IMG/VR virus record: IMGVR_UViG_3300027498_000003
Location: 1 to 60,636 of that record
Length of the DNA: 60,636 nucleotides
Reading direction: 5' to 3' (one strand)
DNA from: a virus
Shown here: positions 1 to 60,636 of the stretch, in pieces
Position numbering within the stretch: the first letter of the stretch is position 1
How the letters are laid out: the number at the start of each line of letters is the position of its first letter
Notes under the pieces: model-generated
Databases searched by the model: none
Told to the model about the DNA's origin: nothing
Seen by the model: the letters and a program-made list of their open reading frames with translations, nothing else
Translations under genes and position numbers: made by a program

Positions 1-583
1 CCCCCCCCCCCCTACAAAGTGTCTACATCAAAATCTTTATATCATGAATACACAATCATTCATCCAAGTTCAAAAGAACAAAGTCAGAAAGCATTATAGC
101 CTCAGTAAAGATGAGGTTAAAGACTACATTAGAAAGGCCCGAGAAGAGAAAGCGCGCCGCAACCAGGAGTACACCTTTAAATTAAAACTATCACTATGAA
201 TTTTAAAGAGTACGCATTGAAGCATGTAGATGGTAAATCTTTTACCATTACTAAGGAGATGACCAAAGGTAAACTCTTTGATCCCTCTGATTGTAAAGGG
301 GCAAGACTACTGAAATCTATAACTCCTAAAGAATACCATAGGGGTATAGTTTGGGCATCAAGACATGGTTACCATAATTATTTCGGTAATAATATAGTTA
401 TAATAGATTCAAATAAGAATTTAATGAGAGCAAAAGAAGGAGATATAATTGAGCTAAAAGTATGGTAAAATACTTAAAGTAAAATTGTAAGAAAAGCTTG
501 TAAGTAGCTGAGTATCAGGGGGTCATAACAACCAACCTCTATATACTAACCACTTTAAACTCCATAAAAAACCCTAATTCATT

Positions 584-617
584 AGGACTATAGCGAAACC
601 AATGCTATGGTCCTTTA
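584..617 (+). terminator. Hairpin, possible intrinsic terminator or processing site
   Basis: AGGACTATAGC-gaaaccaat-GCTATGGTCCT followed by TT, intergenic. Confidence 0.4.
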
Positions 618-2908
618 AACTTTAACACATTAAAACCATGACATACTTTGAAGCAAGAAGAGCCAGAGCTCAACGAAACCACGAATCCTTGTATAACTTA
701 GCTAAGGATATCATAACTATAGAACCAGAGATGGAGGTGTATGTTAACCGCAATGACACGGTGCACGAGGCCATGGTTTTTATACATGGTGAAACCGTTA
801 ATAGAGTATCATTTTTGGAGGTTCCTTTTAGGTGGGATGGTCCTATTCCTGAGAATGGGTATTTGTATAATAATCAGATGCCTTATACTCCCCGCGACAT
901 CATTGAGAACATGGAGCCTATTGATTATCATAAAGGGCATAGTAAAGAACCTATCCGATATACGGATAGAGAATCTTTATTAAAATGGAAAAGTTATTTA
1001 GTACCTATAAATTTAGATAACATATGAAAAACAAATTTAAAGAGATCTTATGCTATGTGTCGCTAATTGCTATCTTGTGGTTTAGCATCTCCACAATTAT
1101 ACAAGCACTCAAATGCCCTAAGATGACGCAAACAGAATTAATAGGAGCAATCCCAGACTCATTTACTTGTAGATGGCGGGATTGTATTTAATAACCAATA
1201 AAACCACAGATAATGACAGATAAAATCTATATAGGCCCGTACAAAGTGTTTAAAGTATTTAGAAGATCAAATAGGAGGCAGGTTATTGAGAGGGGATTGA
1301 CGAGATCGGCGGCGATGCGGCTGGTGGAATCATACCCTAACAGCAATACTTCTATGGTAGTTTTTGATAAACAATTCACCGCAGATAAATACTACATATG
1401 ATAAAATTAGATCAAAAAGTAAGGATAGGAAATTTTACCTACAAAGTTAGGGGGTTACGCGGATGCGGTTGGTTTATGTGTAACATTGAAGGACCAAATA
1501 GTGCCATATTTGAAGAACTAGGTATAGCTAATAAGGACAGATATGTGTCCGATATAGTGGGGTACTCCGTAGGATCAGGAAATTTTCCCTATCTTAATAC
1601 CTTGGAAGACCTTACCAAGGTGGTGGCAGATCTGCAATCACAGTACGGTGAAAGGGTAACTATGCTAAGAAAAGACTTACTCCTGGCTCATAACGCCTTT
1701 GATTGTATCACAATTAAAGAAGGTATAAAAAATATATTAAACAAAAACCCTTTGAAAAGTGATGAGGATTCTATTGTTATCCCCGCCGAGTATATAAAGA
1801 GATTTAACAAAGAGGCTTCGTCGGATCAGAAAGAGGAGGCAGCCAAGTACGGCTATGTATCCCTTGAAGATGAAGAAACCTACTGCATGGGCGATAGATT
1901 TAAATTAGACGACGGGGAAGAGTATTTACTGGCCCAAGTGGCCCCTAATATGGTGTCTCTCATAAGTCTAAACTCTGGGTATAGATATAGAGATACTATA
2001 AAGGTATATGACCCTCATTCCATATCGAAAGAAGAGTTGATGCAGATGGCGAGTGAGGGTGTGTCTTGCACATACAAAACTGACTATTATATAAAGGGTA
2101 GGTAATTATTTAACCTAAATATTTTAACGTGAATAAAAAATATAAAGAAGTATTTGTTAATGCTGAACCAGTATTGACTAAGGAAGACAAAGCCCAGTGG
2201 ATCGGGGCTTTGCGTTCGGGTAAGTATAAACAAGGGTTTGAGGTCTTTGTAGAGGAGGCTAAGATAGATGGTAAAGAGACTGAATGTTTATGCTGTTTAG
2301 AAGTATACAACGTTCTTCACGGCGGGAGGGATGGGAATTTGAATGCTCCTTGTGAGGTAGTAAATCGAAGCGTCCTCTTTGGCCATAAAGCAAATCTCAT
2401 ACCGCACATAAACGACGAGAATAGACCCGAGGCGCGGGACTATAGCAATATCATTCCTTACTTGGAATTACTTCCAACAATCGATTAAACCTATGAAAAA
2501 GATATATGAAAACCCTTATAGTGAAGGTCACCCTAATGCCATAAAAGACTGGGCTAAAGTACTGCTTACCCCTTTCGAAAAGGTAGATCAAGACATGTTA
2601 GATGAATTAGCAGATGCTGCTGACGACTGGGAGATATGCGCATGCGGTAACCTATGTGCTGCTATACCTCGTACGGACGATGGGCAGCCCTTGGATCAGA
2701 GGCTTAGAGCTCTGGGCAGGCGGTTTGATGGAGATGTTAGCGATATGATGTTTACTTATACCTACCGTAAATATAATACCAAGAAACATTACGAAGATAA
2801 CCAACGAGCAGCCATAGCAACCCATAAAGCTATAGAAGAAAGGGCTGCCGAGATATTAACAGAGATGGGCTTACTATAGCCCCTGAATATAGTTTTGTTC
2901 CAAAGAGA

Positions 2909-2952
2909 GGGAGCCTGCGGTAGTAGAAAGCTATTACGGGGCTCTTTTTTAT
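2909..2952 (+). terminator. Rho-independent terminator
   Basis: GAGCCTGCGGTAG-tagaaag-CTATTACGGGCTC followed by a T-run, after the stop of 2493-2879. Confidence 0.6.
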
Positions 2953-3904
2953 TTCAAATTAAAAAATTAAATCAAATGAATACAGTACAATCACAAATAG
3001 AATCCGCTATCCTATGGCTGGCCGGGTTAGCAGTTACAGATCTTCCTCAAGGAAGGAAGAAGTTAGGGAATATGGATACAGGATTTTGCTGCCTGGGCTT
3101 CGGGTGCTTTTTATTAGGCATACCATATGACCCTAAAGACGGCGTATCTTATGATCTCCCATATTTTATAGGTATGAAATCAAATAATCCTAATATATAT
3201 TCGGACCAATATGGTGGGAAAATATGCATAGCGGAACTTAACGATATAGAAAAGCTAAGCTTTAAAGAGATAAGAGAAGTCATCATAGATAATTTAGATG
3301 ATGTGTTTGCTCCAGAGGTTGCGGCGGGGCTGAAGGATCACTACATGAAAGATTAAACCTATGACAGAATACAAAGACCTTACCAACCAGTAGATTAAAT
3401 AATATATTTAATATAAATATAAATGAATGTTAAAACCAGCCGATTAAGACCAGAGTTTGCCCGTATAAGGCAAGCTCTTAAAATCCAGAGAATTAAAGAT
3501 AGAACAGATTATCTTAGCGAATATAATATAGACTGCGAGAGAATGGCTCTGCCGAAGGGGGAGCTTGGTCAAGTAGTAGAGACCGAAAAATACATTAAAG
3601 TCCAAATTTCGCAAGGGATAGGGGCTCAGCATGTGTGTATGACCGCATTAATTCACTTATAAATTAAACAGATGAGCAAACCATGTATAAAACTCTCAGT
3701 AAGAGAGGAAGACGGAGTAGACGGCCTCGACATAGAGATAAGGGGCACTGAGTACGATAAGATTGACATATTCGTCAATGCTTTTGAGTTATCTCCAGAT
3801 CTAATGAGGCAGGCTACCGTAGCCGCCAGCTTTGTAGAGATGAAAAATAGAAAGAGAAGAATAGAAAATTAATTATTTATAATATTTATTAAATCATATA
3901 CACT

Positions 3905-4903
3905 ATGGCACACAATTTAAACATCATTGATAACAGAGCATCGTTTGCATCCACTAAGAAAGCTTGGCACGGGTTAGGGCAAATACTAACTGAAAGAATG
4001 ACGGCACAAGAAGCTCTTGAACATGCAAGTCTTAATTATAATGTAGCTAAGGTCCCTACATTGACTGAGAGTTTCATTACAGAAGATGCTGAGGTAATAC
4101 CTCCCTTAGAGACGGGGCACTTCTCTACGATACGAACAGATACCCAACAGGTATTGGGCAATGTTGGATCGCAATATACTGTGATACAGAATAGAGATGC
4201 TTTTAAGTTCTTCGATCCTATTATAAGTAGAGACGAAGCTATCTACGAAACCGCCGGGGCGCTGGGCAAGGGTGAGATTGTATTTCTAACTGCTAAACTT
4301 CCCGCCCATATAAGGGTAGGTAAAGATGATCTGGTAGAGATGTATGTGGTATTCTGGAACTCTCATGACGGGTCGTCGGCATGTTATGGGCTGATCACAC
4401 CTGTCAGAGTTGTATGTAATAACACCTTGAATGCCGCGATTAGAGTTAGTAAAGGTAAGGTATCAATAAGACATAGTGCCTCAGCTGAGCAAAGACTTAA
4501 GGAGGCTCACAAGATACTTGGTCTATCTAATAAACTACAAGAAGAATTGTCCGATATATTCGCGGTGATGAATACATCTAAGATATCTGATAAAGATGCG
4601 GGTAAGACGATCACTAAGTTCTTTGCTACTGATGATGAGTTTAAGAGATTGTTGACTGGAGAATCCGGCGGGGAAGTATTCTCTACTAGAAAACAGAACA
4701 TAATAAGAGAGGCTTGGGAGTTCTACAACCAAGGCATAGGGCAAGAGGAGATTCTGGGCACAGGCTGGGGAGTATATAATGGCCTAACCGGATACCTATC
4801 TCACAAGAAGAAGTATTCATCTCCTAAGAATAAGATGAAAGGCTTATTAGTAGACAATACCACGGCCAAGGCGATGAACCTGGTAATGTCCGCGATCGCT
4901 TAA
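3905..4903 (+). CDS. DUF932 / TIGR03299-like phage-plasmid protein
   Basis: AWHGLG N-terminus, YTVIQNRDAFKFFD, YETAGALGKG, NSHDGSS, TPVRVVCNNTL, GTGWGVYNGLT motifs. Confidence 0.85.
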   Translation: MAHNLNIIDNRASFASTKKAWHGLGQILTERMTAQEALEHASLNYNVAKVPTLTESFITEDAEVIPPLETGHFSTIRTDTQQVLGNVGSQYTVIQNRDAFKFFDPIISRDEAIYETAGALGKGEIVFLTAKLPAHIRVGKDDLVEMYVVFWNSHDGSSACYGLITPVRVVCNNTLNAAIRVSKGKVSIRHSASAEQRLKEAHKILGLSNKLQEELSDIFAVMNTSKISDKDAGKTITKFFATDDEFKRLLTGESGGEVFSTRKQNIIREAWEFYNQGIGQEEILGTGWGVYNGLTGYLSHKKKYSSPKNKMKGLLVDNTTAKAMNLVMSAIA

Positions 4904-5079
4904 TTTGCAATAACCAATCTCATTTTACCATAGAGAGCAGTCCACGTTATAGGCCCAGCGTCACAGCATTAGAGATGTACGAACTTCGCGAGTGATGACC
5001 TATAACAAAGGGCTGCTCTTATTAAACCTCTATTCACTATGAAAAGACTATTTAATAAAGGGTTATTACAATATTACCT

Positions 5080-8000
5080 ATGAAGATACTCGCATCGCCG
5101 CTACAACTTAGTATATTACTGAGCTGCAGAACTACGACAAGTACCTACATAGTAACAGTTGGATCGCACCCCATAGAACACAGCGCTAAGCTGTACAAGA
5201 AACACAAACTGGGAAACACTTACCATCTACAAGGAACTAACTGGTTCTATTCAGAAGTAGATTCCACTATATCTAATAGGGACGGAGACATATTACGTAT
5301 GCCTGTAACGGTCGATTCAATAGACCTTATTAATAAATCAAAAAATAATTAATTATGCATAAACATAAAGAAACATATAGAGGTTATCAAATAGAGGTAC
5401 TACAAGACACTCACCCTTCTAACCCCCGAACTTCGTGGGATAATTTAGGTACATTTTATTCGAGATATGGGGAAGCTAACTTCAGTGATATAAATCAAGG
5501 GGATATACAATCCACTCTTAATTGGTTAGATGTTAATGAGTATATCTATAGAGTAGTATATGGCCACAGTCACGGCGGCGCAACTATCAGAACTTCCGCA
5601 CCTTTTGGGTGTCAATTTGATTCAGGCATAGCTGGTATCATAGCAGTCAGTAAAGATAAGGTACGCACAGAATATGGATGGAAGAACATAACTAAAGAAA
5701 GACATAATCAGATACTGAAATACTTAGACGGCGAGATAGAAACACAAGACGATTACCTAACAGGTAATGTATGGGGCTATGATGTCACTAAAGACGGAGA
5801 AGATATAGCATCATGCTGGGGATACTTCGGCGACTATGACAACGACGATTACGGACCTATCACAGAGGCTAAATCAGTCATAGATCATGAAATAAAGACA
5901 GCATACAAAGATCACATAGAGCAAGTTAAGGCTTGGATCAAGAATAGAGTACCATTTATTTACCGACAAACATTATCAATTAACCCCTGATGACTTCGAA
6001 AAAAACTACAGAAATAGAAACATTTAAATCACAATTAACATGACCACATACATAATAACCCACACTACCAAATATGGTATAACGAATCGGATGTTTAAAT
6101 CCCCAAACCCTGACTTAAATATATCCTTATGTAAAGACGATATTTATGATGAAAAAATTCAGAAGATAACGGCGGCGCTTGGTATAGAATACAATCATGA
6201 CGGATTAAATGAGTATCTTGATATAGTAGATTACGATATAGTTAATGATTTAAAAACAATAGAAGTTTAGATGTATGTAAGATTACGATCACATTAAAAT
6301 ATTTACATAATGACTATCACACTTAAAGAAACTCATAGATATCAATTCATTCAGGATATGCATACCAAATGCACCTACATTATTGACAAGGTAACAGACA
6401 AGAGTACCTTTAGGAATGTAGGGCACGATGCCACATTAGAAAAACGTGCGGTACTTAGTAAGACAGATCAAGAGCTCGATATCTACGCCGCCAAGCAATC
6501 GTTCTTCTAACAGCCTGCAGGAAGCAACAACATAACAGTTTCCAAATTCTTACATTTTATTTTCAATTTGCGACAAATAAGATGCCAATAACAGTACCCA
6601 GACTATCCCCGCACTATTATTAATTCACTTAAAAACCTTCAAACACATGACGACAAAAGAAAAGAAAGAAGCGATCGATGATGTTATCCGTCTCTTCAAA
6701 GATAATACGGAAGAGCTTAACCAGACCCAGCCTTGGGACTATATCGTGGAGCGCCGTAAACATGCATTAGAATACAACGAAACCGAAGACATAACAATTA
6801 ACTTATCCTTCGATGATAAAGAATTAAAAAAGATACTAAGTGCAAAACTCATAACTATGTACGAAGATGCATTAGAATACGAGGAAGCTAAACATGATGA
6901 TACTAAAGAGGAGTTGGCAGATGTAACCTGCGAAGGACCTACAAACACTATACAAGAAGCGGTGTTGGTACAGAAGTTTCGAGAGAAACTAAACGATTTC
7001 CGCAACTGCAAGACATCTTTTCAAGAACTATATAACACACTAAATTTGATATGAAAAGATTCATCGAAGACATGGTGCTCGCGATAATGGGAGCCATAGC
7101 ACTCTTTCTAATATGCCTATTCATGGTAGGATTTATTAACATATTTACATTATAATTATGCCAAGATTAATAGAAGCACAATACATCAAGACTTACTACA
7201 AAACTATAACAAGGACTATCGAGGTGTCAGGAATGTTAGACGACAACGAAGTATACGACTATGTAGATGAGCATTTCCCTAAAGAAGAAGTGGATAATGC
7301 ATCCTTAGTATTAGAGGATTGGGAATTAATATTATTAAATTTATAATTATGGAAAACATACAATGGTTTATAGAAAAGTACTATCCTAAGTATTTTTCTT
7401 GTTGCAGAATAGCTAGATGGAATGATCTATCTGTTATATTAGATGACGAGCATGTAGAAGGCAGTATAGCATGGGAGGTATTTATGACGGAGCATAGTGG
7501 CAGCCAAGCTTCTGTCGGTCGAGAGTATGATGAGATTAATGCCGATATACTTGAGCAATCTATACAAGGCTACTTAGAACAGCAACAGCCCAAATACTTC
7601 TTATTAGGATCAACGGCGGAACGCTATTTCAATGAGGAAGGGCTTATCGGAGTTATAGAGGCTGTTGAAGGTAATGAAATCACAATGGTTATATATAAAC
7701 ATAACCATGATGGGAATGTAGAAAATCTACTGTGGATGGCGCAACAAGAAGGAGGTTATGTAGCTATTAATGCGGAAGAGTATAAGTTCTTGAATGAATA
7801 TACTACAGAAGACGTAGCACTATGTCATGTAATTAAATTTTTTAAACAAATAATAGAAGAGATATGAATATAATAGAAGGCTATGTAACAGTGCAAGGCA
7901 TAGCACATCACGAGGATATAGCTTGGCGAGAAGAAGACGGACATCCTATATTCTTCCGCACAAGAGAAGAGGCGCAAAAAGAATGTGATATCGATTATGA

Positions 8001-8883
8001 AGAGAGACTTAAGACAGACGCCGACGCAACAGGTGACGATAAAGATTGGGTATCTTGGGCGATCCAAATATCGAATAAAGAATACGAAATATACGACTTA
8101 CCTTATAGTAAAGAACTCAGTAGGCCCACATTTATCTATAATATAGAAAACCACTTATAACCAATAGTAACTTCTTGATATGGAAATTTTCGAAGAATTT
8201 TATAATACACAAGTAAAACTCATACAAAAAACTAAGTTAACTCCTAAAGTATTAGATACCTTCCGTAGAGTGGTTATAATTTACATAGCTGAATTTGTAG
8301 CCACAACTAATGAACTGTTAAAATTATCTGAGAACCTGCTTCATTATGAATTCATAAGGGAGGCACGGCTTAGCCATCATTTCAAACACAACGGAGTTTA
8401 CCATGAGGGGCAAATAAGGGAGATAGGCAATACCTTAGATTACTCCATAATATATCTAAAAAATGATATAGAATATTGTGAGTCGAAGCTTTTGCATTAT
8501 AAAAAATTGATCACACTGATAACTAAATACTTATGAATAACAAATTAAAAGTAACCCCAGGTAAATGGGAAATGTCATTTGATAATATATTAGACTCAGA
8601 TACCCAAGTCAATGCGGACGGAACTACATCTGAGCATAACATAGCATCTATATCAGATGAGCATCCCGACTATGAGTACAATAAGAAAGCTATAGTAGCA
8701 GCTGTTAACCTATTCAAAAGTATAGATACTGAGCTGCTTAAACAACAGAAAGAGTTTTTACTTAATTCTGGTGGCGAGGAGGCTATGGGATTAGCACATA
8801 TGGTAGATGATATACAAGCTATATTAGTTGACAGTTTCGGCGCGGAAGACTATGAAGTATTCAATTTCGAAGGAGAAGAATAG
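5080..8883 (+). other. Cluster of small hypothetical phage genes (5080-5352, 5355-5990, 6040-6270, 6310-6510, 6647-7054, 7158-7346, 7349-7867, 7864-8160, 8180-8536, 8533-8883)
   Basis: Packed co-oriented ORFs. 5355-5990 has a conserved-looking pattern (NPRTSWDNLGTF, FDSG..GII, YLTGNVWGY, SCWGYFG). Confidence 0.7.
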
Positions 8884-8919
8884 ATACACAAACTTTAATT
8901 AAACTTAAATCTTTATTAC

Positions 8920-9591
8920 ATGAAATATGAATTCCATCATAACAACTGCGTACATGTTATTGAGTACAAAAGCTCGGCAAACAAGAAGTTAGGAATGCTA
9001 ACTCGATTAGTAGGCACTTATCATTACAGCTTAGATCAGGTACTAAACAATAACTTTAAATTAGATTCATCTAATTGTTTAGATTGCCCGTTTTCATATA
9101 ACCAAGGTAAGCCACAATGTTATACACATAAATCCTATATGAGGTTAGGGCTACTTGCTAAACTTAAGTCTTTGCATAATAGATTTGTAACCATCAAAGC
9201 TTTCGATCAAGATAAGTTCGATGAGTTCTTTAGTAAGCTAAGCGGTGTAGAGTTAGTACGTTTCGGGGTATATGGGGAACCTGTATTACTACCAGATGGA
9301 GTTATACCCAAGCTAAGCACATTAGCCAATAGTACCGGGTATACGCATCAATGGAACAAAGATATCAACCATAAGCATTCTAAGTATCTTATGGCATCTA
9401 CCCACTCAGCTATCGAAGCTGCTGTAGCTAATGATTTAGGATGGAGAGTATTTAATGAGGGAGAGTTAGAAGGGGCTGTAAACTGCCCGGCATCAAAAGA
9501 ACAAATGAGAAAATCGACTTGTACTCAGTGCTCACTATGTGGTGGTACGAGCGGTAATAGTAAAAAGAATATCTCAATATTAAAACACTAA
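8920..9591 (+). CDS. Conserved Cys-motif phage protein (possibly Fe-S or Zn binding; gp88-like)
   Basis: CLDCPF..CY, VRFGVYGEP, TGYTHQW, LMAS, CPAS..TCTQCSLCGG. Confidence 0.55.
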   Translation: MKYEFHHNNCVHVIEYKSSANKKLGMLTRLVGTYHYSLDQVLNNNFKLDSSNCLDCPFSYNQGKPQCYTHKSYMRLGLLAKLKSLHNRFVTIKAFDQDKFDEFFSKLSGVELVRFGVYGEPVLLPDGVIPKLSTLANSTGYTHQWNKDINHKHSKYLMASTHSAIEAAVANDLGWRVFNEGELEGAVNCPASKEQMRKSTCTQCSLCGGTSGNSKKNISILKH

Positions 9592-9593
9592 TT

Positions 9594-9839
9594 ATGAAAG
9601 TATATATGTTCAATGTAAGCTGGGAAGATGAGCACGACGGACATCCTGTCGTAGAGAGAAGGATAGGATTCACTATTAACGGCGTGGATGGGGTCCATTG
9701 TAGGAGTTGGCAGATGCAAAATCAGGTCGGATATATAGAAAAGGCCGGGCATGAACCTATCTTCTTACAAGGCAAAGAATGCAATACCCAGTCTGGCCAT
9801 GTTAAAATATTGATCGACGGGCCAGATCAAGTTAAATAG
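9594..9839 (+). CDS. Hypothetical protein
   Basis: ORF directly follows 8920-9591. Confidence 0.55.
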   Translation: MKVYMFNVSWEDEHDGHPVVERRIGFTINGVDGVHCRSWQMQNQVGYIEKAGHEPIFLQGKECNTQSGHVKILIDGPDQVK

Positions 9840-10078
9840 AATCCTTATATTAGCAAAAGAAAATAGAGGTGACCATTAAAGAAGCGGGGAATCGGAATCC
9901 TCGGTGGGTAAAATAGTTTGAAGTACAAGAGGGTTTTCATTTTTCCACCTCTTGATATTTAAAAAAGTCTCGGTCGCCCGGTTTGAGCAGAGCCGAAGTG
10001 TGAGATCAAAAACTATTCAAACACGGGCGGGAGCTGCCAGAGTGCCACTTTTTAGAATTAACAAAATCAAAAACATAT

Positions 10079-10309
10079 ATGAATCAAATAGTTATCAACG
10101 TGAAAGATGGCGTCGTACAGAGCGTCGTTACCTCAGAAGATATTAATGTCTTAGTACTCGACCATGATCCCGACGATCAGGATAATCCTCTTGAGTATAC
10201 CTTAAGAGAAAAAGAATATTCTGCGGAAGTAATGTCTCCTGAGATAGATCTAAACCCGGAAGAAGCGGCGTTAGTATTCTTTCAATACTCAGAAAGCATG
10301 TCACAATAA
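10079..10309 (+). CDS. Small acidic hypothetical protein
   Basis: IVINVKDGVVQSV..VLVLDHD pattern; A-rich leader. Confidence 0.65.
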   Translation: MNQIVINVKDGVVQSVVTSEDINVLVLDHDPDDQDNPLEYTLREKEYSAEVMSPEIDLNPEEAALVFFQYSESMSQ

Positions 10310-10316
10310 GCTGAAT

Positions 10317-11219
10317 ATGGATAAGACAGGAATTGGAGATCGAATGAAATCTCAATACGAACATAGGACTCGGCAGTCCCTCCCGAGAAGAACTAATACT
10401 ATTATTAGATTAGACGGGAAATCGTTCCATACCTACACTGAAGGATTAGATAAACCCTTCGATGAAGGACTAATAGAAGATATACAACAGACAGCCATAT
10501 ATCTATGTGAGAATATACAGGGAGCTAAATGCGCATTCACTCAAAGTGATGAGATAACCCTGTTGCTTACTGACTATGATACTATAACTACTCATGCTTG
10601 GTTTGATGGTAATGTGCAGAAGATAACTTCTACTTCAGCAGGCTATGCCTCAGTTAAATTTTATCAGCAAAGATTACTAAGGGCTGTTGAGGGTAACCTA
10701 CCTATGGATGAGGTTATATTTAAAGATAGTTTACCTACATTCGACTCAAGAGTGTTTACTATAGCAGATAAAGAAGAAGTAGTAAATAACTTCATCTGGC
10801 GGCAACAAGACGCTGAGAGAAATTCTATACAGATGTTGGCTCAAAGTTTATACTCTCATAACGAATTGCATAAAAAGAATACATCTATGCTCCAAGACAT
10901 GTGCTTTGATAAGGGGCATAACTGGAACGATTTACATTTCAGTAAGAAGAGAGGTAGTCTTATACTTAATAATACTTATATAGATAATCGAATAGTAGAT
11001 GGGGATAATATAGAATTTTATAGAAATGGATATGGAAGTTTCAAAGAGCCGTGCTATATGGAAAGGTACCAAGAGTTTTATGAAGCTGAATCTGGTATAA
11101 ACAAATGGAATTACAGACTAATTAAAGATCCCAAAATAAGGACTAAATGGGAAGTAGTAGATACTCCTATATTTACAAAATATAGAGATATTATTAAAAA
11201 CTTAATGCCTATAATATGA
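10317..11219 (+). CDS. tRNA(His) guanylyltransferase Thg1-like protein (3'-5' nucleotidyltransferase)
   Basis: GDRMKSQYE, IIRLDGKSFHTYT, KPFD, TQSDEITL, WFDGNVQK, FDSRVF, WRQQDAERNSI. Confidence 0.92.
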   Translation: MDKTGIGDRMKSQYEHRTRQSLPRRTNTIIRLDGKSFHTYTEGLDKPFDEGLIEDIQQTAIYLCENIQGAKCAFTQSDEITLLLTDYDTITTHAWFDGNVQKITSTSAGYASVKFYQQRLLRAVEGNLPMDEVIFKDSLPTFDSRVFTIADKEEVVNNFIWRQQDAERNSIQMLAQSLYSHNELHKKNTSMLQDMCFDKGHNWNDLHFSKKRGSLILNNTYIDNRIVDGDNIEFYRNGYGSFKEPCYMERYQEFYEAESGINKWNYRLIKDPKIRTKWEVVDTPIFTKYRDIIKNLMPII

Positions 11220-12590
11220 AAGACAAAATTACACGGGAAGAAGTTGCAAAAAGGATGCTCAATGACTGGAAATTCAATCGATACAATCACGGCGGAAGTA
11301 GGTCATATATAGATGGTCAGAGCGGAGACAGACAACTAATAATAGATACCTACTATGATAGCACCTTTGCTGAATACATGGATGACTGTGCTAAACGCTA
11401 TTTCGCTCTTGAAGAGAGTATGCAATATACTTTAAGTGAATATAAAACTATGGAAGAACTCTTTAATCATGCGAAATTGGATGAACATTCTCTGTATTTT
11501 ATAGAAGTTAAGATAAGTCCAGATAATGTAGAGCATTACTCTTTCCTTTTTACAGGATTTGCGAATGGCAACTACTGTGAAGTTTATAATAATAGCTATG
11601 AAACCGCTGCAGATTTAAGTACAATCCATTCTTTTAATATAATTAAAAAGTTACACACAAATGAATACAAAAACATTTAATGACGGTTTTAAATATGCCG
11701 TAATAGAACCAGAAGAATCCTTAGTGACATCGGTGCATGGTACAGAGGAGTCCGCTGTACTTACGGCGGAGACACCTTATGAGGAGGTTGTGGTATTAGA
11801 TCATACTAATGCCTTTTGCGTGACGGGAGAGGGGATAGTATCTATGGAGCATGGTACAGTAAAGAGAGTAGTTTTAGATAGCATACAAGACGATTCGGCG
11901 GTCTACCTCACCGAACCTTTATTTAACTCCCTCATCTCTTATTTCAAAAAAACTTATGACCTACAAAAGGAATCAATAATTCAAGACGCTATATGACGTA
12001 CGTAGTACTGTTTGTATGTCTGTGGATATATCACAGCCATAAGAATAATCAAAAATTATATTAACTTAAAATCTAAAATCACTAATACAATGCGACAATT
12101 CAAATCTTTATTAAAACTCAATTTCAAATCTATACCTAAAGGTAGAGAAGATCTATTAGCACAAGAGTTCGAGAGCGGCGAGGATGCTGTTGATTTCTTA
12201 TCATTCGTAACGGTGGCCGCCCACTCTGAGGTTCTATCTGGCTTAAAAAAGAAAGCCTACAAAGCCATAGAGGATATGGGCAAGGGTAAGAAGTTCGTCA
12301 TAGGCAATAGGACTATCACTGCGGTGATGGGCGATACTCCCGAGGAAGTCAAGGTAGGTAAGAAGTCTGCCGAGTACCAAAGCATGGAGGCTGCTCTCGA
12401 TGATAATCTTGACAGCATTAAGCAATATGAAAAGAATATTGCAGATTGGAAGAAGCAGATCGATGTTCTTAAAGAAGAAAACAAAGAGTTACGGCAAGAA
12501 ATGCGGACGGACCCTAATACTAAGTTCACTATCATTCAACCCGCGGTTAAGAATGATTATGTAAAGCATTATAAGATAGCACAAGCATAA
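11216..12590 (+). other. Three hypothetical genes (11216-11680, 11661-11996, 12090-12590, the last coiled-coil)
   Basis: Overlapping or abutting ORFs. Confidence 0.65.
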
Positions 12591-12591
12591 C

Positions 12592-13626
12592 ATGGATCTA
12601 ACCCTGGCAGAGCAGTCTAAAGTGTTTAGCTTCTATATGAAGCACCCCATATGCCCCGGCGAGGCGTATATAAGCCCTATACCTGCATCTATCAGAGGTA
12701 AAGAAGACCATTCCCCTTCCTTTTCTATATTCTACAATAAGGAAGGGGATACTTTACTATTCAAGGATCACGGCGGCAATAATGAGAATGAAAGATCCTA
12801 CAATAAGAAGAAGCTCATAGGAGATTGTTTAGTATTCATGGTACTTATGGACTCTAAGGTTAAGTCACATAAACAGGCGTTATTTAAGTACCATACAAAA
12901 ATAAAGGATGCCAACATAGAATATAGTGCAGAGATAAAGAAAGGCGCGAGACGGCGTAATAAGCAAGCTCCTCCTATAATGTACAGAGAAACAAAGTTCA
13001 AAGACTTTGAATTAGAATGGTGGGATCAGTATAACATCTGCAGGAAGCAGCTAATTGACGAATATATATACGGATCCGACGGAATCAAAGTGAAATCTGG
13101 CGTAATCTTTGAATCATCTCCAGAATTACCCACCTTCATATATGATCTCAACTATTTTGATCCTTTAAAAACATATCAGATATATAACCCTGAATGCCCT
13201 AAGGAGTTAAAGATGAAGTGGAGGTTATGGGCCGACGATGAATCTATATCTCAATCATACTACACTACTCTGCCCGAGCAGGGAGAGACGTTCCTATTAG
13301 CATCTAGTAAGAAGGATATGTTATGTATCAAAAATTCGGGATACTTCTCAGACGCCCCCCTATCTGAATCAAATAGATTTAGGTTCCTATCTAAGTACAA
13401 AGACTATGATAGAAGATTCAAAAACAAATACATCCTATTCGACGGCGACAAGGATGGACTTATCTATGCCAAAACCCTATTAGCAGAGATAAAAAAAATA
13501 CACAGACATACCCAGTGGAAAGTAATTAAACTTAATTATCCTACAGGAACGAAAGATGTAGCCGATATAGTTAAAGCCTATGGACAAGACTGCTTATCGG
13601 ATATGTTATACAAACTTAAATTATGA
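12592..13626 (+). CDS. DNA primase (TOPRIM), Bacteroidota-phage type
   Basis: N-terminal SP..RGKEDHSPSF..FKDHG..GDC; TOPRIM-like SSKKDML, ILFDGDKDG, KDVADIVK. Confidence 0.8.
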   Translation: MDLTLAEQSKVFSFYMKHPICPGEAYISPIPASIRGKEDHSPSFSIFYNKEGDTLLFKDHGGNNENERSYNKKKLIGDCLVFMVLMDSKVKSHKQALFKYHTKIKDANIEYSAEIKKGARRRNKQAPPIMYRETKFKDFELEWWDQYNICRKQLIDEYIYGSDGIKVKSGVIFESSPELPTFIYDLNYFDPLKTYQIYNPECPKELKMKWRLWADDESISQSYYTTLPEQGETFLLASSKKDMLCIKNSGYFSDAPLSESNRFRFLSKYKDYDRRFKNKYILFDGDKDGLIYAKTLLAEIKKIHRHTQWKVIKLNYPTGTKDVADIVKAYGQDCLSDMLYKLKL

Positions 13627-13862
13627 TTAAAAAAAAGAAAATAGAAGACATACTCACTAAATGGCAAACGAAAGATTATCGAAGTAAGCAGACAGTAATA
13701 TCTGTACATGATTTTGGGTATGTGGCTGGGGAGATAATTGACGCTATTAACAAGGATACATCATCGCGGCCTATTATAGATCCTACTCCCGAAATAGATG
13801 AATCGGAGTACGTAACTGTGAAAGTCAAGGTAGGATCATACATTATACCACCGGAAGTATAA
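13623..13862 (+). CDS. Hypothetical protein at the degenerate left end of the array
   Basis: Stop TAA lies within GTATAAT; internal ATTATAC..GTATAAT pair at 13842-13863. Confidence 0.6.
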   Translation: MIKKKKIEDILTKWQTKDYRSKQTVISVHDFGYVAGEIIDAINKDTSSRPIIDPTPEIDESEYVTVKVKVGSYIIPPEV

Positions 13863-13924
13863 TACACATTATTAAGCAGTGTATGGGAAATGATAAGTAC
13901 CGTTGCTTCTAAAATTGAAACACA

Positions 13925-14167
13925 ATGATTAAGAATATGATAAAAACAATACTTGAAAAACTAAAGGTCAAGAAACCAAAAAGTAATGGTATCTTATCTA
14001 ATATTAAGTCTCGTGATTATACATTCTATAGAGTTAATAGAACTCACGTTATATACAATGGAGATCATCTTGAACTGATAGGTACTAAAGTAAGGGTATG
14101 TTATTTTGACTATATGAATAATAAAAAGTACTCTCGTAAATATATAGACAATCTTCATGAGACTTAA
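13925..14167 (+). CDS. Cassette hypothetical protein
   Basis: Starts in hairpin loop, crosses ATTAAGTC (14003), stops at the TAA of GACTTAAT. Confidence 0.7.
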   Translation: MIKNMIKTILEKLKVKKPKSNGILSNIKSRDYTFYRVNRTHVIYNGDHLELIGTKVRVCYFDYMNNKKYSRKYIDNLHET

Positions 14168-14246
14168 TGGATAGGTACATACGGTAAGGATGGATGATAA
14201 TGCTGTTGATATGTGCCGTCATAACGAAACTATTAATTGAAAACAA

Positions 14247-14483
14247 ATGAATAAAGAATACCACCTAATAAAAGAACAGACATCTGATGCTCGTGATGGC
14301 ATCATATCTGATATTAGTCGCAGTATTTACGGCTATGTTATTGAGTACAAATTAGAAACCAAGACAGAATATAGCTGGCTGATGTATACTAATCGCATAT
14401 ACACAAGTGAAATGGAAGCTATGAACAACTTAAAATTAGTCACTAAATATGAAGCCAGATTAAGGACTCTATATTACGACTAA
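14247..14483 (+). CDS. Cassette hypothetical protein
   Basis: Starts in loop, crosses ATTAGTCG (14313), stops at the TAA of CGACTAAT. Confidence 0.7.
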   Translation: MNKEYHLIKEQTSDARDGIISDISRSIYGYVIEYKLETKTEYSWLMYTNRIYTSEMEAMNNLKLVTKYEARLRTLYYD

Positions 14484-14539
14484 TGGACTGCGTACATCTC
14501 CCGTCATCTATCAAATTGCGGGAGAGCAAAATAATAAAA

Positions 14540-14707
14540 ATGAAAAAAGAGAATAAACAAAAATGGAGAACTACCGCATGGATGCTAATAGCCACATCAG
14601 CAGGAGTCCTTATAAGGCACACATGGGGAACTGAATATGTAATATCCTCAATAATAATATTAGCGGTAGGTATGTGGCTATATTCCACAGATGATAAAGC
14701 GGGATAG
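14540..14707 (+). CDS. Cassette small two-TM membrane protein
   Basis: ATG after A-rich leader; two hydrophobic segments; lies inside the hairpin loop. Confidence 0.65.
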   Translation: MKKENKQKWRTTAWMLIATSAGVLIRHTWGTEYVISSIIILAVGMWLYSTDDKAG

Positions 14708-14907
14708 GCTTGATAGATTATGGGATGATAGCGTATATTATAAGTAGGTGCAATTCAAACTGATAACCAAGTGTACAGTAGAATGATTGAACAATTCGGA
14801 TGCTAATATCTGAAAATCAATCTGCACTTACTTATAATGGATTGGCGATAACGATTGTCACCTATCAATTTTGAGGGTGGATTTTATAACGATTAAATTA
14901 AAATAAA

Positions 14908-15087
14908 ATGATAAAAATAGCAGTAACAGAAGACCAAAGAGAGCTTATTATAGACGCTTTAAATAACTACTATCACTACTCAAATAACAAAGCTACTAAT
15001 AAAGAGTCCGGTGATATAGAAAAGAAACAATACAAGTCTATAAGAGATAAGTGTAAGCGGTTAATGTCAAGGCTCGACCCCTTTTAG
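14908..15087 (+). CDS. Cassette hypothetical protein, 59 aa (absent from the ORF track)
   Basis: MIKIAVTEDQRELIIDALNNYYHYS...LDPF*, entirely inside the hairpin loop. Confidence 0.7.
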   Translation: MIKIAVTEDQRELIIDALNNYYHYSNNKATNKESGDIEKKQYKSIRDKCKRLMSRLDPF

Positions 15088-15121
15088 CGCTGGCTTGATA
15101 GGTTATAATCTGTTATCGCCT

Positions 15122-15160
15122 ATTATAGTTAAGCGATAGCGACCGTAGGTTAACTATAAT
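15122..15160. repeat. 39-bp palindromic mini-spacer, copy 1
   Basis: ATTATAGTTAAGCGATAGCGACCGTAGGTTAACTATAAT, identical to 19383-19421. Confidence 0.95.
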
Positions 15161-15226
15161 GAGATTGGCGTATGTGCCGTCTTACCCATTTTGAGCGATG
15201 GGATTTATAAAACTAAAAATCAAAAC

Positions 15227-15478
15227 ATGAAATATAGTGCTGTACACAAACAATTAATTGTAACTCCAAAAGACTTGGGAGAGGCTGCGGATTCGATACT
15301 ATGGGCAATGAAAAGGTATAGAGACCTTGCAGGAATACCATTAAAACGAAGTAAGCCAGATAGTCTTGAAGATATAGATTTTGCTGAAAAAGAAATGCTT
15401 GAAGGTCTCGGCAAGATAGGCATAGACTTAGGGGCGAAGTGGGGTTATGAACTCGACCTTAGCGGGCTGGATGGTTAA
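15227..15478 (+). CDS. Cassette hypothetical protein
   Basis: ATG after A-rich leader inside the loop. Confidence 0.7.
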   Translation: MKYSAVHKQLIVTPKDLGEAADSILWAMKRYRDLAGIPLKRSKPDSLEDIDFAEKEMLEGLGKIGIDLGAKWGYELDLSGLDG

Positions 15479-15585
15479 TATGGTCATCATGTATCATATT
15501 ATCAGCTCCGTAGCGAAGCGGAGTTGCTGATAATGGATTGCAGACATGCGGTGGACTTATTAATTAATATTAACAATAAATATTT

Positions 15586-15879
15586 ATGACAGAGCAAGTA
15601 CTTATAGGAGTAATCAGACAAGGTGCAATAGAGCTGAGAGATGAAAAATATCAGTTAGAAAGAAATGGATTGTCAAAAGCAATAAAAGATGCCGTTGATA
15701 GTCTAGAAACCTTAATTAATAAGTCTAATGTCATATCGCCTATTATAGAGAGGGATTGCGTGGAGGCTTGCAAGACTGTAGTAGAATCTTATGAAGGTGA
15801 CGGAATGGAAAATATGGACAATAGAGATCAAGTAATGTACGATACTTGCAAAAAAGCGTTGGCGAATCATTCTCTATAA
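15586..15879 (+). CDS. Cassette hypothetical protein
   Basis: Crosses ATTATAGAGA (15742), stops at the TAA of TCTCTATAAT. Confidence 0.7.
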   Translation: MTEQVLIGVIRQGAIELRDEKYQLERNGLSKAIKDAVDSLETLINKSNVISPIIERDCVEACKTVVESYEGDGMENMDNRDQVMYDTCKKALANHSL

Positions 15880-15990
15880 TGTACAAAGACATCCATCGTC
15901 TGCGAAGCATATGATGTGATCGTCGGTTATTATATGCTGACTCCCACCAATACAAAACTAAATTTTAAACACTTAAAAAATAAAAAAGCG

Positions 15991-16197
15991 ATGGCAAATC
16001 ACACAGAAATTAGATGGAGCTCAGGACAAGATGAATACACGGTATCAGAGATAGAATATATGTTACAATCTCAAAGGGCAATGATATACAACGATATTAA
16101 TCACCTAATACGTCAACAGAAAGGCAGCGGTAAAAGGTCTAAGGAAGAAATAGAGATAATGGACTACCTAAGAGACCCAAGGAAGGTAGAGATATAG
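15991..16197 (+). CDS. Cassette hypothetical protein
   Basis: Between ATTATATGC (15929) and GCATATAAT (ending 16267). Confidence 0.65.
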   Translation: MANHTEIRWSSGQDEYTVSEIEYMLQSQRAMIYNDINHLIRQQKGSGKRSKEEIEIMDYLRDPRKVEI

Positions 16198-16340
16198 GCT
16201 TTTATTTTTTATGCCAAGTTCAACTACAATCTTTAAATCGAAGAACCGAACTTAGCTTGCATATAATGTAGAATTGTAATCACTGTGCGATAGCATGGTG
16301 TATTACATATTATTAACTGCTGTTTTTAAAGTATTTTACG

Positions 16341-16604
16341 ATGAAATTAATATTATGTAGAAAGTGTCAAGACGTGGTTCGGCTGATGCAAGATGAAGTA
16401 AGAACCTGTAAGTGTGGAGAATGCAGTGGTCAATATACTGACGACTTAAACGCATGGTACAAAGGTGAACAAGCTGTCCCATTAGGGTTTGCCAACCACT
16501 CATTAGTCAATGCTGTAGTTAATCAGCCGAAAGAGGGATGGGGAGAAGATTTCAAGGCTTTTGTTATACCCGAATCTTGTGATACTTTTAAAAATTGCAG
16601 TTAA
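16341..16604 (+). CDS. Cassette Zn-ribbon protein
   Basis: CRKCQD..CKCGEC; between ATTAACTGC and GCAGTTAAT, with its stop in the latter. Confidence 0.75.
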   Translation: MKLILCRKCQDVVRLMQDEVRTCKCGECSGQYTDDLNAWYKGEQAVPLGFANHSLVNAVVNQPKEGWGEDFKAFVIPESCDTFKNCS

Positions 16605-16676
16605 TGTCAATGATAACCATAGCGTAACGGGGTGGAGTTATGTGTTATCTATTATTATACTCCGTAAATTATAAAT

Positions 16677-16955
16677 GTGATAACTAAGAGTGAAATACTA
16701 AAAAAAGGGTGGGTGGAGTCCCTACCCGAGTTCCTTATGGTCACAACAGGGGGTATACCCAAGTACTATGTCTATGTAAAACAAAAAGGTAAAAGAATAA
16801 CTATATATAAAATGACCATAGGAGGAGCCTTGATGTGTAATAAAACTTTAAAGATACAAATTAAAAGAGATATAATATTTAAAGGGACTCTTAGTGGGGC
16901 TGAGGACTTAAACAAACTGATGATGATGCTAAGGATAATCCCTTATGGAGTATAA
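16677..16955 (+). CDS. Cassette hypothetical protein (similar to 26037-26417)
   Basis: Between ATTATACTCC and GGAGTATAAT; ILKKGW..IFKG..L..LM..L.I pattern. Confidence 0.7.
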   Translation: MITKSEILKKGWVESLPEFLMVTTGGIPKYYVYVKQKGKRITIYKMTIGGALMCNKTLKIQIKRDIIFKGTLSGAEDLNKLMMMLRIIPYGV

Positions 16956-17037
16956 TGGAGAATTATATCGAGAGGATGAGGCACGAATCTTCTCTGATAT
17001 GTATTATTATATGTCGTGACAACACAAAACGTAAATA

Positions 17038-17250
17038 ATGAAAGTATACGAAATAATTAAGATTACAGGATTAGGAGTAATGGAATGTCCAAGTAAAACA
17101 CATCCAACTGGTATGATATATGACACTAAAGAAGCTGCCCAAAATAAAGCAAATGAACTATGGTTAGAAAATACTACTGACGAAGAAAGAAAGTCTGGAT
17201 GGTGTCCACTCAATTACTCCGTGTCTGAGGTGGAAATACAATCTGCATGA
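17038..17250 (+). CDS. Cassette hypothetical protein
   Basis: Between ATTATATGTC and GACATATAAT. Confidence 0.7.
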   Translation: MKVYEIIKITGLGVMECPSKTHPTGMIYDTKEAAQNKANELWLENTTDEERKSGWCPLNYSVSEVEIQSA

Positions 17251-17324
17251 CATATAATGAAAAATTGTATCTCCCGTCTCATTTTCTTTTTGTGGGAGGA
17301 TTGAAAACTTAAAATATAAAACAA

Positions 17325-17717
17325 ATGACTAAATCTGAATTATTAGAAGATGTAAAATTCTTAGCACAAAGGCAAAGTAGGGCAGGCTCTTTCGGTGGTC
17401 ACGGAGATAGAAGATATGTAGGCAGTAGCAGCAACTCTATTGTGTCAATCGCATATGGCGTAGCTGAATTAAAAGATCAATATATGCCAGGGGATGGCGC
17501 TGATGTACAGAGTTGCATAAATATGTGGACAATACAACTACCTAACCACCGAAAGAAAGGGAAGGCATTAAAGGCTTATCAGTCTGCCATAAATTCCGAA
17601 TGGTATTATAAAAATACATATAGGCAATGTCCAAAATGCGAAGGATTAAGTAAAAAAGAGACTGATAAATGCGATTGGTGTGGGGAGGCAATAGGAAAAG
17701 AAAATGATATGGCATGA
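17325..17717 (+). CDS. Cassette protein with C-terminal Zn ribbon
   Basis: CPKC..CDWC; inside the loop, stop within the right arm. Confidence 0.7.
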   Translation: MTKSELLEDVKFLAQRQSRAGSFGGHGDRRYVGSSSNSIVSIAYGVAELKDQYMPGDGADVQSCINMWTIQLPNHRKKGKALKAYQSAINSEWYYKNTYRQCPKCEGLSKKETDKCDWCGEAIGKENDMA

Positions 17718-17799
17718 TACATATTATTATAATGGATAGTGATAATCACTGCTTTCTTCATCTTTTGAGGGAGGCTTTACTAAAAATTAAATCATAAAA

Positions 17800-18030
17800 A
17801 TGGTAGTTGCTTTAGGAAAAATCGTGGTCGAGATGACCGAGGAGGAATTTAATAAACTTGCTGTAGCAAAAAATAAGCGTGACTTAGTAGAGGCTAAAGA
17901 AGATATAGATAATGGTATTGCCCATGATGATGAATGGGACAAAGCAAATAACGCTTATTGTGCGGTTTATAAACAACTCTTAGAATCAAGAAAACCTATC
18001 TCGACCTTTGAAGAACAATTGTTTATTTGA
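17800..18030 (+). CDS. Cassette hypothetical protein
   Basis: Flanked by GAGGGAGG direct repeats (17767, 18029). Confidence 0.65.
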   Translation: MVVALGKIVVEMTEEEFNKLAVAKNKRDLVEAKEDIDNGIAHDDEWDKANNAYCAVYKQLLESRKPISTFEEQLFI

Positions 18031-18119
18031 GGGAGGGGATAGACGACTTGCGTACTACCGATAATATACTGATGGTAGTCTGAGGATTTTTTGACAGTAA
18101 ATGAAAAACTAAATTAAAT

Positions 18120-18389
18120 ATGAACGAATTATTATTAAGATGGTGGAACGAGGAAAGAAAAAGCTGGTCTGTTATAGATGATACAGATTTATGTGGATAT
18201 GATGATTTATGTGACTTCGCAAGGTGGGTAAACCTAAATGCCAGTCAAAAATCTTCTGTACTACCATCTATTATCTCAGAGAGCGAAGCGAACGGCGTAT
18301 GCTCTGACTGCGATGGCGACAGAATATATGAAGAATATGGCTCTACTTATCCGTGCGAAACTTGTAACGGAACTGGGAAGAGCATATGA
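18120..18389 (+). CDS. Cassette protein with DnaJ-like CxxCxG Zn finger
   Basis: CSDCDG..PCETCNGTG encoded in the ATTATCTC..GAGATAAT segment. Confidence 0.7.
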   Translation: MNELLLRWWNEERKSWSVIDDTDLCGYDDLCDFARWVNLNASQKSSVLPSIISESEANGVCSDCDGDRIYEEYGSTYPCETCNGTGKSI

Positions 18390-18467
18390 GAGATAATGTA
18401 GTTGTGATAAGATGAGTTAAATCCTACTTTGAGGGTAGGCAAATTAGTAAACAATAAAATTAGAAAT

Positions 18468-18662
18468 ATGGAAGATTTTAAGAACCAAATAGTAGGTCAA
18501 CTAAAAGCACAGGGCAAAGAATCTGCTGCTAATGTAATGAAAGGTCGTCATGTAGTAGTAGTAAAATACTGTGAGCAAAAAGGATGGGATATGAACGACC
18601 TATCATTTGATAAAATACTTGAGATTAGGAAGACCGATGCTTGGAAGAACGGTGATGTATAA
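18468..18662 (+). CDS. Cassette hypothetical protein
   Basis: ATG after A-rich leader. Confidence 0.65.
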   Translation: MEDFKNQIVGQLKAQGKESAANVMKGRHVVVVKYCEQKGWDMNDLSFDKILEIRKTDAWKNGDV

Positions 18663-18753
18663 GCGTGGTAAGGATGGATGATATAATGTATGAGTACATC
18701 TCCCGTCTTACTATCATTTGAGGGAGGCATTAAATAAACTAAACAATTTTAAA

Positions 18754-19002
18754 ATGGATAAACCTATAAAATTAATACAAGGAGAAACTTATATCTTCCA
18801 AAAAAGAACATACCCGAATCCAGTAAAGAAACTGAAAATCAGGGAGCTTACGAAGACTTCTATCTATGTCCAAGATGTAGACCAAGAAAATAGCTACAGA
18901 GATGAGTTACACACCTTTAACCGAGAGTGGAAACCAATAGAAGTCATGCCAAATAAATTAATCGAAAGTCTAATGAGGGAGGCTGATAGTAATATGGGAT
19001 GA
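18754..19002 (+). CDS. Cassette hypothetical protein
   Basis: Inside the loop; GAGGGAGGC at 18720 and 18975. Confidence 0.65.
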   Translation: MDKPIKLIQGETYIFQKRTYPNPVKKLKIRELTKTSIYVQDVDQENSYRDELHTFNREWKPIEVMPNKLIESLMREADSNMG

Positions 19003-19118
19003 TGTACGGTATTATAATGCAGCCTAGCGACCCAACGGGTGCATTATAATGGCATGGCGATCATGTTCTGTCTAATTTTTATTAGCGTGAGATATTCCAC
19101 AAAATTTAAACTTGAAAA

Positions 19119-19400
19119 ATGAATAACTGGATTAACGTAAATGATAGGCTGCCTACCATAGGTGATGAGGTTTTAATTATAGACAACGATAGCAGTGTCG
19201 GGATTGCATTTTTAAATAAAGGATTAAAATGGTATGAAGCACAGACGTGGACTTTTGTATCAGGTGATTGGGGACACTACGACAATGATACAGAAGTGGA
19301 TAATAAAGTTACCCACTGGCAGCCGATTCCCGAAGCACCAAGTGAAGAAGTAGAGCAAAGATCAGATGGAATCATATCGCCTATTATAGTTAAGCGATAG
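19119..19400 (+). CDS. DUF551-like phage protein
   Basis: WINVNDRLP...VTHWQPIPEAP. Confidence 0.85.
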   Translation: MNNWINVNDRLPTIGDEVLIIDNDSSVGIAFLNKGLKWYEAQTWTFVSGDWGHYDNDTEVDNKVTHWQPIPEAPSEEVEQRSDGIISPIIVKR

Positions 19401-19421
19401 CGACCGTAGGTTAACTATAAT
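19383..19421. repeat. 39-bp palindromic mini-spacer, copy 2
   Basis: Identical to 15122-15160; both copies are preceded by TATCGCCT. Confidence 0.95.
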
Positions 19422-19480
19422 GGATTGAGTATAAAAATCGTCTATCCTATATTTGAGGATGAGCATAACCAAAATAAATT

Positions 19481-19678
19481 ATGACAGAAAAACAATACAT
19501 AGAAGTAAAAGCACTCGGAACTATAACCGCTGCAATAAATACGCTAAGAGACTTAGTACCAGCCAATCTAACCCATATAATCAAAGAGAGTGAAGCCAAA
19601 AAAACCATAGGTACATTAATGGAGTGGCAAGACAGATTATTTGAAGTTTTACAGATAAACCAAGATGAAGAAGAGTAA
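19481..19678 (+). CDS. Cassette hypothetical protein
   Basis: ORF with A-rich leader. Confidence 0.65.
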   Translation: MTEKQYIEVKALGTITAAINTLRDLVPANLTHIIKESEAKKTIGTLMEWQDRLFEVLQINQDEEE

Positions 19679-19785
19679 AGGGTACAAGTCGCTTATGGTG
19701 GCGGTAGCGAAAAATAATATTGTACATAATGTGGAGTGATAGTGAGAGTCTATTTTTTAATTTAGCGAGAGCAAAAAAAACACAA

Positions 19786-20046
19786 ATGTCAATAGTAAAA
19801 TACTTCATCAAGGATAATGTAAAAACATTCAGTAACAAACAAGCTGTAAACGACGGATGGGATGCGGAACTAAATGAAGAAGCGTTGATTGGACTAATCC
19901 TTGAAGACAGAAGCAATCCTAAACACAAAGTCAAAATCAAAGGATTGAATTACCACTTAGGAACTATGATAGTCCATTGGGAAGAGGGAGGCTGGAACTG
20001 CTTAGATCATGCGGTAGAACAATTTAAGAGGGTTGGCAAAAAATAG
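19786..20046 (+). CDS. Cassette hypothetical protein
   Basis: Inside the loop; stop TAG in the right arm. Confidence 0.65.
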   Translation: MSIVKYFIKDNVKTFSNKQAVNDGWDAELNEEALIGLILEDRSNPKHKVKIKGLNYHLGTMIVHWEEGGWNCLDHAVEQFKRVGKK

Positions 20047-20180
20047 ATTCTCTACTATCACATATTATCATAATGAACGTAGTGAATGACGGTGAGGTAC
20101 GAACTGGATGATAATGAATGGTGATAAGTGTAGTTTTCTATCAATTTGAGTAAAGCAATTTTTAAATCTAAATAAATATT

Positions 20181-20456
20181 ATGAGTCACCACAGGATTAA
20201 GACTAAATACGAAAATGATACAGGTATGGGTATAGTCGAACAAAAGACACTATATATGGACATCAATAATTCTTGCGATGTAGTAACAATAAGGGATGAT
20301 GATGGTAGTGTTATCTATAGCTACGGTGAAGGTAGTAACAACTTTGAAGATGCTCTTATACGACTAATCAAAGGAATGCCCGAAACTGATGACACTATCG
20401 AGCGATGGGATAAGGAAGACCTGTATCTGCACGGAGTGCTAAAGAGGGAGGCTTGA
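20181..20456 (+). CDS. Cassette hypothetical protein
   Basis: Inside the loop; stop TGA at the start of the right arm. Confidence 0.7.
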   Translation: MSHHRIKTKYENDTGMGIVEQKTLYMDINNSCDVVTIRDDDGSVIYSYGEGSNNFEDALIRLIKGMPETDDTIERWDKEDLYLHGVLKREA

Positions 20457-20578
20457 TAGAAAATTATCATCTTATCACATATTATACGGAGTCATTAGCG
20501 TGGCTTCGTGTGATAGGATGATTCCGTATAATGGACTGCGTATAAAATGAGTGCGACATTAAACACTAAAATATAATT

Positions 20579-20869
20579 ATGGAAGAAATAGTCAATTGCC
20601 CTCTTTGTGGGAGGGAGGAAGAATACGGAAATATGTATGAGTACAGAGGTGCTTTATCTTGCGGAGAATGCTTTGAGGAATCACAGAAGAAAAGAGACGT
20701 GGAAAGAGCAGAGGTTATCACTGAAGAAAAATCCAAGACAGATAAATTCAAAGGATTAGACCTAAGTGACAGCACGATAGGTAAGGCTAACAAGCATATA
20801 CTTAAAAGCGATATAGAGATAGCAAAAAAAGAGGGCTTACGAATAGCTAAATACGAAGGTAGAATCTAA
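20579..20869 (+). CDS. Cassette Zn-ribbon protein
   Basis: CPLC..CGEC; inside the loop. Confidence 0.7.
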   Translation: MEEIVNCPLCGREEEYGNMYEYRGALSCGECFEESQKKRDVERAEVITEEKSKTDKFKGLDLSDSTIGKANKHILKSDIEIAKKEGLRIAKYEGRI

Positions 20870-20994
20870 GCATTCATTTTTATACGCTATTATCAGTAAG
20901 CGAAGCGACCCTTTAGGTTACTTATAATGGATTGCGTATAAACTTAGTCTCACCCTTATGCGGGTGGGCGATTAAATAACTTTTAAAATTATAA

Positions 20995-21276
20995 ATGATG
21001 GAATTATACAAAATAGATTCTGGCGAAATAGAATACGTTGCCGCTGAAAGCCTGGTGAAGCTATTCATCTTCTACAAAGAAGAAACTGGCGAAGACTTAT
21101 TAGACATGGACGCTAGTGTAACAAATGTTCATAAATCTAAGTGGCCACACATGAAAATATACGACTCAGATGAAACAGATGAAAATAATGAGCCTCTTTA
21201 TATCCAAACATTTGAAGAAGCCATGAGCGATAAATCATTGCATAAGCCTTGCTTCATAGCATCTTCGGTTTATTAG
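20995..21276 (+). CDS. Cassette hypothetical protein (similar to 31409-31693)
   Basis: Inside the loop; V..S.W...KI and C-terminal IASS/LATT pattern shared. Confidence 0.7.
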   Translation: MMELYKIDSGEIEYVAAESLVKLFIFYKEETGEDLLDMDASVTNVHKSKWPHMKIYDSDETDENNEPLYIQTFEEAMSDKSLHKPCFIASSVY

Positions 21277-21416
21277 AGTTAGGCAAGGGTGATATTAAGT
21301 TTTATACGCCATTATAGTGAGTGCTTCGGGTTGGCATTTGTGGGCTTGCTGCATTCACTATAATGTATAGTGATATGCTCTGTATTTTTTAGATATTTTA
21401 AAACGAAAATAAATTC

Positions 21417-21683
21417 ATGAAAACTAAGCAAGAAATAAAGGAAGATTTATGGTCAGATGCAGAATTAGAGTCTGATGGATGGCAATCAAGAATGGAATAT
21501 AATGAGTTTATGCTAACTCTTGATAAATACGAAAAGGCTCTAAAAAATATGGAGTCATCATCACGTATTATAGACCGAAGGGAACTGTTAGAGGCTTTCA
21601 AAAAGTATAGTAACGAAGCTGATAATGTTTTACACATAGGGGATGATGACATTGAAAAATTCTTAGCCTCTAATAGTCTATAA
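21417..21683 (+). CDS. Cassette hypothetical protein
   Basis: Crosses ATTATAGAC (21567), stops at the TAA of GTCTATAAT. Confidence 0.7.
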   Translation: MKTKQEIKEDLWSDAELESDGWQSRMEYNEFMLTLDKYEKALKNMESSSRIIDRRELLEAFKKYSNEADNVLHIGDDDIEKFLASNSL

Positions 21684-21763
21684 TGTACAGTACATATCGA
21701 GAGTATATTTTTTTGAGTTGCGGAGCTGAACACGTTTAAATAGAAAAAAATTAAATCTTAAAT

Positions 21764-22048
21764 ATGAAAAAGATATTCAAATATGAAATGTCAATCAAGG
21801 AGAAGCAATCAATACAATTACCTATCGGTGCTGATATAATCAGAGTTGATGATGTAGACGGTAGATTCTTTCTATGGGCTATAGTGGCTCCACAAGAAGA
21901 GCCTGAGACTGAAACGAGATACTTAGAGTTCTATAAAACTGGACAAGAAATATTAACTAACACCGAAGATCTAAAGTATATCGGATTCTGCAAACTATTC
22001 ATTATGCAAGAACTCGGATTATATGTCTTTGAAAATATATCTAAATGA
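21764..22048 (+). CDS. Conserved small phage protein
   Basis: KIFKY..QLP.GA.I..LWAIV..TG..YIG..LYVFE pattern. Confidence 0.7.
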   Translation: MKKIFKYEMSIKEKQSIQLPIGADIIRVDDVDGRFFLWAIVAPQEEPETETRYLEFYKTGQEILTNTEDLKYIGFCKLFIMQELGLYVFENISK

Positions 22049-22689
22049 GATACGGAGAATTACCAAAAGACTTAGGATTAGAAAAAGTCAATCCTACTGA
22101 GATGTTTTTCTATCAGTACTTACCAATAAAGCTAAGTGGACAAACTGAGCCTGTGATAGAAAAGCGACTTATGTGCTTGTCTGAACTGATAGGGAATATA
22201 AACTGCCAATTCGTAGCTGAGTATGGGTTAGAAAACTTTGTTAAGCATAATACCTATGTGACAGCAAAACATCAATTCCAAACTCCAGGATGTAGCTTTA
22301 ACAGAAAAGGCTATCACTCTGATGGATTCCTAACAGACGATATAAACTACGTATGGAGTAATAAGCAACCGACTGTATTCAATAGCGGAAAATTCGAATT
22401 AACATTAGACGACTCTATATCTCTAAGTGAGATGCAGGAGCAAGCTGAAAAGGAAAACGAAGTAACTTACCCTAACGGAACTCTACTGAGGCTAAACCAA
22501 TACAACATCCATAAAGTCGGTGAATGCAAAGAAGTAGGATTAAGATTGTTCGTGAAAGTATCCTTCTCTTTAGACAAATATGACCTATTGGGAAACAGTA
22601 AGAACTATCTATTAGATTACGACTGGGATATGCAACAAAGAAAGAATAAAAGAAATATCCCACAATCTAATATCTTAATTAGCTCATAG
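22045..22689 (+). CDS. Putative 2OG-Fe(II) oxygenase-fold protein
   Basis: NRKGYHSDGF (HxD), distal IHKV (His), RLFVKVSFS (Arg). Confidence 0.55.
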   Translation: MRYGELPKDLGLEKVNPTEMFFYQYLPIKLSGQTEPVIEKRLMCLSELIGNINCQFVAEYGLENFVKHNTYVTAKHQFQTPGCSFNRKGYHSDGFLTDDINYVWSNKQPTVFNSGKFELTLDDSISLSEMQEQAEKENEVTYPNGTLLRLNQYNIHKVGECKEVGLRLFVKVSFSLDKYDLLGNSKNYLLDYDWDMQQRKNKRNIPQSNILISS

Positions 22690-22743
22690 AGCTGAAAGTG
22701 GCGGTGTCAAAAAATAATATTGTGCATAACATCCTTTCTTCGC

Positions 22744-22751
22744 TATCTTTG
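22744..22751 (+). promoter_or_regulatory. Bacteroidota -7 promoter box
   Basis: TATCTTTG matches TAnnTTTG, 5 nt before ATG 22757. Confidence 0.45.
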
Positions 22752-22756
22752 TCTGC

Positions 22757-23323
22757 ATGAAAACATTATTTATATTACTATTTCCTATTTTACTTTCATC
22801 TCAGATAATAGAGGTAGATGACCAGCCTATAGATATGTGGGATGAGTACCATTTAATCATATCTCCGAGGGTTACTACTGATCAGTTTGTTTCCAAGTCG
22901 CCGGACGTGGAGGTAAGTTACATAGATATACAGCTCATAGCTGTCATATCTTTTCTATCATCGTATTATGATTCTGATATCTACATAACATCTGCTGGGA
23001 GATCGGCCTCAAATAACCCTGGATCCAGCAAATCACAACACATATACTGGAGAGCAGTTGACTTCAGGATTGCTAACAAAAAGGCTGCAGCTGACTTTAG
23101 AAAACAAATAACTAACAAAGAGGGGGAGGTATTTGAAAGCCTATTGTATATGGGAATAAAGGGATTCGGCGTTTATTCTCAAGGATTCTTCCATATAGAT
23201 ACCCGTATTTTCGCAGAAATGTTTACATTTAACTCAGATTACGGGCCTATGAACTACAATTACTGGACAACATTCTCTTCTAACTATGTTAATTATAATA
23301 ATTCCCCTATATGCACGCATTAA
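22757..23323 (+). CDS. Secreted peptidase M15A-like (Hedgehog/DD-peptidase fold) cell-wall hydrolase
   Basis: Signal peptide ..LLSS/Q; ITSAGRS, SQHIYWRAVD, GFGVY..FFHIDTR. Confidence 0.8.
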   Translation: MKTLFILLFPILLSSQIIEVDDQPIDMWDEYHLIISPRVTTDQFVSKSPDVEVSYIDIQLIAVISFLSSYYDSDIYITSAGRSASNNPGSSKSQHIYWRAVDFRIANKKAAADFRKQITNKEGEVFESLLYMGIKGFGVYSQGFFHIDTRIFAEMFTFNSDYGPMNYNYWTTFSSNYVNYNNSPICTH

Positions 23324-23343
23324 CTTCTACAAAAAATTATATT

Positions 23344-24348
23344 ATGAATCGAATTAAATACTTATATCTAATAGGACTTGTGTTCCTATTTTCTCAATGC
23401 AAAGTTCTTAAGCCTCCCGCGCCTACGTCTCAGCAAGAAGTAGTTACTGCCTATGGCATGTCTCTTGATACTGAGTACGATGTTATGATCACCCCTGAGT
23501 ATCTTATAGATAAAGGTTATGTAGATCAAGAGGATCGCGGCGCTTTATACCTTGCGCAGCGGCAGTGGAGATGGCCTGTAGACAAAACAATCTATATAAG
23601 ACTCAACAACCCGCCTCCGGGCAGGAAGCAGGAGATACGAGAGGTATGCGACCTGTATGAAGCCAAAGCTAACCACAGGATCAAAATAGTACTAGACCCG
23701 CCTGTGGGAGTGCAGGAGCAGCACAGGTGGTCATTCGTACCAGGATCTGCTTGGATGATAATGGGCTCAGTAGTAGAGGTCCTGAACGACAAGACCCGAC
23801 CTACTGGCAATATAGGATTTACAGGGAAGAAGGTATTGTGGCACGAAATAGGCCATATGTTTAACTTAGGCCACTCTCATCAGTGTGGATGTATACCATG
23901 GAATAAGTCATTCATATACGCATATATGGCCGCTCGGGGGTGGAGCCAGGCGCAAATCAACTCTCAGATAATATTCCCAGCCAATCCTGATCTATTCGAA
24001 ATAGAAGGATACTATGAGAACGATTTCATGGGATATGACTATCCTCCCAGCTGGCGAACAGACGGTGTATCCGCATTTGGGCAATTGATATTCTTGCCCA
24101 GTCATGATAAGTATTTCAATAAATACTATCCTCCCAAGGCCACGCCGCCCATAATAGTTACTCCTCCTGACAATGAGAAAGATAATATAATAGCTCAGCT
24201 AAGAGTTGAATTAGATAAATGTAAAGTAAATCTAAAGAAAAAGCAGGAAGTGATCTCCAGAGTAATAAACTCATGGCTATCTGATACAGTACCAGACTTC
24301 ATCGATGTATTCAATGAAGAGTTCTTTAGCCAAATACAACGACCTTAG
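23344..24348 (+). CDS. Metzincin (astacin/M12A-like) zinc metalloprotease, probable lipoprotein
   Basis: LVFLFSQC lipobox-like; HEIGHMFNLGHSH; Met-turn DFMGY. Confidence 0.8.
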   Translation: MNRIKYLYLIGLVFLFSQCKVLKPPAPTSQQEVVTAYGMSLDTEYDVMITPEYLIDKGYVDQEDRGALYLAQRQWRWPVDKTIYIRLNNPPPGRKQEIREVCDLYEAKANHRIKIVLDPPVGVQEQHRWSFVPGSAWMIMGSVVEVLNDKTRPTGNIGFTGKKVLWHEIGHMFNLGHSHQCGCIPWNKSFIYAYMAARGWSQAQINSQIIFPANPDLFEIEGYYENDFMGYDYPPSWRTDGVSAFGQLIFLPSHDKYFNKYYPPKATPPIIVTPPDNEKDNIIAQLRVELDKCKVNLKKKQEVISRVINSWLSDTVPDFIDVFNEEFFSQIQRP

Positions 24349-24381
24349 GCATAGATTCAATTTGTTATATTTTTTCATATT

Positions 24382-24416
24382 GCAGCTGGTCCGTAAAAAT
24401 ATCAGCTGCTTTTTTT
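24382..24416 (+). terminator. Rho-independent terminator
   Basis: GCAGCTGGT-ccgtaaaaat-ATCAGCTGC followed by T7. Confidence 0.7.
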
Positions 24417-24453
24417 ATTCTAACATAAAACCATTACACACATAACTACGCAC

Positions 24454-25716
24454 ATGAATATATACGCACAAGAGGGATTTAAAGTTAAAGTCACCACACT
24501 GAAAGGTGGATATGACCCGGATCAAAAGCTGGCAGAAAAGCATCTTGAAGTTGGCAAAGAGTATACAATAGATAGCACAAGTGTATCTGGATGGCACACA
24601 AATGTAAAACTAAAAGAGATACCAAATATAACTTTCAATAGTGTATTTTTTGAAGATGTAGAAAGTCAAATTAATGACGACCAAAGTCACCCTGATTATT
24701 TAAAATATAACCGTTAATAACTATGAAAACAATAATACTATTATTATTTACCCTGAACATAGGGTATTCTCAGACAGATACAGACGTAGCATTCATGCTG
24801 TTTAACCAGCAGAACCTATCTGTAGATCAATTAACCCAAGCTATAGAGGGGGATCCCGCCAACGATATGCTTTATACAGATTTAGCTGTATATAGTATTC
24901 AGTATGGGATAACAGATCAGCACTTCATCGGGGGATTACTTAGAAGGATCAATACTCATAACATAGAAGACGGCTTCACGGCGCTTCTGGATCTATTTGC
25001 TACGAACAAACGTATTAGAATAGATGATGTTTACAGGAGCTTAGGTAAGGCAGAATTCCTAAATATGATGGAGATCGCCGCGATCAATAAGACATCCTCA
25101 ACAGCATCTCAACAAGAACTATTAGAACTCATTAATAAATTAAGAAATCAATAAATTATACACATGAATACATACAAACTTAGGTACGAGTCAACCCATG
25201 ATGTTATTCAATTTTTACTACTGGCTACAGGCATGGCGCCTGTGTATTACGTAGATGATCCTGATTACCAAAGCGGAGATGAGTTAACTTTCCGGACAGC
25301 CATATCTTTGCATATACTCTTAGATTTGACGAAAAAAGTCCCTGATGGGCATTGCATGACGTACACATTAGCTCTTATAGAAGATTATACAGGAGATGAA
25401 ATAATTAGAAAATAAATTGCATATGAAAAGAAGAAAATTCATAACCATACCCTTCGTCGCGTCATTAGCTGCTTTACTCGGTATAAACAAAATCAAGGAA
25501 GATGAGAGTCTTCCATATATACAGGACAAAGGGCGTATGCTTAGGCACGAACACCCTGCATTACCTATGGAGCTATTACCAGGAGGAGATAGCATATCAT
25601 ACGAGGCAGAGCGTAAGTATATGATAGGCTGTGATCCCTATCATCCTAATGTGCAGAGTACTCAGATTTGGAAGATAGATAAAGAGGGAAATTATAAACT
25701 TATTAAATCCACATAA
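24454..25716 (+). other. Hypothetical genes (24454-24717; 24723-25154 secreted; 25164-25415; 25417-25716)
   Basis: 24723 has signal peptide MKTIILLLFTLNIGYS/Q; 25417 begins with RRKF plus a hydrophobic stretch (Tat-like). Confidence 0.65.
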
Positions 25717-25717
25717 T

Positions 25718-26029
25718 ATGGAAAATACTATAACAACCAAAGAGCCTATAATTGATTATGTTAAGCTTAGGAAAGCTGCCTCAGTCTTACATGCTGTAAA
25801 CCACAAACTAAGACAACGTGTGATTGATATGTTACAAGAGTATGAGCACATGACCGTCACTGATATCTACATTAAGTTAAGATTAGACCAGTCTGTTGCT
25901 TCATTCCACTTAGGCCTACTAAAAAGAGCTGGCGTGGTGTCAACAGAACGACAAGGTAAATTTATCTATTACTCACTTGTTAGAGATAGGTTGAGAGAGA
26001 TTAACAAGGCTGTTAAAATACTTAAGTGA
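25718..26029 (+). CDS. ArsR/SmtB-family winged-helix transcriptional regulator
   Basis: LHAVNHKLRQRVIDML, MTVTDIY, QSVASFHLGLLKRAGVV..ERQGKFIYYSL. Confidence 0.9.
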   Translation: MENTITTKEPIIDYVKLRKAASVLHAVNHKLRQRVIDMLQEYEHMTVTDIYIKLRLDQSVASFHLGLLKRAGVVSTERQGKFIYYSLVRDRLREINKAVKILK

Positions 26030-26036
26030 AAATACA

Positions 26037-27805
26037 ATGACAAATAGATATTGGACAAACATAATCTTATTAACAATAATAGCATCGATCTACTTATGGG
26101 GGATATTTGGGTGCTTAATAATGAAAGCAAATATTATGGATATAAATAAACAATCTATTAAAGAGCTAGGATGGGAACAAGTACCAAACAGTTCCGTATT
26201 CATAATACACAAACCTATACCTCGTAATATGATGGATGGATATGAGTATGATTACTATTTAGAGATGCTTCCTTTTGGGATAAGGATAGAGGAATATGAA
26301 TCTGGAGGATTCGCGGGAGATACAAATAATACTGTGATATTCGAGGGATCCCCAAAGACTTTACCTAATTTAGAGATGTTGATGGGATGGCTTAATATTC
26401 CTATAAAAGATAAATAACAATGATTAAACTTAAAGTAAAAGTAACTAAAGAGATTCTAAAAGAATCAATGATGTGCGGACATGATTGGTATGAAGGTGTA
26501 TCATCTAATTGTGCTGTAGCATTGGCTATTAGGGAAATATTTCCAAAAGTAAGAGTAGCTCGTCGTTACTTCAGACTATCCCCTAGAGTATCCTCACAAC
26601 ATGATGGTAGGGATTTTATAAACCAATTCGATGCCTTAAGAGGTACTCCCGAGAAGAGATTAGAACTACCAGAAACAGTAGTTACATTAGATATAACAGA
26701 TGAAATAATAGATCATCTATCTACTATGATACCTAACTACGAAGAAGTAGTTAATGCTCAGCCTCATTTAGAATTAGTAACAGTATAATATTATGGGATT
26801 ATCAGATTGTATCGAGTGTTGGGACACCCCTTGCACTTGCGGCCTTGGTTATCAGCATTTATCTGATAAGGATATGGCTAAGTTTATAGCGGGTATCCTG
26901 GGCAAAAGGCCCACAGATAATGCTGTTTATATATTGCTTGACGCTAAAGGGTATGTAATATAATGGCCAGTAGATTCACACAAAGCATTCACAAAACTAT
27001 ATGTAAATTGGAGAAAAAACACTGGGCAGATATTCAGGATAATCTTATCGCCGACAAGACAGAGCAGCTTATGCTTAAAAACATGGAACGTATAGCTCGT
27101 ATTGATTCTCAGGGGTTTCAAGTCGCTACTATATCTAATGGAGAAGTGATAGATATGAAGATTTTAGATGTAAATGGAGTAGAACACAAGGTAGATGACA
27201 CAGATTGTCCCGATAATTTAGTGTGTGCTAACGGTCAATGCGTAGAGAAAGCTAAGGAGACCCCGAATTACATAGGAAGGAGATACAAGAAAGGGCACCT
27301 GACTGTTCAAGTAAGCAATCACGAAGAGGGTAAGTTTACCATGGTTATTACCCAGGATAGCAGTGATTACTATGGTCGGCGTATTGGGCATGCCATTATT
27401 ATATCTGAAAGTAGTTTGAAGGATTGGGAAGAGGTAAAATATGGGCAATGTATGAAGGCTAAACATGCAGAACCTGCTTTTGAGTTCGATAGTAGGAGAT
27501 GGGCGGAGGTCGTTCCTGAGCCTATCAATAAACTATCTATAATGTTTGAGGTAGGAGAAGTTTGGTATGATAGAGGTGCTGACAAACTTATGGTCTACAA
27601 AGGTATTGCCTCTAAAGATATACTTAAATTTGTCGTAATGCATTGCCTCAGTTCTATCTCGTTCCATAATGACAGAGCTAAGACTTTCACATATGTAGCC
27701 TCCTCTATGGAAGAGTACCGTAAACCTATATCTAAATCTTGGCTAACCAAGATCAAAGATTACATCTACAACCTTTTCCATATGGAAGAATCAGAATATG
27801 TATAA
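26037..27805 (+). other. Hypothetical genes (26037-26417, 26420-26788, 26963-27805)
   Basis: Packed ORFs; 26420 has the SNCAVALAI pattern seen in small phage proteins. Confidence 0.65.
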
Positions 27806-27866
27806 AAAATGCCCCGACCAAACCAATCTCGTAGAAAAGCCGGGGACTTAAGGGGTGGGATACTCT

Positions 27867-28742
27867 TTAATACTGATAGTTTGGATTATATCTTGTCAGC
27901 TTCAATGGCCAGTTAACCTCACCATTCTTTCTTATAATAGCCAATTGATCTTCTGTAAAGCATACCATACAGTCGGGGTGGCTGTATCCTGCATAGTTCT
28001 TTATGTATATTTTACGCTCTGCTTTACTTAAAGTGTCACCAACCCCTGGTAAGTACTTGCACCCTGGCATTACTGTACCGTGCCCAGCTCCCGGCACAGG
28101 CGTATCTGGAGCCCAGTCACCGGTATAACAGCCGTTTCCTGATATAGAACCCCTTCTGCTATCGAAAGGGTGTGCAACGCCGAATAAATGGGCCATCTCG
28201 TGGACCAGGATGTTACTCTCAACTTCAGATAAACGTATAATTATTATAGTCCTGTTCTCTGAGGGATTATCTATCTCAGGTATATCACCCGCGATACCCT
28301 TAACACTCCCTGGCTCTCTTTCAATAGATAAGAATGTATCGTCAGGGATAACTACGATATCAATAGCTTCAAAGCTATTGTATGTTCTAAAAATCTCTAT
28401 ATGATCGGTGAAGTTATCAGGGCCTAAAGTTAAATCCAGGTGAGTCCGGGTGCTGTTTGTATTTTTAAATACTATAGGAGCCTTGGAAAACCCTTTGTTA
28501 AGGGTAGCTATAGCTTGTTTTTCTGAGAATTTGGGGGGTAACGGCGTATTAGTTAGGTTAGTAAATCTAATCGCCTGAGTTAAGGTGTCCTGCGACATAT
28601 ACAAACTCTCATCTTCTAACACATTTACCTCACAAGTATATACGAATACTTGCTCATTTTTTCTTATCTTCACTTTCTGCGTAAAGCAAGAGCTTAGCGC
28701 AACGCTTAGAAATAAGATTATAAAAAAACGGGACATAATCAT
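27867..28742 (-). CDS. Peptidase M43 (pappalysin/ulilysin-like) lipoprotein
   Basis: LSVALSSC lipobox; HEMAHLFGVAHPF; GD..PDTP; NYAGYS..CMVCFTEDQ. Confidence 0.8.
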   Translation of the reverse strand: MIMSRFFIILFLSVALSSCFTQKVKIRKNEQVFVYTCEVNVLEDESLYMSQDTLTQAIRFTNLTNTPLPPKFSEKQAIATLNKGFSKAPIVFKNTNSTRTHLDLTLGPDNFTDHIEIFRTYNSFEAIDIVVIPDDTFLSIEREPGSVKGIAGDIPEIDNPSENRTIIIIRLSEVESNILVHEMAHLFGVAHPFDSRRGSISGNGCYTGDWAPDTPVPGAGHGTVMPGCKYLPGVGDTLSKAERKIYIKNYAGYSHPDCMVCFTEDQLAIIRKNGEVNWPLKLTRYNPNYQY

Positions 28743-28813
28743 CTAAATTTTTAAACACATTCAGATGCTACTTACATGTAAATGAACGTACAATCATAAT
28801 AATTAGTTAGCAT

Positions 28814-30037
28814 ATGCCGGAATATTTGTACTATAAAACAATAAAAAAGCCTAGATACGGCGAGCACCGGAAACATATATCCGAGGATGGGGTAAGAACA
28901 CTATGCTATTCGTGGATAGAAGGTAGGCACCAACCGTCTCCCCCCTCTGACGGTTTGAGTATGTGCAAGATATGCACAGCAGCAAGAGACAAAGTACCTT
29001 ATACACCTAAGCCTAAGAAGATTATCTTAGGCAATCTCCTGATAAAATCTGGAGCTTTCGCAGGGTGTAAACTTTCTGAAGTGCCTAAATACTATATATC
29101 AAGGTATGTAGAAGCAGTGATCAGCGGGGATACACACCCTTTTTTAGGTATAGAAACAACTATAGTAGAAGAATATTTAAAATCAAAAAACATTATAACA
29201 GATGAGTAAACATACCTACGACAAGAAAATGGAAGCAAGAATAGCCAACAAGACTAAGAAGAAAGCTAACAAAGCTAAGGCAAGTGCAGGGCGTAATAAA
29301 GGAAAATCAAAAAACTAAATAAATGGATACTAAATACAAAGACTTTTGCGATAACTACAAAGAGAAATTAGTACTCGATGAAGACATTGCAACTAATGAG
29401 ATAGCCCTGTTTAGAGACTATAGGCATCGAGTACATTTCGAACTACATATGACAAGAAGGTCACCCACGCAACTAATGAGTTTGGAAAATCCAACCCAGC
29501 GAATGTTTACTCTCGATGATGAAGACATCCAATACTTATACAACAAGTACTCTAAGAAAATTCAAGCAGAAAGAGATGCTAATATCGCAGAATTAAAAAC
29601 CAAATATGAAGAAACGTTGGGAAGAAGTTAATGTAGATATTGATTTTAGCAAACATGAACCTACATCAGTGCGCGGCTCATTACATATCTATGAAGAGAT
29701 TTACGAGATTGACGGTAATGTGTATCGTAAGCGATGCGCCGTAGATAATGGAAGCGAGCCAGAAGTAGAAATTCAGTTGCCTTATTCATAAAAAACTAAA
29801 ATTATTAAATTGAAATTAATCAAAGTAAACAACCACTATGAGGATAGCGGAGGAATTAAGTATAAGAAGATAACTGCTATCTTTAAGGTTAACAAGGACG
29901 GCTCTGAAGAGAGACAATATGGAAGCCTAACACTAAACGAGGAGGGCGTTGAATCAGCATGGCTTGACCTTAAAGACTTCGCAGAACGGAATAATCGGCT
30001 ATTATACTATGATCCTAAATCAACCGACAAAATATGA
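28814..30037 (+). other. Hypothetical genes (28814-29209, 29323-29631, 29606-29791, 29810-30037)
   Basis: 28814 has a Zn-finger-like H..C..CKIC plus G.F.G..L.EVP.YY motif. Confidence 0.6.
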
Positions 30038-30172
30038 AATTCATAAAAGAAACAAACTATAGCTCACTTAAAAAAGATGATATTATAATAATATTTAACG
30101 ATATTGAAGAGGTTATTTCCTATTTAAAGGATCAGATCAGTAACTTAAAACGGCACTATAAGTACGCTTAAT

Positions 30173-30676
30173 ATGAAAATAATATTTTTAGATATAGACG
30201 GGGTTCTCAACTCTCAAGACCACGCAGACAGCCTATACGAGGCGTGGGAAATAAGAAGGAATCATAACAAACCATATATAAGTAAGTCTGATTATGAGAG
30301 CTTTAGAGATGGTATATATCAAGATGAGTTTGGGGTATTATTTGACCCCAGATGTGTTAGATGGCTGGATTCACTGATAAAGAGGACCGGCGCATATATA
30401 GTCATATCAAGCGATTGGCGTAAGTCTGGAATACAAAGTTTGCGGCGAATGTGGGAGCATCGTAATCTGCCGGGAGATGTGGCAGGTGTGACATTAGTAG
30501 ATCAGCAAGGAATTAGAGAAAATGAAATACTCCAAGTTGTAGAGGAGTTTAAACCCAATAAATGGGTAGCCATCGATGATTTAGATTTGGATTTAAAATC
30601 TAATTTTGTAAAGACTGATTTCAGTATTGGCATAGATAGAACATGCTATCATAAGTGTAAGAATTTATTATTGTAA
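30173..30676 (+). CDS. HAD-domain protein of the Swiss Army Knife RNA-repair type
   Basis: IIFLDIDGVLN, IVISSDWR, R..EI, WVAIDD. Confidence 0.85.
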   Translation: MKIIFLDIDGVLNSQDHADSLYEAWEIRRNHNKPYISKSDYESFRDGIYQDEFGVLFDPRCVRWLDSLIKRTGAYIVISSDWRKSGIQSLRRMWEHRNLPGDVAGVTLVDQQGIRENEILQVVEEFKPNKWVAIDDLDLDLKSNFVKTDFSIGIDRTCYHKCKNLLL

Positions 30677-30686
30677 ATAAATAAAA

Positions 30687-32370
30687 ATGACTATATATAA
30701 AAGTCAAGAAGAGGCTATAACTAATAGGAAATGTAAAGATAGATACATTATAATAGGAGAGAGTGTGTCCGCTCATTGTTGTTTTAGTTATAGCATAATA
30801 GACACATCTAAAGGTGTAGAGAGTTATGGACACTACTACATCGGATACGTATGTGAAACTTTTGAAGAGCCCGAAGCTCTGCTAATAGCTAACTCTCTTA
30901 ACCATAGATAAATATGATATACGAAACCAAAATGTACAGTGCTAAATGTGATCACTGCCAAACTAAATGGGTAGACGAACATACTGGATTTGTAGCTTTC
31001 ACAGATGAATCATTTATGAAGGATACTTTATTAGATAGTGATTGGATAGAAGGGGGAGGGGAGCTCGGTAAAGATGGAGAATATTTCTGCCCAGAATGCT
31101 TCGCGTATGATCGCCTTGGTAACCCTATTCTAAATCCTTTTAGAAAAGATTTTGTAACAAAACTACGTAACAAAACGCGGAGTATACTGAATGAAGTATG
31201 AAATACAATTTTAAATATTTTAGAAGAAAATCAGGAATAGAAGTATGGGTCTACACACGGCTCAGGGGTTGGATTACTGTTGATGACTATAACGAGTATT
31301 TAGCTTATCAATTTGATCCGCAAGGAACTTCAATAGAATGCTATGTAAATCTTGAGGGTAAGCGAGTCACCTAACAATGTCTGACAAATATTAAAAACAA
31401 ATATAAAAATGAAAGTATTCAAATTTTTACGAAATGGTAAGTCATACACCATATCATCAGATTCAAAAGAAAATGCTCAACAGCACCTAAAAAATGAATA
31501 CGGTGTGAATATTCCCAACTGCTTTGAAGTGCCTGAAAGCGAGTGGGATTTAAGAGATATAAAAATGTTCGTTGATAACGATCCAAGTAAAGATAAATTC
31601 TACACATCAATTAGAGAGCAGATACCACGATCTGGAACGCAATTATTGGCTACTACTGAACCTGAGATGTTCGGTTATCCTAACGGCGACTAATGTGCAA
31701 GGATAGCGATAACCGCTGTCAAGAATAAAGAATGAATATTAAACACAAATAAAATGTCAAGTAAATGATACAATGGCTAAAATCAAAATGCAATTATCTA
31801 CTATCTATTACTAATTGCCGTACTCCCCCGAAAGGCTTGCACGAAGAGTGGCTACTTACTAACGGATATGACACATATGGCTTTGTGGAAATCATTGAGG
31901 ACTCACTAAGAATAGCACGATGGAATTCAGATGGTAAAAACGATATAAACAACTGGGTGGTCGAAGTGAAAGGTAGCCCGCATCCTTGGGGTGACCAAGA
32001 TGATGTTTGGGTTACAACAGGCTTCAGAATCCGCTACGTTCACGAACTGAAAACTTTATTGGAAATGCATGAGTATGACTCTTAGTTGTTAGGTTTTAAA
32101 CACTAAAATTAAATGAAAAAGGAATTAGTAATTATAAAGGGGTACATCAATTCTATATACGGATTGGTATCAGAAGGGGATAGATACCATATATTAGAAA
32201 TGATAGATGCATTAATTGAGCACTGCGATGATAGTCAAAAACATTCTGTACTGTCAGCTGATATCATAGCGGAACAAAGTGAAGCGACGGCCCGTTGTCT
32301 TTCCGAAGATCATACAGATAGCATAAGACTATTTAAAAAGTGTAAGGTTTGCGGCCACACTAACACATAG
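30687..32370 (+). other. Small hypothetical genes (30687-30911, 30914-31201, 31409-31693, 31765-32085, 32113-32370)
   Basis: Packed ORFs; the last three carry remnants of cassette hairpins. Confidence 0.65.
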
Positions 32371-32492
32371 GCAGACTGGATTATAATTCATTTATATCAG
32401 CGCATACTCAGAAAAAGAACTAAATGATGGTTGGAGCGATATAAGGTGGCACTGGAATTAGCAAGTAAAAGTTTCGGATAGGGCTTGTATAC

Positions 32493-32524
32493 AAAAAAGC
32501 CTTACTCAATAAAGAATAAGGCTT
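32493..32524 (-). terminator. Terminator between convergent units
   Basis: AAAAAAGCCTTA-ctcaataaagaa-TAAGGCTT. Confidence 0.55.
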
Positions 32525-32774
32525 AACATCGTGTAAGTAGCATCGATCTTTATCAATACTTATAAGTTTTTAATCGAAGCTAAGTTTACTAATCAACCTG
32601 GCCTATGAGTTCGTTCTTTAGGTTGATAAGCATCTGAATTGTTTTATGTCTTTTCTCAACGGCGCCGCCTTTACAATTACATGGGTATAGCCCCGTAGCA
32701 TTATCATCCTCCTGACATAAGGCACAAATCGCCGCTTGATACATAATCTCTATGGCTTCTTTAGTAGTCATTTA

Positions 32775-33563
32775 TTATGAGTTTTTAAAATCTTTTCTAA
32801 TAAAGACATCTTTAGCCATCTTTATCCCGGCTAATGCCCATGATTGTAGATTAGAGTTTAACCAATGTACGGGCCCGCCGGATCTGCCGTGCGTTCTCAC
32901 AGAAAGAAAAGTAACTACTTTTAAGTCTTGCTGCGGATTGTAGGCGTATATATCTCTTGCGTGATCTAACACTTCTCCGTCCTTACCCCCATGCCCAGTT
33001 GGAATTTCGGGGTGACCAGGATTGTTATAATGCACCATGCATGCAGGATCACACCCTAATAACTCAGCTAATAGGTGCAGAGGTCTTAGAGTTTTATACT
33101 TATAGTAGTTGAAGTATTTTTGATCAAACACTTTCTCCATGGTTCTTATGCCTCTATCTACCAATCTACCGTATGCCCCATATCCATCCCCTTTAATGAA
33201 GTCTCTGTTAGGTTTTTTAGGCACTTTGTTTCTCTTAGACCACTTAGCTACTGATACAAAGTTCTCGACGCATTCATCGTCCTTAACATGGTCTACAACC
33301 TCTCTCCAAGAGTTAAAACCAAACTCAGACAGGGTGCCGGGGATATCTGCATCTAACTCCCATGGTGTGTATTTTCTAAGAAGCTCTATCACTTTGTCAG
33401 GCCAAGGTTCATCGTTTACTTTAGCCAACTGGCTGATCTCCATGGTATCTTCGAATACTTCTTTAAATTCTGGAGTATCATAGGCTAAGGGGGCCAATAA
33501 GCCCCAGTCTTTTCCTTTCCTAAATTCTACCCCTTCCTGGGGTGGTAAATTATTATTTGGCAT
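32775..33563 (-). CDS. PAP2 / vanadium-dependent haloperoxidase-like protein
   Basis: KYKTLRP, PGHPEIPTGH and GRSGGPVHW resemble the K..RP, PSGH and SR.....H motifs. Confidence 0.6.
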   Translation of the reverse strand: MPNNNLPPQEGVEFRKGKDWGLLAPLAYDTPEFKEVFEDTMEISQLAKVNDEPWPDKVIELLRKYTPWELDADIPGTLSEFGFNSWREVVDHVKDDECVENFVSVAKWSKRNKVPKKPNRDFIKGDGYGAYGRLVDRGIRTMEKVFDQKYFNYYKYKTLRPLHLLAELLGCDPACMVHYNNPGHPEIPTGHGGKDGEVLDHARDIYAYNPQQDLKVVTFLSVRTHGRSGGPVHWLNSNLQSWALAGIKMAKDVFIRKDFKNS

Positions 33564-33614
33564 TTTGTTTAGTTTTAAACTACGTCTTCTTTAATAGAAT
33601 AATATCCTAATAAC

Positions 33615-33848
33615 TTACAGTAAGTTATTATCTAATATCAGCTTAATTAAATCGTCTTCCTTTAGGCGGCTGTATCCCTTTATCTCAGCTTTCTTCAAGA
33701 TAGCTTTAAGTTCTCCTACTTTATATTCCTTCTTTATTTCTTTGAATTTAGCATCGGAGTCTTTACCTAATAAGAAAGCTTCAGCTTCTAAAGGGTCATG
33801 TTCTCTCGGGTCAAATCCGAGTGAATCTATGCATTCTTGATCAATCAT
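33615..33848 (-). CDS. Rho-termination-factor N-terminal (HEH) domain protein
   Basis: KVGELKAILKKAEIKGYSRLKEDDLIKLI. Confidence 0.7.
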   Translation of the reverse strand: MIDQECIDSLGFDPREHDPLEAEAFLLGKDSDAKFKEIKKEYKVGELKAILKKAEIKGYSRLKEDDLIKLILDNNLL

Positions 33849-33849
33849 A

Positions 33850-35214
33850 TTATCCTATTTGACAAAGAGATGCACTCCTTGTATTAGTTACAAAATTATT
33901 AAGTGTCCCGTGCTCGCTTGAATCATAATACAAACACGCGCCGCCTGTGGTGTCAGGAGTAGTTCTGACTATATTACCATTTATTAAATACTCTATATTA
34001 CCACCTATTCTTCTTACCTCAAAATCTATGCAAGACTTTTTAAATTGTCTCTCATAATGATACCAAGACCTTTGTGTACCTGATTCATAAATATAAACTA
34101 TCCAATATGGGGTAGCTATATCATACCTTAGTATACTGTATATAGCGAAATCTATTTCTTGAAAAGATGCACTATTAGAGCAAGTATCTGATAACCCAAC
34201 CATAGTATATGATCTTGCAGATTCATTTGGATCTACGCATTGAGTCCATTTAATAGATACATCACCATCTAAGCATTTGTCACAAGGTGCTAATTGATTT
34301 GACCAACCTCCAGTAATACTAGGATCAATTGATTGTTCATAGCAACAGCAGTCTGTATAATCTACATCTGTACTACAGCATTCACACGCTTTAGACGCGC
34401 AAGGATGGGGTACAAATGGGCCTGTTACAGGGCTTTCTGTAACGACAACACCTTCTACCCTCACTCCATTGGTTATCGTGTCCTCACGGTAAGCTGAGAC
34501 ACGATTAACGCAGCCCTGTACTATTTCCAATTGTACTTGATCAGGAAATACTATTGGATCTGCAGCAGGGCATGGTGGTATATTAATCTGATTAAGACAT
34601 GATGTTAATTCCCCTTGAGGAGCTTCTTCTAATTGTTTACCAGATTCTATATCAAAAAAAACGGGACCATCCCCGTCTTCGCATATCATACACTTGTACT
34701 CAGTAATGTTATCTATAAGAATACTTAGATCTTCATTCCCTCCCGAACAAGTAGGGACAGTCAAGTTGTAAACTTTACCATTCTTATCTGTGTAAGTGAA
34801 AGGGTAATCGTAAGATGCGGGGCTTTGGTTTCCACCCCATGCCCAACAAAAATTAGAACCATCCCAAGAGTATTCCCCCGATGTTGAAGGTACTGTAAAC
34901 GTTCCCCCTGCGCCGTTATCGCTAAAGAGTCCATTGGTACACAGTGTGTCTCCTATTTCTAAATCTGCTGGGTCACAATCTCCTGTCCCATAAGATATCT
35001 CCGCCTTTTCTTGTACATTATAGCATACCGTAGAAGACGCACATTTAGGTGTTGGCGGGCATTCAGGGCACGGGGGTATCTCAGTAGGCAATACTGATAC
35101 TATGTCATATACATCACATAGTTTTGCAAGTAACTCTTTATCATTACCGCATAATTTACAAAGCAAATCGTATATAGCTTGATTTCCTGCCATTATTTTA
35201 TTATTTTTTTCCAA
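33850..35214 (-). CDS. Cys-rich protein, probable virion appendage (beta-rich C-terminus)
   Basis: Dozens of Cys, CPECP linkers, C-terminal FEVRRIGGNIEYLING lectin-like segment. Confidence 0.6.
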   Translation of the reverse strand: MEKNNKIMAGNQAIYDLLCKLCGNDKELLAKLCDVYDIVSVLPTEIPPCPECPPTPKCASSTVCYNVQEKAEISYGTGDCDPADLEIGDTLCTNGLFSDNGAGGTFTVPSTSGEYSWDGSNFCWAWGGNQSPASYDYPFTYTDKNGKVYNLTVPTCSGGNEDLSILIDNITEYKCMICEDGDGPVFFDIESGKQLEEAPQGELTSCLNQINIPPCPAADPIVFPDQVQLEIVQGCVNRVSAYREDTITNGVRVEGVVVTESPVTGPFVPHPCASKACECCSTDVDYTDCCCYEQSIDPSITGGWSNQLAPCDKCLDGDVSIKWTQCVDPNESARSYTMVGLSDTCSNSASFQEIDFAIYSILRYDIATPYWIVYIYESGTQRSWYHYERQFKKSCIDFEVRRIGGNIEYLINGNIVRTTPDTTGGACLYYDSSEHGTLNNFVTNTRSASLCQIG

Positions 35215-35483
35215 TGAGTAGCTTCTACGCTTTCCTTAGTTCTCCAATGTACATCTGCATGAAGTAGACCTAAGTCTCTAGGATTAGTATAGAATATTCT
35301 CTTTGGTTTGTCTTTACAAATTACTTGTATGTCCCAATCAGAATCTTTAGTAGGTTCTTTCTTGGTCTTGGTGCTTCTGCTGCCAGCAATAAACACATCA
35401 TCTACAAAACTTAATGTTAAGAGATATTGTATATAGGCTTTAGCAGCCTTTTTGCTATTGGTTATTTTAGACTTGCTACTCAT
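35193..35483 (-). CDS. Minimal nucleotidyltransferase (Pol-beta superfamily)
   Basis: VFIAGSRS..DSDWDI..ADV (GS, DxD, third Asp). Confidence 0.75.
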   Translation of the reverse strand: MSSKSKITNSKKAAKAYIQYLLTLSFVDDVFIAGSRSTKTKKEPTKDSDWDIQVICKDKPKRIFYTNPRDLGLLHADVHWRTKESVEATHWKKIIK

Positions 35484-35486
35484 CTA

Positions 35487-38042
35487 TTATTCACAATTAC
35501 ATTCTAATATTGATTCAGCTATTTTGGCTCTATTAACAGCGTCCCCTGTTCCTGAGAAGGTTGCGTTTCCGCCTACCGAGGATGTTCCCTGATATGATGT
35601 AGCTAAAAATTCATAACTATTATTACCAAAATCAACAATAAGTATTTTAGCAGTACCTCCCGCATCTATACAATCCATGATGGCTTGTGTGAAATCTACA
35701 GCACCTTGAGTATTTGCTCCCGTGCTTATATTCCAATTAAGAGTATTAGATGTAGAACTAAAATCTATGTCAGTTGTATTCTCTAAAGCTAGGTAATCGG
35801 TATTAAATTGAGAGCAGTCTTCGGGTACATCAAAGTCAGGGCATTGTACGAATGTTTCCGATTCTATGTTATTACCCGATTCTGTAAACGTCCCTGTCAT
35901 AACTCCCTGATCATCAACAGTAAGCGTCATAGTATCACCGCCATTTCTTACAATCACTAATTCAGATTCACATGGCCCTACAAACTGGAATACTGGTTTA
36001 GGACCTTGTTCTGATGAGTCTACGTCTGTAGCCACACTCATTGTCCATCCAGCATTACTGTTCACATTGGCTATAAGGTTAGTATACCATGAAGCTTTAC
36101 CTCCATCATCCTGAGACGATGGTTGATCCACTGAAGTACCTGCAGGAGTTTCCCACTCCATAGAACCCTCCTCCCATGAATTTAAATTTTGATAATCAAA
36201 TCCTCTCACACAAAAAGGAGCAGATTCACACTTTTCGTCACAACCTGGCTCAACTGTAAGCAACTCTGCTATCTCACAGAGCTTATCTAATATAGCTTGA
36301 TCTAATCCTTCTCCACACTTAGTGCAACATACCTCAGTTAAACATTCATCATCGAGTACTACAGGCTGTTTATTGTCATCAAAATACTCACAAATTAATT
36401 CCCCTTTACAATCGAAGTACTGTAATCCGGTATATCTACTTTCAGGTTGGGCTGTTTTTCTTATAGAAAATCTCCATGTCTGACCTTTACAATCTGTTAC
36501 ATCAAAATAACCTATGTTCCCATTTTCATCGGCGGGTATATCATCACAAGAAATACTTCTTCCAAAACAATTTGCACTTGGAGTAACAGGTGGGAGATCG
36601 CAACCTCTTCCTGCGGGCAGATTATACTGACTATTAGCAGTTATTGTATCGTATAACAAATTACTAAGCGGTATCCACGTACCTGTAGTGGTCGTTTCTA
36701 CGACAGGGTTTGTAAGTAGATCTACTCCATTTATATTTATTTGATCTATAGTAGCTGTACCACAAGTCAGTAATCTATCTATAACTCCTTTATACGTAGT
36801 TGGTAACTCCCCATTTAATAATAATACAGAGCCGTGAGGTGTGTTATAAACCCCGGGCTGCGTGTCTATATTAGGTCTATATCCTACGTAACCATTATCC
36901 CATTCATAATAGAATAACTGCGATTTAAAACATTTCTCAGATATTATATTCTTATCTATGCACTCAACTAAATCACCTTTGGGTGAGGCAGGTATATTAG
37001 TGCCATATAGTAGTATTTCTGTAGGGCAATTGCTATAACTTTTTACTTCATATTTATCACAAGTATTAGGATCACACAATATTAAAGATCCTGTGAATTC
37101 ACAAGGCGCACAACCTTCTCCGTTTAATTCTCCTTGTAATTCATAATCTATTAATGCATTAGGGTCATCTGGATCAGGCGTATAGTAGCCTGTAAATATT
37201 TGACCGCCGCCACAATCCTGAAAGACTGCATAAACTACTTGATCAGGGTTATCAGAATCGCAAACAGGTTGCAAATCAGTCTGACAAGATAGAGTTGGTA
37301 CAGGTGGGAATTCTGTTTCACAAGGAATAGGGCATATAGGTGGGCAAGTTCCCCCGTTTAAAGGGGTCCAAACTTCATTTAACTCCTCACTATCACAATC
37401 ATCAGCGCAATCCAAACATCTTTGGTAATAGAATGTATCAGATTCTACATATTGTATGACTAAATTCTTAGGCGTAGTTGATTGATCAGATGTATAAGCT
37501 ACTGATACTGGTATCTTTTCTCCGGGACATATCCTGAAGCCCACGTACCTTGCGAACATTTGATTAAGTTCAACTACAGGTGCAGATAATCCACCACAAC
37601 CATTGGGGAAGTTACAGAAAGGAGCTACAGTTATAGCCCAAGGCATTATGCCATCTAAACCAGTTGCCATTTGGTTAACTTGGTCAGTCCAGCCCGTGGC
37701 AGAAGGTACAGTAAATGTGTCTATATCCCCATTGTCAAAAGTGACAGTATATATCTGATTTGTATGTCGGAAAGACGTGAAAGTATTATCTAATCCGCCC
37801 TCTACAAATTTATCTTTCCAGCATGAGTTGTTGTTAGGGGATTTAGAGCATTCCCCAGGGGAAGCCTCATCCCCTTCTGAGGGAGTTATGGGGTTACCTA
37901 GTGCATCTGTATATGTAGTAGATACTAATATAGTGTTACCCGCGGCGTCTTGGCCATATTCATAATGAATAGAGATAGCCTGAAAAGTGCCATCTGCTTT
38001 TTTCAAACATCCAATAATTGGTGTAATATCTTTACATTTCAT
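35487..38042 (-). CDS. Large Cys-rich modular protein (851 aa), putative fibre or decoration protein
   Basis: Acidic, Cys/Thr/Pro rich; N-terminus homologous to 38077-38535. Confidence 0.6.
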   Translation of the reverse strand: MKCKDITPIIGCLKKADGTFQAISIHYEYGQDAAGNTILVSTTYTDALGNPITPSEGDEASPGECSKSPNNNSCWKDKFVEGGLDNTFTSFRHTNQIYTVTFDNGDIDTFTVPSATGWTDQVNQMATGLDGIMPWAITVAPFCNFPNGCGGLSAPVVELNQMFARYVGFRICPGEKIPVSVAYTSDQSTTPKNLVIQYVESDTFYYQRCLDCADDCDSEELNEVWTPLNGGTCPPICPIPCETEFPPVPTLSCQTDLQPVCDSDNPDQVVYAVFQDCGGGQIFTGYYTPDPDDPNALIDYELQGELNGEGCAPCEFTGSLILCDPNTCDKYEVKSYSNCPTEILLYGTNIPASPKGDLVECIDKNIISEKCFKSQLFYYEWDNGYVGYRPNIDTQPGVYNTPHGSVLLLNGELPTTYKGVIDRLLTCGTATIDQININGVDLLTNPVVETTTTGTWIPLSNLLYDTITANSQYNLPAGRGCDLPPVTPSANCFGRSISCDDIPADENGNIGYFDVTDCKGQTWRFSIRKTAQPESRYTGLQYFDCKGELICEYFDDNKQPVVLDDECLTEVCCTKCGEGLDQAILDKLCEIAELLTVEPGCDEKCESAPFCVRGFDYQNLNSWEEGSMEWETPAGTSVDQPSSQDDGGKASWYTNLIANVNSNAGWTMSVATDVDSSEQGPKPVFQFVGPCESELVIVRNGGDTMTLTVDDQGVMTGTFTESGNNIESETFVQCPDFDVPEDCSQFNTDYLALENTTDIDFSSTSNTLNWNISTGANTQGAVDFTQAIMDCIDAGGTAKILIVDFGNNSYEFLATSYQGTSSVGGNATFSGTGDAVNRAKIAESILECNCE

Positions 38043-38076
38043 ACTTTAAAAACTATCTCTATTATTATAAATTCTG

Positions 38077-38535
38077 TTATTTGCCTGCTCCCCAAGCTGT
38101 CTTGAGTCCTACAGGAACTCCTGGGTCACACTCTTCCTCGCATTTACCTACAGTACCTTGGGGTTCATAAGGAGTGGCTTTATCTAATTCGTAATTAGCA
38201 ACAGCTGGCGGCACAATAGGCAAACAGTTGTCATCGAAAGATGTAATTACCTGGCAGAAAAACTGAACAATATCAGTCCGGTCATCATTTACGTCATCGC
38301 AAAGTAATTCCCATTCTACATCAGGCGAAGGCTTTGCACAAGCTCCCGGAGTAACTACCACCTCTCCCACAGATACGGGGGCACCTACAGCATCCGTGTA
38401 TATGGTAGACACTAGTATCGTCTCCCCAAGCGCATCTTGTCCGTATTCATAATGAATTACTACTGTTTGTTTTAGCCCGTCTGCGTCAGTGTAGCACCCT
38501 AATTCAGTGGATAATTGTTTGCATTTAAGTCCCAT
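38077..38535 (-). CDS. Cys-rich modular protein
   Basis: IHYEYGQDA.G.TILVST.YTDA shared with 35487-38042; C-terminal GLKTAWGAGK. Confidence 0.65.
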   Translation of the reverse strand: MGLKCKQLSTELGCYTDADGLKQTVVIHYEYGQDALGETILVSTIYTDAVGAPVSVGEVVVTPGACAKPSPDVEWELLCDDVNDDRTDIVQFFCQVITSFDDNCLPIVPPAVANYELDKATPYEPQGTVGKCEEECDPGVPVGLKTAWGAGK

Positions 38536-38570
38536 TTCTTTCTTATTGTTTTTGGATTATTATTAAAATT

Positions 38571-39140
38571 CTATTTAGCAGCTCCCCATACTGATTTTAA
38601 ACCTTGAGGCTCTGAGGGGATACATATATCATTACAAACTTCTTCTGTTGGAGTAGCCTCTATTTCTACCTTAACTCCTTCACTATCAATTAGATATGTA
38701 ACTATATTTACAAAACCGTCACGACATTCTCTTATTAAAAAAGGAACTGTGTCTGCACATGCTTCAGAAGTAGGTATGGCTAAGATTTCTTCTGGAGTGT
38801 CATCTTCTTCTATAAGGACATAATGTACTATGGTAATAACCCCATCGCGGCACTCTCTAACTGAGGATAGTTCTATATCTATATCACATAAAACGCCTGT
38901 ATCAGTTATCGTAGGCTCGCCGGGAACTCCGTCGGTTATCACAATAATAACCTGACTATATGTGTTAGTCTCCTCGTTACATTCCCACTCTAATTCAGTT
39001 GTAACTACTGGAACAGGCTCGCATTCTGTACACTCTGCGCAATCTACTAAAGTAGTCTTACCGTCGACAACAGCGTAACATAACTCGCTCTTTATCGCGC
39101 CAGTAGTAGGGTTTATTATTATTCGTTTAGTACAAAACAT
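38571..39140 (-). CDS. Cys-rich repeat protein
   Basis: Tandem RECRDG..IV.Y..PT.E.C repeats; C-terminal GLKSVWGAAK. Confidence 0.65.
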   Translation of the reverse strand: MFCTKRIIINPTTGAIKSELCYAVVDGKTTLVDCAECTECEPVPVVTTELEWECNEETNTYSQVIIVITDGVPGEPTITDTGVLCDIDIELSSVRECRDGVITIVHYVLIEEDDTPEEILAIPTSEACADTVPFLIRECRDGFVNIVTYLIDSEGVKVEIEATPTEEVCNDICIPSEPQGLKSVWGAAK

Positions 39141-39145
39141 TATAT

Positions 39146-39892
39146 TTATTTTTTAGTAGGGCATTCATCTAAATCTACAGCAATACATGGTTCAGGGAAC
39201 TCTATATTTATATCTGGAGGACAGTGAGGGCTGTTTAGTACAATCGCTACTGGACACTCTGTCTCAGTCACCTCAGCGCACGGCACCATAGCCCCATCTA
39301 TCATATATCCGTAACATTCTGGTGGTAGCGGAATTAAGCAGTCATATTTGATAATGTCATATCTAGGTATCCCTTCTATGCACTTTCCCTCTTGATCTAT
39401 GCAAACCTTACCTGGTACAGGTACAATAGCATCTACAGGAGGATCACAGTTAGGAATAAGGTTTTCCGGACAATCTATAACCGCTCCGCCGCTATCTGTA
39501 CAAACTTTAACTATTTCTGGGGCTCCTGGTATGTAAGTACACGTAGGGCCTTCGGGGCCACCGTCTACAGGCTGCACTGACTTCTTACACGGAGATGCGG
39601 GATCGCACACTACCTCTAATCCCCCTGATCCGGGAGAAGATGCAGGATCTAATACATAAGGTATGGTGGTTGTTGTTGTCACCCACACAATATCACATGT
39701 CCCCGCAATACAGCATTTTACTGTAAAAGGAGTTACGGATGGAGGTATAGGAGGGCATGAGCTGCTTGACTGAGCTAACATTACGTCAGTCATAGTGCAC
39801 ATAATACCATTTAGGGATTTAAGTTGTCCAGCTAATTTCTTAGTGAGCCTATTCAGATATCCAGAATTGGATTCAGTAGGGGATTGATACAT
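39146..39892 (-). CDS. Cys/Pro-rich protein
   Basis: More than 20 Cys; first gene of the divergent minus-strand operon. Confidence 0.6.
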   Translation of the reverse strand: MYQSPTESNSGYLNRLTKKLAGQLKSLNGIMCTMTDVMLAQSSSSCPPIPPSVTPFTVKCCIAGTCDIVWVTTTTTIPYVLDPASSPGSGGLEVVCDPASPCKKSVQPVDGGPEGPTCTYIPGAPEIVKVCTDSGGAVIDCPENLIPNCDPPVDAIVPVPGKVCIDQEGKCIEGIPRYDIIKYDCLIPLPPECYGYMIDGAMVPCAEVTETECPVAIVLNSPHCPPDINIEFPEPCIAVDLDECPTKK

Positions 39893-40021
39893 ATTGTTAT
39901 TTTTACATAATTCAAGACCAATAATAAATCTTGAATAGGGCAGCTATCAATATTGATAAACAGGCTATAAAGTTAATTCATATTAATTTTAAAAAAACTA
40001 CATTAATTAATACTAAGTGAC

Positions 40022-40029
40022 TATATTTG
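40022..40029 (+). promoter_or_regulatory. Bacteroidota -7 promoter box for the replication operon
   Basis: TATATTTG in the divergent AT-rich intergenic region upstream of 40052. Confidence 0.5.
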
Positions 40030-40355
40030 AAACCCACTAAAAATAAATACTATGAGCGAATACACACATAACGTACCTAAAGATGACCCCACGGAAGATG
40101 GGGTTTATTTATGTAAGACCTTTTTTCATTTCACTCCTACTTCAGAGGGGACTCCTGTTAACATAGAGTTTAAAGATGGAGAGTGGCAGGGATTGCCGGC
40201 GATGAGAGGTGTATATGATTGGGAATTAACTGAATATAAAATAATATGAATCCATTATTAAAAACAGAAACCTATGAAAGGACTTAAAACAGTAGACGGA
40301 GACGTAATTAAATTAACTGTAAATCGCCCTTCTTAATAAACTCGAAATAAAGTAG

Positions 40356-43157
40356 ATGTATATAATAACAGAAAGACCTGAGTATTTTAAAGAGATAGGG
40401 TGGGATAACTTTGCCGAGACATCTGATGTTTACGATCATTTCGAAGGAAAGGATGGGGTAGAGTTTGATATAGAGACGAACGGCTTAGGCTTTATGTTTT
40501 CTAAGATATGGTGCACTCAGTTCGGGGATTTTGATGAGCAGTTCATTGTGGACATACCTACTATCAATATCTTAGAGTATAAGAAGCTTTTAACTGAGAA
40601 AGAGATATTCATCCATAAATCGGATTTTGAGCTACCTTTTATGTACGCTTGTGGTATCATTATACCTATGGATAATGTTAGGGATACCTTTCCTTCTGAG
40701 AAGTCGTTAACTTTAGGTAAATTGGAGGAGAAGAACTCGCTGGCGGCGTGTGTTAAGAAGTACTTTGACATAGAGCTGTCTAAAGATGAGCAGCTTACTA
40801 TTATAGATACTGGGTTAGATAGATTAGAACATATAGAATACTCTGGGTTAGATGTTAAGTATTTGCAAAAGATATATGACGCACAGACCCCTCTCCTCGC
40901 GGCGCAAGGGCTTAATACTCGGGAGATCGATAATAAATTTACTTCCCCTATGTCTTATATAGAATACTGTGGGATGTATCGAGATCCAGATAAAGTTTAT
41001 CAATTAGTTAGAGATATAGAATATGAAGAGTGGGGTGCATTAAAAGCTTTGAATAAATATTTCGAAGATAATTACCCGGATCTTAGGGAGGAATTCCCTA
41101 ATCTCAACTGGGCGAGCTCTAAACAAGTTGCAGAGGCATTTAAAATTATGGGCATAGATGTACAGAAGAAAGATAAAGAGACTGTAGACATAAAACACCT
41201 AAAGCCCCAGTCGGAGGAGTTTCCTATAATTCAAAAGCTTATAGATTATAAAGGCGCCAATAAGTTGGTAACTACTTATGGCCGATCGTGGGATGAGTAT
41301 GTTATGTCTGATAAAAGAATACATACCAAGTACCGCGCATTGGTAGATACCGGAAGAACAGCTTCAGGGGATACAAGGAAGAAAGCCGGGAGAAAGCATG
41401 ATCTAAAACCTTTCCCTAATTGCCTATCTATTGATACTCAAGTTTTAACTAAGGAAGGTTGGAAGTTTCATAATGAATTGAAGGAAGATGATATTGTCGC
41501 GGCCTGGGACTATGAGATCTTTTGGGAAACCCCTACTAACTATATATTTAAAGAAGATCAAGAGTGTGTTAGATTGCACAGCAAACACTTGTTGGATATA
41601 GTAAGTACTGCTGATCACCGAACTCTCCTTTACCATTCTAAAAAGGGAAAATATCTAACACTGCCCGCGAAAGATGCGCTGAATAAAAAGAAGGAATGGT
41701 CTATAAAGAATGCTTGTGAATTATTATATAACAACAATGTTGCTGAGTATTCTAATGCTTTCATTAAAGTATCTGTGTCTATGAGGAGACTGGGATACTG
41801 GAATAACGGATTCACTATACAGATTCTCGGGAAAGAAGATTTGGATTTAGAGCAACAATTCTTAGATGCTGAATTGCCATACTCCAAAGCCATTTCAACA
41901 AATAAGAAGTTAGGTCAGACTTTTGTCAACTATAAAGTAGAAGAAAACGATCTGATTCGAGGTACGTGCTTTACGGGGGCTAAGTATGGATACGAGCTAC
42001 TTGATATGAGCATGGTCAATAGAAGGGTATTCATAGACGAGATAAGAAGTTGGCTAATCTTTAACGGTTCTGCTTACTGGCAAGATGAAGCAGACGTTAT
42101 ACAGGCCGTAGCTTGTACCGTGGGCGTGAGGTGTTATCAAAGAGAAATAAAGGGCGAGCCTCGGATGGTTTCCTTGACCTTTGAAGATAACGAATACTCT
42201 TTACTGAAGTATAGTAGTATATCTCCCGTAGAAAATCAGGATGTATGGTGCATAGAGGTACCCTCAGAGTATTTCTTGGCCCGCCGCAATGGGAAGACAT
42301 TCATCACAGGTAATTGCCAGAATATACCCAAAGAAGAGAGGTTTAGAAGCGTAGTGGTAGGACAGGGGCCTAATCATATTATAACAGCTGATTATTCTGG
42401 GCAAGAATCTGTGATACTTGCAGATATAAGCGAGGATCCTGATTTATTAGCTTTCTACAGAAGTGGCGAGGCGGACCTGCACTCTTTTACTGCTCAGAAG
42501 ATGTACCCGGATAAATTAGATGGTATGGTCTTATCTGAGATCAAATCGAATTTCGGGGATCTAAGACAGTCAGCTAAAGAAATTAACTTCCTACTTGCCT
42601 ATGGAGGTACTGTATGGGGGTTAGCAGATAAGCTAGGGACAACCAAGGAAGCAGCCCAAGCACTTCTGGATCTTTACTTTGAGAAATTCGGAGGACTTAA
42701 AGCCTTCTTCGACGAACAAAGATTAGAAGCTATCAGAAAGGGCCACATACTTATACCAAGTAAGTACGGCAGGAAAAGATACGTAAGTAATTATGCGGAG
42801 CTCAAAGATCAGATTGCAAATAAGAAAAGCTTATCATGGCCAGAGCAACGTAAGTTAGAGTCAGTGCTGGGGCAATTAGAAAGGCTGTCACTCAATACTC
42901 CCATTCAAGGATTAGCCAGTGAAGTTACGAAAACAGCTATGATCTATATGTATGAGGAGATCATAAAAAGAAAATGGTTTGGTAAAGTTAAGATGATCAA
43001 TATGGTCCATGATGAGATTGTATTAGAGGCTCATCAGAAGACCTGCCCTAAGGTTGCCCCTATTCTTGAGGAGTGTATGATAAGGGCTGGCGACGACTTA
43101 TTGAATCATCTTAGTTTGAAAGTAGATGTAGTCATTAAAAAAGAATGGAGTAAATAA
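40356..43157 (+). CDS. Family A DNA polymerase with 3'-5' exonuclease, intein-containing
   Basis: ExoI FDIET, DTGRTAS, motif A ADYSGQE, motif B RQSAKEINF..YG, NTPIQG, motif C VHDEIV. Confidence 0.93.
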   Translation: MYIITERPEYFKEIGWDNFAETSDVYDHFEGKDGVEFDIETNGLGFMFSKIWCTQFGDFDEQFIVDIPTINILEYKKLLTEKEIFIHKSDFELPFMYACGIIIPMDNVRDTFPSEKSLTLGKLEEKNSLAACVKKYFDIELSKDEQLTIIDTGLDRLEHIEYSGLDVKYLQKIYDAQTPLLAAQGLNTREIDNKFTSPMSYIEYCGMYRDPDKVYQLVRDIEYEEWGALKALNKYFEDNYPDLREEFPNLNWASSKQVAEAFKIMGIDVQKKDKETVDIKHLKPQSEEFPIIQKLIDYKGANKLVTTYGRSWDEYVMSDKRIHTKYRALVDTGRTASGDTRKKAGRKHDLKPFPNCLSIDTQVLTKEGWKFHNELKEDDIVAAWDYEIFWETPTNYIFKEDQECVRLHSKHLLDIVSTADHRTLLYHSKKGKYLTLPAKDALNKKKEWSIKNACELLYNNNVAEYSNAFIKVSVSMRRLGYWNNGFTIQILGKEDLDLEQQFLDAELPYSKAISTNKKLGQTFVNYKVEENDLIRGTCFTGAKYGYELLDMSMVNRRVFIDEIRSWLIFNGSAYWQDEADVIQAVACTVGVRCYQREIKGEPRMVSLTFEDNEYSLLKYSSISPVENQDVWCIEVPSEYFLARRNGKTFITGNCQNIPKEERFRSVVVGQGPNHIITADYSGQESVILADISEDPDLLAFYRSGEADLHSFTAQKMYPDKLDGMVLSEIKSNFGDLRQSAKEINFLLAYGGTVWGLADKLGTTKEAAQALLDLYFEKFGGLKAFFDEQRLEAIRKGHILIPSKYGRKRYVSNYAELKDQIANKKSLSWPEQRKLESVLGQLERLSLNTPIQGLASEVTKTAMIYMYEEIIKRKWFGKVKMINMVHDEIVLEAHQKTCPKVAPILEECMIRAGDDLLNHLSLKVDVVIKKEWSK
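41421..42314 (+). mobile_element. Intein in the DNA polymerase (298 aa)
   Basis: FPN|CLSIDTQVLTKEGW..STADHR..VWCIEVPSEYFLARRNGKTFITGN|CQNIP. Confidence 0.9.
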
Positions 43158-43160
43158 ATT

Positions 43161-44880
43161 ATGCAATACAAAATAGCAAATAAGAATAATCGATTAAGAG
43201 TTACTGATGGTAATAGAATGTATTTCATTAGGAATTGGGATCAGGTTAAATCTAAGGTTAAAGAGGGAGATGAGGTTAGCGGGGATTTAATAAATCATGG
43301 CAAGAATAATATGGTTGATTTTGATATTAAGAAATCATTCTTTATAAGGAAATGTAACGGAATTAAAATTGCAGGTAAATAATATACTTATGGACAAAAT
43401 AGTAACCTACCAAGAGCTAAAAGAGGAGAGTTTAATGTCCAGCTTTTTAGATTTAGTATTAAGGGTTAATAACTACGGGAGCCCCTCGCGGCAAGACATA
43501 ATTTCTAAAAAAGAAGTGCTGAATAATTATGGACGAGACAAGTACACTGAAGAAGAGATTGAATTAATTAAAACTACTTTTAAATTATGAGCAAAAGAAG
43601 TTTAAATAGCTATCTGAAACGTATAGAAGAAAGTTTCAAAGATTACAAAACCATGAACGAAGAGATAGATAAATACGAATACGCAAGTATGTGCTTATTT
43701 GATTTCACTACCTATGATGGTGAGATGGATAAATTGTTTTGCACTAAGATGTCTGAGGTAATGGCAGCCATACTGTCTAATAAAACATATGACTACATAG
43801 ATAATGAAGACAACTATCTAAATTATATGTATATGATAAATATGCCTTTCCTCGTTGAGACTATTGATTGGGGGACATCTGTAAGAGGTGCTTGGATAGA
43901 TTTACCTGTTGGCAATACTTTTAGAACTCAAATTGTAGGAGATATCTGGACTACTAAACATTTGGAGGATTACTGGGGAGCTATTATTAAATTCTTAAAT
44001 AAATAAATTATGGATAAAGCTAAGAAGTATATAAAAGATAATAGATACAGAAGCTATGTTGGGGATGTTAAAAACGAAGACATACAAATAGCAATAAAGA
44101 TAGCCTACTTAACAGGTGCTATAGATGCATGCAAAGTGGATTTATCTATTTCTGATATGAAAGAGGCTCAGCAAGAATTACAAAAACTATTAAATACTAG
44201 AAGATGAAATTTATATTTACAATAATATTATGCTGTTCAGCGGCTTTTCTACTTGATCAATACGTAAAAGGAGCTTATGCAGACATACTTCCTATCTGGT
44301 TCCCGTTAGCTGGAGCTTTAGTAAACATATTCTCTATACTGGAAATACTGAAAGATGAAAACTGATTTAATATCCCCTGAAGAAAGGGAAAAAGCTATGA
44401 TAGGGCTTCAGACTGCTATAGAGGCTACAATAACACATGATATGGAAGATCCTTATTGGGAAACAACCCCAAGTGGTACGGGGGCGTATGATGGCGCATT
44501 AGAGCCTATACTTGTAGCTATAGTGCAAGGAGTTACGCAGGGCGCGATGGCAGTTATGGACTTAATGACCCCAGAAGAAAAATTAAAATACATGAAAAAT
44601 ATGTTTGAAAATGAATAAGAGACCATTTAAAAATGCTGATGAAGCCTATGCTGTTTTCTTCAAGATGGAAGCGGTGTATGAGAGTTGCGAAACTCCGGAG
44701 CAGAGGGAGGGTGCTATGAGATATTTCAGGCTTATGATGAAGAAGTTCTCATTTCCTAATACCCCGAGCATGCCTTTCTATATAGCACACCTTCTATCGC
44801 ATGTGGATCTACATGCGTATATCACATTAACAGAGTTAGATACTATCGAACAAGAATTATATGGCCATTTCGGTAGATAA
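43161..44880 (+). other. Small hypothetical genes (43161-43382, 43369-43590, 43587-44006, 44010-44207, 44355-44618, 44605-44880)
   Basis: Packed co-oriented ORFs. Confidence 0.6.
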
Positions 44881-44898
44881 ACATTTTTCAAACACATT

Positions 44899-45810
44899 AT
44901 GATTATAGACATTAAAGAGGATCCTTGGGAAGAGGATGACGAGGAGATTGCCGGGGAATTGATCACGGCGGATAGTATAGAATTTGAGTCTAAGTATGAC
45001 GAGGATAATTTACCTCCTCATATACAGCAGATGTTATCTGGGAAGTTTGATGTTAATAAGCCTCCTAAGGAATTACTTAATCCTGTATTGACACATAACT
45101 TCTCTCCGGGGCAGACGAGGGATTCTGATTTAGCTGGTAGGGGGGATATAGTTGTTATAGGTGGCGGAGACGGCGCGGGAAAGACGGCTCTTATGGGGGC
45201 CATAATATCCTCTGCTTTCACTAGTAAGCTAAAGTATACCTTTGGATTCAAGCTCAATCTTAATCCAGGTAATATGATGATTCATATCGATACTGAACAG
45301 GGCGGTAGAAGTTATTACAACTACAATAAAAGGCTTGCAAAAACAAGTGGATATGAACAGGGTAATCTACCTAATTTCTTATCTTACCCTCTCGCCTCTT
45401 TGGACTTTGATCAGCGTGTAGATGCTATTGAGTACTTAGTACTTAAGCATAGTAAGAAATTAGATGTATTGGTTATCGACGGCGCGTTGGATTTAGTGGT
45501 AAATATGAATGATACCGACTCCTGCGCTTTATTGCTGCAGCGAATGTTGGATTGGAAGGAAATAGCAGACTGCACTATAATTATAATGATGCACATGCCT
45601 AAAGGGATGCAGGACTCTGAGATACTAATAGGCACGTTAGGTAGCTTCTTATCAAGAAAAGCTACCACTATAATGGGAGTCTATCATATTGCAGAAGCAG
45701 GGATGAAGAAAGTGAAGTTGATCAAAGATCGGATCGGGGATAAGTTACCTACAATAGAATTCTATTTTGATAAAAAAGAAAAAGTACCAATCTTAAATAA
45801 AATAACATAA
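44899..45810 (+). CDS. RecA-fold (AAA_25/SF4-like) ATPase, probable replicative helicase domain
   Basis: Walker A GGDGAGKT, HIDTEQG, Walker B LVIDG, MMH, GTLGSFL.RKA. Confidence 0.75.
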   Translation: MIIDIKEDPWEEDDEEIAGELITADSIEFESKYDEDNLPPHIQQMLSGKFDVNKPPKELLNPVLTHNFSPGQTRDSDLAGRGDIVVIGGGDGAGKTALMGAIISSAFTSKLKYTFGFKLNLNPGNMMIHIDTEQGGRSYYNYNKRLAKTSGYEQGNLPNFLSYPLASLDFDQRVDAIEYLVLKHSKKLDVLVIDGALDLVVNMNDTDSCALLLQRMLDWKEIADCTIIIMMHMPKGMQDSEILIGTLGSFLSRKATTIMGVYHIAEAGMKKVKLIKDRIGDKLPTIEFYFDKKEKVPILNKIT

Positions 45811-46119
45811 CTATGGAAAAAATTGATTTAAATAATATTACTGTTCAAGTAACCGACAACTCTGCTTTGAGCATAAAGAGAGGGCTGAATGCCCCTCAAA
45901 TTATGACATTAGAACGATGTATGAGGGGCGCAGTTACTAATTATATAAATTTTAGTGAATGGAAAAAAGATCACGAAATTTCTGTAATTACAGAAGCAGA
46001 TAATGAATTTTTACTTGAGGCTTATGAGCAACGAAAAGCTGAGATTACTGACATTGAGAGACAAGCAAGATATGAGACCTATTTAAAACTTAAAAAAGTA
46101 TTTGAAAATAATGAAATAG

Positions 46120-47124
46120 ATGGATAGACAGTTTTTTGATAATGTGATTATTACGGATATCCGGAAGGAGTCCAAGCAGCCTACAGAGTGGCATCATTAT
46201 ATCGTAGATTTTGAATACGAAGATGAGGTGTATAAGAAGCAGACCATAGGTATACGGCCGGCTATGGTTAAGAAAGGTGAACAACTTACCGAGGGCCAAG
46301 AAGTTAATTTAATTCAATCTGTCCATGGTATATGGATTTACAAGGATTCTAATTATATTAGCGAAACCGAGAAGAGAACTCTCGAAGAAACAGTAGAAAA
46401 AATTACTAATAAACGTAACAATTCAGAAATTATGGCAGAAACAATTACTGGGGTACTCAGTGACCTCACTTACAAAGCCCCCAAAGCGGGCAGCACCAGC
46501 AAATACCATCGATATGAGGGTAAAATTAATGGTGACAATATCAAAGTCGATGCTCCTAAAAAGCAGGGGGCGACGGGATTTGTATTCTCTAATGAGAATG
46601 ATAAAGATATCATTGAGAATGGCATGAAAGTAACTTTAGCAGTTACCGATTGGGGGTACGTTTTAGATGTCGATAACCTGCCTAAGAAGGGCGGCGACAT
46701 CAAAAGCTCTAAGTCATCCAGCGATAATAAGACAGTTACTATTACTGTAGATGAAATTGAACTTGTTAGAAAGGACAAGGACGGTAAAGACCAGTATCTT
46801 ATAGAAAATGAAGACCACGGGGATATCTGGATCTTTAAGACTGCGGGCAATGATGTTGGTATCAAATCTGGGCAGACAGTTGAGTTAGAGATATTCCAGC
46901 ATGGCGGGAAGCAGAAAGGTAAGTTAGTAGAGAAAGAGAAGAAGTCTTCTGGAGGCGGAGGCAGCTACGGCGGTGGTGATCAGACCTCTTTTACATACAC
47001 TGCTGGAAGTGCTGCAACTATAGTAGCCGCGCACAAAGGTGACATAGATGATCTCAAGGACAAACTTAAGGTCTGGGAAGATGCTGTGGTTTCCTCTCAT
47101 AAAAGGTTCTTAAATGAGCTCTGA
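46120..47124 (+). CDS. Probable ssDNA-binding / multi-OB-fold protein
   Basis: Repeated beta-rich segments ending in G..V.L, Gly-rich linker, position in the replication module. Confidence 0.4.
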   Translation: MDRQFFDNVIITDIRKESKQPTEWHHYIVDFEYEDEVYKKQTIGIRPAMVKKGEQLTEGQEVNLIQSVHGIWIYKDSNYISETEKRTLEETVEKITNKRNNSEIMAETITGVLSDLTYKAPKAGSTSKYHRYEGKINGDNIKVDAPKKQGATGFVFSNENDKDIIENGMKVTLAVTDWGYVLDVDNLPKKGGDIKSSKSSSDNKTVTITVDEIELVRKDKDGKDQYLIENEDHGDIWIFKTAGNDVGIKSGQTVELEIFQHGGKQKGKLVEKEKKSSGGGGSYGGGDQTSFTYTAGSAATIVAAHKGDIDDLKDKLKVWEDAVVSSHKRFLNEL

Positions 47125-47533
47125 ATCAATCGAAGCTAAATTAGCTGAGATAGTAGCCAATCAAGGCTCTATTACCGACGAAAAAGCCCTGCGTGACGTG
47201 CGTAGGGCTCTTCGTGATTACCTACTTAAGCTTACTCAACCTTTAAAGAGTTCATGGCTAAACATAGGAGTAGGAGAAGCAGAACACAAAGAAGCACTTA
47301 ATACCGCTTTACTTGATATAAAAGATAGAAAAAAAAAGAAGGAAAAAGGGTACAAAGATCTAACTGTCGATGATATTAGAGCTACTGCTTACATAGATAC
47401 ATTAGACTCTTATAAAGAGTTGGAAGAAAAGAAAGCCGAGCATAGGGCTATATTACATTTAATTAAGGTTGGATTTTTGGCGGATAACTCTATTGCATCT
47501 GATCTTAATGCAGCTAAAAATGATAGGGGATGA
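47114..47533 (+). CDS. Coiled-coil protein, possibly UvsY-like mediator
   Basis: Helical, LTVDDIRA..Y pattern, near RecA/UvsX. Confidence 0.3.
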   Translation: MSSESIEAKLAEIVANQGSITDEKALRDVRRALRDYLLKLTQPLKSSWLNIGVGEAEHKEALNTALLDIKDRKKKKEKGYKDLTVDDIRATAYIDTLDSYKELEEKKAEHRAILHLIKVGFLADNSIASDLNAAKNDRG

Positions 47534-47928
47534 TTACTAAAGGCGACGGATGGGAGCTATTTACCTTCAACATCGGTGAAGGTAATCCCAATATTAAACC
47601 AATACAACCACCTAAAATTTTAAAAATGGCAAAACTTAAATTTCTTAAAGGCGATAAAGAGCTTGATCCTAAAGATTACGAAAGTGCGGGGGACATGATT
47701 AAAAAGAAGACAGTACTATAACTGTTGTGGAAAGATCTATAGAGCAAATAACTCCTAAATTTGCCGCAGATGAAATGATTGGGCTTCGTCGAACTATGGA
47801 TATATTAGATTTCTATTACTCTTACTGTATGAGTAATTTAGGTCTTACTCATGTAGAGGTATTTCGTAAGTGTGTAACAAAGTATGGAGCTACGGAATTA
47901 TTTGAAGCATTTAATATGAATAAATAAT

Positions 47929-48198
47929 ATGGTATATGTAGATACATTAGATAAACCTTATATGAGCATGCTTATGTCTCATATGGTGGCAGATACAAGA
48001 AAAGAGCTTATCGATATGGCTGATAAAATCGGCATTAAAGAGAGGTGGATTCAGAATTACGGAAAAGCGAAAGAGCACTTTGATGTGTCTAAAGTTAAAA
48101 AAGAGATGGCTATAAAGCACGGAGCAAAGCTTGTTAGCCCTAAAGAGATAGTTAGAATTATTAATAACAGAGATTTGATAAAATATCAAGAAGGATGA
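47929..48198 (+). CDS. DUF4031 family protein
   Basis: MVYVD, MSHMVADT..EL, IG..WIQ, HFDV, AI..GA. Confidence 0.85.
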   Translation: MVYVDTLDKPYMSMLMSHMVADTRKELIDMADKIGIKERWIQNYGKAKEHFDVSKVKKEMAIKHGAKLVSPKEIVRIINNRDLIKYQEG

Positions 48199-48674
48199 AT
48201 CTTAAGAGTTTAGCGGATTGGGGGCATAGACAGTTTAGGATAATGCTGGCAGCGGATGAGGATGGGATGATTAGATGCTTCATATCCGGTAAGAAATACC
48301 CTATAGATAAGATACAGTTAGCTCACTATAAAGATCGCTCCTGCAATGCTCTTAGATATCATATGAAGAATACGCAGCTGATTAGCAAGAAGTCTAATGT
48401 GTTTGATGCTAATGAATATGTAGATGGGGAAAGTATTCATCACCGCGATTTCAGGCTGAAGCTGATCGAGGTGTTCGGGGAAGATATTATTCCTTGGTTA
48501 GATCTTAAGAGTCAGAAGATAGAGCAACTTACTCACTACGAATTGGAGCAGAAAATAAAAGGCTATCTATTAGCCATAAAACAAGAGATGGATCATAATA
48601 AAAACATACATCCTTCTATAATTAAATCATTAAAAAAATACCTGAATGCCAGCAAAGAAATCGTCAGTACCTAA
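48195..48674 (+). CDS. NinG/Rap-like recombination nuclease
   Basis: CFISG, QLAHY..RS..LRY..KN, FRLKLIE.FGE..I.WL. Confidence 0.7.
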   Translation: MNLKSLADWGHRQFRIMLAADEDGMIRCFISGKKYPIDKIQLAHYKDRSCNALRYHMKNTQLISKKSNVFDANEYVDGESIHHRDFRLKLIEVFGEDIIPWLDLKSQKIEQLTHYELEQKIKGYLLAIKQEMDHNKNIHPSIIKSLKKYLNASKEIVST

Positions 48675-49749
48675 GGAGGTGCAAGCTTTAATGAAAGATA
48701 TCACTAAGAAATGGAAGACTTCTAAAGTGCATAATTTCGCCGCAGATCCTATTGAATTTGAAGTGACCGCTACGGGTAGACCTACTGTTGACTTCGTTAC
48801 TAATGGTGGATTTAAGCGGGGATCTATCTCTTTAATCGGCGGAGTTCGCAGCAGTGGGAAAACGATGCTTGCTTTTCAGGGAGGTAAAAAGATTATAGAC
48901 TTGGATCCTAAATACAGAATAGCTTATGTAGATTCTGAGCATAGTGTAGATAATAATCACCTAATAAACATGGGGATTGACCCTGGTAAGGTTGAAAGAT
49001 ACGATTTCGAAACTTTGGAAGATGCTATCGACGCCATGACTCAGGCTATTATGCCCTCGGGGCTATACCCTGTTATTATCTGGGATTCTCCTTATAATAT
49101 GATGTCTGTGGAGCAGTCGGGTAAAACTGCTAAAGATCGCTCGCGGGCGAACATGGCTTTGGTACTCTCTGTGGAAGCTAAAAGATTAAGTAGAGCTGCC
49201 AATATTACTAATACGTCCCTTATTATCTGCGCTCACGTAAGTCAGAATCAAGAAAGATTAACTAAGTATGACCCAAGATTCTATATCGCCGGGGGAGAGA
49301 GGTTGATGCATAACTGTGATCTCATCCTTATGATGTTCCCATTAGCTAAGGCTAAAGGGGATAAGAATGAGTGGGGCTATGACTCTATTATAGGCCGTAA
49401 AGTTAAGATTGTGTGTGAGAAGTGTAAGTACGGGCCGGATTGGAAGGTAGGCACTTTGATACGCTTGCATGAGGGCGGATTCGATATTACTGAGGATGTA
49501 TTCTATACAGGGTCTAAGTTTGGTATTATAGAAGGAGAGAGGACCAGGATGTACGGAGATCTAAAGTTAGGAGGATCGCGGGATAAGGCTGTCGCTTTTA
49601 TGAAAGCTAACCCTGATACGACTGAGGATATTCGTAAAGCTATTGATCAACATTACATTGATAATGAAATGGTCTATACTACTGATATTAATGCTTCATT
49701 CATTACGGATGAAGATTTAGAAGAATCTAAAAAAGAAGATGATGAGTAA
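48646..49749 (+). CDS. RecA/UvsX-like recombinase
   Basis: TGRPTVD..GG..RG, GVRSSGKT, YVDSEHS, IIWDS, GGERL.H. Confidence 0.88.
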   Translation: MPAKKSSVPKEVQALMKDITKKWKTSKVHNFAADPIEFEVTATGRPTVDFVTNGGFKRGSISLIGGVRSSGKTMLAFQGGKKIIDLDPKYRIAYVDSEHSVDNNHLINMGIDPGKVERYDFETLEDAIDAMTQAIMPSGLYPVIIWDSPYNMMSVEQSGKTAKDRSRANMALVLSVEAKRLSRAANITNTSLIICAHVSQNQERLTKYDPRFYIAGGERLMHNCDLILMMFPLAKAKGDKNEWGYDSIIGRKVKIVCEKCKYGPDWKVGTLIRLHEGGFDITEDVFYTGSKFGIIEGERTRMYGDLKLGGSRDKAVAFMKANPDTTEDIRKAIDQHYIDNEMVYTTDINASFITDEDLEESKKEDDE

Positions 49750-50657
49750 CAAGCACGATTGGGCTAACAAAGGCTTAGATAATATTATATCCGATTTGAA
49801 AGATGCGTGGGGAAATATACAGCTCAGAAGTCGCAAATTCAATATGATCGGAACTCATAGTGATGTTATTTTAATGAATAAATGGATTAAAGAGAAGTTC
49901 GGCGGTGTATGGACGGATGAAGATCAGTTAAAAGCAGAAGCTAATACTAAGCCCGGCGTATATGATATGAGCGAAGGTACTGTTAAGTATTTAGGCTTCT
50001 ATGCTGACGAAGCCCAAAACGATGGTTGGTACGGAGCTCAGTATACTTTAGGGGGAGAAGAGAGGTATGAGACATACTATGTCAAAGATGGATGGGTCTC
50101 TGCAAATTCAATAAAAGACTTAACTAAAGAGGAATTTGAAAAAGCTAAAAAAGAAATATTATGAATAAATTTTTACGATGGCTTGTCCGTAAGAAGAGAA
50201 AGTTTTTCTGCAAGCATAAATTTAAGCATACCGGACCTTTGTCCGTAAAGGATATCAATACTGGCAGAGGGTTTATTATCTATAAGAAGACTTGTGAAAT
50301 ATGTGGCTACAGTGAATTGTATATACCTATTTAAAAAAACTAAATAATGAGCAGCAAAGTACATATAGAAAATTTTATTCCAAGACTTCTCGGGGAAGAG
50401 CTGACTGTATATGAAATGCGCGAGATAGCTAACCTCAAAAAAAAAGGAAAATAATGAGTAATAAAGAGATTACAGAACAGAGATCAGAAGAAAGGGCAAA
50501 AATAATGGAATTAGCAGCTAAGCTCTCTGACGATGGGTCTAATTGGGAAAGCAAAGAAGACCATATATACGCAGAATTGGCACGTCAAAGACTTATGATC
50601 GATAGGATTACAGAAGCCGTGGATCGCCTTGTAAGTTTAGTAACGCCGAGGCTATGA
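49739..50657 (+). other. Hypothetical genes (49739-50164, 50454-50657)
   Basis: ORFs in the operon. Confidence 0.55.
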
Positions 50658-50771
50658 TTTTAGCTTTAAATTTTAGAGAGAAAATACCTAAAGGATTTGA
50701 AGTACTTAATAACCCTAACTACAAGTACGGGCATGGGTTTGTTTTAGCAAACTATGCCATAAATTACCTAA

Positions 50772-53183
50772 ATGGATTATAAACTAAGACCACACCAGCA
50801 AGTAGCTGTTGATGCTGCTGTAGAATACTTTCATTCTAAGAGGACTGATAAGGTTGTATTAGTAGAGCCCACAGGCTGTCATGCTCCTGGCTATGAGGTG
50901 CTTATGTACGATGGGTCTCTGCGTAAAGTAGAGGACGTACAGGTAGGGGACCTATTAATGGGCCCCGACAGTCAGCCACGGGAAGTACTCAAGCTGCACT
51001 CTGGAGAATCCGAAATGCACAGAATAACGCTAAGAAACAAACAGTATCTTGATGTTAATACTGACCACATACTATGGTTAGACCGTACTCAGTGTGAAAA
51101 GTCTAAAGAACATTTATATCCAGAAAAACTGGCTATATCTGTGAGAGACTACTTACTTTTAGCTAAATCAAGAAAGCATTTATACAAATTCAAAAAAGCG
51201 GGCATTATACAATACGAAGGTAAAAACGAGATCCTACCTATAGACCCGTACTTTCTTGGGCTATGGTTAGGGGATGGATCAGCTGCCAATACAGTAATAA
51301 CTACACCAGATAATGTTATAGAAAAATGGTTGTATAGCCATGCAGAAGATATTGGTCTTAAAACCAATTCAAGATGGGTAAACGCTAAAAATTGCTGGAC
51401 AGTAAGCACTGTAAGGAGGACCGGCAGAGATATAAATCATCTTCAAAAAAATTTAATAAGACTAAATTTACGCAACAACAAGCACATCCCTTTTAAGTAT
51501 CTAACTACTTCTGAAGAATATAGATGGAAGTTATTGTCGGGCATAATAGACTCTGATGGAAGTCTGTCTAAAGGTAGATATGAGGTTACATTTAAGCAAG
51601 AGGAAATGGCTCATCAACTATTTCAGTTGGTGAATAGTTTAGGACTATTCGGAGCAATAAATATTAAATACAATAGATGTAATAATTGCAAAGATAAAAG
51701 ACTTAGAAAGTACTATAGAGTTAGTTTCCGAGGCGGGGAGGGTATAAAGTGCTTAGTTCCTAATAAAAAATGGAATAGCTACAAATACACGACTAATGGT
51801 AGTAGGTATGGGTTCACTGTAGAGAGTATAGGTAGAGGTAAATACTATGGATTTGAATTGGATGGAGATCATCTTTTCTTGGACTCTATGCACAACATTA
51901 TTCATAACTCTGGCAAGAGCATTATCGCGGCGAAGATAGCCGAATTATGTAAAGTCAAGACTATAATATCAGCTCCAAGAAAAGAGTTAGTAAAGCAGAA
52001 TTTGGAGAAATTTGAAAGCTTTGGATATACTGCAGGTGTTTACTGCGCATCATTGAATAGGAAAGAGCTCGATAAAGATGTCGTATTTGCTACTCCTCAA
52101 TCACTTAAAGCTATAGCCCCTGACTTAGTTGGTAAAGGATTTAAGATGCTTATAATGGACGAGTGTGGAAGAGGTAGTAAGAAGAAGTCTATGGTAGATA
52201 ATATCATAAAGGCTGCTAAGATTAAGAAAGTAATAGGGCTCACTGCCACGCCGCTTGAGACTCGGTATATATGGAATCAGGCTTGTTTGAGCATGATCAC
52301 TCGGTCGCGGGAGAATATATTTAATAAGATTCTTAATGTTACGCAGATTCAGTATCTGGTAAAGATGGGTTGGTGGGCTCCTATTATATATGATAGTAGG
52401 GAAGTTGACTATACGGCGCTTGAGGCGGTGTCTGGGAAGGCTGTACAGGGAGATTATAGTGAGGATCAACTGAATGAGTATTTCGCGCAGAATCGTCTCT
52501 CAGAGCGGATCCTACAGGCTATAGATGATAATCCTGATAGAAAGAGTATAGCTATATTCGTACCTTCTATATCTTATGGCCAGGAATTGGCTGATATTAT
52601 CCCGAATTCTGCCATGATTTACTCTGGTATGAAGATGAAGGATAGGGACTTTATTATAGAATCCTATAAGACCGGGGTCCTTAGAACTATAGTTAATGTT
52701 GATATATTAGGTATGGGGTTTGATCACCGGCCAATGGATCTTGGGATCATGGCCAGGCCGAGTAGATCTCTTACAGTATACTATCAGCAGGCAGGGAGAT
52801 TAGTAAGGCCTTATCACGGGGCGAATGATTGGGATCCCATTCCAGAGTTCCCTGATCCTAAGCTTAATGCTAAGATAATCGATTTCTCAGGTAATGTAGA
52901 GAATTTCGGGGCTTTAGAAGATCTTAAGTTTGTCCATACCCAAAAAGGACATTGGGATCTATTTTCTAAGAACATACTAATGACTAATGCCCAGACTATT
53001 GGAATGCCTGGGGGTAAGGGTAAATGCATGTTTGGTAAGCTTCACTATGGTAAGCCTATGGATCAAGTGCCTACGGGGTATTTGTTGTGGATGTATAAGA
53101 ATGTTATACCTAAGGATGAGAATGATATGGCTACTTATGTCGCGGCGGTTGCTATTTTGAAAGAGAAGAAAATAATTAAATAA
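50772..53183 (+). CDS. SF2 (RadD/UvsW-like) helicase, intein-containing
   Basis: LRPHQ, spliced Walker A PTGSGKS, MDECG, GLTATP, GMGFD, YYQQAGRLVR; C-terminal FGK..G....VP..YL.W domain. Confidence 0.9.
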   Translation: MDYKLRPHQQVAVDAAVEYFHSKRTDKVVLVEPTGCHAPGYEVLMYDGSLRKVEDVQVGDLLMGPDSQPREVLKLHSGESEMHRITLRNKQYLDVNTDHILWLDRTQCEKSKEHLYPEKLAISVRDYLLLAKSRKHLYKFKKAGIIQYEGKNEILPIDPYFLGLWLGDGSAANTVITTPDNVIEKWLYSHAEDIGLKTNSRWVNAKNCWTVSTVRRTGRDINHLQKNLIRLNLRNNKHIPFKYLTTSEEYRWKLLSGIIDSDGSLSKGRYEVTFKQEEMAHQLFQLVNSLGLFGAINIKYNRCNNCKDKRLRKYYRVSFRGGEGIKCLVPNKKWNSYKYTTNGSRYGFTVESIGRGKYYGFELDGDHLFLDSMHNIIHNSGKSIIAAKIAELCKVKTIISAPRKELVKQNLEKFESFGYTAGVYCASLNRKELDKDVVFATPQSLKAIAPDLVGKGFKMLIMDECGRGSKKKSMVDNIIKAAKIKKVIGLTATPLETRYIWNQACLSMITRSRENIFNKILNVTQIQYLVKMGWWAPIIYDSREVDYTALEAVSGKAVQGDYSEDQLNEYFAQNRLSERILQAIDDNPDRKSIAIFVPSISYGQELADIIPNSAMIYSGMKMKDRDFIIESYKTGVLRTIVNVDILGMGFDHRPMDLGIMARPSRSLTVYYQQAGRLVRPYHGANDWDPIPEFPDPKLNAKIIDFSGNVENFGALEDLKFVHTQKGHWDLFSKNILMTNAQTIGMPGGKGKCMFGKLHYGKPMDQVPTGYLLWMYKNVIPKDENDMATYVAAVAILKEKKIIK
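50877..51908 (+). mobile_element. Intein with LAGLIDADG homing endonuclease in the helicase P-loop (344 aa)
   Basis: PTG|CHAPG..NTDH..LGLWLGDGS..LSGIIDSDGS..YYGFELDGDHLF..IIHN|SGKS. Confidence 0.93.
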
Positions 53184-53257
53184 CAAGGGAGTTGTTTTAT
53201 AAGAAAAATAACGATGATTAATAATATTTTTTTAACGTTTTACTAAAATTACTATTT

Positions 53258-53464
53258 ATGAAAAACACAAGTGAATTAAGGACAGAGATGATCGAAGTCT
53301 TTAAAGACTTAAAAAACAGAAAAATTGATACCAAGTCTGCTAAAACAATGGTGATGGTGTCAAACTGTATTCTTAAAAGCGCATCCATTGAAGCAGACTA
53401 CAATAAGTTCTTAGGAAAAAAGAATGAAATCGATTTCTTACAAACTGGTGGAAAAAAAGCGTAA
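53258..53464 (+). CDS. Small helical phage protein
   Basis: ELR..M...F.DL..SAK....V.N.ILKSA..E pattern; abuts the next ORF. Confidence 0.6.
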   Translation: MKNTSELRTEMIEVFKDLKNRKIDTKSAKTMVMVSNCILKSASIEADYNKFLGKKNEIDFLQTGGKKA

Positions 53465-54270
53465 TGAACGGTAGAAGATGGACGGATAATGAGTTGCTCC
53501 TGTTGGCAGAGCATTTCCCTAAAGGAGACCTATCTATCTTATCAAGTAGGATTGGTAGGTCCCTATCTTCTATTCATGCTAAAGCGCTAAGAATAGGGAT
53601 AAAAAGGGTTACAAAAGGTAATAATTGTCCAGATAAAAAATGTATAAAATGCAAAAAAATAAAGCCAAGGACTGCTGAATATTTTTACACTAAAATAGTT
53701 AAGACCAAAATAAAAAACGGATCTATAAAAAAATATAAGTGCTATAGGTCCATGTGTAAAGAGTGCCATTCCAAAGAGACTGTCAATAGAAAAAGAAGAA
53801 AAAGATCAAAAGAACTTGGAATAGAATTTGACCAATATATTCATCTATGTAAATGGTATAAAAAACACGGGATTAAAAGGGTTAGAATGCGTCAGCTATA
53901 CGAAAGTAGCCCAGGGCTGTTAGATAGTAGAATAACAAAAAAAGAACGAAGAACAATCAGAAGATGGATACGAAAGGGGTATAAATTCACTGATTATGAC
54001 GCCTTTAAATTAGATCAATTGGAAGTAAAGAAGGAAAGATCGGTTAAGAAAAGGAAATACCACGATCTCCCATCTAATTATGATTTTTATAGCCAAGTAC
54101 CTAAAAAAGAATTAAATAAGATAAAATTCGAAAGGAGAAAAAATAACCCTACCAAAGGTACAGTTGCTAATTGGTTAGGCTTAAAATCAAATGAAATATC
54201 AGATGAAGTTTATAAAACGAAAGTTCTGCTATGGCATATCACAAATTTTATAAAAACAGAAGATAGCTAA
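53464..54270 (+). CDS. Basic DNA-binding protein (Myb/SANT-like N-terminus plus Zn finger)
   Basis: RRWTDNE..LL..FP, GRS.SSI..KA..IG.KR; CIKC..CKEC; Lys/Arg rich. Confidence 0.55.
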   Translation: MNGRRWTDNELLLLAEHFPKGDLSILSSRIGRSLSSIHAKALRIGIKRVTKGNNCPDKKCIKCKKIKPRTAEYFYTKIVKTKIKNGSIKKYKCYRSMCKECHSKETVNRKRRKRSKELGIEFDQYIHLCKWYKKHGIKRVRMRQLYESSPGLLDSRITKKERRTIRRWIRKGYKFTDYDAFKLDQLEVKKERSVKKRKYHDLPSNYDFYSQVPKKELNKIKFERRKNNPTKGTVANWLGLKSNEISDEVYKTKVLLWHITNFIKTEDS

Positions 54271-54281
54271 GAATTACATAT

Positions 54282-54704
54282 TCATTCAGAAGAATCTTTC
54301 TTGTAGTTCTTAGATATCTTTACTAAAGATTCATAGTATCTAGTAGCTAAATGTTCTGTTATTTTGAATAGTGTGTTTTGTCCGAAGGTTGAATTAGCGT
54401 CTACTCCTGATTGATCGGCGATCATGCTGGCTAAATAGTATAGTTTGGATGTTATCTCCGCGCCGCGCTTAGGAGTAAACACAGGTTTAGGGAACCAAGA
54501 TCTGAATATAAATTCATTATAGCCAATCTGGTTAGTGCTGCAGCCATCCCTATCTTCTTGTTCCATGTCTTTCAACTGCCCATGGATAGACGCGCAGTCC
54601 GCTAATATCATCTTCTCGGTGCACAACTTAAACTCATTGTCTGTTTGGCTTATAGACATATACACTCTACACGGCAGAACCGATAACTCCAACACTATAA
54701 ACAT
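54282..54704 (-). CDS. Hypothetical protein
   Basis: Follows the giant ORF on the same strand. Confidence 0.55.
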   Translation of the reverse strand: MFIVLELSVLPCRVYMSISQTDNEFKLCTEKMILADCASIHGQLKDMEQEDRDGCSTNQIGYNEFIFRSWFPKPVFTPKRGAEITSKLYYLASMIADQSGVDANSTFGQNTLFKITEHLATRYYESLVKISKNYKKDSSE

Positions 54705-54711
54705 ATCTTAT

Positions 54712-57700
54712 TTATTTTTTAGGTATAGGTAAATCTAAACGTTCGAAATGAGATTTAATAACTAACGTAGGTATTTTATCTTTTTTACCTGTAATATAGT
54801 CTTTTTCTTTTCTACTGAATTTATTTTTATCAAAAGAAAAGTCATTAAGTTGGTTTTTAAGATCTATATCTAAGTGATTTTTTGTGTCTTTATACATGTC
54901 TCTTAGTTGGTTAAGAGCCTTATTATATCTTCTGACTGACCTATCATAGGCTTTAGTTCTTTCACTGTCAGTAGATCCAGGATCTGTTCTACTAAAATAT
55001 AAGTCTTTTGATTCATTGATATTCTTCATCTCATCTATGAACCTAAATCTAGACCCTCTCTCTGGGTCCAGTATAGAGAAACGTAGTCCTGTAAATGCTA
55101 TATTCTCATTTCTTATCTGCCTCTCTAATAAACGTATTTGTTTCTCTAATTTTTTATCAGTCTTACCCGCTTTAGTTTTCTTCTCAAGTTTTCTTTTTGC
55201 ATCTTCCAATCTATCATGGACCTTGCCCTTCTTACCGAGCATTCTTACAACCCCCGGAGTAGGTCCTTTGTTAGCTAAAAAAGTAGCTATGTCTGCCGTC
55301 TTGCCTATTGCATCCCTTACGCTGTTTATATCTTCTGAATATATCTTATTTCCAAAAGCATCTGAATTACTAAATACTTGGAGTAGGGCTTCCACGGCGG
55401 GCTCTGTGGATGTGAAAGGTTCTGCAAGTACTCTAAGAGCTTTAGCCATTCCCTCACGCTTCAAGGCTGACTCGAAGTCTCCTAAAAACCCTATAGGGTT
55501 TATAGTGCTCGGGTTAGTGTACTCATAAAATCCATCCTTCTTCTCGACTATGGCATCATTGACCCACGGTGGCATGTAATATTTCATTAACGTCTCGTAC
55601 TCTTCGTCCTCAGTGTCCGAAAACATCTCCCCTGCAAATAACGTAACAAGGAACATAGCACCTGTGCCTAAGGATCGATTTATACCTATCTGCTTTAGTT
55701 TGGGGTTGCCCGATTTTATTTCTAATATAGATAAATCAACTCTACCTATAGTAGTTCTAATTACTTCTCCCGCAAAAGAGGCAAACGGAGCTATAACAGC
55801 TAAGTTTTTAAGTCTTTTTACAAATTTATAAGTCTCATTATAATTAGGTAAAGTGTCCCTTACGATCTTAGCAGACCTCTGATCTACTGTAACCCGCTCT
55901 GCATCTGCTAAGTCTTCATATTTCTTATCGTAAAGAGCTTCCGCTTGCTGCTTTGTTTCAAAACTAAAAGCTACCATCTTGAACATATCATCACTGGCTC
56001 TATATGCGAATTTCCAAGCATCAAATGCCCATTTCTTCGTGAACTGCCCGGCAACGTTCTTATTAAGATTCTCCTCTAATCCTTTTCCTATTCTCTTTAG
56101 AATTTTAGAATCATCGAAAAGAGAATTTAATTCCCCCACATCTACGTTAGTTCCCAATAGGCCTAAGCCTACCATCTTATCTATAAGATCAGCTCTCTTC
56201 TTGTTTCTGGTAATGTTGTCCCCTGCAAATTCCTTTAATCTGGTAACCGTCTCTATTCCTAATTCTTTGAATACTTGGGCACCAAACTTATTAGAGGGCC
56301 TGAAATAACCGTTCATCATCATGAAAGGTATGTTGCCAAACAGATTACGGTTTTGAGTAGTAGGAGAATATACTGTTAAACCCATCTTAGTCATAGCATT
56401 CAGGGCTTTGAGAAGTCCAATGCCCGCAGAATAATCGGTCATGAATGAGCTTATTTCCCCTTGCATTTCGGGAGTTACCCATATATTATTGATACCCCTA
56501 TCTCTAAATATCTGAAGGCGAGAATCCTTAGTAGATATTCGCTTTGTGTGTCTTTTTGATTCATTTCTATCTAAAGAGAAGTACTTATCATTATCTAATA
56601 AAGCCATCTGGAAATGATTTCCAGTTATATTACTTTGCATCTTAGCAATAGTAGCTAAGAATAAAGTGTCGGGATCTCTTATTTCCCCTAATAGTTTTCT
56701 TATTGAAGCAGGGACATCTTTCTTTTGTCTCAATATTGATATATCCGCAGCTCCCTTCTTATTGCCCTCTATGGTAGGATCAAAGTTAGGGTTAGACATG
56801 TTCTCTAATTCCCCTAATACATGTTCATCTAAAGCTGTCCTGTCATTTATCAGATTTTGTAATCTGCTTTGTAGTATCTCCTGAGCTCTTATTCTCTTCT
56901 CTACAGCTTGCCTTGCAGCTCTTTCGGCCGCGTTAGAATTAGGAAGATTAGCTAAGCTTGTCCTTAGCCCATCTAAGCGTTTTTCATTACTCTTAAATCT
57001 GCTTCTGTAGAGGCGTTCGTATGCGTCTAAACCTTCGCTCCATATATCAGGCATACCTTTAACCTTCTCGGCCCACGCTGGATTTCTGTGTGCTTCATAT
57101 ATACGTGTAGTATATTTACCTAAGTTATTTTGTATCACCTCAACTTGTACGTCATTAACTGCTCCTGGTATCCTCGATATCTCTCTACTCAAGGCATCTA
57201 TCGTCTGCCTCATATCTAAAATGATCTCAGATATACTATCTAATTTATCCTTAGATAGTATTGAATTATCGACTTCAATTCCATTCAATTCGTTAGTAAC
57301 CTGCTCTTTCTGATCTTTAGTCCATTTTTTAGTAGCTGAATTTAACCTTATTCTTATACGATCCCCTTTACTTAGGAGAGCGTTCATTTGGTTTGTCTTA
57401 TCTGTCATGGCTTCATAAACTTCGGGAGACCTTCTAAGTCCTCCACGCTTATTAAGCTCATCAAGAAGCCGGGCACCTCCGTCTTTTAGGAAATCCTTCA
57501 ATCTAGCCATAGACGTACTTAGCCCCTTCTTAAATAGATCTGGAGTTAACCCAAATCCAGAATTAGAACTAATACCTGGGTTTTTGTTAAAATCTGTCTC
57601 TAAGTTTGATTGCTCGGGCACTGCTTGCTCCTGCACCCCATCCGATGTTTCTTGCACACTGGGCACTGCGGCACTATCTGCATCTGCTGGTGTGCTTCCT

Positions 57701-60585
57701 TCTCTATCTGGTTGGTTGTTTTGTTGTGGGTTAGTTTCTGTTCCATCTGTTGTATTATCTTGGTCCCGTCCTTGAGGAGGGTTACTTGTCTCGGTGCTTG
57801 TAGTATTGTCATTTATATTTCCTCTATTTGCTAATATTGGTGTTGCTTTGCTTTTCACTATTTCAATCACTTCTTGTAGCTCCGAGGTTTCTATAGGCCC
57901 TAATGCCTCCTCTTTGGCTCGTATGGCTATGTCTAAAGCGGTATCTTGGTCATTTATAGTAAACTCATTGCCGTTCCTGTTATCCACCAAAGTAGCAGCT
58001 ACAACAGCTCCATTATCGTCTTTTGTAGTGTCTCTGAAACTTAAAAAGTTAATGTCAATAATGTCTTGAGGGCCTTGTTGGGTTCTAGTTTCTGCTACAT
58101 TTTGTTCAGCCTGTTCTTGCTTTGTTTTAGATATAGGGGAAGATGAAGGTTCCCCATTAATCTTAACTCTTCTCCAACCCTCCCCAACTTTAACTACGTC
58201 TATTTTTTGCCCTTTGTTATTAGTCACAAAAGATGTACCGGGCCTATCGACTATCGTTGGTGTGAATGTCAACTCTGAAGACTGACCTGGGCCTAACCTA
58301 CCTTGCTGTGTATTTCCCTCGGAATTTGTGAATGTTACTGAAATATCTGATAGGTTACCTAATCTTTCGGGAGTAATTAAGGTTTCACTTCCTTCTTTTC
58401 TTTTCGGCTTTCCAATAATTCTAAAACCTCTAGGCGCTCTCGTTTCGACAATTTCGCTAGGATCGTTAACTGTTGCAAGTTCATAATTTTCTAATTTTAT
58501 AATTGAATTTTCTATATTAGATTTTATAACATTCTTTAGCCCATCACTTAGCGTGTCGTCAGCATCAATTTTATCATATAATTCGTATAATTTATCTGCA
58601 TTAGAATCTAACTCAAATTCAGATATAAAATCTGCATTATTTATTTTGGAATTAACTTCCCCTACTGTATTGTCTATATCTAAATCAGAAAACTGCTGTC
58701 CTAATTCATTTATATTAACTAAAGCCTGAGTGACGGCTTGCTGCTGCTCTGGTAGGCTATCGTTAAAGTTCTCTATAGGGATACCACGGGCTTGTAGTAC
58801 CTCGGCTTTCTTAGCAGCTGAGTTTTCTGCTCCTACTGTGGTTACTTTATTTTCTGGTAATCCTATTATGTCTGATATGAAGGATTTCTGATCATCGTCG
58901 CGGGCCGTTAGTATCTCTATATCTTCTCCATTTCTTATCCTATTTGACACATCTTCTCCTAAAGGAGTTAGGTTACCTGTCTTAGTATCGAATAGTGTAT
59001 CATCGAAATCATATACGGTCGGTAAATTTTGCTTTATTTCCCCGTCCCCGTCCTGCTGATCACTCTGCTCAGTTTTCGTAGGAACTTCTGCCACTGGTGC
59101 TTTCTTCTGTACTGTCGCATCTTTTTCTTGCTCGGCATTAGGAAGCACGGTATCTGTCGGAGAGATCTCTTCATTTATTATATCATTTAATTCCTCAGTT
59201 AATTGTTTCTTCTTTATTTTACCTGTAGGAGAATTATCATCTTTAAGTTCATCCAACTTTGACTCAATCTCCGCTACTTTAGGTACGCTTTCTGCTTTTA
59301 CATTTGGCAATTTTTCTTTAATCTCTGCCTGCTTAAACTTCGCAGCAAACTCTTTTTCTAAAGTAGGATCGTTGCTTATCTCTACATTAGCAGCTTTAAC
59401 TTGTTCTGGAGTCGCTGTCTTTATGAAGTTCTCTAATTCGTTTTTACCTACTCTGTTCCCGTTTAGTTTATAAGGAGGCCCTTTCGATGCCGCTACGCTT
59501 GTAGTTACAATAGCAGGGCCTACGCCGCCTATACCCTCTAATAAAGTCTCTGTTATGTCAAAAGGTTGGCCGGCTACTCGTCTAGCTGCTGCTTCACCTG
59601 CACCGTCCCCTACAGCTCCTACAGCCGCTGCCTTAGCCCCTGCTACGCCTGCCCTACCCGTGTTCTTTATAGTGTTAGCAGCTACTGTGCCTCCTATCCT
59701 GGCAGTTAATCCATTTATTACACCTATAGTTAACCCCGCTCCTATGGCTCTATTTCTTAAAGAATTAAACTTATCAGAATCCTCAAGTATATCTTTTACG
59801 TTTTCTGCATTGAATTCTTTTTCATTATCCTTAAGCTCTTCTTGAAGTATTTCTGAAAATCTTAATGAAGATTCCAACACAGTAGATGCTGCGGTGAATG
59901 CCCCCGTAGCCGCTCCCCCAAGGCCTCCTATGGCTGTTCCTACTGGGCCTAAGCTTGATCCAACTAAAGCAGAAGTACCTGCTGTGGCCGCTCCTCCTGT
60001 AGCTCCTGCCTTTAGCGTAGTACTGTTCCCCAATAAAGCAGCTGTAGAGCTTGCTAAAACCTCGGGAACTATGGTAAACGAGTTAAGTGCAAACGTTTTC
60101 CAACCTTCAAGAGTGCCAAATCCCCCTGCTTCTATGAAAGAATTAAACTCATCTGAATTGCCCTGCTCTGCTAAGAGGTTATTAGCTTCTACAAATTTAG
60201 CTATCTCTTCGTCTGTTGTGTCTTTTCCAGAAGTTAGTAAGCTCAAAGATTCCCCTACAGAATCTCCTTGCAGATTTCCTTTAGATACAGCTCGGGCCAT
60301 ATCATCTATGAAATCCCCTACAATAGGTACTTTATTTATTATGTTACCTACTGTTCCTGTAAGAAATTGATTCTCTCCAGTCTGCTCTTCTGTAGGTTCT
60401 GTTTGATCAGGATCTGAGCTCCCTATCATTTTATTAAAATCCTCTATAGACCCTTTATCAGAATAGTGCTGACCATAGATACCTTCAATAACACCAGGCT
60501 GAGCTGCTGCTTTTTTGAAATCCTCAAACGACCCTTTATCTGAGTAATGTTGATTATATATCCCTAAAAGGATTTCTTCATTCAT
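54712..60585 (-). CDS. Giant (1957 aa) multidomain protein, probable virion internal/ejection (polyvalent) protein
   Basis: Duplicated N-terminal IYxQHYSDKGSxEDF, Gly/Ala-rich helices, low-complexity linkers, embedded HAD-like domain, helical C-terminal region. Confidence 0.6.
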   Translation of the reverse strand: MNEEILLGIYNQHYSDKGSFEDFKKAAAQPGVIEGIYGQHYSDKGSIEDFNKMIGSSDPDQTEPTEEQTGENQFLTGTVGNIINKVPIVGDFIDDMARAVSKGNLQGDSVGESLSLLTSGKDTTDEEIAKFVEANNLLAEQGNSDEFNSFIEAGGFGTLEGWKTFALNSFTIVPEVLASSTAALLGNSTTLKAGATGGAATAGTSALVGSSLGPVGTAIGGLGGAATGAFTAASTVLESSLRFSEILQEELKDNEKEFNAENVKDILEDSDKFNSLRNRAIGAGLTIGVINGLTARIGGTVAANTIKNTGRAGVAGAKAAAVGAVGDGAGEAAARRVAGQPFDITETLLEGIGGVGPAIVTTSVAASKGPPYKLNGNRVGKNELENFIKTATPEQVKAANVEISNDPTLEKEFAAKFKQAEIKEKLPNVKAESVPKVAEIESKLDELKDDNSPTGKIKKKQLTEELNDIINEEISPTDTVLPNAEQEKDATVQKKAPVAEVPTKTEQSDQQDGDGEIKQNLPTVYDFDDTLFDTKTGNLTPLGEDVSNRIRNGEDIEILTARDDDQKSFISDIIGLPENKVTTVGAENSAAKKAEVLQARGIPIENFNDSLPEQQQAVTQALVNINELGQQFSDLDIDNTVGEVNSKINNADFISEFELDSNADKLYELYDKIDADDTLSDGLKNVIKSNIENSIIKLENYELATVNDPSEIVETRAPRGFRIIGKPKRKEGSETLITPERLGNLSDISVTFTNSEGNTQQGRLGPGQSSELTFTPTIVDRPGTSFVTNNKGQKIDVVKVGEGWRRVKINGEPSSSPISKTKQEQAEQNVAETRTQQGPQDIIDINFLSFRDTTKDDNGAVVAATLVDNRNGNEFTINDQDTALDIAIRAKEEALGPIETSELQEVIEIVKSKATPILANRGNINDNTTSTETSNPPQGRDQDNTTDGTETNPQQNNQPDREGSTPADADSAAVPSVQETSDGVQEQAVPEQSNLETDFNKNPGISSNSGFGLTPDLFKKGLSTSMARLKDFLKDGGARLLDELNKRGGLRRSPEVYEAMTDKTNQMNALLSKGDRIRIRLNSATKKWTKDQKEQVTNELNGIEVDNSILSKDKLDSISEIILDMRQTIDALSREISRIPGAVNDVQVEVIQNNLGKYTTRIYEAHRNPAWAEKVKGMPDIWSEGLDAYERLYRSRFKSNEKRLDGLRTSLANLPNSNAAERAARQAVEKRIRAQEILQSRLQNLINDRTALDEHVLGELENMSNPNFDPTIEGNKKGAADISILRQKKDVPASIRKLLGEIRDPDTLFLATIAKMQSNITGNHFQMALLDNDKYFSLDRNESKRHTKRISTKDSRLQIFRDRGINNIWVTPEMQGEISSFMTDYSAGIGLLKALNAMTKMGLTVYSPTTQNRNLFGNIPFMMMNGYFRPSNKFGAQVFKELGIETVTRLKEFAGDNITRNKKRADLIDKMVGLGLLGTNVDVGELNSLFDDSKILKRIGKGLEENLNKNVAGQFTKKWAFDAWKFAYRASDDMFKMVAFSFETKQQAEALYDKKYEDLADAERVTVDQRSAKIVRDTLPNYNETYKFVKRLKNLAVIAPFASFAGEVIRTTIGRVDLSILEIKSGNPKLKQIGINRSLGTGAMFLVTLFAGEMFSDTEDEEYETLMKYYMPPWVNDAIVEKKDGFYEYTNPSTINPIGFLGDFESALKREGMAKALRVLAEPFTSTEPAVEALLQVFSNSDAFGNKIYSEDINSVRDAIGKTADIATFLANKGPTPGVVRMLGKKGKVHDRLEDAKRKLEKKTKAGKTDKKLEKQIRLLERQIRNENIAFTGLRFSILDPERGSRFRFIDEMKNINESKDLYFSRTDPGSTDSERTKAYDRSVRRYNKALNQLRDMYKDTKNHLDIDLKNQLNDFSFDKNKFSRKEKDYITGKKDKIPTLVIKSHFERLDLPIPKK

Positions 60586-60636
60586 TTATTATATATCATA
60601 TCCGATTAGTGTAGAAGATACTTCATCTACAGAGCC

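Follow-up and report, generated by a model that had tools for sequence, protein, structure and literature searches.

An array of hairpin-bearing units in a marine crAss-like phage

We analyzed a stretch of 60,636 nucleotides (the window) of the record IMGVR_UViG_3300027498_000003 (G000), a marine crAss-like phage whose 126.5-kb record is 74% complete. Between the primase region and the endolysin gene lies an array of 23 units, spanning 13863 to 22729, preceded by a left-end remnant (Table 1). At the start of each unit stand the T of TAA^T and a left arm; a right arm and an ATT box follow later. Right arm and ATT box are recognizable in 19 of the 23 units, and are lost or decayed in the four starting at 17733, 18397, 19421 and 21684. 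The hairpin "loops" measure 48 to 471 nt and often contain the gene.

Twenty-three TAAT junctions were located between 13860 and 21681, with G as the next base in 21 and A in 2; a 24th junction, at 22727, reads TAAC. AAT is thus found at 23/24 junctions and ATT at 19/19 inner boxes, and the AAC/GTT triplets conserved in integrons do not characterize this array. All hairpin sites are on the + strand. Every called array gene lies on this same folding strand, the equivalent of the integron "bottom" strand, and is co-oriented with the replication genes; the integron arrangement of promoterless top-strand genes behind a Pc promoter at attI is therefore absent. The sole transposase noticed in G000 is an IS200/IS605 TnpA (108785 to 109156) with no link to the array.

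Table 1. Units of the array and related features, in window coordinates
Feature	Position	Strand	ATT box	ORFs and remarks
Whole cassette array	13842..22730	+		23 units and left-end remnant
Left-end remnant	13842..13862	+		ATT box to TAA; ORF 13623-13862 stops on remnant; left end decayed
Unit 1	13863..14167	+	14003	Arms decayed; ORF 13925-14167 crosses box in frame, stop = junction
Unit 2	14168..14483	+	14313	Arms decayed; ORF 14247-14483 crosses box, stop = junction
Unit 3	14484..14837	+	14737	ORF ends at 14707, within hairpin loop
Unit 4	14838..15159	+	15122	Strong arms; loop ORF 14908-15087; 39-nt palindromic tail identical to unit 16 tail
Unit 5	15160..15533	+	15498	Loop ORF 15227-15478; gene has 89% match in phage contig L108
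Unit 6	15534..15879	+	15742	ORF 15586-15879 crosses box, stop = junction
Unit 7	15880..16266	+	15929	Short attC-sized hairpin; ORF 15991-16197 outside hairpin; frame occupied by other genes in L006/L109 and L116
Unit 8	16267..16604	+	16312	Short hairpin; ORF 16341-16604, stop = junction
Unit 9	16605..16955	+	16654	Short hairpin; ORF 16677-16955, stop = junction
Unit 10	16956..17257	+	17006	Short hairpin; ORF 17038-17250
Unit 11	17258..17732	+	17726	471-nt hairpin around ORF 17325-17717; 8-nt tail
Unit 12	17733..18064	+		Right arm unrecognizable; ORF 17800-18030
Unit 13	18065..18396	+	18270	ORF 18120-18389 crosses box in frame; arms enclose another gene in L005
Unit 14	18397..18686	+	lost	ORF 18468-18662
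Unit 15	18687..19049	+	19011	Strong arms; loop ORF 18754-19002; 40-nt palindromic tail
Unit 16	19050..19420	+	19383	DUF551 ORF 19119-19400; right arm also present in L033 and L116, attached to other tails
Unit 17	19421..19729	+	lost	ORF 19481-19678; Bacteroidota-type promoter match at 19448; tail frame and AAC-type tails of P12002L are homologous
Unit 18	19730..20114	+	20064	Strong arms; loop ORF ends at 20046; arms found with different tail in L116
Unit 19	20115..20531	+	20481	Strong arms; loop ORF 20181-20456
Unit 20	20532..20927	+	20889	ORF 20579-20869, weak Lar restriction-alleviation match, under Pfam cut-off
Unit 21	20928..21363	+	21311	Strong arms; loop ORF 20995-21276
Unit 22	21364..21683	+	21567	ORF 21417-21683 crosses box, stop = junction
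Unit 23	21684..22730	+		Left arm only; ORFs 21764-22048 (DUF7352) and 22045-22689; ends in array's only AAC core (22727-22730), adjoining Bacteroidota-type promoter (TTG box ~22720, -7 box 22744)
End of second, decayed cluster (about 31370-32400)	32262..32401	+		Tail module, 96.8% identical to G001 module, diverging immediately behind TAA (32384-32386); next, a 14-nt insertion-site look-alike (32384-32401 region) resembling the AAT-type site of L105/L116

Architecture of the sites

Left and right arms fold together on the + strand, leaving an asymmetric spacer unpaired, and are offset by 3 to 4 nt; in attC aadA7 the offset is about 1 nt. An unpaired T lies 11 nt before the ATT box (-11) in 17/19 sites, and the + strand fold is more stable than that of the opposite strand in 15/19. 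The strand-asymmetric hairpin of integrons, with its unpaired spacer and extrahelical base, is thus present at offsets unlike those of canonical attC. Another integron trait, complementarity between the inner core box and the far end of the same cassette, is also present: ATT boxes pair over a mean of 9.3 nt with the end of the unit that carries them, compared to 5.2 nt for the end of the preceding unit (18 units), and 0/100,000 permutations were as high. When ATT boxes were picked by arm pairing alone (13 units), own-end pairing was 8.6 nt versus a null of 5.9 +/- 0.34. A finder accepting either core, run on both strands of the 126.5-kb record, returned 10 sites, all of them AAT/ATT, on the + strand and within the array; on the shuffled array it returned 0.09 sites on average and never more than 1. 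ORFs spanning the ATT box read it in frame in 6/6 cases (p = 0.0014). No Rfam match was obtained.

These results bear out the structural part of a preliminary description of the locus, which had proposed about 23 units whose ATT boxes complement their own ends and not the preceding ones. Its twelve ATT-box coordinates were all recovered, its two example arm pairs fold as claimed, its seven ORFs do stop on a junction TAA, and the pattern withstood shuffling. The length of the loops and the frequent presence of genes inside them were not part of that description.

A single geometry filter recovers the AAT sites of G000, G001, L005 and L032 as well as AAC sites in P12002L, G004, L050/L051 and one bacterial locus. 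The array shares the traits of Bacteroidota-phage cassettes, namely, the 3- to 4-nt offset, the T at -11, long gene-bearing loops and shared frames.

Exchange of units between phages

AAT/ATT arrays were found on at least four phage backbones, and the content and order of cassettes change exactly at the core, as in integrons, as well as at other breakpoints. Contigs L005 and L109 share 757 nt at 98.7% identity, with a block end on TAAT. L032 shares 481 nt with the window at 99.6%, with a block end on a junction; its copy of unit 11 is followed by a different unit. Positions 2613-3066 of L005 are the same as 4316-4769 of L104, and both block ends fall on junctions. Since neighbors change at a shared core of 4 to 6 nt in units 98 to 99.6% identical, these events are recent. 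L105 and L116, two strains of one phage, have a common 848-nt backbone from an AAT site onward and different cassettes before it, as expected of an attI-type insertion site at the end of an array. In the window, the last site of the main array has an AAC core and does not match the attI motif of the family.

Using a strict automatic rule, we assigned 40 block ends: 8 to junctions, 5 to the ATT box, 4 to the vicinity of start codons and 23 elsewhere. The junction share exceeds the expected 7.4% (p = 0.008); junctions and ATT boxes combined account for 13/40 (p = 0.0025). Half-unit swaps at the ATT box give in-frame chimeric proteins; for example, the ATT-box-to-junction half of unit 22 recurs in G001 behind another N-terminal half (protein P0016). 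Near start codons, genes are swapped between units. Together, these sequence comparisons support the view that the units are mobile and exchanged between phages at TAA^T, which is not the only breakpoint. The earlier proposal of shuffling at TAA^T thus holds for the neighbor changes seen in related contigs, and needs correcting in that block ends also fall at the ATT box, near start codons and elsewhere.

Search for a recombinase and for circles

No match to PF00589 or TIGR02249, and hence no tyrosine recombinase, was found in G000 (74% complete), nor an IntI gene with the IntI-specific insertion. None was found in the complete AAT phage G001 or in 20.5 kb of L116, so that the AAT arrays examined (G000, G001, L116) yielded no adjacent recombinase. 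Conversely, the AAC array of G004 ends directly before a 264-aa small Xer-like recombinase, and a conserved AAC-core motif lies 42 to 57 nt upstream of this recombinase gene family at five loci. The family scores 102 to 132 bits in the IntI test (cut-off, 265) and lacks roughly 48 residues of the IntI insertion, which is used for single-strand recognition. Circular cassette junctions were absent from the assembled contigs of two runs, a data type that drops rare forms.

The preliminary description is only partly upheld with regard to mechanism. The attC-like asymmetry of the sites and the exchange at TAA^T support mobile units; no circles were seen in the assembled contigs, and no IntI-like enzyme was found in the sequenced part of G000. 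That the phage reorders its own library cannot be claimed, because the sequenced 74% has no detectable recombinase.

Comparison with known systems

Among the closest known systems are phage-borne CALINs (attC clusters without integrase), above all that of Polaribacter phage P12002L, also a marine Bacteroidota phage without an integrase found in cis, whose P12002L_attC2 is recombined by IntI1 (Qi et al. 2023, PMC9892861). It has the same arm offset, unpaired T at -11, genes on the folding strand and a homologous tail frame. Our array differs in its AAT/ATT core, in its 23 units versus a few, in the AAT-core insertion site of its relatives and in that both whole and half units have been shown to pass from phage to phage. 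The AAC/GTT Bacteroidota-phage arrays (G004) share site geometry, gene-in-loop units, gene orientation and a terminal site on the right; they differ in the core base, the insertion-site variant and the adjacent recombinase.

With classical integrons (IntI, attI, attC; Bouvier et al. 2009, PMC2727003) the array shares the strand-asymmetric hairpin, unpaired central spacer, extrahelical base on the inner arm, own-end core complementarity, crossover after AA, polarized insertion and, in most sites, a G after the core triplet. Unlike them, it has the three conserved bases changed, an arm offset of 3 to 4 nt, an unpaired T at -11 instead of G at -9, loops that can enclose an entire gene, bottom-strand genes, no IntI and a candidate enzyme lacking the IntI insertion.

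Among described attC and attI sites, nothing is conserved in sequence except the AAC/GTT triplet. IntI1 requires the first core base to match between partners: mutant ATT x ATT recombines at 1.0 of the wild type (Table 4 of PMC2811028), whereas ATT x GTT reaches about 0.003, a ~300-fold drop (Frumerie et al. 2010, PMC2811028). The engineered ATT-core attC/attI1 pair carries the identical G1/C3' to A1/T3' change, at both hairpin positions and in the partner site. Those authors judged a natural matched core change quite unlikely; theirs were laboratory mutants with IntI1, whereas here a natural pool extends across several phages.

Discussion

We consider it probable that the locus is an integrase-less integron-type cassette array, belonging to the Bacteroidota-phage branch, with a cassette pool that is AAT/ATT throughout and an enzyme that acts in trans or is encoded in the missing 26% of the genome. 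The + strand would fold during replication, and a tyrosine recombinase would cut between AA and T. The unit would be excised as a circle that restores an 8- to 11-bp core stem and so can fold as a dumbbell, and circles would insert either at an attI-like site or at the site of another cassette. The likeliest recombinase is the family's small Xer-like protein acting in trans, not necessarily a changed enzyme: the roughly 265-aa protein, or a close relative, sited right behind the AAC-type arrays of other Bacteroidota phages. It could come from a co-infecting phage, a prophage, the host or the missing part of G000. The second exchange at the ATT box may reflect wrong-strand or short-homology recombination, and would shuffle N- and C-terminal halves of small proteins in frame.

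The preliminary description had read the core correctly as AAT/ATT and ascribed it to a recombinase with shifted specificity. Such a change is not required, because IntI1 uses ATT fully if both partners carry it. Given the rates of ATT x ATT and ATT x GTT, an insulated pool served in trans is therefore the likeliest arrangement. By the first-base rule, AAT cassettes would form a compatibility group of their own and be largely shielded from AAC cassettes. The insulation would not be absolute, since T:G hybrid sites occur in small number (L104 near 1360, L109 near 332), and applying IntI1 rules to a family without the IntI insertion is an assumption. Against our preferred reading, no recombinase turned up beside the AAT arrays examined and no circles in the contigs of two runs; the AAC array end should not, by that rule, accept AAT cassettes; more than half of the block ends fall at neither junction nor ATT box; and loops of 200 to 470 nt may fold poorly in vivo.

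It seems unlikely that the pool has a dedicated recombinase with altered core recognition, encoded by an unsampled phage or host. The near purity of AAT across several phages would fit it, as would the insertion site of L105/L116, which is similar but not identical to the AAC-type motif and is followed, at the spacing of the recombinase start in AAC phages, by a 24-codon ORF. Yet the gene itself was not found, the 24-aa ORF resembles family N-termini no better than shuffles (142/300 score as well), and IntI1 handles ATT without change. We give somewhat less credence still to the sites being fossils or homology anchors, with RecT/Erf-type short-homology recombination of phages now moving the units by way of the junction, arm and ribosome-binding frames that they share, and hairpins kept as RNA elements or by descent. 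The many breakpoints at start codons or within frames, the RecT and SSB encoded by G001, the ATT boxes lost in four units, the decayed left end and the lack of a recombinase in cis all point that way. Nevertheless, most units still keep own-end pairing over 100 to 340 nt and the strand-specific unpaired T, neighbors changed recently at only 4 to 6 nt of shared core, insertion in L105/L116 is polarized at one fixed site, and no Rfam match was obtained. Inverted TAAT/ATTA cores bound both halves of each unit, as in invertible segments or small inverted-end transposons moved on double-stranded DNA; this is very improbable, as no inverted half copy was noticed in either the window or related loci, every site detected lies on one strand, junctions lack target duplications and the TnpA is unlinked to the array.

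A bolder version of the in-trans reading is, in our view, less likely than not. Marine Bacteroidota phages would have two or more mutually insulated pools, whose cut sites differ by one base pair. The AAT pool would have its own insertion site and be common to unrelated lytic and siphovirus-type phages borrowing a recombinase in trans; chimeric proteins would be built from frame-standardized halves through a further site-specific cut, at the ATT box; and hairpins would be recombined by an enzyme without the IntI insertion.

We describe a natural cassette pool with an AAT/ATT core, common to several marine phages, compared to AAC/GTT in described integrons. That nature holds a pool with the one alternative core fully active in laboratory tests suggests that systems of the integron type are able to divide into compatibility groups, and detection tools, if reliant on the canonical core, would miss such pools. 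The hairpin sites, the AAT insertion site and the candidate enzyme family provide a resource for asking whether folded single strands can be recombined by an enzyme without the IntI insertion, and potentially an orthogonal pair of natural origin for synthetic gene shuffling. If true, our model would account for the trade in small accessory genes between unrelated phages and for the making of new chimeric ones.

Setting and organization of the array

The window covers the initial 60.6 kb of a linear virus record of 126,546 nt (G000) that is 74% complete; crAss-like phages rank among the best matches to its DNA polymerase. A second assembly was identical across the entire array and over 21 kb in total, and a third differed from the window at two positions, both outside the array, so the array is not an assembly artefact. 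The public run that matched best was a marine metagenome, and cultured phages gave no DNA match to the array. Bacteroidota-type promoter matches were found at 19448 and 22744.

Twenty-three TAAT junctions, from 13860 to 21681, delimit the units, and in 21 of these 23 the core is followed by G; the last junction, at 22727, is TAAC. Half Y of a unit (48 to 471 nt) runs from the junction through the left arm, loop and right arm up to an ATT box, and half X (8 to 339 nt) from the box to the next junction. Both halves were kept in 19 units; the right arm or the box was lost in four. A preliminary description had proposed such an array, with each ATT box complementary to the end of its own unit, and both observations held. 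Own-end pairing of X reached 9.3 nt, compared with 5.2 nt to the previous end (0 of 100,000 permutations as high), and persisted when boxes were picked by arm pairing only (8.6 versus 5.9 ± 0.34). Using a finder open to either core, we detected 10 sites in the whole record, all of them AAT/ATT, on the plus strand and within the array; shuffled controls for chance sites yielded at most 1. An Rfam search gave no match, and several exact-pattern scans returned nothing or chance matches.

In the predicted circle form, arms and cores pair into a single long stem whose unpaired spacer is asymmetric. Predicted folds were more stable for the plus than for the minus strand in 15 of 19 units, and a T lying 11 nt upstream of the ATT box in 17 of 19 was often unpaired. 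Such features direct strand choice in attC, the cassette site of classical integrons (PMC2727003). A palindromic tail was duplicated exactly in two units, and in several loops that bear genes a G-rich direct repeat lies just within each arm, as though the genes there had been inserted or swapped through this repeat.

Nine genes are placed in a hairpin loop, four in X, and six start in Y and extend across the ATT box to X; the remaining array genes sit in decayed units. All six box-crossing genes read ATT in frame (chance, 0.0014). Seven open reading frames (ORFs) terminate on the junction TAA, as originally described. Translational coupling through the ATG of TAATG appeared weak, only 2 of 21 junction ATGs opening a long frame. 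Most products had no family, the exceptions being DUF551, DUF7352 and a weak Lar match. All array genes lie on the folding strand, whereas classical integron cassettes have the opposite orientation.

Features in and around the array (window coordinates unless a contig is named)
Feature	Position	Remark
Thg1	10317-11219	phage-encoded tRNA-His guanylyltransferase
Primase region	12592-13626	one flank of array
Palindromic tail	15114-15161; 19375-19422	48 nt
G-rich direct repeat	18713-18730 and 18974-18985; also 20445-20455, 17763-17776	9-10 nt
Endolysin	22757-23323	other flank of array
Zinc-metallopeptidase-like	23311-24348; 27867-28742; L033 13646-16834	M43/M10-like, astacin
Non-array genes	26793-26842; 43779-43900	match L006/L109 cassette genes (88% and 70%)
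Second cassette cluster	31370-32401	decayed
Mixed AAC/AAT remnant	near 31675-31700	second cluster
Right-arm remnant	32228-32261	second cluster
IS200/IS605-like element	G000 108785-110312 (L004)	TnpA and TnpB by sequence

Exchange of units between phages

The same AAT/ATT sites were found in other marine contigs (L005, L006/L109, L032, L104, L105-107, L108 and L110-112), in a complete 63-kb phage encoding RecT and SSB (G001), and in a 43.8-kb siphovirus-type phage (L116-118). The backbones that bear these arrays number at least four, since some of the short contigs may be strains of one lineage. As the preliminary description had anticipated, neighbors change at TAA^T. L005 and L109 have 757 nt in common at 98.7%, ending on TAAT; the units that follow differ between the two contigs and have separate homologues among the window units; L032 carries window unit 11 at 99.6% and then a different unit; and one whole unit, both ends on junctions, is common to L005 and L104. 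The 848 nt of common backbone in L105 and L116 start at an AAT core that is preceded by different cassettes in the two, as an insertion site (attI) would be.

Exchange was not confined to junctions. When 40 block ends were sorted by a strict automated rule, 8 fell at junctions (expected, 7.4%; p = 0.008), 5 at the ATT box (jointly with junctions, p = 0.0025) and 4 close to start codons. The other 23 lay elsewhere, some of them as near misses or through gradual divergence. TAA^T is therefore a real breakpoint, though not the exclusive one. In G001, the X half of unit 22 is joined to the right arm of unit 16, giving a chimeric protein (P0016) whose C-terminus is kept and whose N-terminus is new, and in L116 the arms of unit 18 stand with another X half; swaps at the ATT box thus recur. 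One ribosome-binding frame precedes different genes, exchanged at their start codons, at window 15991, L005 623, L105 499, L109 1411 and L116 8301. Such start-codon swaps form a third level of modularity. Joints detected in a check for circles came from related contigs at 85% likeness and were not taken as circles.

Since non-array window genes match cassette genes of L006/L109, cargo also enters or leaves arrays. G000 (119430-119889) and G001 (21024-21482), a phage unrelated to the crAss-like one, have a 460-nt gene in common at 97.6% identity, which indicates recent exchange and probably a common host. CTAG was strongly avoided in both (146 versus 878 expected in G000; 14 versus 380 in G001), whereas their avoidance of GATC was far weaker than that of the two AAC phages, a hint that the AAT phages have a different host group. 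Several zinc-metallopeptidase-like proteins are encoded near the arrays of both AAT phages, and G000 carries an IS200/IS605-like element. Overall, comparison of the phages shows mobility at TAA^T and the presence of an AAT insertion site, whereas circles, single-strand chemistry, the identity of the enzyme and insulation from AAC cassettes are inferred.

Recombinases and AAC-type relatives

The preliminary description had suggested looking for an IntI-like tyrosine recombinase in the rest of the genome and in the host. Profile (PF00589, TIGR02249), protein (P0021, a small Xer-like recombinase of the AAC-type family) and six-frame searches with a 120-member family HMM found no tyrosine recombinase in G000 (74% complete), and neither G001, which is complete, nor the 20.5 kb of L116 yielded one. 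An isolated 291-aa minus-strand ORF (27867-28742) proved peptidase-like, and a 24-codon ORF after the L105 AAT site was not significant as a recombinase remnant. G001, at least, must therefore borrow the enzyme or have ceased site-specific recombination.

The Polaribacter phage P12002L has an attC cluster without an integrase that has been published (PMC9892861). Its AAC/GTT sites lie on the coding strand, and it has a tail frame homologous to those of units 17 and 23. A single geometry filter recovered sites of both types: AAT in the AAT phages, and AAC in P12002L, the AAC-type phage G004, L050/L051 and a bacterial locus. Long loops with genes inside also occur among AAC-type sites. In G004, the AAC array ends immediately before a 264-aa tyrosine recombinase, and a conserved AAC-core motif lies 42 to 57 nt upstream of this gene family at five loci. 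The small recombinases have hundreds of relatives, and 129 of the 401 Bacteroidota genomes sampled encode homologues; their nearest structures are Xer/XerA, and they are without the IntI insertion. A family member is the likeliest candidate enzyme for the AAT arrays. One Bacteroidota genome has an AAC/GTT site of the same geometry (L088, about 600-730) less than 1.5 kb from a homologue. No AAT site was found within ±1.5 kb of 30 recombinase loci in Bacteroidota genomes, and the 3 matches to the AAT-type insertion motif in the 401 genomes were not near cassette sites or a recombinase.

The second cluster has its tail in common with G001 and ends in an AAT attI-like sequence. This sequence (32384-32401) and the AAT site of L105/L116 resemble the family AAC-core motif, with T replacing C.

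Significance of the AAT/ATT core

Frumerie et al. altered exactly this base pair. With IntI1, ATT × ATT recombined at 1.0 of wild type and ATT × GTT at about 0.003 (PMC2811028, Table 4), a drop ascribed to the first base having to re-pair after strand exchange; a natural matched core change was judged quite unlikely (PMC2811028). The shift from AAC/GTT to AAT/ATT proposed in the preliminary description is seen in the cores, but it need not imply an altered enzyme. Restriction-site avoidance as the reason for the C-to-T change was rejected: TAAC and TAACG were not depleted (observed/expected, 1.09 and 1.04), so genome-wide motif avoidance does not account for it. Rare hybrid sites (L104 1360, L109 332) combine a GTT inner box with an AAT junction, leaving a T:G wobble, and could be intermediates between core types or decay. 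The frame at the AAC end of the array (22727) recurs with an AAT ending at 19727 and also in G001 and L116. If the IntI1 first-base rule carries over, this end would be a poor attI for AAT units; a cassette end that has decayed or is constrained by the promoter is the likelier reading.

Searches of largely open-access literature turned up no description of a natural array with an ATT core. The array studied here works like an integron cassette array but departs from integrons in its enzyme, its core and the orientation of its genes; it represents an AAT/ATT-core variant of the cassette system of Bacteroidota phages. If the IntI1 rule transfers to this system, whose enzyme differs from IntI1, the AAT pool would need no new enzyme but would be cut off from AAC cassettes.
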